From: a virus
Lineage: Duplodnaviria > Caudoviricetes
IMG/VR virus record: IMGVR_UViG_3300036760_000302
Span: 1-63,583 of that record
Direction: 5' to 3' (one strand)
DNA length: 63,583 nt
In this document: one piece after another, positions 1 through 63,583 of the stretch
Position numbering within the stretch: position 1 is the stretch's first letter
How the letters are laid out: the number at the start of each line of letters is the position of its first letter
Position numbers and translations under genes: made by a program
The notes under the pieces: generated by a model
Databases searched by the model: none
What the model was told of the DNA's origin: nothing
What the model saw: only the letters and a program-made list of their open reading frames with translations

Positions 1-127
1 CAACTGGTGATGTTTCAACAGAAATAATTAGAAAATATATTGAAGAACAAGGTTAAAATACAACATGACGTGGTCGCTTACATCCCCGAATCTAAAGATG
101 TCGGGGTTTTACACTCCCATGATAAAG
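1..127 (+). mobile_element. tnpA: 3' end of IS200/IS605-family element (TnpA Y1 C-terminus plus subterminal hairpin)
   Basis: 3..56 reads TGDVSTEIIRKYIEEQG*, matching the Y1 catalytic Tyr helix; hairpin CCCCGA..TCGGGG at 84..106; exact reverse complement at 63457..63583. Confidence 0.8.
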
Positions 128-135
128 AATAAATA

Positions 136-1152
136 ATGATAAAATCAGAAGCATACTTATTAGAGGTTGAAAATCTGAAAGCAATCAATAAAACCCTTTG
201 TCCTGACAAAAAAAAGACGACTGGAAAGATTGGGATATTTCTGCAAGGTCAAAATGGAGATTGCATAACCGCATCATCAGTTTTGAAATATCGAGATGTA
301 TTGTGGTCTGACAAAGAAATAGTTTGGTTTTGCAATATGCCTAATGCAGATTTTTTGAGACATAGCCCTGTTTCAGAGGTAAGACCTTATCCAAATGGAG
401 CTCAATTAATAACCTACGAAGGAAGAGAACTTGATTTTTTTGAGAGATTATGTAATGCAGAGAATAGACTTGACCAAGAAAAAAAGTTATTATTTCCTAT
501 GACGGCTGATTTAGATGATGGATACTTTCCAGCCCCATACATGATGACTCCGGAAAAAAGACACGGACTTGATTATCCGAATGTATCCAGAAGAGTTTTT
601 GGAATTGACCCAAGCTGGGAGTGGCATCCTTGCTTATATTTTTCAGACGAGGAACGCAAGATGGCTAAAGATTTTATTTCAAAATTACCTAAGCGTAAAA
701 ATGTGATGATAGAAACATTTGCCGGAAGCGGGCAGTCTTTATGGGATAATTCAATGACAGAAAAGACAATGCAATTATGCAATGAGAGGTTTGGCGAATG
801 TAATTTCATATTCACGTCACATAAATATTTAAGAACGTGTGAAAATTTTCCAGAAGGATTCTTTCAAAGAGGTGACATATTTTCTTGCGCGAGCTTCACG
901 GTGAGGCAATGCGCTTTACTTAACGACCTTTGCGACCTATTTGTGGGTGTATCTTCCGGAATTAGCTGTTCGTCATCGTATTGGGGTAGTAAGTCAGTAC
1001 CTAAAATGCAATTTTGCGGAAGCTGGGTTTGCTCGACAGTATCTCTTGCGAATGGATTTATAGAGCTTGTTACTGCTGACGAAAAGAAATTAGAAGATGC
1101 TCAATTAGAATTTTATTTAAAACTAAATCAACTCTTAAACACAATAAAATGA
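136..1152 (+). CDS. Glycosyltransferase, GT9/heptosyltransferase-like
   Basis: N-terminal GDCI motif; C-terminal CDLFVGVSSGISC GT-B motif. Confidence 0.6.
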   Translation: MIKSEAYLLEVENLKAINKTLCPDKKKTTGKIGIFLQGQNGDCITASSVLKYRDVLWSDKEIVWFCNMPNADFLRHSPVSEVRPYPNGAQLITYEGRELDFFERLCNAENRLDQEKKLLFPMTADLDDGYFPAPYMMTPEKRHGLDYPNVSRRVFGIDPSWEWHPCLYFSDEERKMAKDFISKLPKRKNVMIETFAGSGQSLWDNSMTEKTMQLCNERFGECNFIFTSHKYLRTCENFPEGFFQRGDIFSCASFTVRQCALLNDLCDLFVGVSSGISCSSSYWGSKSVPKMQFCGSWVCSTVSLANGFIELVTADEKKLEDAQLEFYLKLNQLLNTIK

Positions 1153-1826
1153 CAACCAAGCCAACCGCTAAGGCATTAAATAGGTTTCTTAAAACAAGAA
1201 ACGAAATAAATCAGTGTACGGAAATTTTACGTCAGAATAATTTAATCGAACACGGATTAGATTGTAAAAATTTTGATATAAAAGAAATTTCAGCCCATTT
1301 GACAGATGGAAATTTACTTGACATGGGAGCATCGGGAAGTTTTATCTTACACAACGCAATAAAACTAAATCTTTCCGGAAGAAAAGTTGGAATTGATTTA
1401 TCTCCGGTTGCAGCGCATGACCGAGCGGAAGGTGCTGAGTATTTTGAGGGAGATTTAATGAAAACTCCTTTTTCTGATGGGGAATTTCAGAATCTAACGT
1501 GCCTAAGTGTGATAGAACATCAGGTGGACTATAACTTACTCGCAAAAGAGTGCGCTAGATTATTGAAATCAGGAGGTCAATTATTTTTGACCTGCGATTA
1601 TTTTAATCCGAAACCCGATACATCTGCAATGAAGCTGTATTCTCTTGATTGGAACATATTGGACAAAGAGGATGTGCTTAGGCTTGTGGATGTTTTATCG
1701 AAACACGGATTGAGAATGACAAGCGAAATTGACTGGACTACTCAAGAGGCAGTCATTAATCCAACTTATTGTTCTCCGGCAAACGTGTCCTATACATTCG
1801 GAATTTTTCACTTTATAAAGCAATAA
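1149..1826 (+). CDS. Class I SAM-dependent methyltransferase
   Basis: LLDMGASG motif I, GIDL, GDL..PF, CLSVIEH. Confidence 0.8.
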   Translation: MTTKPTAKALNRFLKTRNEINQCTEILRQNNLIEHGLDCKNFDIKEISAHLTDGNLLDMGASGSFILHNAIKLNLSGRKVGIDLSPVAAHDRAEGAEYFEGDLMKTPFSDGEFQNLTCLSVIEHQVDYNLLAKECARLLKSGGQLFLTCDYFNPKPDTSAMKLYSLDWNILDKEDVLRLVDVLSKHGLRMTSEIDWTTQEAVINPTYCSPANVSYTFGIFHFIKQ

Positions 1827-1831
1827 AATAT

Positions 1832-2548
1832 ATGGAATTAAAATCTAATGAAACGGCAATAATTATTGTAGCATATAATAACGCCAGTTTTATTATTAAG
1901 CAAGCAGAATGTCTTAGGCATTTCTGTAAGGACGAATTTGATATAATTGTTATTGATAATAGTACTAATTCAGAAGCATCTGATGGAGTAAAGTATCATG
2001 CTACTAATCTTGGATGTTTGTATTTTAAAACAGAGGCATCGTCTAAGGATTCTACGGAAAGTCATGCTTTCGCTTGTAATTTTGCATACTGGAAATTCAA
2101 AGATAGCTATAAATATTTCTTCTTTACTGACCACGATAGCTTTCCTGTTAAGGATTTTTCTATAAAGAAAATCCTGAAAGACAAGATTATGGCTGGACTT
2201 GGGCAGGGAAGCAAGAAGACATATTTTTGGGCTGGATGCGTCATGTTCGATAACGCTAAGGTTGAAAAGGAGTTAATAGACTTTTCTCCTAATAGTGAAT
2301 TTGGTTTAGATACCGGAGGAAATCTTTACAGGATAATTGATAAGCATGAAAAAGAATCATTTGTGTTTTTTAATGAGGCGTATCATCAGAATCCAAATTT
2401 CAATAAATCATTCTATAATTTTTACGCAAGTATTCACGATGGATTATTTATGCACTTTGTTAATGGGAGTAACTGGGCTAGGTCAAGCGATAATGAGGAA
2501 AGAGTAAATTCTCTCTTTAATATTTTAGATGAAAAAGTAAAACAATAA
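1832..2548 (+). CDS. Glycosyltransferase family 2-like (GT-A)
   Basis: IIIVAYN, IIVIDNS, DHD (DxD); ATG at 1832 preferred over 1769. Confidence 0.7.
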   Translation: MELKSNETAIIIVAYNNASFIIKQAECLRHFCKDEFDIIVIDNSTNSEASDGVKYHATNLGCLYFKTEASSKDSTESHAFACNFAYWKFKDSYKYFFFTDHDSFPVKDFSIKKILKDKIMAGLGQGSKKTYFWAGCVMFDNAKVEKELIDFSPNSEFGLDTGGNLYRIIDKHEKESFVFFNEAYHQNPNFNKSFYNFYASIHDGLFMHFVNGSNWARSSDNEERVNSLFNILDEKVKQ

Positions 2549-2791
2549 TCATTCTTTTTCCAATAAATGAGCGCATCCATGACAGTGTTTGATGTGCGGA
2601 TTTGACTTTGCTATTTTCCATATTGCGTAATTTATATTTTCGTCAGAAACCCTATCTATCACTATATTTAATAGCTCCTCATCATCTATGTCATCTGGAA
2701 TTTTCATATTGGAAGCCACGAGTGCGTTAATTGTAGCCTCTCTTTTAGCTATTGCGCACCATGCCATATCTACTACCTTAAGTTTCTTCAT
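2549..2791 (-). CDS. Hypothetical protein
   Basis: 80-aa ORF with CxxC. Confidence 0.5.
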   Translation of the reverse strand: MKKLKVVDMAWCAIAKREATINALVASNMKIPDDIDDEELLNIVIDRVSDENINYAIWKIAKSNPHIKHCHGCAHLLEKE

Positions 2792-2823
2792 TTGCTTTTT
2801 TTGTAAAGGTAAATAAAAAATAA

Positions 2824-3340
2824 ATGACTATGGAGATTAAAAAATGCTCAGGGACTAACGTGTATGTGATTCCAGATATGTTATCTGTGGAGCAATGTGA
2901 TTACCTTATCAAGTATTTTTCCGGTCTTAGTAAGCCTCAGATATTAGAAGATATTCCGGAGATGTAACGCTTTATGGGGTTATATCGGTAATAAACTATC
3001 CGGAATAGACTTCGTGGATGGCAGGATTGGTAAGACCTTTAAAATAGTAGGCGTAAAACCCGCTATAACCTTCTCTAAGGCGGGATTTGCATTTGGGCGA
3101 CACATTGATAGGCAATTAGGCGGGGATGTCTTTAAAATGCTGTTTTATCTTAACAAGCTATCGGCAGGAGGTGGAACAGATTTCTTTGAGCCTTATAGCG
3201 ATGAAGGAGTTTCTGTCGAAAGCAATATCGGTACTGGAGTCCTATTCGATATAGAAGTAGAACATGGTAGTCAGCAGTTTCCTTCCGGTGAAATTAAGTA
3301 CGTGATTGGTGTGAGACCCGTGATAAATTACACTCAATAA
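2824..3340 (+). pseudogene. 2OG-Fe(II) oxygenase (prolyl-4-hydroxylase-like), frameshifted near 2950-2965
   Basis: 2824..2967 gives VYVIPDMLSVEQCDYLI; the +1 frame continues to RHID, LFYLN, GGGT, EHG, K..I..R. Confidence 0.6.
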
Positions 3341-3473
3341 TTCCGGTTTGGCGATAATATACTGATTTATTCCAACATTATTACTTTTTTATGTCATTTT
3401 TACTGGTAATTATATACTATTTTACACCGCATTGATATTTTACTTATATTTGTAGTATTAAAACCTACAATCA

Positions 3474-4421
3474 ATGGCAAAGAAAAAAGCAATTAAACAA
3501 ATCTGCTCCCTCTACGATTTATTAAAAAAGTTCCCTACGGAGAAGGACTGCATCGAATATTTCGAGCAGATAATCTGGTATGGGAAGCCAGTATCTCCAT
3601 TTGATGAGACCTCGAAGGTCTATAAATGCTCTGGCAACAAATATAAGTGCAAAAAGACTGGTAAATATTTCAATATAAAGAACGGTACTATTTTCGAGAA
3701 TAGTAATATCAAACTGCAAAAGTGGCTGATGGCTATTTACCTGATGACCTCCCACAAGAAAGGAATCAGTTCAATACAACTGGCAAGGGATATAGGCGTT
3801 ACTCAGAAATCCAGTTGGTTTATGCTCCATAGACTCCGCTACGCAATGGCTCACAGGGACTTTAAGAAGCCGTTGAGTAACATCGTTGAGTGCGATGAGG
3901 CATATATTGGTGGAAAGGAAAAGAATAGGCATCAGAATAAGAAAGGACGCGGACAAGGTTCATTCGGTAGAGAAGCATTGGATAAGGCAACTGTATTCGG
4001 GGCAGTGGAGCGAGGTGGAAAGGTTCTGGCAGAGAAAATAGTTAATGCTAATAAGGAAAATATCGAACCGATTATCTTCAAAAATATAAAGGAAGGCACA
4101 AAGATATTTACTGATGAATGGTATGGCTACCATGCGCTGAGTAAATCCTACGAACATAAGTCAATCAAACATAGTTTGAAGCAGTATGTAGATGGCGAAG
4201 TTCACACGAATACAATCGAAAATTTCTGGGCGTGCCTAAAGCGTGGATTGTATGGAATCTATCATAAGACCGACAAAGCACACTTGCAATGGTATCTGGA
4301 CGAGTTCGCTTTTCGATACAATACGAGGGACTTGAATGAACTGAAACGATGTGAGTTGTTTATCGGAGCGACTCAAGGGAGATTGAAGTATAGGCAGTTG
4401 ATAAAGAAAAAGTCTAATTAA
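3474..4421 (+). CDS. IS1595-family DDE transposase
   Basis: VECDEAYIGG, IFTDEW, HTNTIENFW, YLDEFAFRYN. Confidence 0.95.
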   Translation: MAKKKAIKQICSLYDLLKKFPTEKDCIEYFEQIIWYGKPVSPFDETSKVYKCSGNKYKCKKTGKYFNIKNGTIFENSNIKLQKWLMAIYLMTSHKKGISSIQLARDIGVTQKSSWFMLHRLRYAMAHRDFKKPLSNIVECDEAYIGGKEKNRHQNKKGRGQGSFGREALDKATVFGAVERGGKVLAEKIVNANKENIEPIIFKNIKEGTKIFTDEWYGYHALSKSYEHKSIKHSLKQYVDGEVHTNTIENFWACLKRGLYGIYHKTDKAHLQWYLDEFAFRYNTRDLNELKRCELFIGATQGRLKYRQLIKKKSN

Positions 4422-4932
4422 ACCCTCTTTCCTTCCTCCATCTCACAATTTGTTCACTTACTTTTTTTATTTTATCAAGTAGCCTTTGGTCATAAATCTC
4501 ATCTAATTTATTGGGAATATCATAACTCCAACTTACATCTTCAATCACAGGATACTCCTCCTTACTAAATCCTAAATCTCGCATTTTATTTTCGTATTTT
4601 TTATCAGCCAATCTATACCAACTACCACTAAGCCATCGTCTTGAACTCCACCATTTATCAGAATTTTTATATTCTTTTTGAGGAACTGGTCTAATGATGT
4701 GTATTGGCATACTAATTGCACCAGAATCCGAATATTCTATATAATTAAGAAAATAATATTTATTTCCTGTTCTTCCAATTAATTTTTTATATTTTTCTAT
4801 CTTATCTTTATCAATATCTCCGCCTTTCTCCAAATAACTATCCTGCTCCATCACATCTGCCGAATGAAAATATCCGCCAGTTATAATTGCTCCGTGATTG
4901 GCGTAATAATCAGCAAAATCTCCTGTTAACAT
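4414..4932 (-). CDS. IS passenger protein, unknown function (start uncertain)
   Basis: 172-aa ORF inside the TIRs; minus-strand TATCTTTG promoter element near 4959..4966. Confidence 0.55.
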   Translation of the reverse strand: MLTGDFADYYANHGAIITGGYFHSADVMEQDSYLEKGGDIDKDKIEKYKKLIGRTGNKYYFLNYIEYSDSGAISMPIHIIRPVPQKEYKNSDKWWSSRRWLSGSWYRLADKKYENKMRDLGFSKEEYPVIEDVSWSYDIPNKLDEIYDQRLLDKIKKVSEQIVRWRKERGFN

Positions 4933-5040
4933 TATTGTATGGATTATACTTTGTGCGACAAAGATAATTAATATTTTAATACGGCAAAATGTTAGTAATT
5001 AATGAAGTTTACTGTTGAATATTTGTACTATTTTCGCACC

Positions 5041-5169
5041 ATGAGTAAAAAACCATCCAAGAAAATCAACTCAAAGAACGCAAAACAGCGTGGAGGAGTT
5101 ATGCAGGAAAAAGAGTTCAATGAAATCATCCAGAGAATTGTTCGGGTCAAACCGAAACAGACTAAATGA
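5041..5169 (+). CDS. Small basic IS-associated protein (42 aa)
   Basis: MSKKPSKKINSKNAKQRGGVMQEKEFNEIIQRIVRVKPKQTK*, next to the right TIR. Confidence 0.5.
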   Translation: MSKKPSKKINSKNAKQRGGVMQEKEFNEIIQRIVRVKPKQTK

Positions 5170-5282
5170 CCTATACACTATCCGTCTTTCAATTTTTATG
5201 TTATTTCAGCAAGTGTAAAATAGTATATAATTACCTTTTTACTGGTTGATTATCAGTGAATTATGAGCTTAGTAGAAAATAA

Positions 5283-5315
5283 TTTATAAACCAAGCAACT
5301 TTTGTTATACATTTG
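5283..5315 (+). promoter_or_regulatory. Bacteroidota sigma70-type promoter of tRNA operon 1
   Basis: TTTA-N21-TACATTTG (-33/-7 elements). Confidence 0.6.
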
Positions 5316-5383
5316 TCGTCTAAAGAGAAACAAACGCTCCGCGAGGAGTAAAACAGAAAATCAACCGAGTAATAAAACAGACA

Positions 5384-5521
5384 ATGCTTTCACTTCAAAA
5401 AAATACAACAACAATGTGGACGATAGCGGGTAAAACCTGTGTGTCAGTCATTCGCTTTAATGAAGCGGGGGACGATACAAGCGGGGCTTTCCACAAAGTT
5501 TTGTATTCTGACGAAGAATAA
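5384..5521 (+). CDS. Leader peptide of tRNA operon 1 (45 aa; alternative start 5414)
   Basis: MLSLQKNTTTMWTIAGKTCVSVIRFNEAGDDTSGAFHKVLYSDEE*; its 3' part overlaps the antiterminator strand. Confidence 0.75.
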   Translation: MLSLQKNTTTMWTIAGKTCVSVIRFNEAGDDTSGAFHKVLYSDEE

Positions 5522-5577
5522 AAATACGAAACTCAAAAGAAGCCCCGCACAAGAAATTGTTCGGGGCTTTTTGTTTT
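5481..5577 (+). terminator. Attenuator 1 (antiterminator 5481..5548; intrinsic terminator 5540..5577)
   Basis: AAGCCCCG-C-ACAA-GAAA-TTGT-T-CGGGGCTT plus U-tract; GCGGGGCTT(5481) pairs with AAGCCCCGC, and GTTTTGTATT with AATACGAAAC. Confidence 0.8.
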
Positions 5578-5579
5578 AT

Positions 5580-6533
5580 ATGGGTTTTAAATACGAGTGT
5601 GAAAAATATGGTTTAAAAATAAGATACATGAAACCGCTTTATACTAAAGAAGAATTTAAAATAGCCGAAGGGGAAGATAAATTACCATTAGAATGTTACT
5701 CCTGCGGAAATACCTTCTTAAAACTAAAGCGAGTGATTCAAAGAACCCTGCGGAATAAAAATGGATATACAGGAAAATTTTGTAGCAAAAAATGTTGTGG
5801 TGCATCAAAGAAAAGAAAATTAATATCAGCAAAGTGCGAAAACGATAAATGCAATAAAGAACACGATGGTTCTTTCGGAAGTGGTAGATTTTGCAGAAGG
5901 GCTTGCGCTAATAGCAGAGTCAAAAGCGAATCAGATAAATTAAAAATATCTGCTGGGGTCAGGAATAGCGAGGCGTTTAAGGTAAGTGTCTTAAAATTAC
6001 CCAAGAAGATTAGGAAGATGTGGCGCGATGGGAAATATAATAGCAGAAGTGAAAAATTGATAAAGGTAGTTAAGTGGAAATGCCCAGTTTGCGATTCTAT
6101 TATAATGTTAAATCCAAGCGTAGCAAGAGAAAGAAAATATTGTAGTGGAAGATGTAGAAATAAAGTGAATAATAAATTTCAGAATGGTAGTAGGTCGTAT
6201 GCCGAAAGATACTTGGAGGAAAAATTAAGCGAGTCGTTTCCGTCATTAAAAATTGAATTTAATAATAGAGAAGTATTGAGTGGAAATAAAGAGTTGGATG
6301 TGTACATACCGTCTTTGAACTTTGCGATAGAATGGAATGGAATTTATCATTACAGGGAAGTAAATAAAGAAAGTTTAGTTAAGGTAAAAAAGAGAGATTT
6401 TGATAAAAAGAAAGAGTGTAAGCGAGGCGGAATATTGCTGTATGTGATAAAAGATTTAACGAGCAGTAAGAAATTTATAAGAGAAGAAACTGATAAAATT
6501 GTTCTTGTTATACGCAGACTAATTCATGGGTGA
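5580..6533 (+). CDS. Putative homing endonuclease (Zn fingers plus PD-(D/E)XK domain)
   Basis: Repeated FCS..C modules; ELDVYIPSLNFAIEWNGIYHY; ATG 5580 preferred. Confidence 0.75.
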   Translation: MGFKYECEKYGLKIRYMKPLYTKEEFKIAEGEDKLPLECYSCGNTFLKLKRVIQRTLRNKNGYTGKFCSKKCCGASKKRKLISAKCENDKCNKEHDGSFGSGRFCRRACANSRVKSESDKLKISAGVRNSEAFKVSVLKLPKKIRKMWRDGKYNSRSEKLIKVVKWKCPVCDSIIMLNPSVARERKYCSGRCRNKVNNKFQNGSRSYAERYLEEKLSESFPSLKIEFNNREVLSGNKELDVYIPSLNFAIEWNGIYHYREVNKESLVKVKKRDFDKKKECKRGGILLYVIKDLTSSKKFIREETDKIVLVIRRLIHG

Positions 6534-6596
6534 GATGGTCGGACTCCAAATCCGATGCCCGAAAGGGATGTGCGGGTTCGACTCCTGCTCTGCGTG
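6512..6596 (+). tRNA. tRNA-Trp(CCA) with long variable arm
   Basis: ACGCAGA/TCTGCGT-G; TCGGA-CTCCAAA-TCCGA; GCGGG-TTCGACT-CCTGC. Confidence 0.8.
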
Positions 6597-6638
6597 CAAG
6601 TAGTAAAATTGTTCTTTGAAAGTAAAATATTGTTTTTT

Positions 6639-6927
6639 TTTGGCAGGACTCCAGAAGTGGGGGTCGCACAGATGAACAACCATTACAACAACGTACAGTT
6701 CCAACGGCACTGTAATGGTGCGGAACAGTTCTCTTGCCGAAGATATTTAAGATGTTTGGTCACGACAAGCAGTTTGACGAACTAACCGTTCCTTCATCGT
6801 CACTGGGGCGGGCTTGTCGTGTGCCGGACAAAAGAATCTACTAAGCAGGTTTGAGATGAAAAAAAAAACAGAGCAAAGAAAATCAGCATCTCTGTAATTT
6901 GCCGTCAACCGGAGAATGTCCTGCTTA
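6639..6927 (+). ncRNA. Three stem-closed putative ncRNAs (6639..6741, 6753..6830, 6842..6927)
   Basis: Closing stems GGCAGGA/TCTTGCC, CACGACAAGC/GCTTGTCGTG, TAAGCAGG/CCTGCTTA. Confidence 0.45.
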
Positions 6928-6935
6928 AAATATTT

Positions 6936-7008
<73 letters not shown>

Positions 7009-7096
7009 CTTCTGCTAAACCATAATGCAGATGGATGAAGATGATAAATCGTAACTGAATTGTACAATAGGTTACGGCTAAAACGGATTCGTCTCA

Positions 7097-7161
7097 GGCG
7101 ATGTTCATTAGGGGGCAAGTCGCGAACTTGTCAAGGGGTGAAAGTCCTCTCATCGCCACCA
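7097..7161 (+). ncRNA. D-armless tRNA-like RNA ending in ACCA
   Basis: GGCGATG/CATCGCC-ACCA; GCAAG-TCGCGAA-CTTGT; AGGGG-TGAAAGT-CCTCT. Confidence 0.55.
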
Positions 7162-7162
7162 T

Positions 7163-7235
7163 GCCTGTGTAGCTCAGTTGGTAGAGCTCCTGACTTGTAA
7201 TCAGGGGGTCGGGGGTTCAAGTCCCTCCGCAGGCT
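7163..7235 (+). tRNA. tRNA-Thr(TGT)
   Basis: Canonical cloverleaf; loop CTTGTAA. Confidence 0.95.
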
Positions 7236-7259
7236 CGACTGGTTCTTTAAAAGTAAGAT

Positions 7260-7332
7260 TGCGATGTAACTCAGGTGGTAGAGTACAGGATTCATAAACC
7301 TGTTGTCGCGGGTTCGAGTCCCGCCATCGCAA
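7260..7332 (+). tRNA. tRNA-Met(CAT)
   Basis: TGCGATG/CATCGCA; loop TTCATAA. Confidence 0.85.
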
Positions 7333-7348
7333 CCGGATAAAAATATAT

Positions 7349-7395
7349 TGCGGGGTGGACTGGCGTTCGGTTGCCAGCTTGGTCTCATAAACCAA
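7349..7395 (+). pseudogene. Orphan 5' half of a tRNA-Met(CAT), interrupted by an HNH cassette
   Basis: TGCGGGG, D-arm CTGGC/GCCAG, TTGGT-CTCATAA-ACCAA; no T-arm follows. Confidence 0.75.
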
Positions 7396-7435
7396 AAATT
7401 GTAAGATGAGACCATTTTTGTATCTTTGAAATAAA

Positions 7436-7834
7436 ATGCCATATAAAGACAAGGATATTCAGAGAGAAAAGAATAGGGGGTATCAAAAGAAATATTATAG
7501 TAATAATAAAAAATACTATCAAAAAAAATCAAGCGACAGAAAAAAGGTTCTCGCTGTCGAATTAGAAAAAATAAAAAAGAAATTAAAATGCGAAAAATGT
7601 GGAGAGGGTCATGTGGCGACTCTGGACTTTCATCACAAAAATGCCAGTGAAAAAGAAAAAGGGGTCGGTGCGTCAATATCTAATGGATGGTCAATTAATA
7701 GAATCAAAAAAGAAATAAAAAAATGTATAGTCTTGTGCTCTAATTGCCATAGAAAATTACACTACAAGGAAAGGAAATTGAGAAAAAAAAATATTGCGGG
7801 ACAGTTGCGATGGAGTGCAATAGGAGTCTCATAA
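7436..7834 (+). CDS. HNH endonuclease
   Basis: CEKCG..LDFHH..CIVLCSNCHRKLH; TATCTTTG promoter element at 7421..7428. Confidence 0.9.
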   Translation: MPYKDKDIQREKNRGYQKKYYSNNKKYYQKKSSDRKKVLAVELEKIKKKLKCEKCGEGHVATLDFHHKNASEKEKGVGASISNGWSINRIKKEIKKCIVLCSNCHRKLHYKERKLRKKNIAGQLRWSAIGVS

Positions 7835-7870
7835 ACTCTCTGGTCGGCAGTTCGAGTCTGCCTCCCGCTA
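7795..7870 (+). tRNA. tRNA-Met(CAT), initiator-like
   Basis: TGCGGGA/TCCCGCT with 1:72 mismatch; GGAGT-CTCATAA-ACTCT. Confidence 0.8.
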
Positions 7871-7887
7871 CGAAAGTAAAATAACAT

Positions 7888-7960
7888 TTGCGCGTAGCTC
7901 ATTCGGTAGAGCGCTACTCTGATAAAGTAGAGGTAGAAAGTTCAAATCTTTCCGTGCAAA
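7888..7960 (+). tRNA. tRNA-Ile(GAT)
   Basis: CTACT-CTGATAA-AGTAG; full cloverleaf. Confidence 0.9.
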
Positions 7961-7968
7961 CAAAATTT

Positions 7969-8046
7969 GGACAAGTAGCTCATGGTAGGTAGAGCATCGG
8001 TCTGTTAAACCGAGTGTGGCAGGTTCGACCCCTGCCTTGTCCGCCA
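7969..8046 (+). tRNA. tRNA-Asn(GTT), encoded CCA
   Basis: GGACAAG/CTTGTCC-GCCA; loop CTGTTAA. Confidence 0.92.
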
Positions 8047-8057
8047 GAATAAAACAT

Positions 8058-8131
8058 GGTGATGCAGAATAATGGCGCATTTTACCTCCCTGTCACGGAG
8101 GGGATTACGGGTTCGAGTCCCGTCATCACCG
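8058..8131 (+). tRNA. tRNA-Asp(GTC)
   Basis: GGTGATG/CATCACC-G; loop CTGTCAC. Confidence 0.9.
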
Positions 8132-8211
8132 CAAGTAAATAAAAATAAAAAAAAGTAAAATGAAAAACAAAATTACAGTATCCGAGCCAGCCGAACCTTA
8201 TGAGGAAACTT

Positions 8212-8282
8212 GTCAGGTTAGTTTAGTGGCAGAACGCTGGGCTTTCATCCCAGAGGCAGGAGTTCGATTCTCCTACTTGATA
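8212..8282 (+). tRNA. tRNA-Glu(TTC)
   Basis: CTGGG-CTTTCAT-CCCAG; T-arm AGGAG/CTCCT. Confidence 0.88.
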
Positions 8283-8296
8283 CTTAATAAATATAA

Positions 8297-8368
8297 GCGA
8301 GGTATAGCTTAATCGGCAAAGCATCAGTTTTCCAAACTGAGGATGCGGTTCAAATCCGATACTTCGCT
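8297..8368 (+). tRNA. tRNA-Gly(TCC), irregular acceptor/T junction
   Basis: TCAGT-TTTCCAA-ACTGA; GCGAGGTA/TACTTCGC. Confidence 0.8.
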
Positions 8369-8422
8369 CACATGGCGAGTTTAAAGGGAATCCACAGTCG
8401 GGAGACTGCCTCTCGCCTCCAT

Positions 8423-8495
8423 GCGGAAGTAGCTCAGGTGGTAGAGCGTATCGTTGCCAACGATAAGGTCGTGAGTTCAAATCTCATTTTCCGCT
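8423..8495 (+). tRNA. tRNA-Gly(GCC)
   Basis: Canonical cloverleaf; loop TTGCCAA. Confidence 0.93.
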
Positions 8496-8570
8496 CGAAA
8501 AAGGCTCTTTGAAGTATTTGGCTTAATTATTGCATGGTATATGTGACTCGAACCATGAAATCATTAAGGT

Positions 8571-9800
8571 ATGAAAGAAAGTATATTGAGATTACATTTT
8601 GAGGGCAAAAGCTATAATGAAATAAGGGCAATTCTTGGTTGTTCTAAAGGAACGATATCTTATCACTGCGGAGTAGAGCAGAAAGATAAAAGCAGAAAAA
8701 GAAAAAGAAAAAACAGGAAGGCGCGTAGAGGAATTAATAACAGAAGAAAGAAGATTGAGGTAAAAGAGGAGATATTAATATTACGCTCAGAAGGGAAAAC
8801 ATATCCTGAAATTGAAAAAATATTAAAATGCTCTCAAGGAAGAATAGGGTATTGGATTAAAAAAGAGAAGGGAATAACCCCATCTGATATATGCGAAAAC
8901 TGCAACAGAAAACATGATGGAAATTATGGCTCTGGTAGATTTTGTTCTCATAAATGCGCTCATGTAAGAAAAGGAGGTGGAAACGGGAATGCCATTAAAT
9001 GCAGAAAAAATAAAATAGAAAAAGAATTAACGAGACTAAATACAATTCATATATGTGAAAATTGTAACAATCAACATAGCGGAAATTACGGCAGTGGAAG
9101 ATTTTGCTCTTCTAAATGTGCAAGAGGATTTTCTACAAAAGAAAACAGAAAAAATATTAATGATGCCGTATCCGAAGCAATGACTGGTAGAAAGCATTCA
9201 GAAGAAAGAAAATTAAAAATATCTCCATTATTTGTATATTATTGGAAAGGTAAAAAGAAAAATGACGAAAACAGGAAAACTAAAATAAAACGCGGGAGGG
9301 GATATAAAAGGAAATTAAATCCAAAATCTTCAAAGGATTTAGCCGGATTAATAAAATTAGATAAAAAGTGCAGATATTGTAATGAAGCGGGGAGTGTTCT
9401 TTATCATGGTAGTGTATGTAAAAAATGCAAAAGTGAATTTTATATATTATATAGAGAAGCGTGTCGTTTTAAGTTCAATGTTTATCACTATCCAGAATAC
9501 TTTGATTTATCTTTAATAGAAAAACATAAATGGTATAAAGCAAAAAATAGGGGAGATAATTTAGGGGGAGTTAGCCGAGACCACCTATATTCTGTAAGTG
9601 ACGGATTTAAAAACAAGATTAATCCTGAAATCATTAGTCATCCGGCAAACTGCGAACTATTAATACATACAGACAATCAAAAGAAGCATAGCAAGAGCAA
9701 AATAACATTAGGTGAATTGATGAAGAGGATGAAAATATGGTCGGATAGCCAAACGGTTAGGCGCACCTCTGCAAAAGGTGATAAATCAGTTCAACTCTGA
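8571..9800 (+). CDS. Putative homing endonuclease (HTH repeats, Zn fingers, NUMOD3-like, HNH-like C-terminus)
   Basis: GKSYNEI..CSKGTISYH; CENCN..GSGRFCS twice; SRDHLYS..HPANCEL..N..K. Confidence 0.75.
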   Translation: MKESILRLHFEGKSYNEIRAILGCSKGTISYHCGVEQKDKSRKRKRKNRKARRGINNRRKKIEVKEEILILRSEGKTYPEIEKILKCSQGRIGYWIKKEKGITPSDICENCNRKHDGNYGSGRFCSHKCAHVRKGGGNGNAIKCRKNKIEKELTRLNTIHICENCNNQHSGNYGSGRFCSSKCARGFSTKENRKNINDAVSEAMTGRKHSEERKLKISPLFVYYWKGKKKNDENRKTKIKRGRGYKRKLNPKSSKDLAGLIKLDKKCRYCNEAGSVLYHGSVCKKCKSEFYILYREACRFKFNVYHYPEYFDLSLIEKHKWYKAKNRGDNLGGVSRDHLYSVSDGFKNKINPEIISHPANCELLIHTDNQKKHSKSKITLGELMKRMKIWSDSQTVRRTSAKGDKSVQL

Positions 9801-9809
9801 TTCCGACCT
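9739..9809 (+). tRNA. tRNA-Cys(GCA)
   Basis: GGTCGGA/TCCGACC-T; CACCT-CTGCAAA-AGGTG. Confidence 0.92.
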
Positions 9810-9884
9810 CTGAATGAAAAAGCGCACGACAGCCAGTAATGGTATGTTCAAAGTTGCAAATAAGAACGTGGAGAAATCCGGTCG

Positions 9885-9954
9885 CGGTAGTTGGTGTAGT
9901 GGCGCACGCTGAGATGATGTCTCAGAGGAATGGGTTCGACCCCCTAACTATCAA
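9885..9954 (+). tRNA. Atypical tRNA, anticodon GAT (Ile-like)
   Basis: CTGAG-ATGATGT-CTCAG; T-stem imperfect. Confidence 0.6.
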
Positions 9955-9956
9955 TC

Positions 9957-10030
9957 GGGTCTTTAGCTCAGTTGGTTAGAGCATCGGTCTCATAAACCGC
10001 AGGTCACAGGTTCGAGCCCTGTAAGACCCA
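9957..10030 (+). tRNA. tRNA(CAT), probably Ile2 (lysidine type)
   Basis: GGGTCTT/AAGACCC-A and Ile-type D-arm; loop CTCATAA. Confidence 0.8.
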
Positions 10031-10032
10031 CG

Positions 10033-10833
10033 ATGGCAAATAAAGAAAATGAAATGGATGAGAATAAACATATATGTAATCTGACTTGGTGCGAACAGCA
10101 CAGAGAATGTTTTTATAGAAATAAAAATCAATCTGCTGTTTCATATACCGGAGAAATATTTTGTTACCATAAAAATTGGACGGAATCATTACATAAAGAG
10201 CAAGAAATAAAAACCCCAGTGATAAAGCGAGTGGAGGATAGTGATGATAGCTGGAATTTCGGACAAGCAGTTCGGGCTAAGGTGAGTCAGCCTCACTGCG
10301 AAAATCCGAGTTGTAATTCGATTGCAGATTTGAAATATAATGATAAAGTAAATCTATGCTACAAATGCTTGGATTCGCTCCGGTCGCATCGGTCGAATTA
10401 TGAACTGGCGATATATTTTGGAAGTAAAATAAAAGTGCTAAAACTGTTAAAAGTAATTCAGGAGCTTGAAGCTCCGGTTAAAGAAAAGAAAACTATCGTG
10501 GTAAGATGCTCAAACATATACTGCTGTTCGACTGAGCAAGTCACTCAGCACCATCTGATTCCTAATCCGTACAGGAAAGGAGTTATCGGTGGTGGTAAGA
10601 AGATTCCTTTGTGCTGGGGTTGCCACGTTCGGGTTCATGGTCTTAGGTTTAATCATGAGCTTGCGTTCAATTATAATACGAAGTCAGCCGTGATTAAACT
10701 TTTGGAAGAAGATACGCTGTTCAGGCTTTACAAGATGAAGGTAATTACAAATCCGCCAGCTCTTCCAAAGCGCAAGATGACGGTAGTGGCACTAAATTCA
10801 GTGCCGAGTAGAATGATAGCAGTTGCCGGATAA
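10033..10833 (+). CDS. HNH-like Zn-binding protein
   Basis: QHHLIP..IPLCWGCHVRVH. Confidence 0.6.
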   Translation: MANKENEMDENKHICNLTWCEQHRECFYRNKNQSAVSYTGEIFCYHKNWTESLHKEQEIKTPVIKRVEDSDDSWNFGQAVRAKVSQPHCENPSCNSIADLKYNDKVNLCYKCLDSLRSHRSNYELAIYFGSKIKVLKLLKVIQELEAPVKEKKTIVVRCSNIYCCSTEQVTQHHLIPNPYRKGVIGGGKKIPLCWGCHVRVHGLRFNHELAFNYNTKSAVIKLLEEDTLFRLYKMKVITNPPALPKRKMTVVALNSVPSRMIAVAG

Positions 10834-10853
10834 AATCGTCCGGCAACTATAAT

Positions 10854-10927
10854 GGGGAATTAGCTCAGTTGCTTAGAGCGCCCGCCTTGCAAGCGGGAGG
10901 TCATCGGTTGAAGTCCGATATTCTCCA
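10854..10927 (+). tRNA. tRNA-Ala(TGC)
   Basis: GGGGAAT/ATTCTCC-A with G3:U70; loop CTTGCAA. Confidence 0.93.
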
Positions 10928-10994
10928 CAATAAAAAAAACGAACCAACGCTTTGTGGTTTAGTGAAAGTTCGTATATTTGTATAAAAAAAAGCC

Positions 10995-11546
10995 ATGAAG
11001 AGTAAAAGGATATTTAAAAACGGATACTATGTTGTACATAAGCCAGAGCATCCGAGAGCGTTTAACTCGAAAGGTAATAATTTGAGAGGGTATGTGTACG
11101 AGCACATAGTAGTTATGGAGGAAGATTTGGGGAGAATGATAAGGGATGATGAAGAAGTCCATCATCTTGATTTCAATAAGAGAAATAATTCTCCAGAAAA
11201 TTTAATAGTGTTGCCGAGTCCTCATCATAAGAGATTGCATCATTGGTTAATTGCTAATAAAATAAAGCCGATTCAGAAAGAGGTGTTAAGGTGTGAGGTT
11301 TGTGGCAAGCCATTGAGGTTGACTATGCAGAGTAAATATTGTAGCGAGATTTGTCGCAGGGAAGGTAAGAAGTCGAGAATAGATGAGGTGGGAATTGAGC
11401 AGATAAAAAAAGATTTGGTTGAGCTAAGGAGTCTCGTTAAGGTCGGAGCTAAATACGGATTGTCTGATAATGCTATAAAAAAATGGATGAAATTAAGATT
11501 TGGATACACGAATAAAGAAATTAGGAAAATGAAAAAGGGGGCATAA
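10995..11546 (+). CDS. HNH endonuclease
   Basis: YVYEHIVVME..VHHLDFNKRNNSPENL; TATATTTG promoter element at 10973..10980. Confidence 0.9.
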   Translation: MKSKRIFKNGYYVVHKPEHPRAFNSKGNNLRGYVYEHIVVMEEDLGRMIRDDEEVHHLDFNKRNNSPENLIVLPSPHHKRLHHWLIANKIKPIQKEVLRCEVCGKPLRLTMQSKYCSEICRREGKKSRIDEVGIEQIKKDLVELRSLVKVGAKYGLSDNAIKKWMKLRFGYTNKEIRKMKKGA

Positions 11547-11611
11547 CTCAGTTGGTTCAGAGTGCAATCCTTACAAGATTGAAGTCACAGGTTCGACCCC
11601 TGTTGCCCCCA
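11537..11611 (+). tRNA. tRNA-Val(TAC)
   Basis: GGGGGCA/TGCCCCC-A; loop CTTACAA. Confidence 0.93.
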
Positions 11612-11767
11612 CGATATGTAAAGAAAAGTGGAATTTTCTTTACATGAAAAACGGATATGTGAAGTTTCTTTACATGACAATCGGTAATATATTGCTGATT
11701 TGGATAAAAACGGAATAATCTTGTAGTAAAAAATACTAAATCGGCAATATATTACTGATTCTGGAAA

Positions 11768-11989
11768 ATGGAACTAAAATTGAAAACGGACATAGGGGAG
11801 CTCACGGCAGTATTACTGAGCGACACCATTGACGGTGGCAGTAAAACGGTCTGGACAGCTTGGATAAAGGAATATGCCGGAGCGGTAACTCAAGCTGACA
11901 GCATACAAGGGGCAATGGATAAGTTGCCGGAGATTTTGGACTTACTATTGAAAGTAGAAGCAGAACACTTAATAAACGGTAAAGATTAA
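11768..11989 (+). CDS. HicB-like antitoxin domain protein (orphan)
   Basis: WTAWIKEYAGAVTQADSIQGAMDKLPEIL resembles the HicB N-terminal fold. Confidence 0.6.
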   Translation: MELKLKTDIGELTAVLLSDTIDGGSKTVWTAWIKEYAGAVTQADSIQGAMDKLPEILDLLLKVEAEHLINGKD

Positions 11990-12052
11990 AAAAAACGACA
12001 ATGGAAATCATCGAAGTAGATATTGAAGGTAAGAAACGGGGCGATAAAATTC

Positions 12053-12125
12053 GACCTCGTAACTCAACTGGTAGAGTACCGCTCTTTTAAAGCGGGAGTT
12101 GTGCGTTCAAATCGCATCGGGGTCA
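12053..12125 (+). tRNA. tRNA-Lys(TTT)
   Basis: CCGCT-CTTTTAA-AGCGG. Confidence 0.92.
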
Positions 12126-12135
12126 CAAACTATTA

Positions 12136-12209
12136 GGGTTTGTAGCTCAACTGCTTAGAGCATCGCACTCTTAATGCGAGGGTTGTGGGTTGGAATCCCA
12201 CCAGACCCA
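12136..12209 (+). tRNA. tRNA-Lys(CTT)
   Basis: TCGCA-CTCTTAA-TGCGA. Confidence 0.92.
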
Positions 12210-12282
12210 CTAATAAATAAAATCAATAATTGAGTTGAACCTATGCTTATTAAAATTAGTATATTTACTTAAAATATACTAA

Positions 12283-12942
12283 ATGGGAAAGCCAAGAAAT
12301 ATTAAAGATGAAATAATAAGACTGTATTCGTCTGGAAAATTTTATAATGAAATAGCGAAAGAACTAAAGTGCTCTAAGGGTACGGTTAGTTATCACTGTG
12401 CTGAAATAAGAATAGAAAAGGGGCTCGATAAGAACGGGCAATGGAATAATGCTGACCCTGAAAAATACATAAAGGCGTGGCAGTTATGTAGGCAAAAGAT
12501 TGTAAATCATTATGTGAAAAAATTACTATCAGAGCCATATAAAAATTTAAGTTTTGAAAGGCTTAGGAAGAGAGTGATTTATGAGCAGAAGGAAAAGTGT
12601 AATCGCTGTAAGTTGTCGGAATGGCTCGGCATGAAGATAATGCTTGAATTAGAGCATAAAGACGGAGATAGGCATAATAATAAACGAAAAAATGTGGAAG
12701 GATTATGTCCAAATTGTCATAGTCAAACAAGTACATGGAGAGGGAAGAATAAGAGGAATAAAAGAGATTTAGTATCTGACGAGAAATTGATAATTTCATT
12801 AGTTAAGCATGGTTTTAATTTTAGAAGAGCTCTAATCGAAGTAGGTCTTGCTCCTAAAGGTGGTAACTATAAGAGATGCCATAAAATAAGTAGAGCACTA
12901 AGGGGTGGTCAGAATAAATCATCGAGCACTAAAAGTTTTTAA
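12283..12942 (+). CDS. HNH endonuclease with N-terminal HTH
   Basis: LELEHKDGDRHNNKRKNVEGLCPNCHSQT. Confidence 0.9.
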   Translation: MGKPRNIKDEIIRLYSSGKFYNEIAKELKCSKGTVSYHCAEIRIEKGLDKNGQWNNADPEKYIKAWQLCRQKIVNHYVKKLLSEPYKNLSFERLRKRVIYEQKEKCNRCKLSEWLGMKIMLELEHKDGDRHNNKRKNVEGLCPNCHSQTSTWRGKNKRNKRDLVSDEKLIISLVKHGFNFRRALIEVGLAPKGGNYKRCHKISRALRGGQNKSSSTKSF

Positions 12943-12983
12943 CAATCACTGAACGTAAAATAATTTGAAATAGATTTGCAGAA

Positions 12984-13190
12984 ATGTTTGAACTCATGCG
13001 CCATATCAGCTTACCTTTCAATAGGGACAGGAAAATCATTAGTTGTCAATACTGTGGCGGGATGGTTTCTTTCAGGGATAGCCATGCTAACCACGTTCTG
13101 TTCGCCTGCGACAAATGCAAGTCGCCAAAAGAAAAAAATGTAGAACCTAAAAAAGTTTATAACTTTGCCGATAATGATTTCGTATTCTAA
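12984..13190 (+). CDS. Small Zn-ribbon protein
   Basis: CQYC..CDKC. Confidence 0.45.
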   Translation: MFELMRHISLPFNRDRKIISCQYCGGMVSFRDSHANHVLFACDKCKSPKEKNVEPKKVYNFADNDFVF

Positions 13191-13308
13191 CCATATCATC
13201 AGCCTCAACGCTTCCTCTTTCCGTGCCCGCATCAGGCGCAGACGGTAATTCCGTCACATATTCCCTTTTGCCTTTCAACTCTTATTTATTTACAGCCTTT
13301 TTAAATCT

Positions 13309-13384
13309 GGGCTTGTAGTTCAACGGATAGAATAGAAGATTTCTAACCTTCTGATGGCGAGTTCGATTCTCCCCAAGCCTACCA
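13309..13384 (+). tRNA. tRNA-Arg(TCT), encoded CCA
   Basis: Loop TTTCTAA; cloverleaf. Confidence 0.9.
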
Positions 13385-13392
13385 GTGTATTT

Positions 13393-13465
13393 GCCCGCAT
13401 AGTTTAATAGGACAGAACCTCTCATTCCTAACGAGAAAATCTCAGTTCGATTCTGGGTGTGGGTG
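13393..13465 (+). tRNA. tRNA-Arg(CCT)
   Basis: Loop TTCCTAA; cloverleaf. Confidence 0.88.
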
Positions 13466-13470
13466 CAAAT

Positions 13471-13543
13471 GGGTTCGTAGTTTAACAGGATAGAATATAT
13501 CACTACGGATGATATGATGGGGATTCGACTTCCCCCGAACCCA
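13471..13543 (+). tRNA. tRNA-Arg(ACG)
   Basis: TATCA-CTACGGA-TGATA. Confidence 0.9.
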
Positions 13544-13547
13544 CAAC

Positions 13548-13620
13548 GCCTTTGTAGTTTAATTGGATAGAATATCAGATTTCGGCTCTGATGGTGGAGA
13601 TTCGAGTTCTCCCGAAGGCA
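13548..13620 (+). tRNA. tRNA-Arg(TCG)
   Basis: TCAGA-TTTCGGC-TCTGA. Confidence 0.9.
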
Positions 13621-13621
13621 C

Positions 13622-13660
13622 AAAAAAAAATCCCGAAACAAATTAATGCTTCGGGATTTA
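13622..13660. terminator. Terminator between tRNA operon 1 and the convergent gene
   Basis: AAATCCCGAA..TTCGGGATTT with a flanking A-tract. Confidence 0.65.
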
Positions 13661-13675
13661 TAATTATTATTGTTT

Positions 13676-14431
13676 TTATTTCAGTATTTGAAAACTTCCT
13701 TTATAAGAAACACGAATAATACCTCCACCGCTACCGATAGCATTACGCTGGACGGTGCAAATAGGATACTTTTGTTTGTCTTTATCATTTTTTCCGCACG
13801 GAGGATTTACGCTTGACGTGCAATCGTCACATCCGAATGGGAATACACCTATTTGCCCGCTATTATTACGGATACCTTTGTTCCAGATAGAATCTACCTT
13901 CGGGTACATAGAACTCGCATTCCAATCTTCTCCTCCTAAAAATTTACCGGAGATTATACAGTTAGCTCCATCTACGCAAGATATTTCAACTGTCTCTTGT
14001 GGATTTGGATACGGAGCATTGGATATATTCACGATAAACTCAAAGATGTTTATGCCGAATGGGTATCGAGGGATAGCGCAAGTTAGAGCGACTGTATCGA
14101 AAGAAAATTCACCATTGTATCCCATGCTGTCTGGCGCATAGTCAATGGTGGAGTCATGTGGAGCGAGAGTGAAGTATCCTTTGAGTGGAGCGACTGAATC
14201 AGTAATGAACGGAACTTGACCTATGTTTTGCAGGCAACCATTTGTTGCACCGAGAGATAACCATACGACTACCGCCTTGTCGGTTTCGTTTACAACTCTT
14301 ATTCTGGTAGTGGTATCAACGGCTGGCTCGGACTGCTCGTTAATTACGACAGTTTCTTTTACATTAATAGTGTTGTCGCATCCGAAGAGTGCGATGCAGA
14401 GTGCGAATAATAATAGGATTCTGTTTTTCAT
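13676..14431 (-). CDS. Cys-rich lipoprotein
   Basis: Signal peptide II with lipobox LFGC. Confidence 0.7.
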   Translation of the reverse strand: MKNRILLLFALCIALFGCDNTINVKETVVINEQSEPAVDTTTRIRVVNETDKAVVVWLSLGATNGCLQNIGQVPFITDSVAPLKGYFTLAPHDSTIDYAPDSMGYNGEFSFDTVALTCAIPRYPFGINIFEFIVNISNAPYPNPQETVEISCVDGANCIISGKFLGGEDWNASSMYPKVDSIWNKGIRNNSGQIGVFPFGCDDCTSSVNPPCGKNDKDKQKYPICTVQRNAIGSGGGIIRVSYKGSFQILK

Positions 14432-14468
14432 TTTGATTGGTTTGTTTTATTTGGGTTTATGGGGTTAG

Positions 14469-14538
14469 TAGTCACGATGGGGGTTGAACCCACTAAGACA
14501 GGGTTAGAATCCCATCCCTCCTCCACCGGAGCATGACT
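14469..14538 (-). tRNA. Atypical tRNA-like RNA with ATTCTAAC anticodon region (TCT, CTA or TCTA)
   Basis: AGTCATG/CGTGACT-A; GTGGG-TTCAACC-CCCAT; minus-strand TATCTTTG promoter element at 14547..14554. Confidence 0.6.
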
Positions 14539-14636
14539 ATTTCCGGCAAAGATAATCAATATTTGGATTAACAAATTTTAACATTGCCGTATTAAAGAAT
14601 ATTCCTATATTTACTTAACGAACAACAAATACTACC

Positions 14637-15047
14637 ATGAAATAGATTTCCAACACCGACAAGTTAACGATAGTCACCAGACGTGACATCACCGCAGGAT
14701 ACCAAGCCTGCCAGTCCGCACACGCTATTGCGGAGTTCATTTTCAAATACCCATTCCTTTCTTATCTCTGGCACAAACGCTCAAATTATGTAGCGTTACT
14801 TTCCGTTCAGGGAGAACCAGCACTCATGTACCTTATAAGTAAGCTCGAAGCTGAAAATATAAAGCACGTTGCATTTAAAGAGCCGGACATCGGCAATCAG
14901 ATTACAGCCGTTTGCATCGAACCATCGGATAAGGCGCGAGCTATTTGTGCCGGAATGCCGTTGGCATTAAAAGAATTTCGCTCCGAGAATAAAATCAACA
15001 AGACGACCTATAAATCATTAACCTCAGAATACCAACTCATTACATGA
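14637..15047 (+). CDS. Pth2-like peptidyl-tRNA hydrolase with in-frame TAG at codon 3
   Basis: MK*ISNTDKLTIVTRRDITAGYQACQSAHA..FKEPDIGNQITAVCI, in frame with ORF 14826..15047. Confidence 0.75.
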
Positions 15048-15082
15048 AATAGATTATAGGAAATATCAGAGAACCGCCTTAA
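15044..15082 (+). other. Second ATG-AAA-TAG-ATT mini-ORF (MK*IIGNIREPP*)
   Basis: Overlaps the pth stop (ATGA); repeats CATGAAATAGATT; hairpin CCGCC/GGCGG spans its stop. Confidence 0.55.
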
Positions 15083-15145
15083 AGTTCATGGGCGGAATAG
15101 AAATTTAATGAATTAGCAGTAATAATATTTTAAACTTTAAAAACA

Positions 15146-15577
15146 ATGAACACAATGAAAAATGAAAATCGCGCAGAGCTTCTCGAAGCGAACAGCGCAA
15201 ATGTTGAAGTAACATTCAATAAAATCCGAGAGTATGCAAACGCCAACGGATACATCATCATGAACGCCTTGAAAGTTCCAACGAATTTGATAGGCTTAAA
15301 CAAATCTCTTCACTTCGACAGCAAGAAGAAGAAAAAGGTTCTCAGGAATTACATCAATCGCCTTAATAAGCGTATGAGTCATTCCGGTGCGAACTGCTTT
15401 CTTCATTTTCTTTTTAAGACCATCTACAAAATGGATACTGCTCCAAGTGTAGAGTTTTCTGAAAAAGAAATAAAGATTCGTTCTGCTCGTAAGGCTTGGG
15501 TGAAAGCTCGTACAGAGGCAGAGAAACTCCGAGTCCTGTACCGGACGGAAAAGGGTGATTTTTATAAGAAGAAATAA
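15146..15577 (+). CDS. Hypothetical basic protein
   Basis: 143-aa ORF with A-rich start context. Confidence 0.7.
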   Translation: MNTMKNENRAELLEANSANVEVTFNKIREYANANGYIIMNALKVPTNLIGLNKSLHFDSKKKKKVLRNYINRLNKRMSHSGANCFLHFLFKTIYKMDTAPSVEFSEKEIKIRSARKAWVKARTEAEKLRVLYRTEKGDFYKKK

Positions 15578-15703
15578 TCCTATCTTTACAGTCTCATCTC
15601 CCAGTCCGAAGTACAAGGACGTTAGTGGAGAAGGAGCTCGAAAGACGCTAACCCATGATGGTTGGCGTTTTTTGGTTTAAGGAAATTACTATCTTTGCAT
15701 CAG

Positions 15704-16253
15704 GATTTCATTTTAAGTTCTTTGCTTATTGAGTTGTATTGACAATTTGTTTGGACGAGGGTTCGTAGCCCTCCGCCTCCACCAAATTTTAGTTAGGTAA
15801 CGCTATCGGTGTATGGGGCATCTCAAGGAACACATCTAACGTCAGGTGATGATACCGTAATTTGGCGGTTGTAACTTCTTGGACTGTCTTTGCGGGAAGC
15901 TAAACATACTTCCTGATAGTTCTCAACTGACAAGATAAAAAGATGTTTCGGTAACGAAATGTTCAACACTATCCATTGATGGTGCTTGTAGGCGGGAATA
16001 ACTGACTAATATTTTATTTTTACCTCCATCAACCATGCGTTGATGAATTACGGGAGCGTTCAGTTTTACTCTGGGCGCTTCTTGCTTTTGGGGGCGAATG
16101 TTTTGACAGCGAAGATGTCGGTATGATTTTCCGGTCAATAGACTGGAGCGAAATCTCAACGTCTAAATGACGAAAAAATAGAGTACCGTCTGGTCGCTTA
16201 GAGCGATGCAGGCAAACAGTTAAAAACCTCTCAGCGAAAGCTCAGGGGTTTTT
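15704..16253 (+). ncRNA. ssrA: Circularly permuted (two-piece) tmRNA: acceptor piece to 15784, coding piece from 16090, tag 16169..16201
   Basis: GAGGG-TTCGTAG-CCCTC-CGCCTCC-ACCA precedes GGGGGCG (G3:U70); 14-bp helix between pieces; tag DEKIEYRLVA*; promoter element 15690..15697; terminator 16222..16253. Confidence 0.85.
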
Positions 16254-16278
16254 CTGTTTTTATAACTATCTTTACAAA

Positions 16279-17103
16279 ATGAAAAAATATTTCATAGTAA
16301 CGATATTGCTAATTCTGATTATAGTTTCATGCGGACTGTTCAGGAGTAAGTCATCCCATTACGGAGAAGGCTCTGGATACGGCTCTGGCGGAAATTCGCA
16401 TACGGATTCTACTACCGTTAACTTTGATTCTTTATTAGGCAATGATGATATTTTCGAGAGCTTAGAGCCAGAACCTCATAAAGTAGTAATAACCTCTGGC
16501 GAGGGTTGGTATCCAAAACCTCCGAATCCTAATTTGAAAATAGTTAAGATTGAAAATACGCGGGTCATAAATAAATCCGTTGATATGTCCGATGGAAGGG
16601 TCGTGTATAAAATTCCTGAGCGAATGAAGATTCGCGAGACCAGCAAAGTCCTGCTTAGAATCTCCAAGTCTAAAGCAACGGTGAGCGTGTATGATAATCT
16701 GGACGGCACAGTTCGGACATCAGAAATTCCGGTGACGCAGACGATGGAAGTAAATCTTATTGACCCATCCCCAGCCGACAATAAATCATTTGAGATAGTG
16801 CCGGACAATAACGCGGTGCAGATAGTTGATGACGGGGAGACCTACACTGAATGGTCATGGAATGTCACTCCGGTTCGGGCTGGGAGCTCCAGCTTGAAGA
16901 TTGTAGTATCGGTAATCCGCGATGGGAATAAAAAAGACGTAGTGTATGAGGACTCGGTAGTGATTGAAAGAGACCTCCAGAATCAAATATCCTTCTTCTG
17001 GGGCAAATACTGGCAGTGGCTCATAGGAACATTCCTCCTGCCGTTTTTCTTGTGGCTGTATAAGCGAAAAAAGGATAAAAAAGAAGAAGAGAGAAATAAT
17101 TGA
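16279..17103 (+). CDS. Lipoprotein with C-terminal TM helix
   Basis: IVSC lipobox; WQWLIGTFLLPFFLWLY. Confidence 0.7.
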   Translation: MKKYFIVTILLILIIVSCGLFRSKSSHYGEGSGYGSGGNSHTDSTTVNFDSLLGNDDIFESLEPEPHKVVITSGEGWYPKPPNPNLKIVKIENTRVINKSVDMSDGRVVYKIPERMKIRETSKVLLRISKSKATVSVYDNLDGTVRTSEIPVTQTMEVNLIDPSPADNKSFEIVPDNNAVQIVDDGETYTEWSWNVTPVRAGSSSLKIVVSVIRDGNKKDVVYEDSVVIERDLQNQISFFWGKYWQWLIGTFLLPFFLWLYKRKKDKKEEERNN

Positions 17104-17109
17104 AAATAA

Positions 17110-17142
17110 TTTGCTCGCGTATTAAATTAATTCCTATATTTG
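17110..17142 (+). promoter_or_regulatory. Bacteroidota sigma70-type promoter of tRNA operon 2
   Basis: TTTG-N21-TATATTTG, consensus match. Confidence 0.8.
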
Positions 17143-17179
17143 CCTCGTGAGGCGCAAATCTCACTATGAAAAACAGAAA

Positions 17180-17272
17180 ATGAAAAATTTATCACTATAT
17201 AGTCTATCGTTGCTCCAACAGCATCCGCAGGGATACTCAGGGCTTCATTGCTATATGGTGATTGAAAAATAA
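17180..17272 (+). CDS. Leader peptide of tRNA operon 2 (30 aa)
   Basis: MKNLSLYSLSLLQQHPQGYSGLHCYMVIEK*. Confidence 0.78.
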   Translation: MKNLSLYSLSLLQQHPQGYSGLHCYMVIEK

Positions 17273-17331
17273 AACTTCCAACACCAAGCAGAGAACCCTG
17301 AGCAAGAAATTGTTTGGGGTTTTTTGTTTTT
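17236..17331 (+). terminator. Attenuator 2 (antiterminator 17236..17302; terminator 17294..17331)
   Basis: AACCCTGAGCAA-GAAA-TTGTTTGGGGTT plus U-tract; CTCAGGG/CCCTGAG, TGCT/AGCA, TGGTG/CACCA. Confidence 0.8.
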
Positions 17332-17349
17332 ATGTGGTCGGTTGTAATT

Positions 17350-17423
17350 CGGGGTGTAGCGCAGTCCGGTAGCGCATCTGTTTTGGGAACAGAGGGTCGT
17401 AGGTTCAAATCCTGCCACTCCGA
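17350..17423 (+). tRNA. tRNA-Pro(TGG)
   Basis: CGGGGTG/CACTCCG-A; loop TTTGGGA. Confidence 0.95.
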
Positions 17424-17430
17424 CAAATAT

Positions 17431-17505
17431 GGTGTTGTTAGTTCAGTCGGTTAGAACGCTTGATTGTGGTTCAAGAGGTCGCCAGTTCAAATCTGGTACA
17501 ACACC
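17431..17505 (+). tRNA. tRNA-His(GTG)
   Basis: G-1:C73; loop TTGTGGT. Confidence 0.93.
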
Positions 17506-17525
17506 CAGCTAAAATAAATGACAAA

Positions 17526-17723
17526 ATGAAAATAGATATAAGTTATATCAGCACTAAGTATTACGACAGGACAAACATTGTTCAATGGATGTTCATGTTT
17601 AAAAGATACACGGCTGTAAGGGGATTTATCATGAGGGTATTTGGAATTTATTTTAATGTGAGAGAAAATAATGCGACAGAAAAATTGATAAAATTATTTA
17701 TAGAATCACGGAAGTGTGGGTGA
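17526..17723 (+). CDS. Small hypothetical protein
   Basis: ATG at 17526; stop lies inside tRNA-Ser. Confidence 0.5.
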   Translation: MKIDISYISTKYYDRTNIVQWMFMFKRYTAVRGFIMRVFGIYFNVRENNATEKLIKLFIESRKCG

Positions 17724-17800
17724 GTGGCTGAAACCACTCGTTTGCTAAACGAGCAATCGGCTGAATAGTCGGTTCGAGAGTTCAAATCTCTCCGCTTCCG
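17710..17800 (+). tRNA. tRNA-Ser(GCT)
   Basis: Loop TTGCTAA; long variable arm. Confidence 0.93.
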
Positions 17801-17814
17801 CAAATAAAAAAAAG

Positions 17815-18045
17815 ATGAACATAGTTCTTAAAATAAAAGTAGAAGGTTACACCGCTATAATGGTGGAGGATAAAGAGGAAGGTTTGTTTACGATGTCCTG
17901 CTTGGAAAAAGGTGGAGCAATCATAACCGGAAATACGAAGGAGGAATGTCTGGAGAAATTCAAGAAGGCGATGGGGCTGGCGGTCGCGGTAGCAAAGCTG
18001 GCTGAGTTTGGAAGAAGTAGAACATTTAACTACAAAAGAAAATGA
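17815..18045 (+). CDS. HicB-like domain protein
   Basis: EDKEEGLFTMSCLEKGGAIITGNTKEECLEKF. Confidence 0.5.
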   Translation: MNIVLKIKVEGYTAIMVEDKEEGLFTMSCLEKGGAIITGNTKEECLEKFKKAMGLAVAVAKLAEFGRSRTFNYKRK

Positions 18046-18245
18046 ACACGGAAATTGAGGACATGATAATTGATAAATGGGCTGAGGATGTAATCAGCTC
18101 GGACTCGGAGCGAGTTATTGAATACAAGAATGGTAATGAAGGATTACTCGGATACTTTGTCGGAATGACGATGAAAAAATCGAGAGGTCAGTTGGATGTG
18201 AGTAAATTAAATAAGGCGATAAAAGAAAAACTCAATAAAATATAA
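18042..18245 (+). CDS. Stand-alone GatB/YqeY C-terminal domain protein
   Basis: EYKNGNEGLLGYFVGMTMKKSRGQLD. Confidence 0.75.
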   Translation: MNTEIEDMIIDKWAEDVISSDSERVIEYKNGNEGLLGYFVGMTMKKSRGQLDVSKLNKAIKEKLNKI

Positions 18246-18307
18246 AAACTGAAAATGGAAGCACCAGAAAAAATAGACGAGGACTCGTTCTCCGGAATAA
18301 CACATAC

Positions 18308-18402
18308 GGAGGCGTGGCAGAGTCAGCTTTATCGCACCAGTCTTGAAAACTGGCAATCACTTTAAGCTAAGTGGTTCGGGGGTTGAAATCCCTCCGCCTC
18401 CG
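18308..18402 (+). tRNA. tRNA-Ser(TGA)
   Basis: CCAGT-CTTGAAA-ACTGG; long variable arm. Confidence 0.92.
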
Positions 18403-18504
18403 CAAATAAATAAAAACAGGAAGTAAATAAATAAAACAAAATGAAAGACTATTATTATACATAGCGGGGATTGATTGGCAAGTCCACCTTCTCCGCAACG
18501 CAAT

Positions 18505-18588
18505 GGGAATGCGCCAGAGTTGGAGAGCTGGGTTTGTCTGTAAAACAAATGGCTTCGGTCTAAGTGAGTTCGATTCTCACAATTCCCA
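18505..18588 (+). tRNA. tRNA-Tyr(GTA)
   Basis: TTTGT-CTGTAAA-ACAAA. Confidence 0.88.
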
Positions 18589-18606
18589 CAGATGAAAATA
18601 AAATAT

Positions 18607-18690
18607 GCGAGCGTGGCGGAATCGGCATACGCACTGGTCTAAGAAGCCAGCGTCCGGAAGGAATTAAGAGTTCAACTCTCTTCGCTCGCA
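18607..18690 (+). tRNA. tRNA-Leu(AAG)
   Basis: CTGGT-CTAAGAA-GCCAG. Confidence 0.9.
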
Positions 18691-18694
18691 CAAA

Positions 18695-18778
18695 CCGCAA
18701 GTGGTGGAATCGGCAGACACATACGCCTCAGAAGCGTATGCTCGGAAGGGCGTAAGAGTTCAAGTCTCTTCTTGCGGA
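18695..18778 (+). tRNA. tRNA-Leu(CAG)
   Basis: TACGC-CTCAGAA-GCGTA. Confidence 0.9.
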
Positions 18779-18792
18779 CGAAAAATATAAAT

Positions 18793-18876
18793 GCGAGTAT
18801 GGCGGAACTGGCAGACGCGATGGACTCAAAACCCATTGGAGTGAAATCCGTAAGAGTTCGATTCTCTTTATTCGCA
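18793..18876 (+). tRNA. tRNA-Leu(CAA)
   Basis: Loop CTCAAAA. Confidence 0.9.
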
Positions 18877-18929
18877 CGATAAAAAAACTAAAATGAAAAC
18901 AACTGAACGATTATGTGCGAGGGAAATAT

Positions 18930-19015
18930 CCTCGCATGGCGAAATTGGTAAACGCGCTATCCTTAAAAGGTAGTGGGCAGTAATGCCCGTGTCGGTTCGA
19001 CTCCGATTGCGAGGA
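18930..19015 (+). tRNA. tRNA-Leu(TAA)
   Basis: CTATC-CTTAAAA-GGTAG. Confidence 0.9.
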
Positions 19016-19143
19016 CAGTACAAAGTAATACGATGTAATACAAAATAATACAATGAACAATTTAAACCAGCAACAGCAAGAATAAACAACGAAGGGGAGA
19101 ACCATCGTAAGGAGGGGTCTTGCCCTTCCGGTGATGAATATAT

Positions 19144-19214
19144 TCTCCTCTCGTCTAACGGTAGGACATCTGATTTTGGCTCAGAGAATTGCAGTTCAAA
19201 TCTGTGGGGGAGAA
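19144..19214 (+). tRNA. tRNA-Gln(TTG)
   Basis: TCTGA-TTTTGGC-TCAGA. Confidence 0.88.
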
Positions 19215-19251
19215 CAATAGAAAAATAATTATCTTTGCGGATATTTCTTAT

Positions 19252-19324
19252 TGACCTATGGTGTAATTGGCAACACGACTGATTTTGGTTCAGTAGAGTC
19301 TAAGTTCGAGCCTTAGTGGGTCAA
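19252..19324 (+). tRNA. tRNA-Gln(TTG)
   Basis: ACTGA-TTTTGGT-TCAGT. Confidence 0.9.
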
Positions 19325-19400
19325 CAAGCTGGATGCTGTTAATAAGTTTTGTAAGATTGTACTTGACAGATGTAATTACATTATTATCTTTGTGTCATAT

Positions 19401-19515
19401 TGCGGGGGAGTGAAACGGAAATTGCTGGGTTGTGGACTTAATTGCGAGCAACTTTAGTAAGAATCATTTTAGGCTCATAACCTAAAGATAGCAAGTTCGA
19501 CTCTTGCTCCCGCTA
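19401..19515 (+). tRNA. Initiator-like tRNA-Met(CAT) with about 40 extra nt in the D-loop
   Basis: TGCGGGG/TCCCGCT-A; TTAGG-CTCATAA-CCTAA; own TATCTTTG promoter element at 19385..19392. Confidence 0.75.
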
Positions 19516-19609
19516 CGAAAAAAAGTAAGTCTCCCCATAAAGACGAAAATACAGTGCGGGGATTTCGTGCATCTTACTTTTTTTTGAAGTTCTTTGATAA
19601 AAAAAATAT

Positions 19610-20525
19610 TGGCTCGTGGCGGAAACGCTCCCAAAGTTGATGAGGGAAAAATAATTCAATGGGTTACTGCTCAGGATTAACAGAAGCAAGTCCCGAAAGT
19701 TTCCAGCTTTTCTTTCAAAGCTGTTCGAGCCATTATTGAGATATTGATTCGAGGCGGAGTAATGACGCTACCGAGTTAGTCGGTAAGGCGATGGTGAAAA
19801 ATCCTTAGTCGAAGGGATGAGTTCCACACCGTCCGCGCAAGCGAACGGTAAATAAGCCCCGAAGTTGGAACACGCTCAGGTGTGAGACCTGTGCCGAATC
19901 AGTCGTATTGAAATATTGATAGTTGAGTCCATCGAGCCTATTGAACTTGGTGAAGCGGATGAGCAGAAATGCGTTGACTTCGCAGACTCTCTATCAATCC
20001 CTTCGGGGAAAAGAAATTGACAGGAGGACAGTAACCAGCAAGTTCGGAGACGCACAGGCTTCGGTGGAAGAAATTCCAGTCCTCAAAAATAAAGGTTGTG
20101 CGAAAGCGTGAAACAAACCTGTCGGTGTTATTTGAAATATTGACGATAAACTGTGGTCAAGCAAGGCGTATGTTGGCTCTGCCGTTATAAAAGTGGGCGT
20201 GAGTTAGTTTGCAGTCTGTAACAGGACAAGTGGACGGAAAACTTTCGTTATCTTATTGAGTGGACATATTTGGAGTGCCGAATCTCCTTCACAGAATCGT
20301 TAATCTTATTGGTAGTAAGTAGCGGTCGGGGCTAACCGATGAACGGACGAGCGAAAGCGGTGACTCCGCGTACAGCTTGACTGCCAGTGTTCTTTTAAAA
20401 TATTGTAATTGGTAGTGCTGTGTCGCAGGTTCAAATCCTGTGCATCTCTTAAAGGCGGTTAACGTGGACGGGATGTAAGCGCGAGGACGACTTAGGTTAT
20501 GGTTGGCGACAGAATATCAATTACA
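19610..20525 (+). ncRNA. Array of six stem-closed putative ncRNAs
   Basis: Terminal stems define 19610..19732, 19744..19902, 19912..20129, 20139..20304, 20307..20389, 20404..20525; GNRA/UUCG loops; no credible ORF. Confidence 0.65.
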
Positions 20526-20535
20526 TGAAAACTGA

Positions 20536-20575
20536 AAAATGCTCCAGCGATATATTTCGTTGGGGCATTTTTTTT
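20536..20575 (+). terminator. Intrinsic terminator after the ncRNA array
   Basis: AATGCTCCAGCGA..TCGTTGGGGCATT plus T-tract. Confidence 0.8.
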
Positions 20576-20687
20576 GTTTCAACACCTATCCTTTTCATTG
20601 TTGAAAAGTCCGAACCGGAGTGATTTATTCATTCCGTATATTTACATCCAATCAATTAATCAACAACAACAAAACAATTTAATTACA

Positions 20688-20891
20688 ATGAAAACAGGTA
20701 CAGTAAAATTTTACAATGAGTCGAAAGGATTCGGATTCATCAAGTCTGACGATGGCGGAAAAGAAGTATTCGTTCACGCCACAGGAATCGCTCAGGGCAC
20801 TCAGCTTAGAGAGAACGACAAAGTTACTTTCGAGGAAAGAGACGGAAAGAAAGGCGTTAATGCCGTGAATGTCGAACTCTGCGAAAATTAA
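20688..20891 (+). CDS. cspA: Cold-shock domain protein
   Basis: [25 protein letters not shown]. Confidence 0.93.
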
Positions 20892-20986
20892 TATTTTCCA
20901 GTTCCATGTTTGTTTAAAAGCCCTGACATCGCGTTAGGGCTTTTTTTTATATATTCGCTTCACTAACCAATAAAAACAATCATATC

Positions 20987-21238
20987 ATGGCTACTATGAC
21001 AAAAGATGAAATTACAGAAAAGGTAACTAAGGTTATTGTGGATAAACTCGGAGTTAATTCAAATGAAATTATTCCTTCTGCAAATTTTGTGAATGACCTA
21101 CGAGCAGATTCCCTTGATAACGTAGAGCTTATAATGGAATTTGAAAATGAGTTTAATTTTAAGATTCCAGACGAGGAAGCCGAAAAGTTGACGACAGTCG
21201 GAGAAGTGATTGAGTATATCATAAAAAACGTAAAATAA
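20987..21238 (+). CDS. acpP: Acyl carrier protein
   Basis: DLRADSLDNVELIMEFE (DSL phosphopantetheine site). Confidence 0.93.
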   Translation: MATMTKDEITEKVTKVIVDKLGVNSNEIIPSANFVNDLRADSLDNVELIMEFENEFNFKIPDEEAEKLTTVGEVIEYIIKNVK

Positions 21239-21249
21239 AACCCTGACAC

Positions 21250-21468
21250 ATGAAAAACCCTGAGATTAAAATGCCGGACAAGTGCAGATATATTCGGGTA
21301 GTTTACGAGGATGGCTCGAAGCAAGAATTTAAGCCTACCTCTAAGGTCGTGGAGTACGAAGATTGCTATGAGTTCGAGGAGGCGGACGTAGAATCCAATT
21401 TCCCATCTACGGTCGTGATTGAGAAGTCCGAGCTTAGGACTATCCGGTTCGTGAAGGACGGTCAGTAA
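21250..21468 (+). CDS. Hypothetical protein
   Basis: 72-aa ORF. Confidence 0.55.
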   Translation: MKNPEIKMPDKCRYIRVVYEDGSKQEFKPTSKVVEYEDCYEFEEADVESNFPSTVVIEKSELRTIRFVKDGQ

Positions 21469-21471
21469 GCG

Positions 21472-21990
21472 CTATCTTCTTTTTTCGATTATCTTAATCC
21501 ATAAGGAGGTATCTTGTCTGGCTGGTTTATTGCCTCCCATAAAAAGGTCAAGAAAATATCCCCATCTGAATTTAGGCATGATAAATTTTTCTCCGGTCTG
21601 AGCTAAGAATAATCCAGAGTCATCCCGAACTGTGTACTGGATATTATTCAATAGCTCAGTCACTTTAATTTCTACTTCATACCACCTTCCGGTATCAACA
21701 GTCGTCATGTAGTTCATAGTTCTGACTCTGTTGTTGTAGATATATGTATGGAGCTGAATTTTGCCCGCATATTTTTCGTCCGGTCTCCAGCAGAGGCGGA
21801 TTGAATCGTCATGAACCATGAGTCCAACCGTCCAACCATATCCTTTATTTAAATCATAGTCGTCCGTATCCAGTATAGGATAGTAGCAATTTTCGTCAAA
21901 TTTTATGCGAAATTTAAGATACTTGATGCCGAAATGAATGCTCGGCATGGACAGGCGGTTATGATGCCCTTCTTTAACTAAGAGCCACAT
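21472..21990 (-). CDS. Hypothetical beta-rich protein (lectin/lyase-like)
   Basis: DLNKGYG, IRLCWR, LFMGGN pattern. Confidence 0.5.
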   Translation of the reverse strand: MWLLVKEGHHNRLSMPSIHFGIKYLKFRIKFDENCYYPILDTDDYDLNKGYGWTVGLMVHDDSIRLCWRPDEKYAGKIQLHTYIYNNRVRTMNYMTTVDTGRWYEVEIKVTELLNNIQYTVRDDSGLFLAQTGEKFIMPKFRWGYFLDLFMGGNKPARQDTSLWIKIIEKRR

Positions 21991-22255
21991 CTGATTTCTT
22001 AACCTTTATGAAGGATTTAGCCTGCATTAGAGGCATTATCTCGGCTGGATGGCTCTGGGCGGTATTCTCGATGTATAAGCCTGCCCTGTCCACTCCTAAA
22101 TACTTGTAGTTGCCATATTTGATGACGTACTGCTTGATGCCGACCCTTACGATGTCGCCCACGAATACTTCTTCGTCCCAGAGGTCAGTTCTTTTTGTTA
22201 TCACCATATCGCTTTGAATAATCATTCCAGAATTTATAAAATCCATTATATCCAA
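21974..22255 (-). CDS. YopX-like protein
   Basis: DLWDEEVFVGDIV. Confidence 0.45.
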   Translation of the reverse strand: MDIMDFINSGMIIQSDMVITKRTDLWDEEVFVGDIVRVGIKQYVIKYGNYKYLGVDRAGLYIENTAQSHPAEIMPLMQAKSFIKVKKSDVALS

Positions 22256-22678
22256 TCACAATCATCATTAATATAGGAAGTGGGATTAGTAGGTAAACTT
22301 CCTTGACGACAAGAAGAATTAGGAAGGCAATGGCAAGAATAAATAATTGAATGTAATTATTTGACCACATCAACGAGAACCAAGTGTCCCTCTTTTTATC
22401 TGGTGTCATTATGCTTTGGGGTCTTTTAAGTATTCCTTCCACTCTTTGTAGAAGATGCTGTAACTAATTTTTATCATCCAGCCAGAGAAAAGTATAATTC
22501 CAAGCCACACTGAGTTGAATCCGATATTGTCGGTGATTTCGAGATAGTAAAATTCCTCAACGAAGAAATGAAAGTATAGGATTACAGATAGAGAAAGGAA
22601 TCCGCCAACAAACCATAGATGCCAGTTATCTTGTTTGATGAATTGCCACCAAGTTAATTTACTCTTTTGTTCGTTCAT
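22185..22678 (-). CDS. Two related small membrane proteins (22409..22678, 22185..22442)
   Basis: Both have TW..N, two TM segments and Y..FYK.W..Y. Confidence 0.6.
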
Positions 22679-22690
22679 GGGATTTAGATA

Positions 22691-23086
22691 TTAATAGTTG
22701 CTTACGGCAGGTTCATTGTTATTTTTTTCGGTCGCATCTATTTCAGCGCTATCCCTCTTTCTGTTAAGAATAGTAAAGGTGTCAGCTACAATTTCAACAT
22801 TGGATTTTTTATTTCCTTCTTTATCTTCCCACTTACGGGTTCTGATTTTACCTTCAAGGTAAATCTGGTCTCCCTTTTTGAGCTCAGACTTCTGAACGCT
22901 CTCAGCCAGACCACGCCACATAACGATGTTATGCCACTCTGCCTGCTCTTTTTTATCTCCGTTTTTATCTTTGAATGTTTCATTGGTGGCAAGCGGAAAG
23001 CTCGCCAAGACTACACCGCCTTCGAGGTTTTTAATTTCTGGGTTCTTGCCAAGATTTCCAACGAGAATTACTTTGTTTGCAGACAT
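22691..23086 (-). CDS. ssb: Single-stranded DNA-binding protein
   Basis: NKVILVGNLGKNPE..EWHNIV..YLEGKIRTRKW. Confidence 0.95.
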   Translation of the reverse strand: MSANKVILVGNLGKNPEIKNLEGGVVLASFPLATNETFKDKNGDKKEQAEWHNIVMWRGLAESVQKSELKKGDQIYLEGKIRTRKWEDKEGNKKSNVEIVADTFTILNRKRDSAEIDATEKNNNEPAVSNY

Positions 23087-23504
23087 GACTGATTTGATTG
23101 TTTAGTTTGTGTTATATGGTTTATGCGAAGATACGGAATTAAGAGTATAGGGTAATTCACAGTAGGACTTGACTTTTCAACAGGCTTTTAGAAGCCGATT
23201 GAGACCCCGCTAAGGGATATTGCGTTGTCATTTACATCGTAACTGAATGTTACTGGTTGCTCGCTGATTTTATTGAGAAATGACAGCATTTTCAGCCATC
23301 TATCTTTCTCAAATTTTATTTTTGGAGAATGATTGTATCGCGAGTGACACATTATTTCTTCCGAAGAGCTGTCTTGTAAATGAAATACTATTTTATCAAT
23401 AGCCACTTCTACTTCAATGATTGGCTTGTTTATTATTTCGGTCAGTCTCTTACGCATAAGGGATGATGATACTATTACTTTAGTGCTGTGCATTTTTTTT
23501 GTTG

Positions 23505-23825
23505 TTATGAAACATTGTTTTTTCGGGAACAGCTCACAGGCGTTAAGCATTCAAGCAATTCCTCTGGGTTTTTTACTTTGTATTCATGGAATCGTTCCCG
23601 AACACAGCATTCTGGAAATACGCCTTCGCTTTCGTCAATAAATTCTGCCTTGTGATTTTTCATTAATGTATCGCAGGTATTACAAGAATATACCGTCCCT
23701 AAATCGCCATCGAATTTATTCACTTGCCTTCTCATTTCAGAACCAATCTCGAAGCTCCTTTGGCAAGCGAAGCATCTGCGAGGCTTTCTAATCTTCACTA
23801 ATTTATCTAATAAAATTTCAATCAT
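23505..23825 (-). CDS. Zn-finger phage protein
   Basis: KIRKPRRCFAC..CNTC. Confidence 0.55.
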   Translation of the reverse strand: MIEILLDKLVKIRKPRRCFACQRSFEIGSEMRRQVNKFDGDLGTVYSCNTCDTLMKNHKAEFIDESEGVFPECCVRERFHEYKVKNPEELLECLTPVSCSRKNNVS

Positions 23826-24276
23826 GTTTTTTTTGTTTAAAAAATTTATAAGGTTTTATAGATGTAATACCGCTATTATCAAGATTGTCGCCCATATACA
23901 AACATCCGCCAAAAATATGACTATGTTAAATGGGTATCCTTTCTTTTCCCTGTACCAGCATATCGGGAATAATTTTCTCCAGTTCATGTTTGAGTCGGTT
24001 AATAGAATATTATTGTTCCTTTTGGTGTTGCGATTTTATAGTCCGCTAAATCAAAATCCTTTTCGCCTTTATGTATGGTTCGTAATTCTTTCAGTGTCCC
24101 AACATCATCATCGTCATGCTTATTCACATAAATATCTTCTTTTTGAATCTCGTGTCCATCTAAGTCTTGGACTGGGCAATCCTCAAAGGCGATGTGAACT
24201 GGTTGCTTCATCTGCTCCTTTGTTAGCGAGCAAAGGAATGTTCTTAATTTTCCGAGTGTGTAGGTGTCTTTCTTTT

Positions 24277-25041
24277 TCATTGTTTTTCATTTAATGATTT
24301 GAGTGAGTTTGAAACTTTTTCAAGAATTGTTTTGGCGGTATCTTCCATTCCAAGTAGTTGTTTCTTTATAGACTCGATTCCTCCGGTGTCGTGAAGGAGC
24401 TTAAATAGCTCTCCCATTTTTTTAGGGTCTCCCCAGAAATGGTCAGTCGCTAATCTGTCGAGATAGACTCCAGATGCTTTCTCGAACTCACCTACGTTCT
24501 TTTTTATTTCATTCAATTCGTTTGTGAGTCTTATTACCCGCATCTCGCTGTCGTCTATTGCATACTTCTTGGCTTGCTCTATTTCGCTTTTTATGGAATC
24601 ACGATGAACGTAACCGCTTTTATCGGTTGCTCTTTTTAGCATGGCACACATAAAACTTCTGCTGATGGGTTTAGGCTTTAATGTGGGAGCTGGCTTCTTG
24701 GTGAACACTCTGTCGCCTTTTATGCAAAGCCATCCCCAGCTCTTAGGTATCTCTTCAATCTTGGCAACTTTATCGTCAGTAGTTAATAGCCAGAAATAAT
24801 CGCAATATTGAAATATATTTTCTGCCTTCTTTGGATTCTTTAATTCGTTTAGCCAGTCACCTCTATGCCTCTTGAGCTCAATTCCATTCATCGCAAGACC
24901 TCTGGATGGATAAAGGTTCACTGCAATATAATCAGCCGACCGAGATGCGTCATGTCCGGCTTTGTCTCGAACTTCTTGCAATAAAACGTATTCGTTTGCG
25001 GAGAATCTCCCTCGTAGTATTGAGTAAATATCTTGCGCCAT
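24277..25041 (-). CDS. PD-(D/E)XK nuclease-like protein (MmcB-like)
   Basis: QEV..RSADYIAV..GIELKRHRGDWLNEL..YCDYFW. Confidence 0.65.
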   Translation of the reverse strand: MAQDIYSILRGRFSANEYVLLQEVRDKAGHDASRSADYIAVNLYPSRGLAMNGIELKRHRGDWLNELKNPKKAENIFQYCDYFWLLTTDDKVAKIEEIPKSWGWLCIKGDRVFTKKPAPTLKPKPISRSFMCAMLKRATDKSGYVHRDSIKSEIEQAKKYAIDDSEMRVIRLTNELNEIKKNVGEFEKASGVYLDRLATDHFWGDPKKMGELFKLLHDTGGIESIKKQLLGMEDTAKTILEKVSNSLKSLNEKQ

Positions 25042-25348
25042 TTTGCTTATGCGCTTTTATATTCTTTAGTAATTCCAATTTCGCCACATTTTTCTTTTAA
25101 TCTATCAACCTCTTTTGAGTAATTTATCTTCTGCTTTATTGCGGTCTCGTATTTTTCTTTCCAAGTAGCAATCAATTCCTCCTCGCTCGGTAATTCAACT
25201 TCTTCCAGATACCACTCAGGGAGCTCATCTGCTACCCATTTACCGCAGAACACCTCTATTGTGCCAAGATTAGTGTCGTATTCTCCGTCTGCTGGCACGT
25301 CATCTTTTTCGTTTACGATTACTTTTTTGTAAATTGATTCCATGATTT

Positions 25349-25876
25349 TTAAAATAAACTTGATTGATTTTTGTCCGACTCTGGCTTTTCTTTTTTCTTA
25401 GACCATTTCTTTTTAATGACTGGTGGTTCAACATATTTTACAATCGGTTTTTCCTCTTTCTTTACTTCCACTTTTGGCGCTTCCGGTTCTACTGGCTTTG
25501 CCGGAGCAGACTTGGATTTAGATGTCGGTGTAGCAGGGGTAGGTGCGTTTGCTGTTTCTTTGACGCGAGGTGTGTCATATAATCTCAAATTCCCATCTGT
25601 GACATCTTTTTCGTGTTGTTTTTTAAGGTCATGCACTCTATTCTTGATGTCAGAAGTATCGGCTGGCTTCTTATTGGTTTTAATCCATTCTTTGTAATCC
25701 CTGTCTCTGAGAAATTTTACCAACTCAGTCTTGTCGCCATTAAATTTTTTAAGCATAGCATCTTCCGATTCATCTTTTTGTAGATAAGTATTTATGGCGT
25801 GCTGAAACGTGCCACTCAATATCGCTTCGCTATTTGATTCGCTAACCGCCATAGTTGTTTCCAAATTTATCAGCAA
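25349..25876 (-). CDS. Hypothetical protein with Pro/Lys-rich tail
   Basis: 175-aa ORF ending QSSLF; start uncertain. Confidence 0.5.
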   Translation of the reverse strand: MLINLETTMAVSESNSEAILSGTFQHAINTYLQKDESEDAMLKKFNGDKTELVKFLRDRDYKEWIKTNKKPADTSDIKNRVHDLKKQHEKDVTDGNLRLYDTPRVKETANAPTPATPTSKSKSAPAKPVEPEAPKVEVKKEEKPIVKYVEPPVIKKKWSKKKEKPESDKNQSSLF

Positions 25877-26216
25877 GCATTAAACTGAAATTTGCCACGT
25901 CAGTGCATTCGTTTATGATGCGCTTATTGTCTTTGCTGGCGATAGCCTCAGCGAGCTCTTTCCGTTCTTGAGTTAGGCGCATGGAAAGATATTGAAGGTC
26001 ACACCTCCTCCATCCTCCCTTGTGGTCATTCCTTTTAAGGGTTTCCTCCATCCGTTCCGCATACCACTTTACGGCTGGTCTTACTGGAAGTCTCTCGGAA
26101 AGATTAGTCATGCCATACTCCATAGCGTGCTGTATCGCTTTTAGGATGTTGGCTTCTGTGATGTCCTTTCCCTCGTTTGTGAATTGGTTAAAAACTTGTC
26201 TTGCTCTTTGTTCCAT
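25842..26216 (-). CDS. MazG-like nucleotide pyrophosphohydrolase domain
   Basis: QERKELAEAI..NECTDVANFSLM. Confidence 0.6.
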   Translation of the reverse strand: MEQRARQVFNQFTNEGKDITEANILKAIQHAMEYGMTNLSERLPVRPAVKWYAERMEETLKRNDHKGGWRRCDLQYLSMRLTQERKELAEAIASKDNKRIINECTDVANFSLMLADKFGNNYGG

Positions 26217-26227
26217 GATACTGTGAT

Positions 26228-27405
26228 TTATTGTTGTTGTTCTGATTTTTCTTTAGCTTGCTTTTCTATCAGCTTATTGAATCTGGTAATGTATTTTTGA
26301 AAGAAAGCATCCGATTCTTCTTTCGGACAAAGTTGTTTGTATGCAATGTCCACCAGAGCTCTATGAATGCCTTGATAGCCGGATATTTGTTTTTGCTGAA
26401 ATAGACCGACTCTTACAAATACGACCTTATATCCTGAATAAGATGTATAAAAACTGTCGCAGTGGTCTAACCTGTATTCTACCAGAGTGCCTTTGTAGTT
26501 ACCAATCCAAGACACTATAACTTTTTCAGCTCCAAAATAGTCTCCGGTGAACTGACCAGCCACATCTCCTGCCTCCAGATACTCCTTTATCTTGGCGAAT
26601 GCTTTAACTTTTGACTCCTTGATTTCCTTTCCCGTGAAACTTCCCATGCGTGAATTATTTTACTATTTGAAATGATATTCTTTTTTCTATACCGCAATGA
26701 CTGACGCGACTCCATGCGTCCTCGATGTCGTAGATGCCTATATCATCAGGATTATTAGTGTATCCACAACCGTTAGCTCCCCAGTATGCGCCCCATTGAC
26801 CACTATGGATACGGACTTTTGCTTTAGGGTTATCTGCAACCATTTTCTCCATACGAGCTCGCCATTCTTTTCTCGCTTCTGATTCGTGAATGAGGCTCAT
26901 ACAACGCGGTTCGCCTTCATATAGGTACGCATCTTCTTTCTTCCGTCTTTTTGCCCGCACGTCAATATATCTGGCATCTCTTGGAAGCAGATAATGGAAT
27001 CTTGAATAGAATATTCGCCTTGCTTTATGGCTACTATCCTTGACATCAACATGAATGACCTGACCTTCTATCGCCTCCGGATGGGTGTTCTCTTCGGTCT
27101 TATGAATTGAGTCTTTGTGTGCGACCCAAAATGCCTTCCTTACTAATGGATATTTTTTATTCATTGTTGGATATGTTTCTTTTCTTGCATAATGCCTGAA
27201 TGCAGGGTTTACCGCAGTTAGTGCATTTTATTTCTTTTTCACCCGACACAAATCTTAGGTCGTCATTTGTCCAGCCAGAGAACTTACTACAACTCGCGCA
27301 AATGATTTCATCAGTTATAACAATCTTTGGTTTTTCTAATATTTTTTTTCTCGCTTCTTTCTTTCTTACTTCTTCCCTTCTTTGATTAGAGTACCTTTTT
27401 GTCAT
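26228..27405 (-). CDS. Three hypothetical proteins (26228..26647, 26655..27164, 27157..27405)
   Basis: Tightly packed co-oriented ORFs. Confidence 0.6.
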
Positions 27406-27407
27406 AT

Positions 27408-27809
27408 TTATTTAGAGTTAGGATTTTTATTGTTGTCGTCATCGTCCCTTATCACTTTTATAAGAGGTGTTGGGGTTATTCCATGCGATAGAATGTATTT
27501 TGCTTTAGTGTAGAATTGAATGACGGACTGATTAGTCTCTTCTTTTAACACATCCTCAATCATGTCAAACATAAGCATCTTGATAAGCTCAGTTATGTCA
27601 TTCGGGTTTTTTACGTTGTATTTTCCAATATCAAACTCCCCTCCGAACTTAATGCAATATTCGAGCTCCGAATTAATCTCCTGCATTTTCTTTGTCGCCT
27701 GAGCTTCATTTCCTCTATTCTTGTCTGGGTGAAATTGAATAGCGAGCTTCTTCCACTTCTTCTTGAGAGTGTCCTTGTCATCGTTTATGTCGAAATATTT
27801 TAAGTCCAT
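27408..27809 (-). CDS. J-domain protein
   Basis: LKKKWKKLAIQFHPDKN..MQEIN. Confidence 0.85.
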   Translation of the reverse strand: MDLKYFDINDDKDTLKKKWKKLAIQFHPDKNRGNEAQATKKMQEINSELEYCIKFGGEFDIGKYNVKNPNDITELIKMLMFDMIEDVLKEETNQSVIQFYTKAKYILSHGITPTPLIKVIRDDDDNNKNPNSK

Positions 27810-28327
27810 TAGGATTTAAGCCACTTTGCTTTATGTTTTAGGTATTTGTGAGTTTCTTCCCAGTTAGGGAATTTCTCAGTACCGAAATGAATATGCTCTC
27901 CCTTGAACTCAGATACGCCATGATTCAGGTTGTCATCTACCAGAAAATGACCGATTGCTAAATCTTTCCTATGGGTTAGTATTAATTTTCTTTCAGCGTA
28001 TTTACCAAAGTAATTAGCGAGCCAAATTCGTTTACCGGAATAGCTTTCAGGAACTTCCCATACTGGAGTTGAGAGGAAGTATATGTCGAAATCATTAGAT
28101 AGGTCTATTATCGAATCTACCGCTCCTTCCATTGGCTCAAGGCTATGGAACATCATGGGATTGGCTTTAAATAGGTCGCCAACATCTGTATGAAATACTT
28201 TAGGGTCTAAGTCCGGTCTGAGTTTGTTGATTGCCTTGCCAAGATTAGCGATTGTTCCGTCAAGGTCAATATAAAGTATATTTTTCATTGTTTTGTTATT
28301 TTTTGCCCGCATCGTATTTTCTGTCAA
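27809..28327 (-). CDS. 5'(3')-deoxyribonucleotidase (HAD, NT5C)
   Basis: YIDLDGTIAN, FLSTP, LVDD. Confidence 0.88.
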   Translation of the reverse strand: MTENTMRAKNNKTMKNILYIDLDGTIANLGKAINKLRPDLDPKVFHTDVGDLFKANPMMFHSLEPMEGAVDSIIDLSNDFDIYFLSTPVWEVPESYSGKRIWLANYFGKYAERKLILTHRKDLAIGHFLVDDNLNHGVSEFKGEHIHFGTEKFPNWEETHKYLKHKAKWLKS

Positions 28328-30534
28328 CCCTTATATGTTCCTTTATGCCGAGCCTTGCTATGACTCCGGTAATTTCTTTATACAGGTTTGATGTTTCCCT
28401 GACTTTGAGCGTTTTGAATTTTTTCTTGCCAACCCATTTCTCGCATTTCCATCTGACTTCTTTTGAGTAATCCGAGTTATAGAAGTCATCATATTTTATT
28501 TCGATGATATTGAAGTGCTCATCTATGATGATGGAGATGGGGCAGGTAGTCATCCGGTCGAACCCTCCGCCCCAATCTCCATGTCCAGATGTCGTGCGAC
28601 CAATGGCGACTTCGATTCTGCGATTGTCAAATATCTCCGGCTTATTTACATCGCTGTAACCATACCCGTTCATGATGTAGAAGTCGCGCTGACCGATATG
28701 CTTCATTAGCTTTTCTACATCCAGCTTGTCGCTTCTAAGGAAATCAAATATGCCCATAGTTATACTTTTACTTTGTTGGTGATTTCCGATTTTCTCATCT
28801 CGCCAATACCGAGCTGTTTGGCGATGTCCTTGAACTGTAAATCACACGTAGAATCTATCCAGTCATCTACGAAATATAACTTCCTGCTTCCATTGATTGC
28901 GCCAAATAATATCGGGTCTTTTTCATCCTCTTTTTCTTTTTTGGTCTTGGCGCTCCCTTTGTTGTCTGGGTCATAATGGAGAATTAGAAAGTTGTCGAAT
29001 ATTTTATGTGTATCGAGCTCCTTTTTCTTTTTCAATACAGAATCAGGTATAACTCGTGTAAAGTTTTTAATCCAGTCAAGGCGAAGTCCGCGCTTGGTTT
29101 GTTTTACAAACTTCACTAACTGCTCTTCGGTTACAACTTTTGTATAGCCCAGACCATAAAGCTGACTTTCGTATCCAATAAGTTCAATTTCATTCAAGAG
29201 CTTTTCTTCAAGAGCGTTTTGTCCTAAATCAATGGCATTTTGAACCAAGACTCTATAACTTTCAATTCTCTCATCAATTTTTTCCAGTTGCTCTTTGGTG
29301 TGCTTTATTGAAACGAAAAATGATTCAATACTTCGAGTTGGCTTGTTTTTATACTTCTTGGTGAATGCCCAGAGATATAATTTCGTCAGTGGAGCAAATC
29401 GGACACCGCCCCTGCGATAGTCCTCTCGTAGCTCAAGATTACTGATGAGTTGTTGTCTTTGGAGTTCGGATTTTATTTCGTATGAAACTCCGTCCCAATA
29501 ATGCGGGTCTCCCTCGATTATACCAGCTATATTGAAGTCTCTGGGTGGATTCACGGAAGAATCTCCAACACCTTCGCCAATGAATCTGGTGGGTTCTCCT
29601 TCCATACTGCCGTCAGCCCCTACTGTAAAAGTAGTCCAGTTGCCGGATTTTTTTTCTTTTGATTTATGCTTTAGTAGTGAGCGGTCAATAACGAAGTCGT
29701 CAAAGACTTGTAGTTCGTTTGTGGTTTTGTTAATCATGATAATTATTTTTTAAGGTTAGTATCTTCCATGTCAGTCCCAGTCCAGTCCCAGTCCCAGCTT
29801 CCATCTTCATTAGTTTTTCTTTTTGGAATAGGAGTGTTGTATAGCCTTGATATTCTTATGAGGTCTGACACTCCTACTGGAGCTCCGACTTTATCGTACT
29901 CTTTCATGTGAAGGACAAATCCTTTGTAGTCTGGTTTTAGTAGATTGCTGGTTTCGATAGTCATGTAATTTATTTTTTTTTGTTGGATTAAGCCTTGCGT
30001 CCCCATGTAGGGAACGGAGGAAACATTTCGTGTCTATTTTTAATGAGCGATGCAAGTGTTATTCTCCCAGCAGTAATTTCCTTTGCATGGTTAATGCAAG
30101 GTGCGAATCCCGTAAATTCTCCCTTTATACAGCCAGCCTTATATCTTAGCTTGTCATCTTGAGAGGGAATCTTTCTTTCTCGGAGTAATGCAGGAGGTTG
30201 GTCGCAAAATGCTTTTACGCAACACTCAGGGTATCCTAAGTCTTTTCCAAGTGGCGCATTTTCATTGAACCAATCTTCCTGATGCTTTTTTAATGTTTCT
30301 GAGTCCATTGCTTTTGGTGTGTTAAAATTTATGATATACTTCTTCTATGACATAGTAGTTGTCTTTTTCTTGAGGTAATAATTCTAACGCCTTCATTACT
30401 TCTTTCTCGGAATGATAAAAGACAGCCCATCGGACATCTTCGTTAAAGACTACTTCATCGCCATTAACTCTTTTTAGATATGACCATTTGAAGGTGGAAG
30501 TGCTGAATGATTTGATGACAAAATGTTTTCTCAT
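28296..30534 (-). CDS. Five hypothetical proteins (28296..28757, 28760..29737, 29743..30006, 29988..30308, 30322..30534)
   Basis: Contiguous co-oriented ORFs. Confidence 0.6.
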
Positions 30535-30558
30535 GTTAGTTTTTATATAGTTGAATTT

Positions 30559-31320
30559 TTATTCAAGGACAGTAGCTTTATTGCTTATCAGGGTGTTGAA
30601 TCCGTTCTTAATCGAATCGTATTGCTTAATATACTTTGACTCGATACCGAATATTACCGAATCTTCTGTCTTGGCTGGTAATATCTCCAGCACCTCAAAT
30701 GTCCAATCACTCAGCTTACTGTTGTTTCTCAGGTATATCCCAAACGGACTACTGCTATGGGTTAAGTGATTCCACCACCGGAAGAATGGCGCATTCCTTG
30801 TCTTTCCGATGTAGCACTTGCTGGTTGCCTTTTCCGTTATCTTATAGATGTAGTTTGGAGAATCTTTACTTACATGATACTCGTCATCTGGATACTCTAC
30901 GTCTTTGTAGTATTCTTTCTTGTGCTCATTCAGGCAATAATCCTCTTCACCGCAGAACACTTTTCCGCCAAATAGTTTTTCATATTTTCTTGGTCTATGT
31001 AAATATGTGTTTTCATATTTTTGCCCGCAATGACAACACTTCCAGCTTGTATCCTTAACGACCTGTTCTTTTTCCCATTCATATAACGGGAAAATCACTA
31101 CATAGAAAAACTGAGCGGTGTCTTTTGTTTCCTTTTGATATACTTTATTGTCAGGGAAGAATTGCGGATACTTTTGTAATAGAAATTGCTTCACCTCGTC
31201 TTTGTCCTTTGCCATAATTAATCTTTCCGCCACTATATTTTCAGAGCCAAATTCAACTTGGTTGATTGACTTCACTACTCTTATAAATGCCTTGAAGTAT
31301 TTTTTATCTTGCTTCTTCAT
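30559..31320 (-). CDS. GIY-YIG nuclease domain protein
   Basis: YIYKIT..CYIGKT..RW..H..ESKYI..GFN. Confidence 0.8.
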   Translation of the reverse strand: MKKQDKKYFKAFIRVVKSINQVEFGSENIVAERLIMAKDKDEVKQFLLQKYPQFFPDNKVYQKETKDTAQFFYVVIFPLYEWEKEQVVKDTSWKCCHCGQKYENTYLHRPRKYEKLFGGKVFCGEEDYCLNEHKKEYYKDVEYPDDEYHVSKDSPNYIYKITEKATSKCYIGKTRNAPFFRWWNHLTHSSSPFGIYLRNNSKLSDWTFEVLEILPAKTEDSVIFGIESKYIKQYDSIKNGFNTLISNKATVLE

Positions 31321-31322
31321 TT

Positions 31323-33260
31323 TTAGAAATCGTCCTCTATGCTATTGGTTTTTGGTTCGCCTGTATTTTGGTGTGATGATGATGGTTGTGGACTGCTTTG
31401 GTCTGGTTGATTGTTAAATAATGAGTACGAGGGCTCTACGAATTTAGATAAGTGAGGAATGAACATTAGGTTTTCTATTCCAATTCTTCCGTTACGATGC
31501 TTTGCGATTACTATTTCTGCCAAGCCCTGAGTAGAGTTTCCGTTCTCGTCCTCCAGTATGCCATAATACTCCGGTCTGTGGATAAATGCAACAAGGTCGG
31601 CATCTTGCTCTATCTGACCGGATTCGCGCAGGTCTGATAGTTGGGGTCTTTTAGCAGTTCCACCTCTTTGCTCAAGCATACGGCTTAACTGTGACAGTGC
31701 TATGATTGGAATATTTAGTTCTTTAGCAATCGCCTTGAGCGACCTTGAAATCAATCCAACCTCTTGCTCTCTATTCCCTTTTCCTTCTCCGCCAACCATT
31801 AGTTGCAGGTAGTCAATGACAATCATTGAAATATCATGCTGAGACTTCAATCTCTTCGCTTTTGCCTTGAACTCAAACAGCGATAAGGATGGGGTGTCAT
31901 CAATAAATAGCGGAGAGTGCGCGAGTTCAGTTATTTTTTCATTTAAAAACTGAAATTCTTCTGTACTGACCTGACCCTGCCTTAATTTCTCGCTGGAGAA
32001 CTCAGTCTCAGATGCAATTAATCTCATTACTAATTGCAGGGATGTCATTTCGAGACTAAATATTGCGACTGGTTTTTTAAATCTTACCGATGCGTTTCTG
32101 GCAAGAGCCATCATAAGGGCGGTATTATGAACCACCGTACAATCTTCAAGTAAGAATAATCTATTTCCGTCTAAGGTAAATCCATAATATATATCAACTA
32201 TATCTTGCTCAACACTAATTGGTGTTAATGCCTGCACTTCAATATCGCGTATATCAACCCTGTATCCCTTGTAATTATTTTTCCATTCGGATGATTTTTT
32301 CAAATACTCCCTAACTTCAATATTCGCTACATCTCCAGAATTGTTTTTTAAGGACAATATGTGGCTTTCATTAACCCTATAATCTATCCCGTGAAGTTGC
32401 TTCACATTATACATCATTTCCCTGCCAGATGTCGTAGATAGAACATTTCGAGGAGTAGAGTCATTGCCCATTAGTACGTCTCCTGTTTTTATATCCTCTA
32501 CATTTTTAATACAGCCATCGTACATCATTATTCTTGTTCCCTTCCCAAAACATTTTCCCATTGCCGGACGTGCCCCAAGAATAATCAAGTCTGAGTTCTG
32601 CCAGCCTCCGGTAATTGCATCGAGCCTTGTGAATCCAGATGGGATACCTTGAAATGTCTGGTCTCTGGAATCTTCTATTTGCTTTATGGCTTTTCCGAGA
32701 AGGGACTGAATGGTCTCGTAGTTCTTTCGGATGTTATCCTGACTTACGGAGAATAACTCATTCTCAGATTTTTCCATCAACTCAAATACGTCTGTTGAGT
32801 CCTCGTAAGAATTTTGAAGGATGTTAGTGCAAACTCTTATGAGTTCTCTTTGTAAAAATTTTTCTATTATTATTCGTGCATGAACTTCTACGTTTGCTGA
32901 TGATGCGATTCTATTTGTAAGCTGGGTGACGTAAAATGCTCCTCCTGCATTTTCGAGATTACCTTCTTTTTTTAATCTTTGAGTGACAGTTAAAATGTCA
33001 ATAGCGTCCGAATCGTTGAATAGGGATTGAATAGCGGTGTATATTAATATATGCGCTTCTTTGTAGAAGGTAGCTGGCTTTAAGATGTCAATTACATTGG
33101 CAAGTGCGCCTTTGTCCAGCATGATAGCGCCCAGCACAGCTTCTTCTAAGTCAACTGCGGATGGTGGTAGCTTGCCGAGTCCTATTAATTGCTGTGGAGT
33201 GATAGAGATTTTATTTCTCTTCCTTTTATCCCTAATATCTTTATTGTTGCCAGATTCCAT
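31323..33260 (-). CDS. dnaB: Replicative DNA helicase with intein
   Basis: GARPAMGK|..|T, FSLEM, IDYLQL, LSQLSR, DLRESG. Confidence 0.95.
   Translation of the reverse strand: MESGNNKDIRDKRKRNKISITPQQLIGLGKLPPSAVDLEEAVLGAIMLDKGALANVIDILKPATFYKEAHILIYTAIQSLFNDSDAIDILTVTQRLKKEGNLENAGGAFYVTQLTNRIASSANVEVHARIIIEKFLQRELIRVCTNILQNSYEDSTDVFELMEKSENELFSVSQDNIRKNYETIQSLLGKAIKQIEDSRDQTFQGIPSGFTRLDAITGGWQNSDLIILGARPAMGKCFGKGTRIMMYDGCIKNVEDIKTGDVLMGNDSTPRNVLSTTSGREMMYNVKQLHGIDYRVNESHILSLKNNSGDVANIEVREYLKKSSEWKNNYKGYRVDIRDIEVQALTPISVEQDIVDIYYGFTLDGNRLFLLEDCTVVHNTALMMALARNASVRFKKPVAIFSLEMTSLQLVMRLIASETEFSSEKLRQGQVSTEEFQFLNEKITELAHSPLFIDDTPSLSLFEFKAKAKRLKSQHDISMIVIDYLQLMVGGEGKGNREQEVGLISRSLKAIAKELNIPIIALSQLSRMLEQRGGTAKRPQLSDLRESGQIEQDADLVAFIHRPEYYGILEDENGNSTQGLAEIVIAKHRNGRIGIENLMFIPHLSKFVEPSYSLFNNQPDQSSPQPSSSHQNTGEPKTNSIEDDF
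32124..32552 (-). mobile_element. Mini-intein (143 aa) in the DnaB Walker A motif
   Basis: CFGKGT..VNESHIL..YGFTLDGNRLFLL..VVHN followed by Thr; no endonuclease domain. Confidence 0.9.
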
Positions 33261-33266
33261 TATTAC

Positions 33267-33800
33267 TTATTTTATATGTCCCCATCTTTCTCCGCATCTC
33301 ACTCTATCAATATGTTTTATTGAAACGCCAAACATTTCTGATAATTCTTTTCTCGACATAATGTATCTCGAATTTCTAATGACACTTACATCTTCTTTTG
33401 TCAATTTATGAGCTCCATTATTTTGTCCAAAATTACGAGCAACTAAATTATTTTTTGAAGCGTGTTCTGAATTTTCTTTATGGGTCGTCCATTCTAAATT
33501 CTTCCAATGTGGATTATATTTATCCCCATCCTTGTGATTTACTTCTGGTTTATTATGCGGATTTGGAATAAAATGCTTTGCAACTAAAACATGAATTGAT
33601 GTCTTTGTTGGCTTTTTATTTTTGTAAAGATTTACGAATAAATATCTATCCTTTATTGGTATCAGTGTTTTTTTTGGAAATACGACTTTTCCCCACCTTC
33701 CTTTGTCTATAATTTTCTCTAAGCTCTTAGCTCTGCCAAATCTGCTAATCCGATACAGTCCTTCGTATCCAATTATGTCCTTCCAAATCCCCCTTTTCAT
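33267..33800 (-). CDS. NUMOD4-HNH homing endonuclease
   Basis: WKDIIGYEGLYRIS; VNHKDGDKYNPHWKNLEW. Confidence 0.9.
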   Translation of the reverse strand: MKRGIWKDIIGYEGLYRISRFGRAKSLEKIIDKGRWGKVVFPKKTLIPIKDRYLFVNLYKNKKPTKTSIHVLVAKHFIPNPHNKPEVNHKDGDKYNPHWKNLEWTTHKENSEHASKNNLVARNFGQNNGAHKLTKEDVSVIRNSRYIMSRKELSEMFGVSIKHIDRVRCGERWGHIK

Positions 33801-33802
33801 AA

Positions 33803-35644
33803 TTATTTATTTTTCTTCTTAGTTTTTTCTATTTTTGGTACGCTGGTCATATTGATGATATTCTTTCTGTAACCATCTGATATTTTTTCTACTGCATCTT
33901 TCAGTAAGCCCTTTGGTAAATTAGGCAGGTCGAAATTTTCACCTTTGTTGTTTGCGTGATTCCTTTCTCTTTCGTTAAACTTATTTTTAATGTGCTGGTC
34001 AATCCAGCCGAATATAATAGAGCCGTCAATGTGATTGTAAACGCTGTTGTCTTTTGTGGAATGAGACTTGGCTTTCTTGAAAATATAAACCAGCTCATCA
34101 ATGAATAATTTGTTTCCGCATTCGTCAATTATTTGCTCGGCAATTTCTACTATCTGATAGTTATTTAAACCGTCCTTTACGTTGAAGTAGCTATTTACGT
34201 TCACCAGTAGTAGTCGTATGATTTCCGCAACTTCCGGTCTCCCAAGACTTCTTACAAGGTGATTGATATTCCGGCTCTTCGTGGTTACTCTTTGAACAAT
34301 ATCAACATTTCCGTTTTTTCCTACAACTTTATTTTCAATCGTCACATCCTTTGACGCTTTCTCGTAAATCTCTAATTCGCTTTGCTTAATATCAATCCGA
34401 CTGAACACCTCCATTGTTTTCTTGTGCGCTCTATCTTCAAGTAGCTCCCTCTGCTGGTTAGATATAGCTACCTGAGCTTGCTTAACCTCTCTGGATGCCT
34501 CCAGTAGTGCCGGAACAAGTGACAAGGGCTTTTGCCCTATTAGAATGGCGAGGTCTTTTGCGTTTGGTTTATCAGGCATGATACTATCCAATTAGTTTTC
34601 GTTTCCGAAATTATGTCCAACCTTTTCAAATTCAAAATGCTGTTCCGCATTATTGATGGTCAGAAATACTTCATTGAAGTCTGTATGTTCTTGGTCTGGA
34701 CTTACGCGAGTGTATCCGGCAAAACAAGCGTATGCTTCATCGCAAACTACGCATTGCCATTTTTTGCCCTCGCGGATGATGACATCATTTTTCTTGAATG
34801 TTGCTTTTTTCATATTATAAATATTTAGGAAAGTTGGAGAGATTCGGAGTTTCAATATTGTCCCAAGTCCAGAGATGGTAAGTGTGGCTTCCGTTTTTGA
34901 AGTCGGATTTTTTAGGATACACCTCTACTGCAATAACATCTTCTCCCAGTATGCGATTTTTAATTTCATATAAGTCCATGAAATCATGTACTGGTGCATC
35001 GTCAACTCTGTGGATTCTTAGGTGAGTATATTTATTAATCTTATTTAAGACCATTTCGTATATCCCGTCTCCGGCTCTATAACATCTCCCGTTCTTTAAA
35101 TGCGGGTAGCGTTCAATGTCAAGCGCTGTTGGTGTAAATTCAATGTATTCCATTCTTAATGATTCATTACTGATGAGTAGGATGGCTTCTTGCCTGAGCC
35201 AGTTTTACTGCTACTGTTTATCCTGTTTGATAGTATCTGACTGAGTATTTTTCTGAATTGCTTATTGATACCCCATGTTGTGAATTGATTCTTTTTCCAC
35301 CAGTCATCCATTCCGTTCATGAAAAGCTCGAAAAATTCCGCTACTGATATTTCGCCATACTGGTCTGGATTCTCAGCCATCTCTTGTTTTATCTGCACGA
35401 TAAGTCCGTCAATTTCGTTGTCCTGATTTTTTGTAAATACATATCGAGTTCCTTTTGATGCAACATGGTGTTTCTGGAATATTTCTTTTATAGATACTCT
35501 TTCATTATCCTGTGGCGTATCAGCGTTACTGATGAAATCTACAATACCTTCAAGAGCTCTTATTGCTTCGATAGATGGAGGGGTTTTCCTCTTCTCTAAC
35601 GCAATAGATTGCTGGCACTTTTTTAATACACGTTGTAAATCCAT
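33803..35644 (-). CDS. Four hypothetical proteins (33803..34591, 34592..34855, 34815..35153, 35156..35644), some possibly replication-associated
   Basis: Contiguous ORFs upstream of dnaB. Confidence 0.55.
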
Positions 35645-35665
35645 GTTTCCTCTATAATAATATTA

Positions 35666-35872
35666 GGTAACTATATACTTATCTGACCCAATATGGGAAA
35701 TTATGGATGATATTCATTTTTGCACATTACACATACTCCAACGCTGTTAAACCTCCCATGTGGCTTACATTTACAATAAGCGGAGCGAATCTTAGGCTTT
35801 ACCTTTGCTTTCTTTTTACTCGGTTTTTTCATGTGTTTTTTTTGATTTGGGTCAGATAAGTATATAGTTACC
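35666..35872. mobile_element. 207-bp MITE related to IS1595
   Basis: 26-bp perfect TIRs GGTAACTATATACTTATCTGACCCAA; 8-bp TSD TAATATTA; 43-aa minus ORF at 35701..35832. Confidence 0.85.
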
Positions 35873-36064
35873 TAATATTATTTGCATCAAGTATCTCCAG
35901 ACGATAAAGACAATAATCCAAAGGACTACGTTGATTATCACGAACTGAGCAAATACCGTTTCACTTTCTTTTTTAAAATATTTATTTGATGCCATTTTTA
36001 ATACGACCCATAGTACGCTGGTAATCAAGGCTACGCTTATTATGAAGGATATAAAATAGTTCAT
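35852..36064 (-). CDS. Small membrane protein, 3' end altered by the MITE
   Basis: Two TM segments; last codons lie in the TIR. Confidence 0.6.
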   Translation of the reverse strand: MNYFISFIISVALITSVLWVVLKMASNKYFKKESETVFAQFVIINVVLWIIVFIVWRYLMQIILGNYILI

Positions 36065-37167
36065 CAGTCAATTTTTGGATTATTGAAAAATTCCATCATT
36101 CCACCTCTTTTTTTGCCCGCACCGAATTTACTGCTACTCATCATGATGCTTGAATTTTCATCATCAATCATAATTGCTCGTTGGATGTATTCCGGTAGCG
36201 TAGTTCCTTTTGGCAGGAATTTATAATGACTTCTGATTGCACACTTCTTGTACATATCTGTTTTCCATTCGGTATAGAAATAGTCGCTCTCGCCTCCGGT
36301 ACTCATTTGTTCTATTTTCGCGAGCTTCCATATCTCCATGAAGTGATAATGCTTTGTTCCGTCATTCAGTATGGCGACAGAATAAGCTCCGGCAATTTGG
36401 CGTGCATTATTTTCAGCTTCGGTCTTAGCAACTTTTGGCTTATGGGTAATTTTATTCTCGGCTGGAAGATACTCGAACTCATAGTCATCTTCATAAACTA
36501 TATGAGCGTCCATAACTTTTATACTACCGCTATCTGTCAAGGACTTGATTAATCCGCGATAGGTGAGCTCGAATACGCATTTGCCGTCTTTGGCTTTAAG
36601 GTATGCAAGTTTTAAAGCTGGATTAATTGTGCTCTTGGTTCTGCCTATGTCAATGATTGCGGAAACTATCGAGTCTTGATGACAATTTTTGAGAGTTGGA
36701 TTTTCGTGGAAGATGGAATAAACGTATGACATCTCGGTGTCAGCTTGACTCTCAGCCATTCCTTCGACTACCAGTATTTGCCTTGCCTTCTCTACTTGGT
36801 TCTGCCAGTGAGGTGTAGAGCCGGAAATGGTAGTGGATTCGTTAGGCTCTAATACAATAGGTGATGATGAGATTATTTTAATGGGCTTGTCGCTATTATT
36901 TTTTATGTCGAATCGTTGTCCTGCTGATGATGCGTGAGGTAATGCAACCGTAGTCTGAGTCTCGGATTCCTTTTTTAATTTCCAAATCATTGTGTTGATA
37001 GAACCCTCAGACCTATTAAGCTGGGACGATAGCCAATCTACTGGCTTATTTATATTGTGCTGGATGAAATCAATCTCATCCTGCTTCCACCGCTTGTTGT
37101 GAGATTTTCCTGTAAAACCTGTTAGATTTAGTTGAGAGGTATAAGGCATTATTTTTTTCTGTTTCAT
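36064..37167 (-). CDS. recT: RecT-family single-strand annealing protein
   Basis: SIVSAI..INPALKLAYL..LTYRGLI..IVYEDD..MYKKCAIR..KFLP. Confidence 0.8.
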   Translation of the reverse strand: MKQKKIMPYTSQLNLTGFTGKSHNKRWKQDEIDFIQHNINKPVDWLSSQLNRSEGSINTMIWKLKKESETQTTVALPHASSAGQRFDIKNNSDKPIKIISSSPIVLEPNESTTISGSTPHWQNQVEKARQILVVEGMAESQADTEMSYVYSIFHENPTLKNCHQDSIVSAIIDIGRTKSTINPALKLAYLKAKDGKCVFELTYRGLIKSLTDSGSIKVMDAHIVYEDDYEFEYLPAENKITHKPKVAKTEAENNARQIAGAYSVAILNDGTKHYHFMEIWKLAKIEQMSTGGESDYFYTEWKTDMYKKCAIRSHYKFLPKGTTLPEYIQRAIMIDDENSSIMMSSSKFGAGKKRGGMMEFFNNPKID

Positions 37168-37172
37168 TTTTT

Positions 37173-38343
37173 TTAGTTGTAAAAAAAATCCACCAAAGTG
37201 ATACATTTTTTCGACACTTTTTATAGAATAAACCTTTTTTGAATCTTCAATTTTAACTCGTGTGCCTTTGTCTTGCATCCCGCCAACTGAAAATATTTTT
37301 CCGTTAATCCAAATCAAATCTTTTGGCTGAATAGCATATCGTTGCTTTCGGATTGAAGGCGAAAATCCTTTTCTGTTTAATTGAATCGCCCTGTTATTTC
37401 TATGCTTTTGTTGAATTGTAATTGACCCGTATCGCTCTTGTGTTGCTCCGCCAGCAATAACAAACGCATCAGTGGCGTGGGATTTTTCTAATCCCAGTTT
37501 TTGTCTTTCAACGAAAGTTTTGTATCCAAAGGTGATATTTACATCTGGAATATCTTGTTTGAATTTATGTTGGATGATGGACATAAATGTATTTGCTTTA
37601 TACTCTTTTGGAGTAAATAATTTTAATCCATTATTATGCAATTTCTTGTGACACTTCTTATGAATTATCGCCAAGTTTTCTGAACGGTCAGAGCCCTGTT
37701 CGTGACGCTCTTTGCAGTGATGAATATGCGATGGATTTCCTTTTGTAAATTCTTTGTGGCACAACTGGCATAAACCATGTTCTCGCGCCATCAGATATGC
37801 TCTCATATTTTGGTAGCCATACAAATCTCCTTGCTGATAACCAATGCCATTAATGTCTGGATTTATAATTTTAGCGATGTCAAAATTGCCAGTTTCGATT
37901 GTGACTTTTGAAATTGGCAGAATTGATTTTGCATTCTTGATTAGCGTCAAATGAGCGTCATATCTCCTTTGAATTGATGGTGGAAGCCAACCTTCTTTTT
38001 GATTCCCTCGATTCAAAAATCTTGATTTTCGATACCATAATTTGTTTCTCTTTAACCTGCGATACATTCTTCTTTCGGTCAGCCTACTTGATGTTTTGCT
38101 GTCAAGCGTAATTGTTTGAGACAATACTTCTTTCGTTGAGGTAATGGCTGACATTCCAACATTGTTAAATCCGGAATCAACTCCAAGTCTGATTTCTTGC
38201 GCCTGATTCTCGCACTCAAAATTTAATTTAATAGTGAATGGATACAATTTAATAACCTTAGCGCGATTACCGTTAAGTAATTTTTTCGCTTTTGCTGGAG
38301 TGCATGGCATTAAAGTGCGTCCTTCAATACTAATTACATACAC
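37173..38343 (-). CDS. iscB: IscB RNA-guided nuclease (reads through into recT as assembled)
   Basis: GRTLMPC (PLMP), LGVDSG (RuvC-I), Arg-rich bridge helix, IETGNFD, HNH HIHH..N..CHKKLH, SHATDA. Confidence 0.9.
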
Positions 38344-38606
38344 AATGGCTTTAAGCCTCTCTGTATGTTGAGATAAATCCACTTCGGGATTGTTAAAACA
38401 GGTTTTTGAGCCTGACACACTAAGAGTTTCCTCTTTGTTTAATGACAGACCACAGTTGCTACGGACTTGTGGAGCATCCGTAGGTGTGTTCTTTTTAGTT
38501 CTCTGTTTTAACTTCTGCTTCATTGTTTCCAATTTACGCTCCCTAATCAACCTGTTACCCTTAAACCTCACGGCTCAAGCCCTTTCTTTTGGATTGGGTG
38601 ATTGAC
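37176..38606 (-). mobile_element. IscB (OMEGA) IS200/IS605 element
   Basis: Begins GTCAATCACCC, then omegaRNA, then iscB; ends near TACAAC. Confidence 0.8.
38350..38606 (-). ncRNA. omegaRNA (HEARO-like) scaffold
   Basis: About 260 nt structured region 5' of iscB; TCAATCACCC..GGTTGATT first stem. Confidence 0.7.
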
Positions 38607-38810
38607 TCCTTTGCTCCATTTTTAATCAAATCCTTTTTTTTAATCCGTATCTCAATAAAAGAGTAGGCAAGTAGCGACACCAATTCCTTCACACCGATGG
38701 CTGTCGGAAGGTGGAACGATGCCACTACCGCCTACAAGACGTTAGGAGTATCCTAAATAAATTTTGTTGTTGTTTGCCATCGGTATTCAGTGAATCAGAA
38801 TGCAATTATA

Positions 38811-40310
38811 TCAATAATTATTTCGCTTATATGCTTTGTTGAAAACTTTAAGAGCCTCCAGAGCCCTTTCGGTTTTTATTTTAGAAGAAATGTTCATAAC
38901 CTCCCTAAAAATAGCCTTGTTTTTTTTGATAAAATCCTTGTCTGCGTCATTTATTTTTCGTAAAGATTTACCATCGTTCACAAACATTGATATGTTACCA
39001 CAGTAGGCGCAAACATTGAGGTCATTGTTGCTGGGCTTTTCAATGTTTCGGGTCTCTGATTCAATGTTCCTGCCTTGCTCTTTTCCGCAGTCAGGACATA
39101 TTGGTGTATTGTCGGTCATGTTTTTTTGTATTGGTTATTCCGCTAACTCGTGTAGCTCCATAAAGATGTCATCCTTACACGGATAAAATTCGCCTTTTAT
39201 TCCTTTAACCACCCAGTCGCCAACGACCGCAGTCGCAAATGAATCTTTAGTGTCAATAGTCTTGATTTGAACATAGTCTCCGGTCGGATTATCTTCTGAC
39301 GGTTCTAATACCGGACTATCAATGACAGCTCCACTTGACCACTGGAATAACTCGCGTCCGTTATTTACGGTGTATCGAATTGCTTCAATAATAGCTGGCT
39401 TCTTTCTGAATTTTTGTACCATGATATTTATTTTGATTTCTTATTGAAATTTTGATACTCCTCTTCGGTTATTTCTGTTGCGAATGTGATGTGGTGTTGA
39501 TTGTGTGTCGTCTCTAATGTCGCTCCCTCTTCTTCTAAGTCTTTAATGAACTCTGCCGGAGGTTGAGTGGTTACGCAAGTGTGGTGGCTTGCGCTGGAAG
39601 AATTTCCGTAATGGTATCCGTAGCTTATGAGATAGTATTTATTCATATCGTTTTTTTTAAAGTACAACTTCAAATTCGTCAATGATGAGCCAGATACATC
39701 CGGCTCTGTTTTCAACTCTAATTTTTGTCTTTTTCTTTTTTTCTTTTAGAGCCCTCATCATTCCCTCCAGCTTCTTAGCGTCCTTTCGCATGAGAGCTAC
39801 ATAAGTCACGTTCTCTATTTCAGCTCTTAGGATTGGCGATATACCCTCCATTATTTTTCTGACGAACTTCGATTTGATTTCAATATCTCTTTTGGAGTTC
39901 ATCTTGATGTCCGGCAGTCCTATAATTCCATTTTCATCCACCGTGCATTCCTGAGCGAGAATTTGTCCGTCCTTGCAGGCGAGAATAAATGGCTTTACAT
40001 CTCCCTTTCCATCTATAATAGACCTTGTAAGGTTAGAGAGCATTTCAATGGCGAGCTCTTTACTTACAATAGGGGATAAGCTGGGATTGACAATAGCTTC
40101 GGTGGAATTTCCCATCACGCCTTTGATTTCTTTTATGTAAGTCCTTGATTTATCGGAAGAGCCTACTTGTTCTCCGTTTATTTCATCGAATGGAATGGCT
40201 AACCCCTCGACATATATTTTACCGCCTTCGACTTTCTCGATAATTCCATTCTCCTCGTTGAATACAACTCCGGCATCTGTTACTATTGTTACTTTTTGTC
40301 CAGCTTTCAT
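38811..40310 (-). CDS. Four hypothetical proteins (38811..39119 Zn finger, 39135..39422, 39428..39715, 39657..40310)
   Basis: Contiguous ORFs; 39135 has the common phage motif GDWVVKGIKGEFYPCK. Confidence 0.6.
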
Positions 40311-40319
40311 TTGTTTTGT

Positions 40320-41510
40320 TTAATAATGTACGATTTGTAGTAATGGAATATCTGTAAAGCTCTTGCAGGTTTTATTGATTGGGCAGTCAGCGCATTCTTT
40401 TACATCTGGAATCGCTTTAAATCCCTCTTCGATGAACTTGTCAAGCATCTTGCTGGAGTTCCTCATTACGTTTTCGAGCTGAGGGAATCTATCTTCGTCA
40501 ATGACCACCTTAATGAATAAGCAGTCGTATTCGTTTGTGTTGGAGAAAACTGTAAAGTAGAATGGAATGTCTTTTCCGTAGAGCTTGCGCCAGAGCCACT
40601 TGTAGAACACTGGCTGAATCATTATCTTATCTTTCTCTGAAAGCGCATTTACGTCCCAGCCCATATCGTCAAAACGATTCCCTATAAGTCCGGTACTCTT
40701 GATGTCAATGATTGCTTCTTCTCCGTCCACTTGAGCCAGAATGTCGGCTACTCCTTTTTTATCTTGATACTTCAATTCGAGTCCGGTCTTGAGTATTTTT
40801 ATTCCGTGAGCTTTTACGGTTCGCTTAAAGCGCTCGGCTTGAATGACCATTCGGGCGTATGGAGCAGTGAGCTCGCCAAGAATAATTTTTTCTTCAATCT
40901 TATCTTTTGCCCGCTTGCCGTTTTTCAGTTTCTTCCCTTTTTTTATGATGACCTTCTCTATTTTACCCTTTTTGCGTTCCGGCTCAGGAATTTTTCCGTC
41001 TCTTGGAAGAGCTCCGGTGCATAGATACTCGAAGTAGTTTCCTAACTTCTGGACACCGCCCGAAGGGAATGGAATCTTTTTAATATACTGCGCTTCAAAT
41101 TGTAAGCCACACAACCTACCCTCAGCATACTCGTAAATCGCTTTTAAGAGGGACTGGCTAATATTGAGCTTAATGACTTGCTTGGAATCATCCTTGATTT
41201 TGTCGTCCGGCTTCTCTTTCGCCTTCTCCATTAATGTTAATTCAGATTTATCCGCCCATATATACTTTGAGTTCTCCTTTAATTGCTTTGAAATGAGCTC
41301 TGGGTCTTTTTCGTTCGGCAGTAAGTAGGCTTCTTTTGTAAAGCCATGATGATGTTGTATGACATATCTGCCATGAACTATCGCCCAGATATAAGTTCCT
41401 TGTACCGGAACAAATACTCTGCCTCCGTTGATATTCACTTTCGGATTCGGGGAAAAAGAAACTTTGTCGCCTCGCTTTAAAATTATTTTATTTGATTCCG
41501 ACTCACTCAT
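40320..41510 (-). CDS. PD-(D/E)XK exonuclease (RecE/Cas4-like)
   Basis: ISQS..G..FE..KGVADIL..IIDIKST..Q..FY..CADCP..C. Confidence 0.75.
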   Translation of the reverse strand: MSESESNKIILKRGDKVSFSPNPKVNINGGRVFVPVQGTYIWAIVHGRYVIQHHHGFTKEAYLLPNEKDPELISKQLKENSKYIWADKSELTLMEKAKEKPDDKIKDDSKQVIKLNISQSLLKAIYEYAEGRLCGLQFEAQYIKKIPFPSGGVQKLGNYFEYLCTGALPRDGKIPEPERKKGKIEKVIIKKGKKLKNGKRAKDKIEEKIILGELTAPYARMVIQAERFKRTVKAHGIKILKTGLELKYQDKKGVADILAQVDGEEAIIDIKSTGLIGNRFDDMGWDVNALSEKDKIMIQPVFYKWLWRKLYGKDIPFYFTVFSNTNEYDCLFIKVVIDEDRFPQLENVMRNSSKMLDKFIEEGFKAIPDVKECADCPINKTCKSFTDIPLLQIVHY

Positions 41511-41511
41511 T

Positions 41512-44500
41512 CTACTTATTATTTATTTCTGATAGAAGATTTGTAATAATACTTTGAGCTCCTTTGAGAAACGCGGTTTGCGATACTTCTTTTTTGCAAT
41601 AGTGGGATATAATATCCTCTGTGTCAGTTTTGCGAATAGATATTCCTTTCTTACCCATGTCATCAAACATGATGATACGCCCGTTCGCATGGATGAAGTC
41701 TCTGCCTTTTATGAAACTGGAAACTTCTATGCAGTAAACGTATGTAGTCCACTTAATATCATCTACGCCATTTGGGATTGCGAAGTATTTTTTCTCGTAC
41801 TTCTCTTTTAACTCCGCGAGGATTAACGGCTCTTCCAATTTCTCAGCCTTGTCTCTTGCTTTAACGAAAATAGCCCGATGCTTACTGGCTATCTTTTTAA
41901 GAGACTCGATTTTACGCTTTATTTTCTTTTCCTTGCTCATGTTCACCCTTAATAAGATTTTGATTTATGAAGTCATTGTATTTTTCTTTTTCGACATATC
42001 CGGTAAGACTTCCGTTATTATCTCTTATAGCTATAAATCCCTGACTTTCCTTTACTCTGATAGCTATATTTATTCTCCTAATAACTTCAATTCTCTCCTC
42101 TTCTTCTTTTATTCTTTCCTTCTCCTTCATCCTGTCATCATTAAATGAAATAATCATAACCGATAGCATCATGCCAAAGAAAGTGCCAAAATAAATATTA
42201 AGTGAAAGTTCCGTGTTAGACCAACTGTCGCCAGTCTTTTTGTCTCCAACAAAAAATATTGATATAACGCCAATTATCAGTAGGATTATTCCAATTATAT
42301 TGAATGAGTCAGTCGTTTTCTCGTATTTGAATATATATTTCTGACTTATCATTCCGAAAAATCCTAATAGCCCTCCAAGAAAACCTATACTTCCAATATG
42401 AATACCCAGAAATGGAAACGTAGAGAAGATGAATACGGATATTAATATGGTCTCAGCAGGATTGTGGCTTGTCCAGACTAAAGCATTTATCGGAGACATT
42501 AATATTTTTTCTGTGGTCTTACTCATTGGTTATTCTCTATTTCGATTTGCCACGCTAAAAGATTGCAAGTAACTATCTGCTTTATCCGTTAGTGAAAATC
42601 TCCAGTCAGCATTTCCGCCAAGCAGAGCGAAATTATTTAGGTATCCGCCTCTTACTAATTCCCAAATTAATTCCATATCGGTATCATCATTGTTTTTCCG
42701 GCTACTGATTTCTCCATTATTTAATCCCTCTAAGATTAAATGCTGTCTGTGAGTTGGTTCTGTCATATTGTTTAATTTACGGTATCATCAAATGGGTTTC
42801 CGGTTACATCTCCGGATTTGAGTTCAATGTACTCCAGCTCTCCCATCGTTCCATCTGGTTTCTTTTTTCTTCCGTAGGCTTGGATAGGAGTTTTTTCGTA
42901 CTCGCCCGCTTTACCAATATGCTTGACCATGAATATCATGGGTTGTTCAAATCCTGCTTTCTTTACAGATGCTCTAACCTCTTCTTCGTTGTCCCAAACC
43001 GGATACCCCATATCTACTTTTTTAAAATAATACGCCTCCATTTTGGAATCATAAAATAATTTTTCTCCCAAATGATTTTCGAGGTGATATATTGGTTTAT
43101 TTTTTGGTAATGACGAGATTCCTTTTTCGCCAGAAGCAATAGCCTCATCCATAAGCTCCTGATTGGTTCGGACATAAGCCTTACAACCTCCGCGCTCAAC
43201 CTTTTTCTCGCGAATAAATTTTAATGCGTCCTGCTCGGTCTCAAACTGAGTGATGTCAGACGTGATTCCGCCAACAGCTATTTCGATTCCGGTTGGTCTG
43301 TCAATAAGCCAGCCTCTCGTTCCGTCACTGCTTCTGATTAGTTTTATGCAATAGAATGCTCCCATTGTTTTATAAGATTTGGATTTTCGATTAGTTCTGA
43401 TTTCATGGTCATGTAGCGATGTTTTTTACCGCACCGCATACATTCTTTTTCGTAAAAAGTAGTAGTAATTTCACTCACCCATTTTCTATTGAATGGGATT
43501 AAGAGTGGAAGATAATTATTTTGCTCAGATAATTTCTCTGTCGAAAAGAGATGCGGTCTGAATATGCAACGAAAAAATTTTACCATTGATATGTATTGTT
43601 ATTTTTTTAAATCTACTGCTCTAAATTCCTTCTCTCCGAAAGAAGAACGAACGCTGTCATCTTTTTCATTTTCCCTGATTATTCTATCTAAAGCATTGTC
43701 TCTTGCATTTCTCTTTACATACGCTTTGCGTTTTGTCCATTCCGACCAATGCGGAACTTTCTTCCCCTTATCTGCATACAAGTCCCATCCGAAAGTACGG
43801 GGATATACATACCTGCGCTCTTCAATGATGAAAAGTTTCTTCTGTTTAATAGGCGGTTTACCTACAACTCCGGTCTCCATAGAGAGGTCGTTGGCGATTT
43901 TGCGAACACGTTTATTAGCCCAGTGCTTTTCGTACTTATTGCTGGCATCTCTGCCCATCTTTTTTAAACTTGTTCCGAGAGAGCGCTTCATGGTGCTGGA
44001 TTGATATTTTTATTTTTGAGCCACTCCTCTAATTCTTCAAGAGGAAATGACATTGAAGTTGTCTGCTTTGTATTTATGTTGAATTTCCTGACGTGAATTT
44101 CTGAGCCACTAAATGTTTTGTGCAAATAATCAAATATGGTAATCCGGTAAGTGTCATTTTCGTATTCAGTCCAGTTGGTGTCTTTTCTGGTCTCAGCGAA
44201 TCCGTATTTGGTTAAGTCAATCATTTACTTCAATTAAGGTTTATCCTACTACGCCCATTACTCCTTTTATGCCGATGGAATGCGGATTGATTTTATCCAC
44301 CTTCCCTATTATCAATCCATTTTCCATAGCAATATCTCCTCCAATTAAATATGAACAGTTTTCTCGCATTTCAAATACCGGATTCTTGATTTTTAAATCC
44401 TTAATTGTGTCATCTTTCTTTGGTGGATTTTCTTGCAAGTGCTCCCTGATGAACATAATTGTATCACTGAACTTTGAAAGATGCTCCGGCAATGGCTTGT

Positions 44501-44851
44501 CTTTGTCCGTACCATCCATCCTGTCGAGTTCATTCCACAGGTCAATCATTTTCATGACTATGGGTAATTCGTTTCCAGAATACCCCATGCTTCCTCTTAG
44601 TCCTGCCCAGCTCATAGATTTTGTGTTTTTTATTGTTCGGTTAGTATTCTTGATTCACTTGCAGATTTTGTCGCAGTTTTAGTCTCTATATATTCGACTA
44701 TAATCGCTGGCATATTTTTCCATGAGCCGGAAGCGATAGACTGCTCACAGTATAATATCTGTGATGCGTAAGATATTTTATCCCAAACTTCCATTGGCTT
44801 GAAATGATTCCTGTGTAGGCTTAGTGCATCGTATAGTAGTTTCGCTTCCAT
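41512..44851 (-). CDS. Nine hypothetical proteins, including membrane protein 41912..42526
   Basis: Contiguous co-oriented ORFs from the ORF track. Confidence 0.55.
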
Positions 44852-44858
44852 GTTACGC

Positions 44859-45461
44859 TTATTTCATTTTTTTAATTGTGAGTACGGGGTGAATCTCTCC
44901 TCCGAATGGTGGTGCGCCTTTGACATTGTGAAGTTTATCGAAAAAGAACGAGCCAGTTATTTTGTATTCTCCTTTCAGCACTTTTTTCTTCGGCAGTTTA
45001 TATGCTTCAAAATCTTCTCTACATTTTTGAAACTTAGGGGCGTACTTAGTTCCTTTTACTGCCGGACAGTTCGGGTCTGGGATTTCTGCGACAAATGTCT
45101 TGGTGGTGTCTTTCAGGTCGAACAATACGAGATGAATGTCTCCGTCCTCTTCATTACTATACTCCCTGATACCGCAATTAAGTTGGAACGTATAGAACTC
45201 TGCTCCGAATCTCGGCACAGTAGCTCCTATCTTTCTGTCCGGCTTTAATGAGCGTAATGAATCAATACTGGTTTTAATAGATTTGAAGTTGACTTTTTTC
45301 GCATCAACATCTGTGAGGGTTTTCACGCCCCAGCGATTCACTCCGCATTTTTCCGGCTCTTGCTGAAACGGGAAAATCATCGAAGCGAAGATTACGGCAA
45401 TAATAAAAAATTGCACACATAATATGTATGGATGCAATAATACGAGTAGATACTTTTTCAT
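44859..45461 (-). CDS. Membrane-anchored OB-fold-like protein
   Basis: N-terminal TM; DGDIHLVL, EIP, GSFFFD..H, EIHPV. Confidence 0.55.
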   Translation of the reverse strand: MKKYLLVLLHPYILCVQFFIIAVIFASMIFPFQQEPEKCGVNRWGVKTLTDVDAKKVNFKSIKTSIDSLRSLKPDRKIGATVPRFGAEFYTFQLNCGIREYSNEEDGDIHLVLFDLKDTTKTFVAEIPDPNCPAVKGTKYAPKFQKCREDFEAYKLPKKKVLKGEYKITGSFFFDKLHNVKGAPPFGGEIHPVLTIKKMK

Positions 45462-45967
45462 TGTTGTTGTGTTTGTTTAATATAAAATTCACTATTAGGA
45501 TTTTGCGAATGATATTTCCTGACTTCTTCGATTATAAATTGTAGTTGATTGGGGATGCTTCTTTTGTTTTCCCTTGCAAGATTAGCGACATATTCATATT
45601 CTTCAAGCGTTGGATTTTTTATTCTCAAATCTCGAACAATACTATTCTTAACTATCTTAAATTTCATTTTTACTCTTGAAGAAACATTAGTATGCGTAAA
45701 GTTGAGTAAATTAAATCCCCATGCCATGAACTGATGAATCCAGTATCTTTCCCAGTAATTAACCTCGCTTCTATTGACTGAATCAATTATTTCTATGATT
45801 GGTTTTTTCTTTCGATTAAATAGCTTCTTTGCCCATCTCGATACTCTTGCATTTGCATCCGTATTGTGACTATTGAGTCTTTGGTGTAATGGCTTTATGG
45901 TCTTGCCTACATACTTTATTTTCTTCGTATATGGACAGGCGAGCGAGTATATAAATGCTTTTGCCAT
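45458..45967 (-). CDS. GIY-YIG endonuclease
   Basis: FIYSL..KYVGKT..RLNSH..ERYWI..LLN. Confidence 0.8.
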   Translation of the reverse strand: MAKAFIYSLACPYTKKIKYVGKTIKPLHQRLNSHNTDANARVSRWAKKLFNRKKKPIIEIIDSVNRSEVNYWERYWIHQFMAWGFNLLNFTHTNVSSRVKMKFKIVKNSIVRDLRIKNPTLEEYEYVANLARENKRSIPNQLQFIIEEVRKYHSQNPNSEFYIKQTQQQ

Positions 45968-46853
45968 TATTTAGCTTTGTATTTCTTTATTACGTCCTCC
46001 GCGCCTTCTCTGAGCAGAAAAGCCACGCTTCTTTTGTGCTCGGCTTTAATTGCAAGAAGGTGCATATACTGTTCTTCTTGAAGAGCAGTCCGGCAGATGA
46101 TTCTACCTTGCTTATCGGTCTTTCTCTTTTTCTTGGTGTCCTTCATATTGGAAATGTAAAAATCCCACTAATGAGTACAAATGTAGTCATTGGGTTTGAG
46201 ATAATAATGAGTGTTAATAACTTTAGGGGTTGACTATTTTTAGATACTCCTTCATAGCCTCAAACTTCTCCTCAATAGTCCGGTAATTATTGGAGTTGAT
46301 GATGGACTTGATTTTCTTCTTAGACCCCCTGCCGATGATGTCGTCCGGTTTATGAACCTCCTTGTACTGGTCGTACCGCCTTTCGAGGTCTGCATGGTCT
46401 GTAACGAGCCTGTCGTATTCTCGCTTTAAGCCGTCATACATGATTTTATAGTTGAGCAGGACGGCATGAGAGAATCCTTTAGGGGTCAGGATGTATCTTT
46501 CGCCCTTTTCCGAGACCCAGACCATATTTTCGGGGTCGTCAGGGTTATCCTTCCTAAGTCCGTTAAAACGGGCTATAATGAGGTAGGGGAGCATTACATC
46601 TGGGTTCTGCGTATCCATGTTGTGTGTGTTTTGATTTAGCCTATAATCCTTACTTTCTTGCACAGGTAAACCATTGGGGTTGTATGGGAGATGTAGTTTG
46701 TGTCCTCCTCTTTTGCCAGCACCCATCTTTCCGCCTCCGGCTTGTCATAGGTCTCTCTAATCATCTTGTCTCCTTCCTGATAAGTGACTAATTGTGTCTC
46801 CAGCACTTTGTATGTTGGAACTAATCGGTAGTAAAGTTTTTTCAGCATATTGA

Positions 46854-47558
46854 TTATTGATTTGGCGACTCCTTGTATTCCATATCGCTGGGACTGTCGG
46901 CATCCTTTATTTTTATTTCTTTAATTTTAGTGTAGTCTAATGAGTTTAGTAGCTTCATAAAGTACCTCACCTTATCTTCCTCTATCGGAGTAAGCTGTCT
47001 GCCTCTAAAGCCTTCCGAATTTGGAGAGCCAGATGGTTGACCTGATGACGGTGATGATGATGGTTGTTGTTCTGATTTTTGTACAGCAAATGATTGACTG
47101 CCTTCAAATGGGTGACTACTCCTGTTGATATTACTGTAACCACCCTTATTTGATGTGAACTCGGAATAATGTTTATTAAAGAAAGAGGTTAACAATAACT
47201 TCCTCTCACGATTATAGGCTCGCCAAAAGAATTTATACTTCTGCCGTACTTCTATATATTCCATGTCGGTCAATATCACTTCAAGTATTAACTTGGATGA
47301 GATTTGCTTGACCATTATTTGAGCATTTGGATTTACAGCTTTAATAATTCTTTCCAACATTACGCTTCCTTCATTCAAAGTGGTGCGCTCAAATGTGCGA
47401 AGCCCGTCCGAGATTTGATGCTCCTCTAAGTTGTATTCCTTTAGGAGTGCAACTAATTTTTCTTTAGCGTTATCTTTTTCTCCTTCAACCCCTCGCTCGG
47501 CAAGAGCTTTTAATTTCTTTGCCAGTTTAATGGCTTTTTCTCTGCTCATTTCGCTCAT
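46854..47558 (-). CDS. DUF2786-like protein
   Basis: KKLKALAERGVEGEKDNA..L..LLKEYNL. Confidence 0.6.
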   Translation of the reverse strand: MSEMSREKAIKLAKKLKALAERGVEGEKDNAKEKLVALLKEYNLEEHQISDGLRTFERTTLNEGSVMLERIIKAVNPNAQIMVKQISSKLILEVILTDMEYIEVRQKYKFFWRAYNRERKLLLTSFFNKHYSEFTSNKGGYSNINRSSHPFEGSQSFAVQKSEQQPSSSPSSGQPSGSPNSEGFRGRQLTPIEEDKVRYFMKLLNSLDYTKIKEIKIKDADSPSDMEYKESPNQ

Positions 47559-47573
47559 GTCGCTATCGGATAA

Positions 47574-50500
47574 TTACTGTTGGTGTGATTGTTCTTCTTT
47601 ATGGAGCGGTGGATACGATTCCTCATAACATGAGATGCAATATTTTGAAAAGCCATTTGTATCATGCGGACATCCCTTTTTCGCGCAGACTATATGTCCG
47701 TCAACATTAACATCATCTGTCTTACATCTTTTTTCATAGCACTCTTGGCAAATCATCATTCCTCCGCTCAGGTCAGTATAATCCGTATGGTCTTTATTCC
47801 ATCTCCTGCTCGCCCATTGGTCATCTTGAATCGGATACTCTTTCAGAATATCATCTTCGTTGTTTAAGTCAACCAGAAGGTGATTGTCCGCGTCTGGGTC
47901 GTGCGCGAAATCTTTCTTACATATAGGGCAGTCGCTATTCCTAATCCACTTCACAAAATCTACCGCATCATTTTTATCTTTCATATTATTTTTTGGTTTT
48001 AAATCGTACAACAAAAGAATTGAATCCGCTTGCTATGTATGTCCTTTCTGAGAGCGACAAGCATCTAATCTCAAATATGTCGTCCTTCATCATTCTTATG
48101 TAGCTCTTGCTAACTGGCACAGTTCCGCTCCCATCTCTGCTAATTTGGCTGACGAACTCCAATTTTCTTCCTTTGACTTGCATGATTGTTATTTATTTAA
48201 TCGTTGTTGAATTTCTGTCCGGAGCATCACCATCCCGTTCTGTAAGATATTCCTCCAGTTTACTTTATCCTGAGTAACGACAGAGCCGTCTCCAATCTGG
48301 CAGTAGGCGTTTGCTAATTTCAGTATTTCTTCATCGGTTGGAAGAATAAGTTGCTTGGCTTCCAGTTCCTTGAGTTTGTTCTGATATATCTCCTCGCACT
48401 CTCTGGCTTCATTTCTTTCTGAATAGGCGCTGTCTCGCTCGTCAGCGTAGGTCTCAGCTTCTTTTTGGGAATCCTTTAAACTAACCGAAAGCCTTTTTAT
48501 TTCCCACTCCAGTTCTTTTGTACGTTCACTTTGTATTTGAGCATTAAACGCTTCCTCTGCTTCAAAATTTATCTTGCCGTATGTGTCCGTATCAGCCTGA
48601 CTTGTGGCTATGTCGTAATTTTTGTATCCGTATTTTTTAGATGCTTCTTGTTGAAAGTGTTCGATTGACTTATATCCTTTACTCTCGTATTCCTCTCGGA
48701 TAAGTTTTTCATGGTAGCTATTGGAAGTAGCGAGCCAATTTTTGCCCGCTTGCGGATTTGGAGAAACATTATCAACCAGTATGCAGTTCTCCCACCACTC
48801 AAGGTCTCTTTTTTCTAATGCTTTAGCGGTCATCTGTTCGGCAAGGGCAAAGCAATCTCTGACTTTGTATTCTGAATCAGAGAATATAATATGAGAGAAG
48901 TGAGTTGTCGTGATTTCTCCGGCTGGAATTATAGAGCTGAGATATTGCGATAGGGTCATTTCGTCCAGCCAGTATTCTACATGGTCAAACTCGGAGTCAT
49001 CGTCATGAAACTTCTTTCTGCTAATGTCAAATCTTAATTGTTCGATTGACTGATTACCACTGTTGGAAAACTTAATGGTGTACCATCCATTAGCTGTCGG
49101 TAGTTCACCTTTAGCGACATATTTTTTTACAAAAATTGTATCCATTACTTGCGTTTTTTTAATCGGGTCATGTTGAATGAAAATGGTTTCACGGGTATAT
49201 TTTGGTCAAAGAATCTGATAAATTCCCTTGCTTTCTCCGGCATTCTATACACTTTGTTGGGTGTCACGCATCCCACATGGATTACGCTTCTGCTGACCAG
49301 AATATCATCTCTCTTTTTAATCCTTTTCACCGCACAGGCGATAGGACAGCGTTCGGCTATATCCAGCTTGCTTCTTCTTAAAAGGAGTTTTGCTTTTTTG
49401 ATGTCTGATTTTGTTACTGTTATTTTCATGGTTGTTTATTTTTTTTATTTGATTAGTTTAAGTAGGTCGTCAACAATGCAGTCTATCAATGCTGACTCTG
49501 CTTCTTCGTATGTTTTGTATTTGACATCGTGCTCGTACCCTGCGCCATTTCGAGATAAGATAGTAAAGCTGAACCATTCTTGCTCAAAATTACCATCTCT
49601 ACTGTATGACCAGTCAATACTGTATCTGTACCCTTTAATGTCCCTCAGCCATTTCAGGACAAAAGAGATGGTAGGAGTCGGGTTCTTGGAAGTTGTGTTA
49701 ATTGGAAACCCCAGCTTCTTTATCTTCTCGTGTTGCTCCGGTGTTGTTCGGGGTAACTCGATTGTGGGTGGAGTATTTTTAGATGTCAGCTTGTCAAACC
49801 ACTTTTGAGTTATTTCCAGCTCTTCTCTTTCCCATAAAGAATATAAGTCGTCCAGTAAATCTTTTATCTTGGTACTTCCGCTCTTTAGAAAGTTTCTCAC
49901 AACTTCTCCTTTGTCAACTCCTCCATAATGAGGGTGGAGCTTTAATAGGCTGAGTAATTCTGATTCTGGTGTCATTTTTTTTATTGCTTTGGTTTTTTGA
50001 AATCCTTAATCACATTCATTTGTTTGTCGTAGTATGTAGTCTCCCATGTAGGATGACAATTTTGAGCATGGGTTGTTCCCTCCATTATAACATTGAAATT
50101 AAGCGATGAGTTACCGCCAACTACAATACCCTTTTTTCCGGCAACGTCTATTGTCATGCCCATGCGAACAAATTCCATCCCGCGCCTTTCGCAGATGTCA
50201 TTAAATCGTTCGACATCTTCAAAAAAGTCTGATGGTTTCATTGCACCGAGAGACTTTACGTGGATGGCTTTGAACCAATCTTTATACGGTTCGTCTGAGT
50301 CCATGTTTCTGTAAAATTGGTATCGAGCCTTTGATGGCGATAACGCTACAACGGTTTCGGTCAGATGTTCGCCACTGTTGAAATAATTTTTAACAGTGCA
50401 TTCGTAAGTTTTTAGTGCCTTCATTTTTTATTTTTGATTAAATAGTCCAGCATAAGGTCGAGACCAGCACTTTCAGCTTCTTCAAATGATTTGAATTGCA

Positions 50501-50816
50501 GTCTCCCGTCCTCCGGTATTCCTATAACAGAACTTTCTTTGATGTGTCCGATAGCGAAAGTCCAGAACGGATTGTATGAGTTCCAGCCACCGCCAACGAT
50601 GATGTGAAGATTCTTTTCTTCTCTAAGCCATTTCAAAGCAACTACTGTCTCCGGTGCTGAGTATTGATTCTTTTCATTACTTTGATTGTAATTATCCTCA
50701 TCGTGTAGTCCATTGTGTCCGGAAACTTCTCCGTACATTTTTCTGCAACCCCAGTTAAATCCGAGTTGTTTTAATTTCATAGATTGAGGTTCTGTCGTAT
50801 AGGATAGTCTGCTCAT
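47574..50816 (-). CDS. Hypothetical proteins, including related pair 49445..49975 and 50421..50816
   Basis: The pair shares KxLGF, LKWLR and (T/S)(Y/F)EEAESA. Confidence 0.55.
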
Positions 50817-50817
50817 G

Positions 50818-51381
50818 TTATTCGCAATGTTTTTTATAATTTTCTAAATACGCTTCGATATTTTTACTGCCTACCGGATTTGCGGAATGAATTTTATAAT
50901 CAGGGAGTAGTCGCTTATTAATCCGGCAGAACTCGCATAAATATTTGGCTGAATCGTATCCTGTCTTTTCGGTAAAGTTAGCGTTGAGCGGGTCTGGTGG
51001 ATTCCTGTGTCCTCCGTTTTCAAAGTAGTATTTTATGTGAACATCGGCAAGGTCATGGTCGAAGCTGAGTTTTTTCGGAAACTTACCTTTCCTGAAATTA
51101 TCCTCAATACATTTTACGAATTGTTCATGACTTCGCACTACCACCCATTTTTTACTGAGATACTCCTTGTCCTCGTAGTAGTTAAATACATCTTTCGGGA
51201 TACGCTTATCATCTAAGAATAATAAATAATTATCCTCGTGGAATAATTTCCAATACGGAATCGTTCTCATGAACACCCAAACACCTTCTAATATGTCATT
51301 GAATTTTTTTTTCATACAATACCGTATTGTTTTCTGTTCTTTTTCTGCTCTGCTTTGAGTGCGGAGTAGCATCTTTGGCAT
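50818..51381 (-). CDS. Cyclic-phosphate-processing receiver-like domain protein
   Basis: LFLDDKRIP..SFDHDL..TGYD..IHSANPVG. Confidence 0.7.
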   Translation of the reverse strand: MPKMLLRTQSRAEKEQKTIRYCMKKKFNDILEGVWVFMRTIPYWKLFHEDNYLLFLDDKRIPKDVFNYYEDKEYLSKKWVVVRSHEQFVKCIEDNFRKGKFPKKLSFDHDLADVHIKYYFENGGHRNPPDPLNANFTEKTGYDSAKYLCEFCRINKRLLPDYKIHSANPVGSKNIEAYLENYKKHCE

Positions 51382-51481
51382 TTGCCTTTTATGCTATGTG
51401 TCGTTTTAGTCCCGCATTTGCAGACGATTTCTTTCTTTGTCTTAGTTCTGTTTAGTGGGTCAAGTTCCATGATTCAGTGTT

Positions 51482-52051
51482 TTATTTTTTGCCTTTCCCG
51501 ATTCCGCTCGCCAGTACATATATTGTTCCTCCGATGATTGCAACTCCGGCAACCGCCAGAAGTATTATGATGACGGTGTAGTAGCTATATAAGTCAGACC
51601 GTATCTCCTTGTGCGTAACATCATCAATAAACTGCTGGCAGTTGAAGTGCCACGTTTTATACTTACCCTTCCAGCATTTTTGTGCAACTGCCTGAATCCG
51701 CTCAGTAGATGCTCCGGTGTGATAGATTCCAACAAGAGTCTTTCCGACCATGTAGTCCTTGAAGGGTCGCTTGTCAAGACTCCCCATTTCATCGTTCCTA
51801 TTCTCTGGGTGTAAATCATAAACTACTTTTTCTCCGTCCTCAACCGCTACAATACTTAGATGGGCAAACTTTAATATTTTGTCCATGAAAATATCCTTAG
51901 CCGGATTTCGTCTCGTTACCAGAATTGTTCCTTCGCGTACAAGCTCTACCTCTTCAACTATTTCTTCTTCCACAAATTCGATATTATTTGAAATTCTTTT
52001 TAACAACTTCGTCTTTCCAGTACAATTCAATCCCGACCCGATTGCAGTCAC
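51482..52051 (-). CDS. LRAT-like (permuted NlpC/P60) protein with C-terminal TM
   Basis: AHLSI..KYKTWHFNCQQF. Confidence 0.6.
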   Translation of the reverse strand: MTAIGSGLNCTGKTKLLKRISNNIEFVEEEIVEEVELVREGTILVTRRNPAKDIFMDKILKFAHLSIVAVEDGEKVVYDLHPENRNDEMGSLDKRPFKDYMVGKTLVGIYHTGASTERIQAVAQKCWKGKYKTWHFNCQQFIDDVTHKEIRSDLYSYYTVIIILLAVAGVAIIGGTIYVLASGIGKGKK

Positions 52052-55000
52052 TTATAAAATCATCAAGCGTCTGCGGTAGCGGAAGTCTCACTCCGGTTTC
52101 GGGGCGATTCTTGTCAACTCTTATCACATAGCAGTCACTCTGAAAATAAATGCAGTTGTCTTTTACATTCGTAAAGTCGCTACCGAACTCGGACTTCATC
52201 CAGTATTTGAATAGGATAACTCCTTCTGCCTCCAGCCACGTTTCGTAATCCTTGTCGCGCATAGAGGAGAAGTCTTTGGCGTGTACCGGACAAACTTCGC
52301 CAATAGGATTAGCTACGATATTAAAATTGAATGGTTGAGAATAAAATCCAGCTACCGTAAACAGATTCATTGAATGCTTGTCTGGCTCAAGCAATTTGTC
52401 TTTCACTATTTGTAGAAATGGTTTTGCTTGCATAAGGCTATTCTTCTAATAATTTTTGTTCCTGTTTTATTTTGTTAGACCCTGAGCTTGGTTTATTAAA
52501 TCCGATGGTGATACTGTTGAGCCACTCCAAGATAATAACTTCTGCATAGGATATAGCCTCAATAGCGGTCTCAAATCTTTTTTCTTGTTGTTCGTCCGTG
52601 AAGGGAAAGTAACTACGAGGGGAAATGGCGTACCAACTATTCTTCCCGTTCCAGACTTGACCTAATGATGGAACATATCTGGCTACCACAACAGCTTTTC
52701 TCATCGTTCCCAGATGGAGTATATAGTCATGTCCGTCAGGAGTCCATCTGTCTGGAGCTTTTTTATTTTGTTCTACTTCATTCATTGTAAATTATTATTT
52801 TTAGCAATCCTTCCAAGTATTTTTTCTAATTGTCTTTTTCGTGAATGGCTTTTTGCTTCGCTCATCATCCCTTCCAAGCGACAAATATCTCCATACAGCT
52901 CAACATTTTTCGTTAAAACTACTGGCTTTGAAAATTCAGTTGAGGCGCTAATCCTCTCTAAGTATTTTTCTGATAGTTTCATTTTATTTCTTCTTTTTGT
53001 TCAACAGGAATTTGCGAATCTTTTTCCTTGCAGATATTATACCACGCATATATGAACTGTCCTTGACGGTTATATCCGAACAGCGCATCCATTTCATTCT
53101 TCACTAAGTTATATTTCACATGATGACCATTAGGAAAGTAAGTGTGTGATATTTTTATCATCTTCCTTTGTATTTATAACTGGTTTTGTATGCCGGACAT
53201 TTCTGATGTGACTTGCATGATAAAGAGGCGGTGATAATTGATATAGCTAATAATAGCATGACGAGCACTCTCTTTTTTAAAGTTTTCATCGTAAGAACAG
53301 GCATTTATATTTCCACCACTTGAAATCCCATAGAGCAATGAAGAGATTGAATGTTGTTCTGAAAATAATATCTATCAGATGCCAAATGAATGTAAGAATG
53401 TAGAATATGAGTATGATAATGTATTTCATGTTAGTTGAGTTTTCCGGTTTTGTACATTGATTTATTCATCAGGTCATTGAAAAATTCTTTCTTGGCATTC
53501 TTTCCGGTCGGCATAACAACAATATGTCCTGACGGGACGTGTTTCTCGACTCTATAAAAAACTTCCTCATTGATTGGCTCTCCGTTGCTGTCATGCTTGA
53601 AGCCTCTGAATCGAGTAAGAACCATCCCGATGATTTCATCGAGCATGGGCTGTAATTCTTCCTTTGGAATATCCTCGTACTTCTTGTGGTTCATATCCGA
53701 TTTAATGTAAATGATTGTCCGTGTTTTACAATAGCGTACTTTCCTTCAATTCCAGAGCCGTCAATTACTACCGGAGAAAATTTCGCTGAGGACTTATAAA
53801 TCTTTTTCTTGTACTTCTGCTTGTGCTTCGATATTTTATATGCGTTTTCGTTGTCGCCAGAAGGAATCCTTAACTTCACAACTCCATCCTTGTACGAGAA
53901 TAGTATCTTGTTGGAGTCAATGAGTTTGATGGCGGACTTATTTAAGTGAGCCTCGAACAAATTGTTTGAGTGAACCTTTCTTTTAGCAATCGTAATTGTT
54001 GGTGTTTTCATTATAGTTTAATTATTTCATTTCTTACATCAGTCCAAAATTCATAGTGACCAGATTGCTCGTAATTTCTATCATCCACGTTCCATTGTGA
54101 TTCTGCATCGTTCATAATTTCAATTACGCAGACCAGAGTAGATTTCTTAGCATTCTCCAAATCAATACCTTCGAGTACCGCCAATATATTAGCCGACTCT
54201 TGGTCTTGGAACTGCAAGAATTTTTTAACCAACTCTTCCGCTTTTTCTTTTGATGTTTGTGTCATAGTTTTTCCAGTTCTGATTTTACGGAATCATAATA
54301 TCTTCTCTCTTCCACTCCAAGACCGTAATCTTTGAACTCGTAATGAGCATTTACGATTTCATCCAGACATTCCAGCGCAAGGCTTTTAGCCAGAGCTGTA
54401 TGTGCATCAAAGTGCATTAGGCGGGTCGGAATCATTTTATAGAATCGCTCCCTGAGCTCGTATGCTCTTTCTTTTGGTGTTAATTTTACTTCCATGTCCG
54501 AGATTATTTTATTGTGTCGCCTTCTTTGTATAGTATGCTAAAGCATTTAGGCATTACAAGTTCGATAGCAAAGCTGTCATTCCTTATGACATATAGCTCG
54601 CTAAAGGCATCATTGTTATTCTTTTTGAGCACCCTGTATCCTCTGTACTTATTGATTGGAAACTTATGGTTTACTTCGGTGTTACTATCCGAGCATGAAG
54701 CAAGGAATATAATCGAGAATAGGAAAAGTGTTATGATGTTTTTCATTTTTATTTATTTATTTTGTACCGTTTCGTTCTTCTTCAAATTTTATTCTTCTCT
54801 TTGTTAGTCTGCTATTGTATTTAGCGATTGCGCCTTCAAAGACTTGGATGGTTTGTTCATAATTAAGCTCTGTCGGCAGAATGGAGTTTGGATTTGCTTT
54901 AAGGAACTCTAATTGCTTTACCATCACATACTGCATTTTCTTTTTGCAGTTAGATATAATCATGGTTGCAAACTCTTCTTTGATTGCCTCTATTCGCTCG

Positions 55001-55296
55001 AACTCGGCTATGTCCGGCAACTGCTCCTGTGCTTTAAGCCAGACCTGCTCTGCTATTACTGGGTTATTAATCGGAGCTAATTGCTTTTTCTTCTTCTCCT
55101 TAATTTCGGTGAAGATGACTCCGGTTTCCTTGTCTTTGCAGATAATCGTTCCGACCCTTACATGGAAATCACAATCAATGATGCTTTCGCCCTCAACGAA
55201 ATCATCCTTCTTTGGCTTTTCGCCAATGATGATGTCGCGGATGATTTTTATTTCATCCACTGTTTCGGTCTCAGGCGCTTTTACTTCGTCTGTCAT
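51984..55296 (-). CDS. Small hypothetical proteins, including tandem related pair 54011..54265 and 54262..54495 and lipoprotein 54504..54746
   Basis: T(S/P)KE(K/R)AxEL..V..E..KL in both; LASC lipobox. Confidence 0.55.
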
Positions 55297-55301
55297 TTTT
55301 T

Positions 55302-56543
55302 TTAGTTCTGTGGTAGATGAGTTAGCTCAAGTTGTCCGGTTTTCTTTTGGCGTACAAATGGTTTGTCGAAGTCGTCAATCTTCTCCATTATAGTCATGGC
55401 TTGAGATTCTAAGTCGTAGCGCTCATCAGCGTCCGCATTTTTGTGCGCGTAGTATGTGAGTGCTTGTGCTACTCCGAACGGAGAAACGTCTGCTCCTTTT
55501 ACGAAGTAGTCGAGAATATTTTTTTCTTTCTCTTCGCCCATGTTGAATGAAGCGCAAACATTTTTTACAGTATCAAATGGGTTTTTCAATTCCTTACTTG
55601 CAAGTCTTTCCAGCTTGTTTATTTTCGCTCCGAGATATTCTTTGGAGGTATAAGTTCGGATATTGTCTTTAATCTGAGATATGATAAGCTCACGATTTTT
55701 CTCTTTAGTCTCTTCGCTCCACTTGATTTCAGAGAACTCTTCCATCTCAGCTCCTAAGTGCTTCTTTTGGAAGGCATCTTCAATGAAAGTGAATCCGTTA
55801 TCGCAGGCGAGAATGGTCGCTCTGGGGGATATTGAGAACTGACCGTGACCGACCTCAGAATTGGTGATAACAAAGCCGGATACGACCCCTGTATTGCCCT
55901 TTCCGCTTCCGTCAGGGACACGATACTGCTTTAAGAGGTTCGGAGCTTGCATTTCGATAGAAGGGGCTGAGAATCGAGCATAAAAGCGTTTCTCGGTGAT
56001 TTCTCCTTTGATGTCGAAGAACTTAGGGTCAATGCCAGACCTCTGGATAGCTTCAAGGCACGCAAAGAGGATGTCATAGTTGTCAATGGTGTTAAACCTG
56101 TCCGATAATAATGCCCTTACAACTCCTTCTCCTTTGGCTGGGTCAATGAAGGTTCTAACCAGATAATTCTTTTCTCCGCCTCCCTTGAACCAATGACTGA
56201 CGTTGTGGTCGAGGAGCTTTACATTTTCTTTGCTGTGCATCTTATCGTAATACCTTTTTGGGATTCCCAGCTTCTCAGATATATGCTGATGACAAACATC
56301 GAGCGGGAGTAATGAAATCCTGCGCTCTGTTTCCGCCAAATCATTCGGAACAGAAATGCCAGTCCCTACCAATAGGTCATGAAGGGCTTTACTTTCAGCA
56401 TTGTAATTTACAATACGGAGCTCTCCGTTCTTCATTTCAATGAAGGCTGATGGAACAACAAAATCTTTTTTGATTTTGACTTGATTCTTTAAGTCCTCTA
56501 CAAGTTTTTGTAGGTCAAGATTCTTTTCTGATTTTGTTTTCAT
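55302..56543 (-). CDS. DUF932-like phage protein
   Basis: VRALLSDRF..IDN..ITNSEVG..LACDNG. Confidence 0.65.
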   Translation of the reverse strand: MKTKSEKNLDLQKLVEDLKNQVKIKKDFVVPSAFIEMKNGELRIVNYNAESKALHDLLVGTGISVPNDLAETERRISLLPLDVCHQHISEKLGIPKRYYDKMHSKENVKLLDHNVSHWFKGGGEKNYLVRTFIDPAKGEGVVRALLSDRFNTIDNYDILFACLEAIQRSGIDPKFFDIKGEITEKRFYARFSAPSIEMQAPNLLKQYRVPDGSGKGNTGVVSGFVITNSEVGHGQFSISPRATILACDNGFTFIEDAFQKKHLGAEMEEFSEIKWSEETKEKNRELIISQIKDNIRTYTSKEYLGAKINKLERLASKELKNPFDTVKNVCASFNMGEEKEKNILDYFVKGADVSPFGVAQALTYYAHKNADADERYDLESQAMTIMEKIDDFDKPFVRQKKTGQLELTHLPQN

Positions 56544-56555
56544 GAAATAGTTGGA

Positions 56556-57290
56556 TTAGTTTTGTTCCTGATATACGGCATTCTTTTCTTTGATGCTCAC
56601 GATATGGCGGTAAAGAGACGCGGTGAAGTCCTTACGGTTCTGTTCCGAGTCATCTCCGAATCCTTCAAACCACAGTTCGGCTTCATCCAGACAAAGAACA
56701 GCAAGGTCTTTATCGGTATTGATTTTTCCTTCCGCTTTTTTCTGTTCGTAAATCTCCACGCTTCCGGTGAAGTCATTCCATTCTTTTTTAGAGCTGTTAT
56801 AGAATTTTCTATCCTTCCTTCCGGTCTCCACATATTCGAGAGCTTGCTTGGTTCTGCGAGTACCATCGGCATCCATTGACTCAGAGATAATGGCAGTCAC
56901 CTCTTCTTTAGTCCATCCGTGATAGGTGTTATGGACGTTGCAGGCTTTTTGACATTCCTCGAAGGTGTTAAATTCTGTTTTGAGGGGATTATCTTCAACG
57001 GAAATGTAGCCACCGTCTTTGAGAACATCTGCTCCGACCCACTTACTGTTCTTCTTCAAAACCGGATACTGTACATATACGGTTTTTCCTTCGTCAATAA
57101 CAGGATAGCCGAACTTTTCTATTGTATTAGACTTATTGCTGATTATCGCAGAAGATTTTTTGCCCGCATTCGATTTTGTGCGTTTTACAACCTTCGCTTT
57201 TCTGACTTTTTTGGGTGTATTTTTTGACTTTGTTTTTGATACAGGCTTCCTCGAAGTCTTTACCTTTTTTGCATCCTTTTTCTTTTTCAT
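56556..57290 (-). CDS. Hypothetical protein with Lys-rich N-terminus
   Basis: 244-aa ORF. Confidence 0.6.
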   Translation of the reverse strand: MKKKKDAKKVKTSRKPVSKTKSKNTPKKVRKAKVVKRTKSNAGKKSSAIISNKSNTIEKFGYPVIDEGKTVYVQYPVLKKNSKWVGADVLKDGGYISVEDNPLKTEFNTFEECQKACNVHNTYHGWTKEEVTAIISESMDADGTRRTKQALEYVETGRKDRKFYNSSKKEWNDFTGSVEIYEQKKAEGKINTDKDLAVLCLDEAELWFEGFGDDSEQNRKDFTASLYRHIVSIKEKNAVYQEQN

Positions 57291-57365
57291 GATACGAATT
57301 TATATTTTTTTGCCCGCTTGGGTTAATTGTTGATAACTATTTTTGCCCTCTTTTGAAAATACTGA

Positions 57366-57785
57366 TTATTTAACATCTGTTATTCTGGGTAATCTCCCAG
57401 CTTCCAGTATTGGTAAATTAGCTTCTGTGGGCACATAGATGACATTATTAGACTTATCAATGTTGTCAATCCAGAACCAGTGTAGGTAAGCATCGGTTAA
57501 GGATTGTCCGATAATCTGGTTGCTCCGAGCAATACCGTGCGCCCTGATTGTGTCTGCTTGTGCAAGAAGTGATGCGCTTTCCATTTTCGCTTTTGCTTCT
57601 GCTACTGCAACTTCTTTTGATGCTTGTGCGTGAGCTAACAATGATTCTCCATCCAGTCGTGCTGAATAGACTGAATACTGTGGACATCCCCACATACATA
57701 GAATGATAAATCCTACTACGAAGAATAGGACGAAGGACGTGAATCCTAAAATACTTCCGGTTGAATACTCGCTGTCGTTTGACAT
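57366..57785 (-). CDS. SPFH/prohibitin-like membrane protein
   Basis: TM followed by EAKAK..AHGIA.SN..YL..VIYVPTEANLPILEA. Confidence 0.65.
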   Translation of the reverse strand: MSNDSEYSTGSILGFTSFVLFFVVGFIILCMWGCPQYSVYSARLDGESLLAHAQASKEVAVAEAKAKMESASLLAQADTIRAHGIARSNQIIGQSLTDAYLHWFWIDNIDKSNNVIYVPTEANLPILEAGRLPRITDVK

Positions 57786-57907
57786 GATATTTGGTTTTAA
57801 ATTGTTATTGTTGATTTATTTTTAAAGAGTCGCAGATTTTCTTTTGCTTTACGGTTAGTTGATTGTATGGGATAAATACATAATTATTGTTGTATTCATC
57901 ATTGGGG

Positions 57908-58342
57908 TTATCCCATTCCAATCCATCTACCGTTACACTCTCGGTCAAGGTCAATTAACTTCTTCTGCTCCATAAAAAATCCGGTGCGCTCTGCTTCAAT
58001 GGATGACATTAAATCCTTGTATAGTGATACATCGAAAGTAGGATTGCTTTCCTGAATCCATTTCATAAGCGTTCCGCCTTTTTCATTTCCGTATCGTCCT
58101 TCGATAAGGGCTGGATAGATTTCTTTGAACGCATTCTTGTATTGGTCTGCCACCTGTGCTTTCTGTGAAATTATTTTCCAGAGCTTATCGTAAAATGCCT
58201 CGCATACTTTTTGCTGGGCTTCAATGTGATTCTTTAGTGAAATCTCTGAGTTACTCGAAGAGACATACGTGAGTGCTGTGATGAGTCCCAAGAACCCGAT
58301 GATGAGTCCGGTTAAGATGAGAGCTTTGATTTTTGTTGTCAT
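57908..58342 (-). CDS. LemA-like protein, possibly truncated
   Basis: TM plus WIQESNP..Y..L..IEAER..F..Q. Confidence 0.5.
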   Translation of the reverse strand: MTTKIKALILTGLIIGFLGLITALTYVSSSNSEISLKNHIEAQQKVCEAFYDKLWKIISQKAQVADQYKNAFKEIYPALIEGRYGNEKGGTLMKWIQESNPTFDVSLYKDLMSSIEAERTGFFMEQKKLIDLDRECNGRWIGMG

Positions 58343-58376
58343 TGTTGTTGGTTTTTATTGGTTGATTTTTGATTTT

Positions 58377-58817
58377 TTATACTCTTGAGAGGTAGAGATA
58401 TGCTTTATGGTACTGTTCAATCCGGTCAAGGTCTTTCTTGCCTATACCTTTTAAGCGGGTGATGTCGCTATTATCTTTTAGGTCAGCGAGCTTAACTGTT
58501 AGGGCATCTTCATTGAGTGCGATAGGCTTTATGTAGTCGTGATAAGGAATGCTTTTGTCGTGCGTTAGTATTCCGACCGCAGTGACCACACGCTCTTCAA
58601 ATCCCATTTTGTATAGGTCTGCAAGCGTAACTGGTTCTGGGTCGTCTTTGGTATCTTCGACCACATCATGCAGAACAGCGATTATCATACGGATGGTATG
58701 TGGAGAGACAGAAAACATCACACGGATACAATGAAGCATATACGGCTGTCCACCTTTATCGGTTCTGCTTTCAAAAACTTTTGATGCGAGTGCGATTGCT
58801 TTCCCTAATTGACTCAT
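58377..58817 (-). CDS. HD-domain hydrolase (SpoT/Mesh1-like)
   Basis: PYMLH..AVLHDVVEDT..LTH..VKLAD..N. Confidence 0.8.
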   Translation of the reverse strand: MSQLGKAIALASKVFESRTDKGGQPYMLHCIRVMFSVSPHTIRMIIAVLHDVVEDTKDDPEPVTLADLYKMGFEERVVTAVGILTHDKSIPYHDYIKPIALNEDALTVKLADLKDNSDITRLKGIGKKDLDRIEQYHKAYLYLSRV

Positions 58818-60079
58818 AGGCGATGGGTGTTTTTTCTTTTTTGTTTAAAATATTCCTCTCGTGCTTTTTTATTATTTGCAAGTATCCATGCGTTTTTAAG
58901 ACTTCCGAAATATCGAATATAACTTACGGAATGGTATTCGCTCGAATGCTTGTATATGTCCCATCCAGACGGAATTTTATTTATCTGAACAAACAATTCT
59001 TTTAAATACAATAGCATTTTTTCTTTTTTTAATTCTCTTTTAGTTTTTATTTCGTATTTGCTAATCAGTACAGGTCTTAGTTCTGTCAGCATAGGGACGC
59101 TTATTCCTAATTTTATAGCTTCTTCTGATGAGGGTATTCTGCCTATTTTTTTGCATAATGGCAATATTTTACTTATAAATTCATTCCTTCTGCCATTTTT
59201 TCTTTTCTGGGAATTTTTATTTTTGTATGATTTGTATTCAGTATTAATGATTTCACCTACAATCCCCCTAACTCTTTCGACTGATATATTGTATTTTCTG
59301 GCAATTTCCAAATGCGTCATTCCTTTGGTATAGTCGTTAGTAATTTTTCTATCTCTATCATCTCTTTCTTCTTTTGTAATATATGGTTTTCCCATCTCAA
59401 GTCTTTTGTTGGTGTACTCTTCTTCTCGCACCTTCTTCTTGCTTTTATGTGTATCTTCTGTATGCTTCGATGGAAATTTCCTTTTTACCATTAATTTCTG
59501 TATGTCAAACTTTTGAATTGCTCCTTTAAATCTTTTTGCTATTACAGAGCAAGCGTAAATAAACTCATTATGTAAGAGATTATTTTTCATAAAATTTACA
59601 CTATCATCTACCCATTGCATATTTTTTATGTCCCCATACTGTCCGCCTCTTGATTTTGGGATGATATGGTCTATTGAAGCATTCCTGCCTATTATTAACT
59701 TTATTTCTGTATATGGACATACTCCCTTTTGATTATTAAATAAATTCAACAATTCTTGCCACCTACTTGCAGTCCTGAAATACTTGAGTGATGAAGCCTT
59801 TAGTATGCACGTTTCACAGCATATTCTTCCTTTTAGTATTTTATTTTTACCGCACCATGTACAAATGCCAGATAGTAGATTTTCTTTTTTCTTTTCATGT
59901 TGGTACTCCCTGTATTTTTCTCTACATTTTGGACACATTGTAATCTTACTATTCCGCCTTAATTTTTTCTTTCGACAGCTCGTGCAGATTCCGAGTCGTA
60001 ACATTTTTTGTCGCGCTCTTCTTGAGTATAGGGAATTAGCTACCCTTCGATACTTTTTAGGAATTGTTTTTCCGTTCAT
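58814..60079 (-). CDS. HNH endonuclease with HTH domains
   Basis: CPYT..SIDHIIPKSRGG..NMQWV..NFMK. Confidence 0.8.
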   Translation of the reverse strand: MNGKTIPKKYRRVANSLYSRRARQKMLRLGICTSCRKKKLRRNSKITMCPKCREKYREYQHEKKKENLLSGICTWCGKNKILKGRICCETCILKASSLKYFRTASRWQELLNLFNNQKGVCPYTEIKLIIGRNASIDHIIPKSRGGQYGDIKNMQWVDDSVNFMKNNLLHNEFIYACSVIAKRFKGAIQKFDIQKLMVKRKFPSKHTEDTHKSKKKVREEEYTNKRLEMGKPYITKEERDDRDRKITNDYTKGMTHLEIARKYNISVERVRGIVGEIINTEYKSYKNKNSQKRKNGRRNEFISKILPLCKKIGRIPSSEEAIKLGISVPMLTELRPVLISKYEIKTKRELKKEKMLLYLKELFVQINKIPSGWDIYKHSSEYHSVSYIRYFGSLKNAWILANNKKAREEYFKQKRKNTHRL

Positions 60080-60248
60080 GCTTGTCGGATATAAATGCCA
60101 GCTACGGCTATGTGCTTAACGACTCATTCCAAAAGGAAGGAATCCATAGCTTTCGCTGACAAAAAAAAAGAAAAGATATTTTAGTTGAAGTATTTCATTG
60201 GAAATGAATCGTTAAGCATTGCAAATATAATAAATATATCATTAGCTG

Positions 60249-63123
60249 TTATTTAATAATTTCTTCTTCTGACCCTTGAACGGATGATGCGCTATCTTGC
60301 TTGAATGTCTCCATCCTCTCTAATCTCAAGAAAACTTGCCTTTCAAATTTTTGCCCTAAGAAATGAAGATAGGTGCTGTTTGCGCTAATTATTTCCTTAA
60401 CCGGAAAAACATATTTTCCATAATCATCTTCTAAAAGTATTTTATCGAAAGCAGTTGTCGGCACTGAGAAAAAATGATGATTAAATCCATACGCATTGAA
60501 TTTTCTGAACAAATGTTTAGCTCGTTCACGTTTTACGGCAAATACTTTTTGTTTCGGGTCAATTACTCCCAGCTTCCGGTGTTCTCCTTTTGCCAGACGT
60601 AGATAGACAGTAGCTCCTTTCGAGTACAGCCTATTCCCGTGCGTATCGGTCATGTCGTATTCTTTGTACGAGACTGGTTGAGATATTTTTGTGTTCTCTC
60701 TTTTTGATGAGGCGTTTTCCGAAATGTCATTTTTGTATTCAGACTTGACCTGCTTCCATACGCTGATGATTTCTTCAATGTCGGTCAGCTTTTTATTGAC
60801 CATTTCATTTAAAAGCTCCTTTGCGGTCATAACTTCATAGTCGAGCCCGTTATTTTTCAAATCGCCTTTCAAAGTATGGGCGATGAAAAAATTCACATCT
60901 TCATCCGGTTTTTTGATGTAGATGTTTCGGATATGTTCAAGTAACTTCGAGTCCATTTTATCTAAGGTGTTCGGTGATGAGTTTATATATTGCCAGATGC
61001 GCTACTTCAATAAGTGGGTTTCGGCTCGGCAAATATATCAACTGCTTTTTATGTAGATGTTTCACATCGGCAATGACTACGAAATTAAAATCGGTATTCT
61101 TCATAGTTCCCATTTCATAGGAATATCTGCCGGACGATTTTAATTTTTCGTACACCTTCATGAGTGAGTCCCACGATGAGTGATATGTAAGGCTCTGGGC
61201 TCGGTAGTGACCCTTTTCGCTCAGTCCGAACACTCTGCCCTGCTTATCAATTTTACCTCCCATGAACAAGGCGATTGCCATGTTCATGTCGGCAGTAGTT
61301 GGCTCGCTTGTCTTTGTTGTAGTTGTCATGTCAATTATTTTTTGCCTGTATTTTTTAATGTAACTTCTTTTTATCGTCCGGTGGAGAGCCTAAGAGCATC
61401 GTTCCTTTACTGATTGTATTTAAAAGTGCCGGAGTAGAGCCACAATATTTACCGATGTTTTTCATTAGCTGATTCATCCCCTCGTAAAAGTTTTTCATAA
61501 ATAGCTCCGACTCTTCCGAGTATGGAATGATTTTGAAATAGTCTGGGCGATACCTTGCGTGCCTTAAACTTTTTCCGTCCGCGTCATTGATATAATCAAT
61601 CCTCCCGTTATTGTTGTACTCGGTGGCAACCCAGTATTTGAATCTAATAAAAGAATATCCTTCATCCTGATAATCTCCGCCTCTTGACCATCTAATGTCG
61701 TCCGACTTGTATTCAAAGTCAGCAACAATAACTTTTCTTTTAGCGGTCTTAGCTTTTTCATAGAAGGAGACATATTCCTTCAATAGTTTCTCCAGTTCAG
61801 ATTGACTGGCGGTTACGAGCCTTTTCTGAGTAACGTCCACTCCGCCATATTGATATTCGCCTCCACTGCTCGGTGAGTTAGATTTTCTTGGATGCCTTAA
61901 ATCCAACTCCACTTGCTTCTCGGCAATAAATAATTCCGCAATACAGAACATACTGGTCGGTAATGAAAGATAGAAGCTGTCTCCATTAGTTTCATAATGG
62001 ATGGCTGTAACTTTCTTTTCGTTACCGATGTAATAGTTTATGTTTTTTATTTTAGGCATTACTTTATTTCTTCCAGAACATTCTTTGGTACATCTTTCCA
62101 CTCCTGCAACGACCTGACCTCCATAATCTGCTCCCATGACAGAGCTGACGGATTTACACTCCAGCCTTTTAACTCACAGTAGTCGAATGCGATTTGACCG
62201 CGCCTGCGGATTACTTCATCATGTTGTTCTTGATTGAAGCTCATGGGGTGGGGTATTTAATTTCCAAGTTACCTTTCTTGAGTGCTTCGAGATTTTCTTT
62301 CCATCCAGAGACGAGCGCGGAGTCTGCTTGGTAGTTCATTTCCTGCTCTTCTTTTTCTCGGCACTCTATCGCCATTCTTAAAGCGATTTCCAGATTGCCC
62401 TTGTGGATAGTTGAATTTTCTTTTGACATTTTATTTTATTTTAGATAAATGTTGATTCATCATTTCACGGCAAGTCGCTTCATAATTTGAAATGAACATA
62501 TCCTTGTCAGCGATGCTTCGATTGCGGAGATTTGAAATTTTAGACTGCAACATTTTTTCATCACCGCCCATGCAATTAAATCTCAAATCGTCTTGCTGGT
62601 CTCCATCAATAATGACTTCTACGATTGATAGAGGAGATTCGTGCGCTACGATTTCTGCTTTAGATGGAGCTGTTGGTTCTGCTGTCTCAGCGATATAGGC
62701 TTTTCCGTTTGGAGATAGAACCATTTCTACTGAATATTCTTTTTGTGGCTCGATGCTAAGTGTCTCTGGAGCGATTACGATTTGTCCGTCAAAGGTGCTG
62801 ACCATATTTTCAACATAGTCATTTGTTTTTTCGTTGTGCATCCTTTTGCCTTTCTTGAATACAAGATTGGCTTTTGTGACCGGAGTTTTATCAGCCTTGC
62901 TGACATCGTATGCTTTTTCTTCGTGCGATAATGACATCTCGCAGGTGTATGATACTCCTGTTCTGATGTTGAATTTTATATCGGCATAAACGATTTTGCC
63001 ATCGAATTTACTGATGAATACATCTTTCGTGTGTCCGGTTTTCTTGTTCGTCCATTTTCCTGTGCGAAAAATTAACTTTGCAGTTTTTGTTTCCGGTGCT
63101 GTGCTTGCTACTTGGGTTTCCAT
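60249..63123 (-). CDS. Six hypothetical proteins; 62431..63123 has an internally duplicated domain
   Basis: AKLIF..GK..SKFDGKIV..KAY and ANLVF..GK..STFDGQIV..KAY. Confidence 0.6.
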
Positions 63124-63456
63124 AGATTATTTATTTGATTTATTTTCCTTTTCTGAATGAAGTTTTCTTATCGAAGCCTTTTGATACAATTTTCTGAATG
63201 TCAGTTCTATTGTCAATGATAACTTTTTCTCTGCTGATGAAGTTTGAAATCATGATGTACATATCGTTTGGAGATATGATTTGACCGATGCCAAAATCCG
63301 ACAGGCGGACATTCTTAACCATTGCCTCAAGAGCTCTTCTGCGGAAGCTATTGGTATCAATGAGGCATACAGGGCAGTTTTCTTTTTCATTCACATCGGT
63401 TTTGCGTAGATGGAGGGCGCTGTCAGAATAATTATTTCTCATGTATTGCCTTGAAA

Positions 63457-63583
63457 CTTTATCATGGGAGTGTAAAACCCCGACATCTTTAGATTCGGGG
63501 ATGTAAGCGACCACGTCATGTTGTATTTTAACCTTGTTCTTCAATATATTTTCTAATTATTTCTGTTGAAACATCACCAGTTG
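63457..63583 (-). mobile_element. tnpA: Second copy of the IS200/IS605 tnpA 3' end
   Basis: Exact reverse complement of 1..127. Confidence 0.8.

Follow-up and report, generated by a model that had tools for sequence, protein, structure and literature searches.

Putative leader-peptide attenuators ahead of the tRNA gene clusters of large environmental phages

Sixteen tRNA gene clusters, two of the phage described here and 14 of its relatives, are preceded by a short leader ORF enriched in codons for the amino acids of the tRNAs encoded downstream and by an intrinsic terminator. In most cases a strand within the leader is complementary to the 5′ half of the terminator hairpin. This anatomy is conserved between genomes and the composition of the leaders co-varies with the tRNA content of the clusters. 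We consider it probable that the tRNA clusters of these phages are each read through a ribosome-mediated attenuator, a device that would exert negative feedback on decoding capacity. The evidence supports a known kind of control with a new output, shared across a clade of large phages from the environment. A first-pass annotation of the DNA, made from the sequence alone, had proposed one attenuator whose leader peptide samples the amino acids of the tRNAs encoded after it. The proposal gains support from a paralogous copy in the same DNA and from the 14 cassettes of related phages, which co-vary with tRNA content. Arrays of tRNA genes are common in phages and, to our knowledge, the control of their expression is largely unknown. 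The sequence argues for a demand-driven control in which the ribosome tests codons and the phage answers with matching tRNAs.

Source record and tRNA gene clusters

The DNA analysed is a complete IMG/VR virus entry of 63,583 bases (hereafter the window) that is estimated to represent ~35% of the phage genome. It carries 33 tRNA genes, all in the + strand and arranged in two groups. Cluster 1 (6512–13621) comprises 22 tRNA genes, with HNH-type ORFs between them, and covers 14 amino acids (Trp, Phe, Thr, Met, Ile, Asn, Asp, Glu, Gly, Cys, Ala, Val, Lys, and Arg). The candidates for tRNA-Ile2 are three tRNAs with a CAT anticodon. Cluster 2 (17350–19325) has 11 genes (Pro, His, two Ser, Tyr, four Leu, and two Gln). 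The promoter-like elements, leader ORFs, antiterminator strands, terminators, and endonuclease ORF described below for the two clusters are also found in the + strand. Cluster 1 has internal signals, namely a hairpin with a T run (7380–7414) and promoter-like boxes at 7421, 10973, and 13160, so attenuator 1 may not control all of its 22 tRNAs.

Promoter-like boxes of the TAnnTTTG type were identified by motif scan upstream of several window genes. We take this motif to be the Bacteroidota promoter consensus, which would point to a Bacteroidota host, with the reservation that the scan of the window gave no excess of it (54 occurrences versus ~69 expected). Megablast of the window against phage records yielded a tRNA-Asn match only, and no close cultured relative was found in the phage collection by tblastn with the helicase and a PHROG-1362 protein. 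A tmRNA-like region showed no DNA-level similarity to the non-coding stretch of loci L008, L009, L013, and L014. The small word shares found with sequencing runs carry no habitat information.

Putative attenuator 1

The promoter-like region of attenuator 1 (5275–5315) was delimited by motif scan and by alignment with attenuator 2 and with the related contig G006. Its −7 box of the TAnnTTTG type is found at 5308–5315 and is preceded by an A/T block common to attenuators 1 and 2. Leader ORF 1 (5384–5521) has 45 codons, or 35 codons if translation begins at the alternative start 5414. The latter ATG had been proposed to open the peptide. It does open a stretch of 20 residues, in the frame of ORF 5384–5521, that includes all 14 cluster 1 types, but homology with the G006 ortholog favours 5384 as the leader start: in both leaders an ATG is found exactly 30 nt before a conserved ATG-TGG. 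Initiation at 5384 adds four codons (Leu, Ser, Leu, and Gln; residues 2–5) ahead of the set-1 codons, none of which (0/4) belongs to the set. The stretch with all 14 types is unique among the 50,483 stop-free 20-residue windows present in the six frames of the whole record, while 13 types are found in 35 windows. Two other features read from the sequence in the first pass were confirmed: 26 of the 27 residues from 6 to 32 (numbered from 5384) belong to the operon 1 set, and Ile is encoded by both ATA (5423) and ATT (5450). Most amino acids are represented in leader 1 by just one or two codons.

The antiterminator 5′ strand (5481–5490) pairs with positions 5539–5548 (duplex of −21.0 kcal/mol). 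As anticipated, the segment 5481–5489 is a perfect 9-bp complement of 5540–5548, the 5′ strand of the terminator hairpin, and the pairing reaches 10 bp with one G-U pair. In the minimum-energy fold of 5324–5569 this helix surrounds a second one of ~10 bp; the “9+10” bp antiterminator of the first-pass annotation is probably the sum of the two. Intrinsic terminator 1 (5540–5577) is formed by a hairpin (5540–5569; −17.8/−18.2 kcal/mol; 8 bp, a 1 × 1 mismatch, 4 bp, and a four-base loop) and a T tract (5570–5577). None of 500 dinucleotide shuffles of leader ORF 1 paired as well with the terminator strand, and shuffling the upstream RNA 300 times never brought the terminator probability down as far.

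The outcome expected for each ribosome position was modelled by masking a 28-nt footprint per A-site position and calculating the pairing probabilities of the RNA ending at the hairpin (ribosome-mask folding). For leader 1 (RNA 5324–5569), A-site positions 5417–5468 gave an antiterminator probability of 0.65–0.94 and positions from 5471 to the stop codon a terminator probability of 0.85–0.96; these are equilibrium estimates that depend on the 5′ context, and the picture is less clean with less context. In this model a stall within the sensing zone (5417–5470) leaves the antiterminator strand free. The zone includes 12 of the 14 set-1 types; Met is encoded by ATG 5414 and Asp comes next at 5471.

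An ORF of the HNH/homing-endonuclease type (5580–6533; matches to PHROG 559, 3339, and 9084, best E-value 7e-17) sits between terminator 1 and the first tRNA, as had been recognized. It begins two bases past the T tract and its 3′ end overlaps the tRNA at 6512. The endonuclease gene would thereby fall under the control of attenuator 1. Contigs from two other sequencing runs, one of an RNA library and one of DNA, match the window up to position 5578 and then diverge. This break fits a strain-specific insertion of the endonuclease gene right after the terminator and has no bearing on termination. The RNA-library contig, which covers 5409–5578, is single and of low depth, and carries no strand, end or transcription information. 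The endonuclease that follows leader 1 in the window has only weak local similarity to its G006 counterpart.

Putative attenuator 2, a paralogous copy

When the leader region was used to search the record, a copy of the terminator, 91% identical, was identified at 17303–17334. It is part of attenuator 2 (17135–17331), located ahead of cluster 2 and with the same anatomy as attenuator 1. In the motif scan a TAnnTTTG-type −7 box fell at 17135–17142, with TTTG 17–23 nt upstream. Leader ORF 2 (17180–17272) has 30 codons and its start aligns with the orthologous leaders of G006 and G010. The peptide is of low complexity. The antiterminator 5′ strand (17235–17247) forms 7 bp, a mismatch and 3 bp with 17293–17303 (−15.5 kcal/mol), a duplex equalled by 3 of 500 shuffles. 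Intrinsic terminator 2 (17294–17331) has its hairpin at 17294–17321 and a T tract that extends to 17331; the first gene of cluster 2, coding for tRNA-Pro, is found 28 nt past the hairpin. Residues 4–23 of leader 2 contain 18/20 residues of cluster 2 types, the single best score among the 50,483 windows of the record. The runners-up, at 17/20, are six windows, three of which are overlaps of the leader 2 window.

Mask folding of leader 2 (RNA 17152–17321) gave a sharp transition. A-site positions 17183–17222 yielded an antiterminator probability of at least 0.95, which fell to 0.62 at 17225, and positions 17228–17264 a terminator probability of at least 0.97, the switch being thus located between 17225 and 17228. 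The model also predicts that the antiterminator re-forms with the ribosome on the last sense codon or on the stop codon, which counts against the proposed switch. In both window leaders the zone where a stall favours readthrough in the model coincides with the tRNA-matching codons.

The 3′ halves of cassettes 1 and 2 align over their stop codons, loop, and T tract. In our reading of the alignment, base pairs changed on both sides are found twice in the antiterminator helix and once in the terminator, while copy 2 has one mismatched position in its antiterminator. The two ORFs carry the antiterminator strand that they share in different reading frames, which we take to indicate selection for the RNA strand rather than for the peptide.

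Cassettes in related phages

Relatives were reached through the 274-amino acid protein encoded just upstream of leader 2, for which 76 metagenome homologs (38–86% identity) were found. An alignment of the window protein with 48 of these homologs, 49 of the 77 proteins listed, led to 51 metagenome loci and 12 viral loci. No tRNA array was found next to the 274-amino acid homolog in these 63 loci, three of which have a single Arg tRNA there; the arrays of the relatives were therefore sought elsewhere in their records. They are carried by four of the five records of the first search and also by G011. The number of tRNA matches is 19 in G006, 53 in G007, 54 in G008, 6 in G010, and 32 in G011; none was found in G009 and G012.

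A uniform rule was used to define cassettes: tRNAs assigned by ARAGORN, a hairpin of −9 kcal/mol or stronger abutting a T run, and an ATG-initiated ORF of 12–70 codons ending at most 70 nt before the hairpin. By a rule of our own, each cluster was taken to extend to the next leader or to a gap longer than 3 kb. This procedure yielded 13 leader/cluster pairs, the two of the window included, and then three in G011, that is 16 in total. The 14 cassettes outside the window are spread over five related phage contigs. One of the G011 leaders needs, in our reading, a GTG start in another frame. The G008a cluster begins near a contig end and was left out of the leader search. No leader was identified under the rule at the isolated tRNAs of G007b (4033, 6829, and 7550), G007c, G007d, G008c, and G008d.

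The leaders differ according to the cluster that they precede. Leaders rich in Cys, Val, and Leu are found before Cys-Val-Leu clusters (G007, G008, and G011), those rich in Phe, Asp, Glu, and Ala before Phe-Glu-Asp-Ala clusters, those rich in Thr, Tyr, Gln, Lys, Pro, and Gly before Pro-Gln-Tyr-Thr-Gly-Lys clusters, and those rich in Ile, Asn, His, Met, Ser, Trp, and Arg before clusters composed of just these types.

Scanning viral contigs with single proteins (the 274-amino acid protein, a 172-amino acid protein, and the helicase) gave nothing usable. Two sets of candidates were rejected. A pattern scan for the terminator gave 11 viral loci in which the same hairpin is preceded not by a leader but by a conserved non-coding stretch unrelated to it; the records of these loci have one tRNA match each. 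A search with a tRNA-Pro fragment gave eight loci that belong to other phages and show no leader within the 1.5 kb inspected.

Correspondence between leader composition and tRNA content

Enrichment was assessed over leader residues 2–20 against the composition of the window's proteome. The leaders of all 13 pairs are enriched in the amino acids of their own cluster (binomial p between 1.8e-2 and 1.9e-7), as are all 16 when G011 is included. The first 20 leader residues contain 76 of the 79 tRNA amino-acid types of the 13 pairs and 16 of 17 in G011. Of the 1,728 ways to assign leaders to clusters within genomes the true one ranks first, and none of 100,000 global permutations matched it. G011 was analysed after the rule had been fixed: its three leaders match their three clusters, with 19/19, 12/19, and 11/19 residues in the set, and the true assignment ranks first of 6. 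The orthologous pairs from different genomes are not independent, and we count ~7 distinct leader types among them.

The correspondence follows a tRNA gene that has moved. In G006 the Phe tRNA is found in a third cluster, Pro-Phe-Gln, which has its own leader, and Gln, Phe, and Pro account for 10/19 residues of that leader against a background of 0.11. Phe is absent from the G006 ortholog of leader 1, which presents 12 of its 13 types within 20 residues and the thirteenth at residue 21. Sensor and output co-evolve, the moved Phe tRNA being a natural example. In our reading, orthologous leaders retain their composition and not the order of their residues.

The match also extends to position and, weakly, to codon choice. 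Residues of the set are 178/234 before the antiterminator strand versus 100/217 after it (Fisher p 6e-11). That in-set codons still make up 46% of those after the zone counts against the model, since a stall there should favour termination. Assuming simple wobble, a tRNA of the same cluster can decode 203 of 219 in-set codons versus 188.2 expected, the expectation being based on the codon usage of the window as a proxy for that of its relatives. Codon counts in the leaders track tRNA copy number (Spearman 0.44, 96 pairs).

These sequences could be ordinary small genes followed by their own terminators, with a composition that matches the clusters by chance or by low complexity. Such an origin would account for the lack of a PHROG match for either window leader and for the low complexity of leader 2, but we regard it as scarcely credible. 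Both window leaders rank first among the 50,483 windows of the record, and decoy ORFs (20–50 amino acids, from the same segments) equalled the leader score in only 14 of 2,466 comparisons, 12 of the 16 leaders scoring better than every decoy. The permutation control, the three matches out of three in G011, the conservation of composition without order between orthologs, and the RNA strand shared in different frames of the window paralogs all speak against a fortuitous match.

Anatomy of the putative switch in the 16 cassettes

A hairpin and T tract terminator is found between leader and tRNAs in 16/16 cassettes by the one rule. The leader stop codon precedes the hairpin by 18–32 nt in all of them. 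The distance from hairpin to first tRNA is 7–44 nt in 11 cassettes, and an ORF intervenes in the other five. The strand complementary to the terminator 5′ half is located at codons 17–27 of the leader ORFs. When the antiterminator duplex was compared with 500 shuffles, at most 18 were as good in 11/16 leaders and 36 in one more (Fisher combined p of 4e-10 for the first 13 leaders). It was no better than the shuffles in the other four (G006-3, G007-2, G008-3, and G008-2). The strands vary between leaders yet remain complementary, which amounts to covariation across paralogs and orthologs. Equilibrium mask folding with a short 5′ context gave a structure dominated by the terminator at every ribosome position in 10 of 13 leaders; the antiterminator must therefore win kinetically, as it does in classical attenuators.

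The four leaders without a significant antiterminator and the dominance of the terminator in those 10 of 13 equilibrium models would also be expected if the correspondence between leaders and tRNAs were real and translation of the leader exerted its control by other means, for instance through the access of Rho, maturation of the tRNA precursor or the stability of the transcript, the hairpin being then a constant partial terminator or a processing site. This seems improbable to us, as it does not explain why a complementary strand occupies the same place of the ORF in 12/16 leaders, with differing strands still complementary, why the in-set codons lie upstream of that strand, and why the spacing between stop codon and hairpin is conserved.

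Proposed mechanism and its trigger

The features described above are best explained by the following attenuation cycle. Transcription would start at a promoter ~30–75 nt upstream of a leader ORF of 23–45 codons whose first 13–20 codons are those read by the tRNAs encoded downstream. When a charged cognate tRNA is short, its codon would be decoded slowly and the ribosome would stall upstream of the antiterminator strand. The free strand would then capture the terminator 5′ half as soon as it is transcribed, preventing terminator formation and letting the polymerase enter the tRNA genes. If decoding is prompt, the ribosome would reach the antiterminator strand or the stop codon, 18–32 nt before the hairpin and placed in the loop of the antiterminator; the terminator would form and transcription would end at the T tract. 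Translation of the leaders, stalling, stall-dependent readthrough, the order of folding, and the physiological trigger are features that the model predicts from the sequence.

Each tRNA type would provide one input, and the shortage of any single type would suffice for readthrough. Leader 1 may therefore behave as the OR gate suggested in the first pass and one leader could integrate up to 14 inputs, although the response to a single shortage is uncertain because it represents most amino acids by no more than two codons. As the sensing codons are read by the very tRNAs produced, the loop would be one of negative feedback on decoding capacity. Test frames written in the codons of the downstream tRNAs mean that the phage probably raises its tRNA output only if ribosomes are short of these tRNAs.

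The tailoring of leaders cluster by cluster argues for a shortage of tRNA, rather than of amino acids, as the signal. Loss of host tRNAs during infection and tRNA-cleaving defences are possible sources of such a shortage. To the ribosome, nonetheless, a hungry codon looks alike in a shortage of amino acid and in a shortage of tRNA, as known from classical attenuators, and a leader with 14 types and mostly one or two codons for each would respond best to a broad slowdown. The same device could on these grounds be triggered by amino-acid starvation or by a general slowdown of translation, the clusters being part of a stress or late-infection programme. We find this trigger unlikely: an extra tRNA cannot relieve amino-acid starvation, which leaves no reason for cluster-matched leaders, and the match is cluster-specific (first of 1,728 assignments), follows the moved Phe tRNA and reaches, weakly, the choice of codons.

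A response of the proposed attenuators to tRNA shortage could have a broader role. It is conceivable, and we put it forward only tentatively, that this clade of large environmental phages (contigs up to ~233 kb) possesses a programmable sensor of decoding capacity, with every tRNA cluster under a leader of its own and leaders rewritten as tRNA genes move, that supplies exactly the tRNAs that the infected cell lacks. Loss of tRNAs to anticodon nucleases of host defence or to host shut-off may act as its trigger, in which case the system would be a self-regulating counter-defence. Whether phage tRNAs answer host tRNA depletion thereby becomes a testable question. The cassettes offer, in addition, a rule for annotation of tRNA transcription units, that is of the tRNAs that a phage treats as one group, and could serve in engineering as compact, codon-specific sensors of decoding capacity.

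Comparison with known systems

Full-text literature searches, in which subscription journals are little represented, gave no description of leader peptides or attenuators before tRNA gene clusters. The best match to an Rfam leader family is Thr_leader (RF00506) at 5497–5575, whose 26.8 bits compare with a gathering score of 55; no other leader family is present among the Rfam matches listed at E ≤ 1. The cassettes have the components of the attenuator class: a leader ORF behind a promoter-like box, enrichment in the amino acids of its own set, an intrinsic terminator and, in 12/16, an antiterminator helix.

T-box riboswitches, which control genes of synthetases, transporters, and biosynthesis, bind uncharged tRNA directly and without translation. 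They share with the phage cassettes a terminator/antiterminator control that reports the tRNA status for a given codon or anticodon, but sensing in the phage would be carried out by a translated ORF. No T-box was found between 4000 and 21000 among the Rfam matches listed at E ≤ 1. In pyrBI-type coupling attenuators the leader ORF runs through the terminator and the outcome is set by the distance between ribosome and polymerase. The phage cassettes likewise combine a leader ORF and a terminator in an arrangement whose outcome would depend on how closely the ribosome trails the polymerase; they differ by the position of the leader stop codon, which precedes the hairpin by 18–32 nt in 16/16 cases. 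Closer in purpose is the E. coli pheST attenuator, in which a leader with Phe codons controls phenylalanyl-tRNA synthetase. Here too leader-peptide attenuation acts on the decoding machinery, with feedback on the supply of charged tRNA; the output of pheST is a synthetase for one amino acid while that of the phage cassette is a set of tRNAs for many.

The enterobacterial leader-peptide attenuators include the multi-amino acid ilvGMEDA (Ile, Leu, Val) and thr (Thr, Ile) leaders together with the single-input trp, his, leu, and pheA. Leader 1 had been contrasted in the first pass with classical attenuators described as using runs of one codon. The sampling of 14 types holds, but leaders for several amino acids have precedents in ilv and thr, and the phage design is best seen as an extreme of a known one. 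The phage cassette shares with attenuators of the ilv, thr, and trp type a short codon-rich leader ORF, an intrinsic terminator and an antiterminator that uses the terminator 5′ strand, and its outcome, as in the ilv and thr systems, would be set by ribosome position. It differs from the latter in that its leaders sample up to 14 types, mostly once or twice, instead of having runs of one to three types, that it is phage-borne with several tailored copies per genome, and that it regulates tRNA genes instead of enzymes. Leader-peptide attenuation would thus be extended from enzymes and synthetases to tRNA genes.

Endonuclease genes and a possible division of tRNA cluster 1

Attenuator 1 directly precedes an HNH-type endonuclease ORF both in the window (5580..6533) and in the related phage contig G006, which carries an ORF of this type at about positions 4866-5682 of the fetched segment. 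The similarity between the window and G006 copies is weak and local only, which suggests, from sequence comparison, that endonuclease insertion right after attenuator 1 happened repeatedly. Further HNH-type endonuclease ORFs of the window are dispersed among the tRNA genes of cluster 1 (8571-9800, 10995-11546 and 12283-12942). The same cluster contains a hairpin and T run followed directly by a TAnnTTTG box, a promoter-like motif (7380-7428), and immediately after it a 132-codon ORF (7436..7834). The 7380-7428 segment may act as an internal terminator and promoter dividing the cluster.

Non-coding regions and terminators

The non-coding stretch at 15664-16258, with a promoter-like box at 15690 on one side and a strong terminator at 16215-16258 on the other, may code for a phage-encoded tmRNA-like RNA. 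Both of its Rfam matches are sub-threshold, one to the permuted tmRNA model at 40.9 bits against a threshold of 47 and one to the tmRNA model at 21 bits, and ARAGORN called no tmRNA. The hairpin of the attenuator terminator, with its loop and T tract unchanged, recurs in 11 other viral contigs (L004-L014, up to 104 kb), where it lies at the end of a conserved, non-coding stretch 260 nt or more in length. No leader ORF precedes the hairpin in these 11 contigs, and their non-coding stretch has no DNA-level similarity to the tmRNA-like region of the window.

At attenuator 2, a mini-ORF of five codons (17166-17183) overlaps the leader 2 start codon in another frame (ATGA). The leader 2 orthologs of G006 and the related contig G010 lack it; their 5′ regions are much shorter. 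Downstream from tRNA cluster 2, the region 20530-21238 carries two ORFs named from their translation, a putative cold-shock-protein-like ORF (20574..20891) and a putative acyl carrier protein ORF (20987..21238). The Rfam cspA thermoregulator match upstream of the former is sub-threshold (35.5 bits; threshold 78).

Unusual tRNAs

In the 86 nt tRNA called Trp(cca) (6512-6597) the variable arm is long, the D arm is weak and the anticodon stem has 6 bp. This may be a tRNA of Sec-like or some other unusual kind that reads UGG; it scores 36.1 bits against the Rfam tRNA-Sec model, short of the 47-bit threshold. In G006 the corresponding tRNA (segment positions 7225-7310) likewise measures 86 nt, and the forms found in the related contigs G007 and G011 are shorter (72-74 nt). 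The tRNA arrays of two related contigs, G007 and G008 (loci L089, L093 and L095), include tRNAs with a CTA anticodon, of the amber-suppressor type and labeled Pyl by ARAGORN, one of which falls within a leader-gated cluster. TAG may be read as a sense codon in some genes of the G007 and G008 phages.

What the first reader, a model, noticed from the sequence alone, without database searches (positions are those of the whole stretch)
14469..15096. Pth2-like gene gated by an amber codon, a repeated MK*I motif, and a divergent CTA-containing tRNA-like RNA
Seen: the conserved Pth2 N-terminus (IVTRRD..QSAHA) is reached from ATG 14637 only by reading through TAG at codon 3. The same CATGAAATAGATT recurs at the gene's end, starting MK*IIGNIREPP*. 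About 100 bp upstream, on the other strand, a separately promoted tRNA-like RNA folds with a 6-bp stem and 8-nt ATTCTAAC loop, complementary to TAG(A). Established: two-codon minigenes such as lambda bar cause peptidyl-tRNA drop-off, and Pro-stop impairs termination. Inference: this is a conditional readthrough switch that senses RF1 or termination status, or uses a dedicated suppressor.
Basis: partly seen in the sequence, partly recalled or inferred. Interest (0 to 1): 0.8.

Follow-up and report, generated by a model that had tools for sequence, protein, structure and literature searches.

The report
Amber-gated phage Pth2 gene and leader
A phage gene for a peptidyl-tRNA-hydrolase-like enzyme, and a tiny stalling leader beside it, both start with a stop codon that must be read through, a design shared by many giant phages that carry their own amber-reading tRNA.

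Summary
The sequence facts hold. A Pth2-fold gene (14637-15047) starts ATG-AAA-TAG, with no ATG/GTG/TTG in frame until 14826. The same 13-mer recurs at 15043 and opens a 12-codon mini-ORF ending R-E-P-P-TAA.

Neither is an error or chance. 72 of 80 phage relatives have ATG, 0-3 codons and then TAG before the same domain; only 4 of 80 have a TAG elsewhere in the gene. 60 of 80 carry a tRNA with anticodon CTA on the same strand within 2.5 kb.

41 of 80 relatives also have an amber mini-ORF ending R/K-x-P-P, RGP or RSP (0 on the opposite strand). Each is followed 41-139 nt later by a small unknown protein ("X"; here 15146-15577). In 15 of 35 loci the X start codon can pair with the bases just after the mini-ORF stop.

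Best reading: a module that responds to amber suppression. Reading UAG switches on the Pth2-like enzyme directly, and X through a stalling leader.

The minus-strand tRNA-like RNA is weak: Rfam 18.5 bits against a cut-off of 29, canonical anticodon UCU, and not conserved. It is probably not the suppressor. No tRNA(CTA) lies in this 35%-complete fragment.

Five searches of the held library found no description of this arrangement.

The parts
14637..15047 (+). Pth2-like gene. It starts ATG AAA TAG ATT, followed by 133 sense codons and TGA.
   Evidence: PF01981, 21.3 bits, below the cut-off of 23; phrog_1866, E=4.3e-13.
14643..14645 (+). Gating amber codon (codon 3), followed by ATT.
   Evidence: Present in 72 of 80 relatives at codon 2-5. 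Unchanged in strain-variant contigs.
15044..15082 (+). Leader mini-ORF: ATG AAA TAG plus 9 codons ending R-E-P-P, then TAA. Its ATG overlaps the Pth2-like stop codon (ATGA).
   Evidence: Counterparts on the + strand in 41 of 80 relatives and on the - strand in 0 of 83 loci.
15084..15089 (+). GUUCAU just after the leader stop, complementary to the X start AUGAAC (candidate anti-start element).
   Evidence: -6.7 kcal/mol here. The same register gives -12.8 to -15.3 kcal/mol in L008, L009, L010, L012 and L014.
15146..15577 (+). Protein X, 143 aa, helical, function unknown. It belongs to family C1 of the genes that follow such leaders.
   Evidence: pLDDT 83.9; no fold match.
14469..14538 (-). Degenerate tRNA-like sequence. 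It probably lies in the 5' leader of the transcript for the minus-strand gene 13676-14431.
   Evidence: One X2 contig joint skips 14464-14538 (weak evidence).
14547..14554 (-). TATCTTTG promoter-like box 8 nt upstream of the tRNA-like 5' end.
   Evidence: The same word lies in front of the tmRNA-like gene (15690) and the tRNA-Gln gene (19230). The Bacteroidota -7 consensus it resembles is recalled, not tested.
15690..16292 (+). Probable permuted (two-piece) tmRNA gene. The tag frame at 16169-16201 ends in TAG.
   Evidence: Rfam RF04321: 40.9 bits against a cut-off of 47, E about 1e-6. ARAGORN finds it only at -ps90.

Best explanation
The locus is one copy of a conserved phage module whose outputs depend on reading the amber codon UAG.

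(1) The Pth2-like enzyme is translated from ATG 14637. It is completed only if UAG at codon 3 is decoded. In relatives, a phage tRNA with anticodon CUA encoded beside the gene is the likely decoder.

(2) Directly behind it, a 12-codon leader starts with the same ATG-AAA-UAG. If the UAG is read, the ribosome runs into an R-x-P-P-stop ending of the RAPP-like stalling kind. It then sits on the bases that otherwise pair with the start codon of the next gene, X, and so opens that gene for translation.

Both proteins would therefore be made in proportion to amber read-through. The Pth2-like enzyme would then recycle peptidyl-tRNA that falls off ribosomes when termination is disturbed.

Shown: the sequence pattern, its conservation, the link to tRNA(CTA), the Pth2 fold and the complementarity. 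Inferred: read-through, stalling, the control of X, and the purpose of the module. In this window the suppressor itself was not found.
For: Early TAG: 72 of 80 relatives have ATG, 0-3 sense codons and then TAG before the domain. Only 4 of 80 have any internal TAG. The gating stop is never TAA or TGA. 67 of 74 TAG loci have no ATG/GTG/TTG between the TAG and the first strand. The base after TAG is always A or G; the next codon is ATT in 36 of 64.

Initiation site: 15 of 63 dereplicated genes have a Shine-Dalgarno core 4-10 nt before the leader ATG. None has one at that spacing before the post-TAG codon.

Suppressor link: tRNA(CTA) lies on the same strand within the flanks in 60 of 80 loci. The next most frequent anticodon occurs in 11 of 80. 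TAG-bearing loci have it in 59 of 73, TAG-free loci in 1 of 7 (Fisher p=7.6e-4). After dereplication this is 50 of 63 against 1 of 6 (p=0.0038).

Leader: 42 of 83 loci have the amber mini-ORF with a Pro-rich ending on the + strand, and 0 of 83 on the - strand. Each of the 35 examined is followed 41-139 nt later by an ORF of 47-164 aa. Pairing between the leader's 3' flank and the X start is -8 kcal/mol or stronger in 15 of 35. The controls give 10% (cross-locus pairs) and 4.9% (shuffles).

The three X families are not detectably homologous, yet sit behind the same kind of leader. A 79%-identical relative uses the same 12-mer to open a 191-codon HD-like ORF. RAPP-like endings of small upstream ORFs are known stalling signals (PMC12992588, passages read).
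Against: No tRNA(CTA) was found in the window with ARAGORN at default, -i or -ps90, or with Rfam. The record is only about 35% complete, so its absence from the genome is not shown.

The window's own anti-start pairing is weak: 6 bp, -6.7 kcal/mol, against a 5th percentile of -7.9 for shuffles. 20 of 35 loci fall short of -8. The mini-ORF motif was defined after seeing the data. The only control is the opposite strand.

The window's ending REPP is not one of the tested RAPP-like cores, and known arrest peptides are much longer.

In Bxz1 and Myrna the post-TAG codon is GTG with a well-spaced Shine-Dalgarno sequence (my reading of the sequence printed). There the gate may be bypassed. 14 of 73 TAG loci show no tRNA(CTA) in their flanks; some of those flanks are cut short. 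More distant homologs have no amber codon: XacN1, RAS14, Aeromonas 65.2 and Lak-A1.

No expression or protein data exist.
Confidence: 0.6

Rival explanations
1. Termination and re-initiation, with no suppression needed. Ribosomes translate the 2-codon mini-ORF (ATG AAA TAG), terminate, and restart at the adjacent ATT. The mini-ORF only tunes the level of Pth2-like protein, perhaps through dipeptidyl-tRNA drop-off as with the lambda bar minigenes.
For: The codon after TAG is ATT, ATA, ATC, ATG or GTN in 55 of 64 genes. In Bxz1 and Myrna it is GTG, with a Shine-Dalgarno sequence spaced for it. ATG-NNN-stop has the form of a bar-type minigene (recalled).
Against: Only TAG is ever used, never TAA or TGA, which re-initiation alone does not explain. 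12 of 64 post-TAG codons are GTA or GTT, and 9 of 64 are AAC, AGC, GGC, ACA, ACT, AAA, GCT or AGA, none of them start codons. The tight link to tRNA(CTA) has no role in this model.
Confidence: 0.15
2. The phage reads TAG as a sense codon throughout (code 15). The TAG would then be an ordinary Gln codon with no special gating role.
For: Relatives carry tRNA(CTA). Some huge phages are known to recode TAG (Borges preprint, passages read). L001 and 4 of 80 loci have one extra internal TAG. The window holds replication-type genes and no identified structural genes, so late genes could not be checked.
Against: In the window TAG ends 5 of 65 long ORFs, three of them directly followed by the next gene in another frame. 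Treating TAG as sense lengthens frames less than the TGA and TAA controls do. A plain sense codon would not sit at codon 2-5 in 72 of 80 genes and almost nowhere else in them.
Confidence: 0.1
3. The minus-strand tRNA-like RNA (14469-14538) is this phage's dedicated amber or UAGA decoder.
For: It has a 7-bp acceptor stem, a good T arm and CUA within an 8-nt loop. ARAGORN at -ps80 reads the anticodon as 'tcta'. A promoter-like box lies 8 nt upstream. Odd tRNAs with 6- or 8-nt anticodon loops occur beside the module in relatives. No other suppressor is visible in the window.
Against: It scores 18.5 bits against a cut-off of 29, lacks nucleotides 8-9 and has a 3-bp canonical anticodon stem with anticodon UCU. 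Its fold is no better than shuffles. It resembles relatives' suppressors only in the T arm. The eight nearest relatives searched have no counterpart. Reading UAGA as four bases would shift the frame into a stop within 7 codons (my reading of the sequence). One strain-variant contig joint skips exactly this element (weak).
Confidence: 0.1
4. Broken gene or assembly error.
For: Under table 11 the gene has no start codon for its first 60 codons.
Against: The same feature occurs in 72 of 80 relatives at 35-53% identity. The TAG is unchanged in independent runs. The protein is under clear constraint: 10 invariant columns across 51 sequences.
Confidence: 0.02

Closest known systems
Stop-codon recoding with phage suppressor tRNAs as a timer for late or lytic genes (Borges et al., bioRxiv 10.1101/2021.08.26.457843; passages read)
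   Same: An in-frame TAG blocks a phage gene until a phage-encoded tRNA(CUA) acts. The suppressor tRNA is encoded by the phage.
   Different: Here there is a single TAG at codon 2-5 of one small gene family and of a leader ORF, not many TAGs spread through structural and lysis genes. The window otherwise uses TAG as a stop codon. The word 'hydrolase' does not occur in that preprint's main text. Its supplements could not be seen.
RAPP-like and SecM-type arrest-peptide leaders (ApdA, ApdP, ApcA, SecM; PMC12992588 passages read, PMC10951233 abstract only)
   Same: A small upstream ORF ends in R-x-P-P, RGP or RAGP-like residues. A same-strand gene lies a short distance downstream, and its start region can be held in a hairpin that a stalled ribosome would open.
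   Different: These leaders are only 6-15 codons long after the TAG, have no signal peptide, and carry an amber codon at codon 2-5, so the sensed input would be UAG decoding and not secretion. Many endings (KPP, RSP, REPP) are not among the tested cores. Stalling was not tested.
prfB (RF2) autoregulation and amino-acid attenuation leaders (recalled, not looked up)
   Same: A codon early in a reading frame is used as a sensor. In prfB an in-frame UGA reports RF2 level. In the trp and his leaders, codons report charged tRNA.
   Different: No frameshift is needed here, since the domain is in the zero frame. The sensed species would be a suppressor tRNA or RF1.
Lambda bar minigenes and Pth (recalled)
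   Same: ATG, one codon and then a stop make a two-codon ORF. That kind of ORF releases peptidyl-tRNA, which is the substrate of peptidyl-tRNA hydrolase.
   Different: Here the minigene is in frame with, and fused to, the hydrolase-like gene itself. Only TAG is used. Toxicity and drop-off were not tested.
Archaeal and eukaryotic Pth2 (PF01981; PDB 2zv3, 3erj, 1xty, 1q7s)
   Same: Same fold over the whole length (TM by target 0.69-0.79 for the best hits), with a profile match at E=4e-9. The Q..H motif is conserved (Q23 and H26 invariant).
   Different: The single sequence scores below Pfam's cut-off (21.3 against 23). There is a two-residue gap where archaeal enzymes have G-K. E-P-D stands in place of D-A-G. 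Activity is unknown.

Membership tests
Pth2 (PF01981) peptidyl-tRNA hydrolase | Sequence match at or above the curated cut-off | tested here: inconclusive
   The single sequence scores 21.3 bits against a cut-off of 23. A family profile of 51 sequences hits five solved Pth2 chains at E=4e-9 to 7.5e-6, and two more at E up to 0.0052.
Pth2 (PF01981) peptidyl-tRNA hydrolase | Pth2 alpha/beta fold | tested here: met
   The model has pLDDT 90.8. All 12 hits with E<=0.001 shown (13 counted) are Pth2-family structures, with rmsd 2.1-3.1 A for the top eleven.
Pth2 (PF01981) peptidyl-tRNA hydrolase | Catalytic residues and hydrolase activity | not testable with these tools
   The acidic position is kept as E79/D81. 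The Lys region of the archaeal enzymes is a gap. Which residues are catalytic is recalled, not checked.
Amber suppressor tRNA (for the RNA at 14469-14538, minus strand) | Cloverleaf above the tRNA model threshold, with a 7-nt anticodon loop carrying CUA at positions 34-36 | tested here: not met
   It scores 18.5 bits against 29, and the canonical parse gives UCU. ARAGORN finds it only at -ps80, with a 4-base anticodon.
Amber suppressor tRNA (for the RNA at 14469-14538, minus strand) | Conserved beside the amber-gated gene in relatives | tested here: not met
   No minus-strand tRNA-like match at E<=1 in 8 relatives. Suppressors in relatives lie on the gene's own strand.
TAG-recoded (code 15) phage | In-frame TAGs in many genes; TAG not used as a stop | tested here: not met
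   5 of 65 long ORFs end in TAG. Treating TAG as sense gives no gain over the controls. Only 35% of the genome was seen, and no structural genes were identified.
RAPP-like arrest-peptide leader | Small upstream ORF with an R-x-P-P-type C-terminus and a same-strand gene close downstream | tested here: met
   The window's leader ends R-E-P-P-TAA and lies 64 nt before X. 41 of 80 relatives have a counterpart.
RAPP-like arrest-peptide leader | Ribosome stalling that controls the downstream gene | not testable with these tools
   Only complementarity between the leader's 3' flank and the X start was measured (15 of 35 loci at -8 kcal/mol or stronger).
bar-type minigene | Two-codon ORF whose expression is toxic when Pth is limiting | not testable with these tools
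   The form ATG-AAA-TAG is present twice.

The most novel reading that the evidence does not exclude
Large phages carry a self-contained sensor for nonsense suppression. A phage tRNA(CUA) is the input. An amber codon at codon 2-5 acts as a gate, and an amber-plus-arrest leader peptide acts as an amplifier. The outputs are a Pth2-type hydrolase and a set of unrelated small proteins (X, an HD-domain protein and others).

This would give the 'orphan' suppressor tRNAs of otherwise standard-code phages their first defined targets. It would also be the first leader peptide found to read out UAG decoding (or RF1 activity) and not an amino acid, a drug or secretion.
Probability: 0.45. Interest if true: 0.85.

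Novelty: new variant of a known kind. Interest (0 to 1): 0.8.

Why it matters
Phage suppressor tRNAs are usually discussed as tools for genome-wide recoding. For phages that otherwise use the standard code, their targets are an open question. The XacN1 authors state that they could find none (PMC5852040, passages read).

This module offers defined, testable targets. One is a Pth2-like gene family with a conserved early amber codon. The other is a tiny amber-plus-Pro-Pro-stop leader ahead of small unknown genes. Both sit next to the suppressor gene.

The finding also shows that gene callers will cut off or miss these genes. The table-11 ORF here is 73 aa, against 133 codons after the TAG. It supplies a compact natural part (a 12-nt start cassette) for suppression-dependent expression.

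Finally, it links code switching to ribosome-rescue functions: the Pth2-like enzyme, the tmRNA-like gene and the tRNA array.

Tried and rejected
- **Single-protein scan of viral contigs:** no relatives.
- **Exact 30-mer scan of viral contigs:** nothing, so no longer copy of this phage.
- **Metagenome scan:** one 1035-nt contig only.
- **DNA search of the phage collection with 13600-16300:** no match.
- **Suppressor in the window:** ARAGORN with introns and with relaxed thresholds, and Rfam at E-value thresholds, found none. The weak tRNA at 19443-19515 has anticodon CAU. The 86-nt tRNA-Trp is odd, but its anticodon is CCA.
- **tRNA-like RNA against relatives' suppressors and the window's tRNAs:** only T-arm similarity to the suppressors. 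The best global identity is 67%, to a tRNA-Met.
- **Amino-acid identity of the suppressors:** inconclusive when compared with the window's tRNAs.
- **Protein X:** no Pfam family, only a marginal PHROG match (phrog_23128, E=0.0025), no PDB fold match at E<=0.001 and no Atlas hit.
- **More distant homologs:** in XacN1, RAS14 and Aeromonas 65.2 the Pth2-like domain is the C-terminal part of a longer protein without an amber codon. Lak-A1 has no early TAG. They do not belong to the amber-gated set.
- **Bxz1 and Myrna:** no arrest-like mini-ORF.
- **Other amber-gated long ORFs in the window:** none convincing.
- **Sequencing runs:** no RNA holder listed.
- **Literature:** searches found no paper describing an amber-gated Pth gene or an amber-containing arrest leader. 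The published version of Borges et al. and Al-Shayeb et al. 2020 were not read.

Full report
**Setting**

The window is a whole IMG/VR virus record of 63,583 bases, estimated 35% complete, with 38.7% G+C. It holds 33 tRNA genes on the + strand between 6.5 and 19.3 kb. These are interspersed with HNH endonuclease genes. On the other strand lie replication-type genes: a DnaB-like helicase and a RecT-like protein. No structural gene was identified among the ten largest minus-strand ORFs examined.

**The observation**

ATG 14637 is followed by AAA, TAG (14643-14645) and ATT. An open frame then runs to TGA at 15045-15047. In that frame the only ORF with an ATG, GTG or TTG start begins at 14826.

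The 13-mer CATGAAATAGATT occurs exactly twice in the window, at 14636 and 15043. The second copy overlaps the first gene's stop codon. It opens a 12-codon ORF whose tail ends R-E-P-P, followed by TAA (15044-15082).

Contigs of other public runs cover these places. X2 differs from the window at 22 of 1049 positions, yet both TAGs are unchanged. X4 keeps the first TAG and X3 keeps the second. X1 may be the source sample.

**The protein**

- Pfam PTH2 matches just below its cut-off (21.3 against 23 bits).
- phrog_1866, of unknown function, matches at E=4.3e-13.
- A profile of 51 family members hits archaeal Pth2 2zv3 at E=4e-9 over its full length.
- The AlphaFold model (pLDDT 90.8) finds only Pth2-family structures among its hits at E<=0.001.

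It is a Pth2-fold protein. Whether it is an active hydrolase cannot be said. The acidic position is kept, but the region that holds a Lys in archaeal enzymes is a gap. Which residues are catalytic is recalled, not checked.

**The early amber codon is a family trait**

tblastn first showed it in four huge uncultured phages: ATG, one or two codons, TAG, then ATT before the domain. An alignment-based scan of IMG/VR found 149 relatives, of which the best 80 loci were kept. Most lie on contigs of 100-480 kb.

- Reading upstream in frame, 72 of 80 have ATG, 0-3 sense codons and then TAG.
- One more (L061) has the TAG, but its ATG is out of frame.
- Seven have no TAG.
- Only 4 of 80 have a TAG anywhere else in the gene.
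- The gating stop is never TAA or TGA.
- In 67 of 74 TAG loci there is no ATG, GTG or TTG between the TAG and the first strand.
- In the dereplicated set plus the window (64 genes) the next codon is ATT 36 times, GTA or GTT 12, ATA 4. It always starts with a purine.
- Where a Shine-Dalgarno core exists, it lies 4-10 nt before the leader ATG in 15 of 63 genes, and never before the post-TAG codon.

**Link to a suppressor tRNA**

ARAGORN finds a tRNA with anticodon CTA on the same strand within the 2.5-kb flanks in 60 of 80 loci. The next most frequent anticodon, Cys GCA, occurs in 11 of 80.

| Set | TAG-bearing loci with tRNA(CTA) | TAG-free loci with tRNA(CTA) | Fisher p |
|---|---|---|---|
| All loci | 59 of 73 | 1 of 7 | 7.6e-4 |
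| Dereplicated | 50 of 63 | 1 of 6 | 0.0038 |

Related loci share ancestry, so these p-values overstate independence.

**Cultured phages**

In mycobacteriophages Bxz1 and Myrna the annotated Pth gene starts at a GTG. That GTG is directly preceded by ATG-TAG in Bxz1 and by GTG-TAG in Myrna. A tRNA(CTA) lies 130-306 nt downstream. It is annotated tRNA-OTHER in Bxz1 and tRNA-Ser in Myrna.

There the Shine-Dalgarno sequence is spaced for the post-TAG GTG (my reading), so suppression may not be required.

More distant homologs do not share the gate: XacN1 ORF364, RAS14, Aeromonas 65.2 and Lak-A1.

**The second element**

The window's mini-ORF has counterparts on the gene's strand in 41 of 80 relatives. 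Each has a start codon, 0-3 codons, TAG, usually an Ile or Val codon, then 2-13 more codons. The tails end in forms such as KPP, RPP, RSP, RGP, RAPP or RGPT, almost always followed by TAA. None of the 83 loci has such an ORF on the opposite strand. I defined the motif after seeing the data, so the strand control is the only guard.

All of these mini-ORFs lie downstream of the Pth2-like gene, and several start within 15 nt of its stop. Of the 35 examined, each is followed 41-139 nt later by an ORF of 47-164 aa beginning MET or MKT. These ORFs fall into four BLAST clusters plus one singleton. The window's ORF 15146-15577 belongs to cluster C1, which has 14 members. Clusters C1, C2 and C3 are not detectably related by profile comparison (probability below 1%).

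X is helical (pLDDT 83.9). It has no fold match, no Pfam family and no Atlas hit, and only a marginal PHROG match (phrog_23128, E=0.0025).

In many loci the order is Pth2-like gene, leader, X, tRNA(CTA).

**RNA pairing**

The 22 nt after the leader stop can pair with the X start region. The pairing is -8 kcal/mol or stronger in 15 of 35 loci, against 10% of cross-locus pairs and 4.9% of shuffles. Different sequences keep the same pairing: L008, L012, L036, L033, L023 and L019.

In the window the pairing is GUUCAU with AUGAAC at -6.7 kcal/mol, which is weak. A ribosome held at the leader's stop codon would cover this element.

RAPP-like endings of small upstream ORFs are established stalling signals that regulate downstream genes (PMC12992588, passages read; PMC10951233, abstract only).

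**A closer relative**

A 1035-nt metagenome contig is 79% identical in protein. It carries the same ATGAAATAGATT overlapping the Pth2-like stop codon. There it opens a 191-codon ORF with a weak HD-domain match (E=8.8e-4, below the cut-off), followed by tRNA-Cys.

Other amber-started ORFs occur near the module: an 82-aa protein in L072 and L084, a 135-aa protein in L085, and a second Pth2-like copy in L017, L018, L037 and L046. The cassette therefore looks portable.

**The window's code**

TAG ends 5 of 65 long ORFs (TAA 50, TGA 10). Three of these are directly followed by the next gene in another frame. Treating TAG as sense does not lengthen frames more than the TGA and TAA controls do. The part of the genome seen uses the standard code. 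Late genes were not seen.

**The tRNA-like RNA**

| Test | Result |
|---|---|
| Rfam tRNA model | 18.5 bits against a cut-off of 29; no nucleotides 8-9; two non-pairs in the anticodon stem; anticodon UCU |
| ARAGORN | only at -ps80, as 'tcta', among 29 extra calls |
| RNAfold | not a cloverleaf; z=-1.7 |
| Similarity to relatives' suppressors | T arm only |
| Counterpart in the eight nearest relatives searched | none |
| Best identity to a window tRNA | 67%, to a tRNA-Met |
| Promoter-like TATCTTTG | 8 nt upstream; the same transcript would run into the minus-strand gene 13676-14431 |
| X2 contig joint | skips 14464-14538, while another X2 contig contains it (weak) |

I read it as a decayed tRNA copy in a 5' leader. 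I give about 10% to its being a functional decoder.

**Mechanism and odds**

I put 0.6 on the suppression-responsive module as stated: about 0.7 for the gating of the Pth2-like gene and about 0.5 for leader control of X. Re-initiation at the post-TAG codon gets 0.15. Plain code 15 gets 0.1. The tRNA-like RNA as the suppressor gets 0.1. Error or pseudogene gets 0.02.

Why a Pth2-type enzyme should be tied to amber decoding is inference. Read-through of stop codons and stalled termination raise the load of peptidyl-tRNA and of stalled ribosomes. The neighbours are a tRNA array and a probable permuted tmRNA gene.

**Literature**

Five searches found no paper describing an amber-gated Pth gene or an amber-containing arrest leader.

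- The Borges preprint and a 2026 jumbo-phage survey do not contain the word 'hydrolase' in their main text.
- The XacN1 paper reports two CUA suppressors for which its authors could identify no target genes.

Noticed in passing
window 15690-16292 (+): Probable permuted (two-piece) tmRNA gene directly after X. Rfam RF04321 gives 40.9 bits against a cut-off of 47 (E about 1e-6). ARAGORN finds it only at -ps90. The tag frame reads DEKIEYRLVA and ends in TAG (16169-16201), the same codon that gates the neighbouring genes. Standard tmRNA genes lie upstream of the Pth2-like gene in L051, L052, L055 and L057.
   Followed up: partly
window 36064-38606 (-): HEARO RNA (RF02033, 109 bits, above its cut-off) at 38373-38606. 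It lies at the 5' end of an 835-aa ORF with an HNH/IscB-like part (residues 76-391) fused in frame to a RecT-like part (609-801).
   Followed up: no
L094:318-902: In a 79%-identical relative the same ATGAAATAGATT overlapping the Pth2-like stop codon opens a 191-codon ORF with a weak HD-domain match. tRNA-Cys follows, then an ATGGAAA start at the contig end.
   Followed up: partly
L088 (Bxz1) 2483-2491 and 3169-3241; L089 (Myrna) 2474-2482 and 2966-3037: The annotated Pth genes of these cultured mycobacteriophages start at a GTG preceded by ATG-TAG or GTG-TAG. A tRNA with anticodon CTA lies just downstream, annotated tRNA-OTHER in Bxz1 and tRNA-Ser in Myrna.
   Followed up: partly
L017:1709, L018:1739, L037:1684, L046:1740: A second amber-started Pth2-like copy of 244-262 codons lies upstream of the main copy. 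Its sequence departs from the family after the GYQAV motif, which may reflect an insertion or a fusion.
   Followed up: no
L072:2100 and L084:2837; L085:3559; L012:2982: Further ORFs that start ATG, 0-2 codons and then TAG: a conserved 82-aa protein in L072 and L084, a 135-aa protein in L085 and a 68-aa protein in L012. None has a Pfam family in the two tested.
   Followed up: partly
L008:2421-2501, L021:3671-3744, L053:3098-3167, L060:3092-3161, L084, L086: ARAGORN calls tRNAs with 2- or 4-base 'anticodons' (6- or 8-nt loops) right beside the module. Several lie 15-41 nt before the leader mini-ORF.
   Followed up: no
L061:2480-2500 and L078:2477-2500: Two relatives in which the nearest ATG is in another frame than the Pth2-like domain. 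This could be an indel, an assembly error or a frameshift site.
   Followed up: no
window 14464-14538: In run X2 one contig joint skips exactly these 75 bases (the tRNA-like element), while another X2 contig contains them. This may be a presence/absence polymorphism, but support is weak (30 letters on the shorter side).
   Followed up: no
window 6512-6597 (+) and 19443-19515 (+): An 86-nt tRNA-Trp(CCA) call with a long extra arm scores only 31 bits in Rfam. A sub-threshold tRNA-like sequence with anticodon CAU (23.8 bits) follows a TATCTTTG box.
   Followed up: partly
window 8571-9800, 10995-11546, 12283-12942 (+): HNH homing-endonuclease-like genes sit between blocks of the tRNA array.
   Followed up: no

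What the first reader, a model, noticed from the sequence alone, without database searches (positions are those of the whole stretch)
17110..17331. Leader 2 (LSLYSLSLLQQHPQ) samples the isoacceptors of the Leu/Ser/Tyr/Gln/His/Pro operon
Codons 4-17 are TTA TCA CTA TAT AGT CTA TCG TTG CTC CAA CAG CAT CCG CAG. These cover Leu(TAA), Leu(CAA), Leu(AAG), Ser(TGA), Ser(GCT), Tyr, Gln, His and Pro of the downstream operon; no CTG codon for Leu(CAG) is present. The antiterminator (CTCAGGG/CCCTGAG, TGCT/AGCA, TGGTG/CACCA) begins 5 nt after the block. A 5-codon uORF (17166..17183) overlaps the start. Both leaders share AAAACAGAAAAT and a 5' GNRA hairpin.
Basis: partly seen in the sequence, partly recalled or inferred. 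Interest (0 to 1): 0.85.

Follow-up and report, generated by a model that had tools for sequence, protein, structure and literature searches.

The report
Leader-peptide switch controlling phage tRNA genes
A phage puts a tiny coding sequence and a stop-or-go RNA switch in front of each block of its tRNA genes, written almost only in the amino acids those tRNAs carry, so it probably makes its own tRNAs only when they run short.

Summary
Window 17110-17331 has a Bacteroidota-type promoter, a 5-codon uORF, a 30-codon leader ORF (17180-17272) and an intrinsic terminator (17296-17331) 18 nt before the first of 11 tRNA genes. Codons 4-17 use only Leu, Ser, Tyr, Gln, His and Pro, exactly the six amino acids of those tRNAs. 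This is the longest such run in all six frames of the window.

A paralogous unit at 5278-5579 precedes the other 22 tRNAs and samples their 14 amino acids. I found nine such leaders in six phage records. Leader content tracks tRNA content. Relatives whose array holds only His, Ser, Tyr and Leu lack the Gln block. One relative has a third leader with a nine-codon block of only Phe, Gln and Pro, placed before Pro, Pro and Phe tRNAs.

In all nine, folding with a masked ribosome footprint predicts that the terminator's 5' arm is sequestered only while the ribosome sits in the sensor block. The boundary falls within about two codons of the block's end.

Best reading (0.78): classical ribosome-mediated attenuation, turned to tRNA genes as a demand sensor. 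There are no expression data. Six literature searches found no description. I rate it a new variant of a known kind, of high interest.

The parts
17105..17142 (+). Promoter of leader 2. It has an A/T-rich element, a -33 TTTG (17110-17113), a 21-nt spacer and a -7 element (17135-17142). The inferred transcription start is near 17147.
   Evidence: Read. The extended motif (8 nt, N20-22, -7 element) occurs only at 5278 and 17105 in the window, against 0.02 expected. The Bacteroidetes consensus TTTG/TANNTTTG, with G at -5, comes from passages of PMC6847099.
17166..17183 (+). A 5-codon uORF whose stop overlaps the leader start codon. It is absent from the five homologous leaders, which have very short 5' UTRs.
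17180..17272 (+). Leader ORF 2 (30 codons plus stop). The start is fixed by homology with five relatives.
17189..17230 (+). Sensor block, codons 4-17: 5 Leu, 3 Ser, 1 Tyr, 3 Gln, 1 His, 1 Pro. It also forms the 5' arm (region 1) of the leader hairpin.
   Evidence: Hairpin.
17236..17262 (+). Region 2. It is the 3' arm of the leader hairpin and the 5' strand of the antiterminator (helices at 17236-17242, 17249-17252 and 17256-17260).
17282..17305 (+). Region 3. It is the 3' strand of the antiterminator (17282-17286, 17287-17290, 17296-17302) and the 5' arm of the terminator (17296-17305).
17296..17331 (+). Intrinsic terminator: a 10-bp stem, a GAAA loop and a U tract at 17320-17331. tRNA-Pro starts at 17350, leaving no room for another promoter.
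17350..19325 (+). Operon 2: 11 tRNA genes (Pro, His, Ser x2, Tyr, Leu x4, Gln x2) with two small ORFs, one carrying a GatB_Yqey domain.
5278..5315 (+). Promoter of leader 1, paralogous to that of leader 2.
5384..5521 (+). Leader ORF 1 (45 codons). Codons 6-29 hold 23 of 24 residues from the 14 amino acids of operon 1. All 14 occur somewhere in the ORF.
5542..5579 (+). Terminator of leader 1 (stem 5542-5567 with a GAAA loop, then a U tract). It is 91% identical to the leader 2 terminator. Its 5' arm pairs with 5481-5490 as the antiterminator.
6512..13621 (+). Operon 1: 22 tRNA genes for Trp, Phe, Thr, Met, Ile, Asn, Asp, Glu, Gly, Cys, Ala, Val, Lys and Arg, interrupted by HNH/HTH-type ORFs.

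Best explanation
Each unit is a ribosome-mediated (leader-peptide) transcription attenuator placed in front of a block of phage tRNA genes.

How it most likely works:
- Transcription starts at a Bacteroidota-type promoter and the short leader ORF is translated at once.
- If every codon of the sensor block is decoded quickly, the ribosome moves onto region 2. The terminator hairpin then forms and RNA polymerase stops before the tRNA genes.
- If any tRNA needed for the block is scarce or uncharged, the ribosome stalls on region 1. Region 2 is then free to pair with the terminator's 5' arm, and polymerase reads on into the tRNA genes.
- The block is written in the amino acids of the tRNAs behind it. 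The circuit is therefore a negative feedback on decoding capacity: the phage makes a tRNA set when any member of that set is limiting.

Shown from sequence: the parts, their conservation, the alternative pairings, and the match between leader composition and tRNA content.

Inferred: that the ORF is translated, that stalling controls read-through, and what the physiological trigger is.
For: 1. Anatomy. Promoter, ORF and terminator lie with no room for a second promoter. The gap between U tract and first tRNA is 18 nt in the window and about 5 nt in L090.

2. Composition.
- Leader 2 codons 4-17 all come from the six amino acids of operon 2, the longest such run in six frames.
- The two operons split the 20 amino acids 14/6, and the two leaders split the same way. 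The table is 23/5 against 2/13, Fisher p = 1.7e-5.

3. Homologs. Nine leaders were found in six records:
- Six of leader 2 type: window, G001, L090, L091, L094, G056.
- Two of leader 1 type: window and G056.
- One third type, in G056.
- All nine keep an open frame, a terminator with a U tract and a -7-type promoter element.

4. Co-variation of leader and tRNA content.
- Relatives whose array is His, Ser, Ser, Tyr, Leu, Leu have blocks of only Leu, Ser, His and Tyr (10-13 codons).
- The window adds Pro and two Gln tRNAs, and adds Gln, Gln, His, Pro, Gln codons.
- G056 keeps Pro, Pro and Phe tRNAs behind a separate leader, whose codons 8-16 are only Phe, Gln and Pro.
- Window leader 1 has Phe codons and a Phe tRNA. 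G056 leader 1 has neither.

5. Structure.
- All nine ORFs fold into a hairpin with the sensor codons in the 5' arm (z from -1.9 to -5.2).
- All nine have a duplex between the ORF's 3' part and the terminator's 5' arm (-11.7 to -21.0 kcal/mol; shuffle p from 0.000 to 0.095).
- RNAalifold recovers the hairpin and the terminator, with 8 of 35 pairs changed on both sides.
- The antiterminator core changes together with the terminator arm. A U-A pair in G001 is C-G in both the window and L094.

6. Ribosome-mask folding. The terminator 5' arm is predicted paired (0.6-0.9) for stalls up to the end of the block. It is mostly free (0.0-0.6 by leader; most sharply in L091 and G056 leader 3) for stalls just beyond, in 9 of 9 leaders. 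The boundary lies within about two codons of the block's end. Equilibrium terminator probability in the window switches from about 0.1 to 0.98 at codon 16/17 of leader 2 and at codon 30 of leader 1.

7. Substitution pattern.
- In codons 1-12 of the six leader 2 sequences, 5 of 8 variable codons change only synonymously. Two others swap within the set.
- A strain variant in run X2 (3 contigs) has His15Tyr, a synonymous Gln17 change and Tyr19His.
Against: - There are no expression data. No RNA run holds the stretch.
- Equilibrium folding does not give a clean default-off state. Without a ribosome, terminator probability is only about 0.15 in both window leaders. The terminator arm is predicted paired at 0.67-0.88 in 6 of 9 leaders. 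Termination without stalling therefore has to rest on co-transcriptional formation of the leader hairpin, which I did not model.
- In G001 the terminator wins at equilibrium for every ribosome position (above 0.9). Antitermination there could only be kinetic.
- A ribosome at the stop codon leaves part of region 2 free.
- The match is not perfect:
  - Lys/Arg and Asn at codons 2-3 of the leader 2 family, and Leu, Ser, Leu, Gln, Ser in window leader 1.
  - A Pro codon in three relatives without a Pro tRNA in the array.
  - Gln codons in G056 leaders 1 and 3 with no Gln tRNA on that contig. The contig ends 211 nt after Phe.
  - No Arg codon in G056 leader 1 despite four Arg tRNAs.
- At codon level, CTA (twice) has no exact anticodon in the window and Leu(CAG) is not sampled.
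- Four of the six leader 2 homologs were found with a leader-derived pattern, so they are ascertained. All nine leaders are related, so they are not independent.
- Coverage of 13 of 14 amino acids by leader 1 alone is only modestly unlikely (p about 0.01-0.02).
Confidence: 0.78

Rival explanations
1. This is a real translation-coupled attenuator or insulator, but it senses translation in general (ribosome supply, coupling, global slowdown) rather than the particular tRNAs. On this reading the codon make-up is incidental or inherited.
For: - The same anatomy supports this reading as supports the best explanation.
- Stalls at the out-of-set codons 2-3 are predicted to antiterminate equally well.
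- In L090 the unit sits directly after the last tRNA of the upstream array. There it could act as a gate between two array halves.
Against: - Three leader types each carry a block drawn from the amino acids of their own array.
- The blocks differ as the arrays differ between phages.
- The block ends where the predicted responsive zone ends, in 9 of 9 leaders.
Confidence: 0.08
2. The ORF encodes a small functional peptide, or the transcript is a small RNA. The hairpin is then an ordinary, partly leaky terminator, and the tRNAs are made by constitutive read-through.
For: - The N-terminal 12 residues of the leader 2 family are well conserved at the protein level.
- In G001 the terminator is predicted to form whatever the ribosome position.
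- The terminator module is shared with loci that follow a GOLLD RNA gene.
Against: - The C-terminal halves and lengths vary (22-30 codons), while the alternative pairings are kept by changed sequences.
- Three paralogous leader types share the architecture but not the peptide.
- Composition tracks tRNA content.
- The segment complementary to the terminator arm is present in 9 of 9 leaders.
Confidence: 0.07
3. This is an RNA-only riboregulator. A tRNA (T-box-like), a protein or a small molecule binds the leader RNA and selects terminator or antiterminator. On this reading the ORF is a by-product.
For: - The leader RNA is strongly structured (z = -4.29 for 17143-17345).
- Sensing tRNA directly would also make sense for tRNA genes.
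Against: - No Rfam family reaches threshold here. The best E-value is 2.6 and there is no T-box hit.
- The frame is open in 9 of 9 leaders.
- Substitutions are mainly synonymous or stay within the set.
- The block is defined by amino-acid identity across different codons.
Confidence: 0.04

Closest known systems
Classical leader-peptide attenuators of amino-acid biosynthesis operons (trpL, hisL, leuL, thrL, ilvL, pheL); named from established knowledge, recalled
   Same: A short leader ORF with regulatory codons, a four-region RNA (1:2, 2:3, 3:4) and an intrinsic terminator before the first gene. A ribosome stalled on region 1 frees region 2 to block the terminator. Multi-amino-acid leaders exist (thr, ilv).
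   Different: - The controlled genes are tRNA genes, not enzymes.
- The leader lists 4 to 14 different amino acids that mirror the tRNA set, instead of a run of one to three.
- The product (tRNA) is itself the component being sensed.
- It is phage-encoded and uses a Bacteroidota-type promoter.
- No Rfam leader family matches.
Leader-peptide attenuation of aminoacyl-tRNA synthetase genes (pheST leader, recalled; His-codon leader upstream of hisS paralogs in bacilli, passages of PMC2965389)
   Same: Leader-peptide attenuation applied to the translation apparatus rather than to biosynthesis.
   Different: Those systems control a synthetase for one amino acid. In PMC2965389 the terms 'tRNA gene', 'tRNA operon' and 'upstream of tRNA' have 0 occurrences.
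T-box riboswitches (recalled)
   Same: They sense tRNA status and choose between terminator and antiterminator.
   Different: T-boxes bind uncharged tRNA directly, need no translation, and control synthetase, transport and biosynthesis genes. There is no T-box match here.
Phage tRNAs as a counter to tRNA-cleaving host defence (PMC11555353; search listing and start of abstract only)
   Same: It gives a reason why a phage would need to replace particular tRNAs on demand.
   Different: That work concerns what phage tRNAs do. The part I saw does not describe leader-peptide control of their transcription.

Membership tests
Ribosome-mediated (leader-peptide) transcription attenuator | A short ORF between the promoter and the first controlled gene | tested here: met
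   17180-17272 and 5384-5521. The frame is open in 9 of 9 leaders.
Ribosome-mediated (leader-peptide) transcription attenuator | Regulatory codons in the leader that correspond to the operon's function | tested here: met
   The blocks are drawn from the amino acids of the downstream tRNAs. The leader 2 run is the longest in six frames, and Fisher p = 1.7e-5. The blocks co-vary with tRNA content.
Ribosome-mediated (leader-peptide) transcription attenuator | An intrinsic terminator upstream of the first controlled gene | tested here: met
   A stem plus U tract is present in 9 of 9 leaders. These terminators were not listed by the simple scan.
Ribosome-mediated (leader-peptide) transcription attenuator | A mutually exclusive antiterminator, itself sequestered by pairing with the sensor-codon region | tested here: met
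   The evidence is computational only, and the default-off state needs kinetic folding that was not modelled.
Ribosome-mediated (leader-peptide) transcription attenuator | Read-through depends on ribosome stalling at the regulatory codons | not testable with these tools
Ribosome-mediated (leader-peptide) transcription attenuator | Controls amino-acid biosynthesis or synthetase genes (the classical targets) | tested here: not met
   The controlled genes are tRNA genes. I therefore file it as a variant that works like the family, not as a member of any described leader family.
Rfam leader and cis-regulatory families, including T-box | A match to a curated covariance model | tested here: not met
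   No family reaches gathering score in the window apart from tRNA and HEARO. The best E-value in 17050-17360 is 2.6.
GOLLD RNA | A match to RF02032 | tested here: not met
   GOLLD matches L004 (324 bits) but nothing in the window. Only the terminator module is shared.

The most novel reading that the evidence does not exclude
- Phage tRNA arrays are run by 'barcode' leader peptides. Each leader spells out the amino acids of the tRNAs behind it.
- Loss of any one of those tRNAs would then switch on the whole replacement set and switch it off again once supply is restored. Such loss could come from a host anticodon nuclease, from host shut-off, or from a mismatch between phage codon use and the host pool.
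- The leader is rewritten whenever tRNA genes move between operons.
- This would be a tRNA-supply homeostat and a built-in sensor of tRNA-targeting defence.
Probability: 0.45. Interest if true: 0.92.

Novelty: new variant of a known kind. Interest (0 to 1): 0.85.

Why it matters
- Leader-peptide attenuation is a textbook mechanism, but its known targets are biosynthetic and synthetase genes. Here the same logic appears to regulate tRNA genes themselves, so the sensed quantity and the product coincide.
- It would explain how large phage tRNA arrays are expressed only when needed.
- It gives a sequence signature (leader composition equals tRNA set) that can be searched for in other phages.
- It offers a natural multi-input sensor of decoding capacity with 4 to 14 inputs.
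- It makes a current question directly testable with reporters: whether phage tRNAs serve codon supply or defence evasion.

Tried and rejected
Searches for relatives that gave little or nothing:
- Relatives of the neighbouring 274-aa protein, and of the 412-aa marker as a single query, in IMG/VR: none.
- blastn of 17000-19400 against GenBank phages: only single-tRNA hits, at most 6% coverage.
- tblastn of DnaB and the marker against GenBank phages: no close cultured relative.
- Three leader-derived patterns in IMG/VR found nothing new. Pattern scans of species genomes gave only G056 and one chance hit. Two of six metagenome hits were chance (L092, L095).
- tRNA survey of the IMG/VR records that carry a marker homolog. 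Of the 5 closest only G001 has tRNAs. Of 50 more distant ones, 7 have one to four. 19 of the 74 loci were not searched.
- The marker in species genomes: only G056 is close.

Other negative or unusable results:
- The sigma-70 promoter scan showed no enrichment.
- The plain TTTG-N19-21-TANNTTTG pattern is not enriched in the window (2 found against 1.63 expected).
- The first ribosome-mask script had a one-base coordinate error and is discarded.
- The MAFFT alignment A4 is out of register in the terminator arm. I therefore did not run a formal pair count for the antiterminator and used per-sequence duplexes instead.
- No RNA holder is listed for the stretch.
- The phages that share the terminator motif (GOLLD loci) share no proteins with the window in the fetched parts. 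They carry only a tRNA-Met, so they are not relatives of this unit.

Steps that could not be run:
- A leader peptide is too short for the search for related loci.
- A scan for further copies of the third leader type was not run, so it is open whether that type occurs elsewhere.
- Supplementary files of papers were not consulted.

Full report
**What the window is.** The window is a whole IMG/VR virus record of 63,583 bases, estimated about 35% complete. It carries 33 tRNA genes on the + strand. Twenty-two lie at 6512-13621 and cover Trp, Phe, Thr, Met, Ile, Asn, Asp, Glu, Gly, Cys, Ala, Val, Lys and Arg. Eleven lie at 17350-19325 and cover Pro, His, Ser, Tyr, Leu and Gln. Together the two blocks cover all 20 amino acids without overlap. 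HNH- and HTH-type ORFs interrupt the first block. The best DNA holders of the stretch are labelled sediment metagenomes.

**The observation.**
- The promoter has TTTG at 17110-17113, a 21-nt spacer and a -7 element at 17135-17142. This fits the Bacteroidetes consensus TTTG/TANNTTTG with G at -5 (passages of PMC6847099), which puts the start near 17147.
- The uORF is 17166-17183. The leader ORF is 17180-17272, and its codons 4-17 are the listed ones.
- The terminator is 17296-17319 plus a U tract to 17331.
- The three antiterminator helices are as described.
- The shared 12-nt motif is exact at 5350 and 17170, and in both leaders a copy abuts the start codon.
- The exception is the GNRA hairpin. 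It holds for leader 1 (5337-5348) but not for leader 2.

The block is not a chance feature. It is the longest run of these six amino acids in any of the six frames of the window (14 residues; next longest 11; 120,458 codon positions).

**A second copy in the same phage.** A paralogous unit sits at 5278-5579.
- It has the same extended promoter motif, found only at these two places (0.02 expected).
- It has the same start-codon context and a 45-codon ORF.
- Its ORF end and terminator align with those of leader 2.
- All 14 amino acids of the first tRNA block occur in its ORF. Of codons 2-29, 23 belong to that set. Of codons 2-16 of leader 2, 13 belong to the other set (Fisher p = 1.7e-5).
- The ORF 5580-6533 between this terminator and the tRNAs looks like an insertion. 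Contigs in runs X2 and X6 join 5572 to 6715.

**Relatives.** DNA searches with window-only motifs found nothing.
- A 412-aa marker protein (55302-56540, minus strand) has relatives at 90, 83, 74, 70 and 62% identity, and a large group near 50%.
- Of the five closest IMG/VR records, only G001 (97,455 bases, marker 50% identical) has tRNAs. Its array is His, Ser(GCT), Ser(TGA), a sub-threshold tRNA-like hit, Leu(TAA), Leu(TAG).
- That array is the core of the window's second block in the same order. It is preceded by promoter, a 23-codon ORF and a terminator.
- A pattern built from the two leaders then found three more in metagenome contigs (L090, L091, L094). It found one more on a 375-kb contig binned with a Bacteroidota MAG (G056), which also encodes the marker at 46% identity.
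- In L090 and L091 the upstream tRNAs follow the window's order (Glu, Gly, Cys, Met, Ala, Val, Lys, Arg, Arg). The leader sits between Arg and His.
- I then looked upstream of the other arrays of G056, without using any leader pattern. This showed a leader 1 homolog before Thr...Arg. It also showed a third leader before Pro, Pro, a GatB_Yqey-like ORF and Phe.

**Leader content follows tRNA content.**
- The five relatives' leader 2 blocks hold only Leu, Ser, His and Tyr (10 to 13 codons). Their arrays, where seen, hold only His, Ser, Tyr and Leu.
- The window has Pro and two Gln tRNAs in this operon, and its block has the extra Gln, Gln, His, Pro, Gln codons.
- In G056 the Pro and Phe tRNAs stand apart, behind a leader whose codons 8-16 are only Phe, Gln and Pro.
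- Window leader 1 has Phe codons and a Phe tRNA. G056 leader 1 has neither.

The misfits are these:
- Lys/Arg and Asn at codons 2-3 of the leader 2 family.
- Five out-of-set residues in each leader 1.
- A Pro codon at position 14 in G001, L091 and L094 without a Pro tRNA in the array.
- Gln codons in G056 leaders 1 and 3 with no Gln tRNA on that contig, which ends 211 nt after Phe.
- No Arg codon in G056 leader 1.
- In L091 neither ARAGORN nor Rfam calls a tRNA in the roughly 270 nt after the terminator.

**RNA switch.**
- Each of the nine ORFs folds into a hairpin with the sensor codons in the 5' arm (z -1.9 to -5.2).
- Each has a segment in the 3' part of the ORF complementary to the terminator's 5' arm (-11.7 to -21.0 kcal/mol; mononucleotide-shuffle p 0.000-0.095).
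- The complementary segment changes with the terminator arm. The terminators differ in sequence among leaders and the partner differs to match. One U-A pair becomes C-G in both the window and L094.
- RNAalifold on the six leader 2 sequences recovers the hairpin and terminator, with 8 of 35 pairs changed on both sides.
- I masked a ribosome footprint (A site -15 to +12) codon by codon. Stalls anywhere up to the end of the block leave the terminator arm paired upstream. Stalls beyond it leave the arm mostly free. This holds in 9 of 9 leaders, with the boundary within about two codons of the block's end.
- In the window the equilibrium terminator probability jumps from about 0.1 to 0.98 at codon 16/17 of leader 2 and at codon 30 of leader 1.
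- The stop codon lies 20-34 nt before the terminator arm in eight leaders and 44 nt in the third type (from coordinates).

**Weak points.**
- There is no expression evidence.
- Equilibrium folding favours the antiterminator even without a ribosome in most leaders. In G001 it favours the terminator always. The switch must therefore be kinetic, as I recall it is in the E. coli trp leader. I did not simulate this.
- A ribosome at the stop codon covers region 2 only partly.
- The nine leaders are related.
- Four of the nine were found with a leader-derived pattern. The unbiased cases are G001 and the two extra leaders of G056, three of three.

**Signs of translation.**
- In codons 1-12 of the leader 2 family, five of eight variable codons vary only synonymously. 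Two others swap within the set (Tyr/His, Leu/Tyr). One is Lys/Arg.
- Strain variants in run X2 (3 contigs) give His15Tyr, a synonymous change in Gln17, Tyr19His and Met26Val.

**Comparison with what is known.** The architecture is that of classical leader-peptide attenuation. The target is not. No Rfam family matches. Six full-text searches found no paper describing leader-peptide or attenuator control of tRNA genes or phage tRNA arrays. A survey of premature terminators has no occurrence of 'tRNA gene' or 'tRNA operon'. The library lacks most subscription journals, so this shows absence from that library only. I file the finding as a new variant of a known kind.

**Verdict.** Confidence in ribosome-mediated attenuation that reads the supply of the very tRNAs it controls is 0.78. 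Interest is 0.85.

Noticed in passing
window 5542-5579 and 17296-17331; loci L003-L013: The 27-nt terminator motif shared by both leaders occurs in 11 other IMG/VR contigs. In each it lies directly 3' of the same conserved RNA, which Rfam calls GOLLD in L004 (324 bits). The similarity extends a few bases upstream of the stem. Those contigs share no proteins with the window in the fetched parts and carry only a tRNA-Met nearby.
   Followed up: partly
window 36064-38606 (-): A HEARO RNA (109 bits) sits at 38373-38606, next to an 834-aa ORF that combines RRXRR, HNH and RecT domains. It looks like an IscB-like nuclease element joined to, or inserted before, the phage recT gene.
   Followed up: no
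window 31323-33260 (-): The DnaB helicase is interrupted by a Hint/homing-endonuclease (intein) domain.
   Followed up: no
window 5580-6597: The 317-aa ORF after the leader 1 terminator overlaps an unusual 86-nt tRNA-Trp (31 bits). Contigs of runs X2 and X6 join 5572 to 6715, so relatives lack this stretch.
   Followed up: partly
window 18042-18245; L100 about 660-840 (-): A small GatB_Yqey-domain protein is embedded in the tRNA operon. In the window it lies between the two Ser tRNAs. In G056 it lies between the Pro and Phe tRNAs.
   Followed up: no
window 5387-5398 and 17183-17188; L100 1607-1625 (-): Each leader opens with a few codons for amino acids of the other operons: Leu, Ser, Leu, Gln in leader 1; Lys, Asn in leader 2; Lys, Asn, Lys, Val, Asn, Thr in the third type. 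The fold model predicts that stalls there also antiterminate. This could mean cross-induction between operons, or nothing.
   Followed up: no
L098 898-1192 and 3900-4288: In G056, ARAGORN calls a tmRNA-like gene 2.5 kb upstream of leader 1. About 390 nt of unexplained sequence separate the leader 1 terminator from the first tRNA.
   Followed up: no
window 3474-4421: An IS1595-family transposase lies just upstream of the leader 1 region.
   Followed up: no

Follow-up and report, generated by a model that had tools for sequence, protein, structure and literature searches.

An operon-like array of six candidate structured RNAs without Rfam matches adjoining the tRNA genes of a Caudoviricetes genome

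The roles of the non-tRNA RNAs found in phage tRNA clusters, such as T4 RNAC and RNAD, GOLLD and ROOL, have been unknown for decades. RNAC and RNAD are transcribed together with the T4 tRNA cluster, and these two RNAs are processed by RNase P. GOLLD and ROOL are each one RNA of 580–800 nt or more, forming homo-oligomeric cages. RNAC and RNAD have been described as small non-tRNA RNAs of the T4 tRNA region with unknown roles (PMC3014915) and, in another account, as late RNAs, confirmed by Northern blot, that have no assigned function (PMC9697503). GOLLD and ROOL are presented as highly structured RNAs that phage and prophage genomes encode, in many cases close to tRNA islands; the linker of GOLLD sometimes contains tRNAs itself (PMC12286853). 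A survey that reports 8,495 candidate structured RNAs from IMG/VR could also list the locus analysed here (PMC10690425).

This locus belongs to the virus record IMGVR_UViG_3300036760_000302 (Caudoviricetes), which has inverted terminal repeats and is estimated to be 35% complete; all of its 63,583 bp were analysed and are referred to as the window. ARAGORN, applied to the whole window, identified 33 tRNA genes at 6512–19325, all on the plus strand, and the only extra Rfam match in the window at gathering thresholds was a HEARO RNA. Genes of the HNH and GIY-YIG types are dispersed across the window, and within the tRNA array the 5' half of a tRNA-Met (7350–7400) precedes an HNH-like ORF, after which comes a complete tRNA-Met. 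The nearest cellular relatives of the DnaB-like helicase encoded in the window are found in Cytophagales and other Bacteroidota, so the phage host is probably a member of Bacteroidota. Directly downstream of the last tRNA gene, and on the same strand, lies the region of interest (19588–20575), followed on that strand by genes for a cold-shock-domain (CSD) protein (20688–20891) and an acyl carrier protein. A first-pass annotation, made from the sequence alone, had proposed that this region is an operon-like array of unrecognised structured RNAs. Our analysis supports that description through the lack of Rfam matches, signals favouring the plus strand, recurrent linkers, a boxA core and a terminator, and the reading with the best support is a set of six RNAs, or perhaps seven or eight, each folding on its own and belonging to a new family.

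The array resembles several known systems without coinciding with any of them. As with RNAC and RNAD, non-tRNA RNA genes accompany a phage tRNA cluster on its strand, inside it or at its end; T4, however, has two such RNAs, whereas the array counts six units with a recurrent linker and adds a boxA core and a terminator of its own, and it showed no sequence homology to the T4 RNAs in a blastn search of 50,697 phage records. It shares with GOLLD and ROOL a phage genome and a position beside a same-strand tRNA island, here of 33 tRNAs, but differs from them in being modular, with repeated linkers, one module exchanged in a relative and no covariance-model match. The boxA 9-mer, the succession of structured RNAs with paired ends and the closing terminator are reminiscent of a ribosomal RNA (rrn) operon, although rRNA genes are lacking, the helices, of 6–10 bp, fall far short of RNase III processing stalks, and a close relative has no boxA motif directly 5' of the first unit. 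Finally, the units begin and end like tRNAs, with U at −1, an ATAT/TATT leader and G at +1 and, in five of the six, an unpaired A just beyond the terminal helix, and the sixth unit alone has a T-arm hairpin with a UUCAAAU loop. Unlike tRNAs, the units have neither a cloverleaf nor an anticodon arm, measure 76–212 nt, are closed by helices of 6 bp (10 bp in the sixth) rather than 7 bp, and are called neither by ARAGORN nor by the Rfam tRNA model.

The region shows no coding capacity, in line with the earlier claim of roughly 900 bp without a credible ORF: the longest ORFs overlapping 19588–20575 have 62, 59 and 56 aa. The 62-aa ORF (19923–20111) begins with TTG, and its frame carries two 1-nt insertions in one relative, while in another the segment 19911–20118 is wholly replaced.

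The layout of the region is defined by an AU-rich linker, (T)TGAAATATT, that recurs between units. Four copies of the motif TTGARATATTG fall within 670 nt, three of them exact (19736, 19908 and 20132) and the fourth, at 20395, with a single mismatch; the complete linkers, all on the plus strand, are TTATTGAGATATT (linker 1, 19733–19745), GTCGTATTGAAATATT (linker 2, 19902–19917), ATTTGAAATATT (linker 3, 20130–20141) and GTGTTCTTTTAAAATATT (linker 5, 20387–20404). Together with a CTTATT junction at 20305–20310, they set the starts of six units, U1 to U6, at 19611, 19746, 19918, 20142, 20311 and 20405, and the proposed partition into six units with AU-rich spacers is thereby upheld. At all six starts a G follows a T at −1 in the context ...(A/T)TATT. 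The first-pass annotation had likened these spacers to the leaders of several tRNAs: among the 33 tRNAs of the window, T occupies −1 in 22, and ATAT or TATT stands just upstream of 12, against a background of 11.5%. The run of units ends in an intrinsic terminator at 20534–20581 on the plus strand, which confirms the one claimed, with a 17-bp stem and 6-nt loop (20534–20573) and a T run, and with pair probabilities of 0.99–1.0 when the whole region is folded.

The units were also said to be closed by terminal stems of 7–11 bp. The stems are real, but their lengths had been overstated, being 6 bp in U1, U2, U4 and U5 and 10 bp in U6. When each unit is folded alone, the terminal-helix pair probabilities for these five units are 0.83–1.0, and in all five, the ones with a clear helix, an unpaired A lies directly 3' of it. 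With starts fixed by the linkers, closure by six contiguous pairs is found in 6/6 units; five or more closed units were seen in none of 20,000 shuffles, and in the rest of the window 258/2646 comparable sites were closed. Within the fold of the whole region, the terminal pairs of U1 keep probabilities of 0.93–0.99, the terminal helix of U6 has 0.87–0.98 and the first part of U3 is likewise at about 0.9 or above, while those of U2, U4 and U5 drop to 0.19–0.34 (0.32 for U4).

All units are placed on the plus strand. U1 (19611–19732, 122 nt) is closed by 19611–19616/19726–19731, with the unpaired A at 19732, and contains a GAAA-capped hairpin and a variable centre. U2 (19746–19901, 156 nt; closing helix 19746–19751/19895–19900, unpaired A 19901) has a GCAA-capped hairpin and a long-range helix, 19821–19826/19866–19871. 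U4 (20142–20302, 161 nt) is closed by 20142–20147/20296–20301 with the unpaired A at 20302, and U5 (20311–20386, 76 nt; 20311–20316/20380–20385, unpaired A 20386) folds into two hairpins around a three-way junction. U6 (20405–20525, 121 nt) has the 10-bp helix 20405–20414/20515–20524 and an unpaired A at 20525. It carries a tRNA-type T-arm hairpin, GCAGG-UUCAAAU-CCUGU (20425–20441), which shares 91% identity across 23 nt with the T arm of tRNA-Phe in the window and is followed by a helix at 20443–20448/20470–20475.

U3 (19918–20129, 212 nt) is probably composite. Its MFE structure consists of three parts, namely 19918–19995, closed by GAUAG/CUAUC, a UUCG hairpin at 19998–20009, and 20016–20126 with an 8-bp closing helix; as an entire unit, it is closed just by a weak 6-bp match that includes three G.U pairs. 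Nested helices crossed by a GAGGAC/GTCCTC pseudoknot had been proposed for this unit. The complementary segments of the nested helices do exist, but the helices themselves have a pair probability of about 0 in the ensemble, and a fold in which both are enforced reaches −53.4 kcal/mol compared with −61.4 kcal/mol for the MFE. The pseudoknot is backed neither by energy nor by the scant variation seen; because enforcing the nested helices costs 8 kcal/mol and their pair probability is near zero, we regard it, on these folding models, as possible but unsupported.

Folding statistics place the units close to the phage's own tRNAs. Relative to dinucleotide shuffles, the z-scores of the six units on the plus strand range from −1.4 to −2.7, with a mean of −1.92 and a Stouffer Z of −4.7; the corresponding means are −2.09 for 12 tRNAs of the phage and −0.26 for 12 coding segments taken from the helicase mRNA. 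The entire region has a z-score of −3.6. On the minus strand, U3–U6 fold worse than on the plus strand and U4–U6 give no signal, but for U1 (z=−2.65) and U2 (z=−3.67) the minus strand folds no worse. The plus strand has 8 hairpins with GNRA or UNCG caps, about four times the 1.9 ± 1.4 of shuffled sequences (P=0.0002); the minus strand of the array has 3, and the remaining window 1.5 per kb. Taken with the natural variation described below, these model-based statistics are strand-specific and favour the plus strand.

Close relatives of the locus were found on contigs of four sediment metagenome runs (X2–X5). Their variation was scored from a difference table that omits 6 substitutions and 15 indels, on MFE models not refined by that variation, and the null placed the same base changes at random positions of the same base. 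Substitutions left 14 pairs canonical, broke 7 and fell on 17 unpaired positions, compared with 8.8, 15.6 and 14.4 under the null, so that predicted pairs break about half as often as expected (P(broken≤7)=0.0002); five of the 7 pair-breaking substitutions sit in indel-rich segments. Several changes preserve pairing. In U2, G-C at 19835/19842 becomes U.G and each strand of the hairpin carries a 2-nt insertion; the loop of this hairpin changes from GCAA to GAAA in relatives, and 19826/19866 changes on both sides from A-U to G-C. Because 19826 and 19866 change together, the helix 19821–19826/19866–19871, which lies within 1 kcal/mol of the MFE, gains support. The unrefined models count just one double-sided change (P=0.09), and the second depends on a helix picked because of that same change. 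In U6, three runs have G-C and one has A-U in place of the G.U pair 20455/20465, and the U.G pair at 20447 becomes C-G in all four.

Differences are unevenly spread along the array. The X2 relative is wholly diverged 5' of 19604 and carries numerous substitutions and indels in U1–U2; from 20119 to 20570, 6 of 452 positions differ, with just 2 differences across U4–U5, both in U4. The covering contigs of X3 and X5 show no listed differences from the window in U5, and overall the contigs covering U4–U5 have at most 2 listed differences, whereas U1–U2 diverge. Between these segments, the X2 contig replaces 19911–20118 (208 nt, U3) with 57 unrelated bases, joining 19910 to 20119, and the replacement keeps the 3' strand of the last closing helix of U3. 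Because one relative swaps U3 for 57 other bases in this way, the units can be said to behave as cassettes. Contigs that match 19724–19759 only (6 mismatches in 36 nt), or 19469–19516 only, were discounted as chance similarity or generic tRNA similarity, and run matches with a share under 0.2 were not counted as habitat evidence. None of the 18 listed runs was an RNA run.

Upstream of U1, a boxA-like 9-mer, GTTCTTTGA, is located at 19589–19597 on the plus strand and precedes the run of units, so the claim of a boxA-like site holds at the level of a motif match. The pattern GYTCTTTRA has four plus-strand matches in the tRNA array (6611, 7242, 8504 and 19589). Canonical boxA positions are the rrn leader, 5' of the 16S gene, and the 16S–23S spacer. 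In Cytophagales, the probable host clade on the basis of DnaB relatives only, GTTCTTTGA is present at −139 relative to the 16S gene and also in the 16S–23S spacer of one locus (L126) and in the rrn spacer of a second genome (L128), and it is absent from a third, short locus (L127).

Between the last tRNA gene and the boxA-like site lie three further elements. A promoter-like site at 19363–19392 on the plus strand (TTGACA, 16 nt, TATCTT; 10/12 hexamer matches) contains TATCTTTG, fitting the −7 box of Bacteroidota, whose consensus is TAnnTTTG, and stops a few bases 5' of an initiator-tRNA-like element that we designate U0; a stricter pattern of the Bacteroidota promoter type occurs at 17110–17142, 5' of the last tRNA block. 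U0 (19401–19516, plus strand) has a CAU anticodon arm, a T arm and a 7-bp acceptor, with a D region enlarged by about 40 extra nt. It scores 23.8 bits with the Rfam tRNA model, under the 29-bit cut-off, and is not called as a tRNA by ARAGORN. U0 lies outside the six-unit array, yet it probably heads the same transcription unit. It is followed by a long AU-rich hairpin at 19513–19589 on the plus strand, with 17-nt inverted-repeat arms that are 88% complementary, 43 nt between them and a T8 run; it appears in the whole-region MFE structure and is predicted to be a terminator-like or processing hairpin. Two points argue against a simple operon: this T-run hairpin stands between U0 and the boxA, and the X2 relative lacks the boxA, the 30 bases 5' of 19604 forming there a different hairpin with a T run.

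Searches for known families agreed with the claim that the RNAs are unrecognised, as no unit matches any of 4227 Rfam families. Scans at E≤10 of the entire region, and then of three pieces, yielded nothing beyond noise and sequences resembling terminators; sR39, for instance, scored 18.4 bits where its cut-off is 50 bits. ARAGORN called none of the six units as a tRNA and gave scattered, mutually inconsistent calls, read as noise, when its thresholds were relaxed; the best match in the tRNA clan was tRNA-Sec at 14.9 bits against 47 bits, and no tRNA similarity was found in U1–U5. Decoy, anti-defence or catalytic roles had been suggested in the first-pass annotation; among self-cleaving ribozymes and group I and II introns, the lone match was group-II-D1D4-4 (13.2 bits against a 49-bit cut-off, E=1.1), and the covariance models of GOLLD, ROOL and OLE gave no match at E≤10. 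A CRISPR array was rejected, the repeats being 12–14 nt long with start-to-start distances of 172, 224 and 263 nt, in place of repeats of at least 20 nt and near-constant spacers. A permuted-tRNA reading of U6 was rejected as unsupported: ARAGORN accepted 0 of 266 joins by default, and under relaxed settings 23, 58 and 206 of 266, against 33, 66 and 95 for shuffled cores. Antisense complementarity to the rest of the window did not exceed 12 nt, as expected by chance, and no long-range helices between units exceeded chance; a 10-nt complement between U6 and the anticodon arm of U0, and 10-mers shared between units, are at chance level for a 1.2-kb region.

Homologue searches were similarly unproductive. 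A blastn search with 'distant' settings against 50,697 GenBank phage records gave one match, on U0, whose T-arm part matches the tRNA-Met of a huge phage (LR756504.1). Against 401 sampled Bacteroidota genomes, blastn of the array returned just two short AT-rich linker matches, and five genomes of Cytophagales and relatives held nothing under E=0.07. Exact 23–24-mers of U6 and U5 had no occurrence in viral or genome contigs, and a metagenome scan returned one contig with an ordinary tRNA that has the T arm of U6. A degenerate motif for the common 5' ends of U1 and U2 hit 26 viral loci, all chance-like and inside coding sequence. We also searched through neighbouring proteins. The adjacent 172-aa ORF has seven homologues at 52–83% identity in a protein collection, one of them encoded on a 78-kb contig; as a single-sequence pattern it matched nothing in viral contigs, and as an 8-sequence alignment it matched 91 viral and 62 genome stretches, none of which encodes a relative. 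DnaB as a single sequence matched 12 stretches without a relative among them, and as an alignment found 5 loci at no more than 54% identity; three of these records, when searched, held no array-like stretch. A tblastn search of GenBank phages with a phage protein gave relatives under 33% identity only.

Three other explanations deserve weighing. The whole region might form a single large 'ornate' RNA of some 930 nt that functions like GOLLD or ROOL, with the units as its domains. Its position at the end of the tRNA island, its size, its many tetraloop-capped helices and the z-score of the whole region fit such a molecule, GOLLD and ROOL are reported as phage-encoded near tRNA islands too (PMC12286853), and cleavage at the linkers is a prediction. 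However, a single RNA does not sit well with a linker that recurs four times, with units that each close on themselves, or with a relative in which 208 nt of U3 give way to 57 other nt and the neighbouring units stay intact. The chance level of inter-unit helices and the failure of every Rfam model, those of GOLLD and ROOL included, at E≤10 point the same way, and we consider this explanation unlikely. It is also conceivable that the region, transcribed or not, is functionless, the decaying debris of tRNA genes and scars left by homing endonucleases or introns. The interrupted tRNA-Met at 7350–7400 with its HNH-like ORF and full-length copy, the insertion in U0, the resemblance of the U6 T arm to that of tRNA-Phe (91% over 23 nt) and the scattered HNH and GIY-YIG genes are what such decay might leave behind. 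Debris would nonetheless be a poor source for U1–U5, which have no tRNA similarity, or for linkers that recur at regular unit boundaries; moreover, substitutions spare predicted pairs, the tetraloop enrichment is one-stranded, and U4–U5 hold at most 2 listed differences (in U4, run X2) while U1–U2 diverge. This makes decay a rather improbable account.

The remaining alternative is that the region acts in cis as a long structured leader, for instance of the CSD gene at 20688–20891, or that it contains small-protein genes. The CSD and acyl-carrier-protein genes do come next on the same strand, and short ORFs of up to 62 aa are present, but the 17-bp terminator stands between the array and the CSD gene, and the frame of the 62-aa ORF is interrupted by the two 1-nt insertions or replaced in relatives, so we find this alternative very improbable.

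In the reading that we prefer, and to which we give an even chance, the array is a non-coding, polycistronic, rrn-like extension of the tRNA array that is cut into small stable RNAs at tRNA-like boundaries. A single plus-strand transcript would start, probably, at or before U0, run through the boxA core and six separately folding modules, which would be co-transcribed, and end at the terminator at 20534–20581. Nus factors may act on the boxA to provide antitermination. Since the boundaries are tRNA-like, with U(−1) before a first G, a helix that pairs the two ends and an unpaired A beyond it, we infer that the host tRNA-processing machinery would free stable RNAs of 76–212 nt from the precursor, through RNase P on the 5' side and RNase Z or exonucleases on the 3' side, possibly with RNase E/G in the AU-rich linkers. 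The modules would be cassettes exchangeable between related phages. As for their function, the weakest step of the proposal, they might be protein-binding or decoy RNAs directed against host translation, tRNA or RNA-processing factors during infection.

A more far-reaching version, which we put forward as speculative and rather doubtful, would see here an 'RNA cassette island': a boxA-driven, rrn-like operon of unrelated structured RNAs, punctuated like tRNAs, that host tRNA-processing enzymes free as decoys or sponges against host defence, tRNA-targeting or RNA-processing proteins, with related phages swapping cassettes through recombination at the conserved linkers. If true, such an island would be the RNA counterpart of protein anti-defence islands. 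Six new candidate families of RNA would come from this single compact and clearly punctuated unit, and the natural replacement of a cassette shows that its modules are separable. If the modules are processed and bind host factors, they would offer a tractable way into what the non-tRNA RNAs of phage tRNA clusters do, and would indicate that phages borrow the rrn antitermination signal of their hosts for non-coding operons.

Across the tRNA array (6512-19325), ARAGORN and Rfam placed the tRNA ends differently, the ARAGORN calls being one base longer for most genes. The extra base is a C located directly 3' of the discriminator and followed by A-rich sequence, and the full CCA is not encoded in these genes. 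This C, seen at most tRNA genes, is missing from all of the candidate structured RNAs U1-U6, the six units that lie 3' of the array.

Just upstream of these units, an initiator-tRNA-like gene (U0, 19401-19516) combines a 7-bp acceptor, a T arm and an anticodon arm bearing CAU with a D region enlarged by about 40 nt. ARAGORN made no tRNA call at this position, and U0 scored 23.8 bits against the Rfam tRNA model, under the 29-bit cut-off. Its 5' and 3' end sequences are those of the complete tRNA-Met at 7795-7871. The latter comes after a tRNA-Met 5' half (approximately 7350-7400), consisting of the acceptor strand, the D arm and the CAU anticodon arm, and an ORF of 132 aa (7436-7834) whose Cys/His motifs are HNH-like and which had no match in the Pfam search. 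The 7350-7871 arrangement looks like a homing-endonuclease insertion in which the target was duplicated in part.

Two other stretches within the tRNA array, at 6642-6926 and 7010-7162, lack long ORFs and matches in the Rfam scan; both fold well, with folding z-scores of -2.3 and -2.05, respectively. In the minimum free energy fold, the former is closed by an 8-bp helix with the core GCAGGAC/GUCCUGC, and upstream of it lie GTTCTTTGA and AAATATTG, resembling the context of the U1-U6 units.

Several mobile-element genes were found in the window, namely those for an IS1595-family transposase (3474-4421), an HNH_3 endonuclease within the tRNA array (10995-11546) and a GIY-YIG protein (30559-31320). 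On the minus strand, within 36064-38606, a HEARO (OMEGA-type) RNA (38373-38606; 109 bits) adjoins an IscB-like ORF with RRXRR and HNH domains, and a RecT domain is listed in the same long reading frame as these domains. Also on the minus strand, a 645-aa DnaB-like helicase (31323-33260) contains intein or homing-endonuclease Pfam domains. Given that these domains are missing from its closest relatives, which are about 505 aa long and share 71-83% identity over the alignment, the sequence comparison suggests that the phage's copy of this helicase holds a mini-intein.
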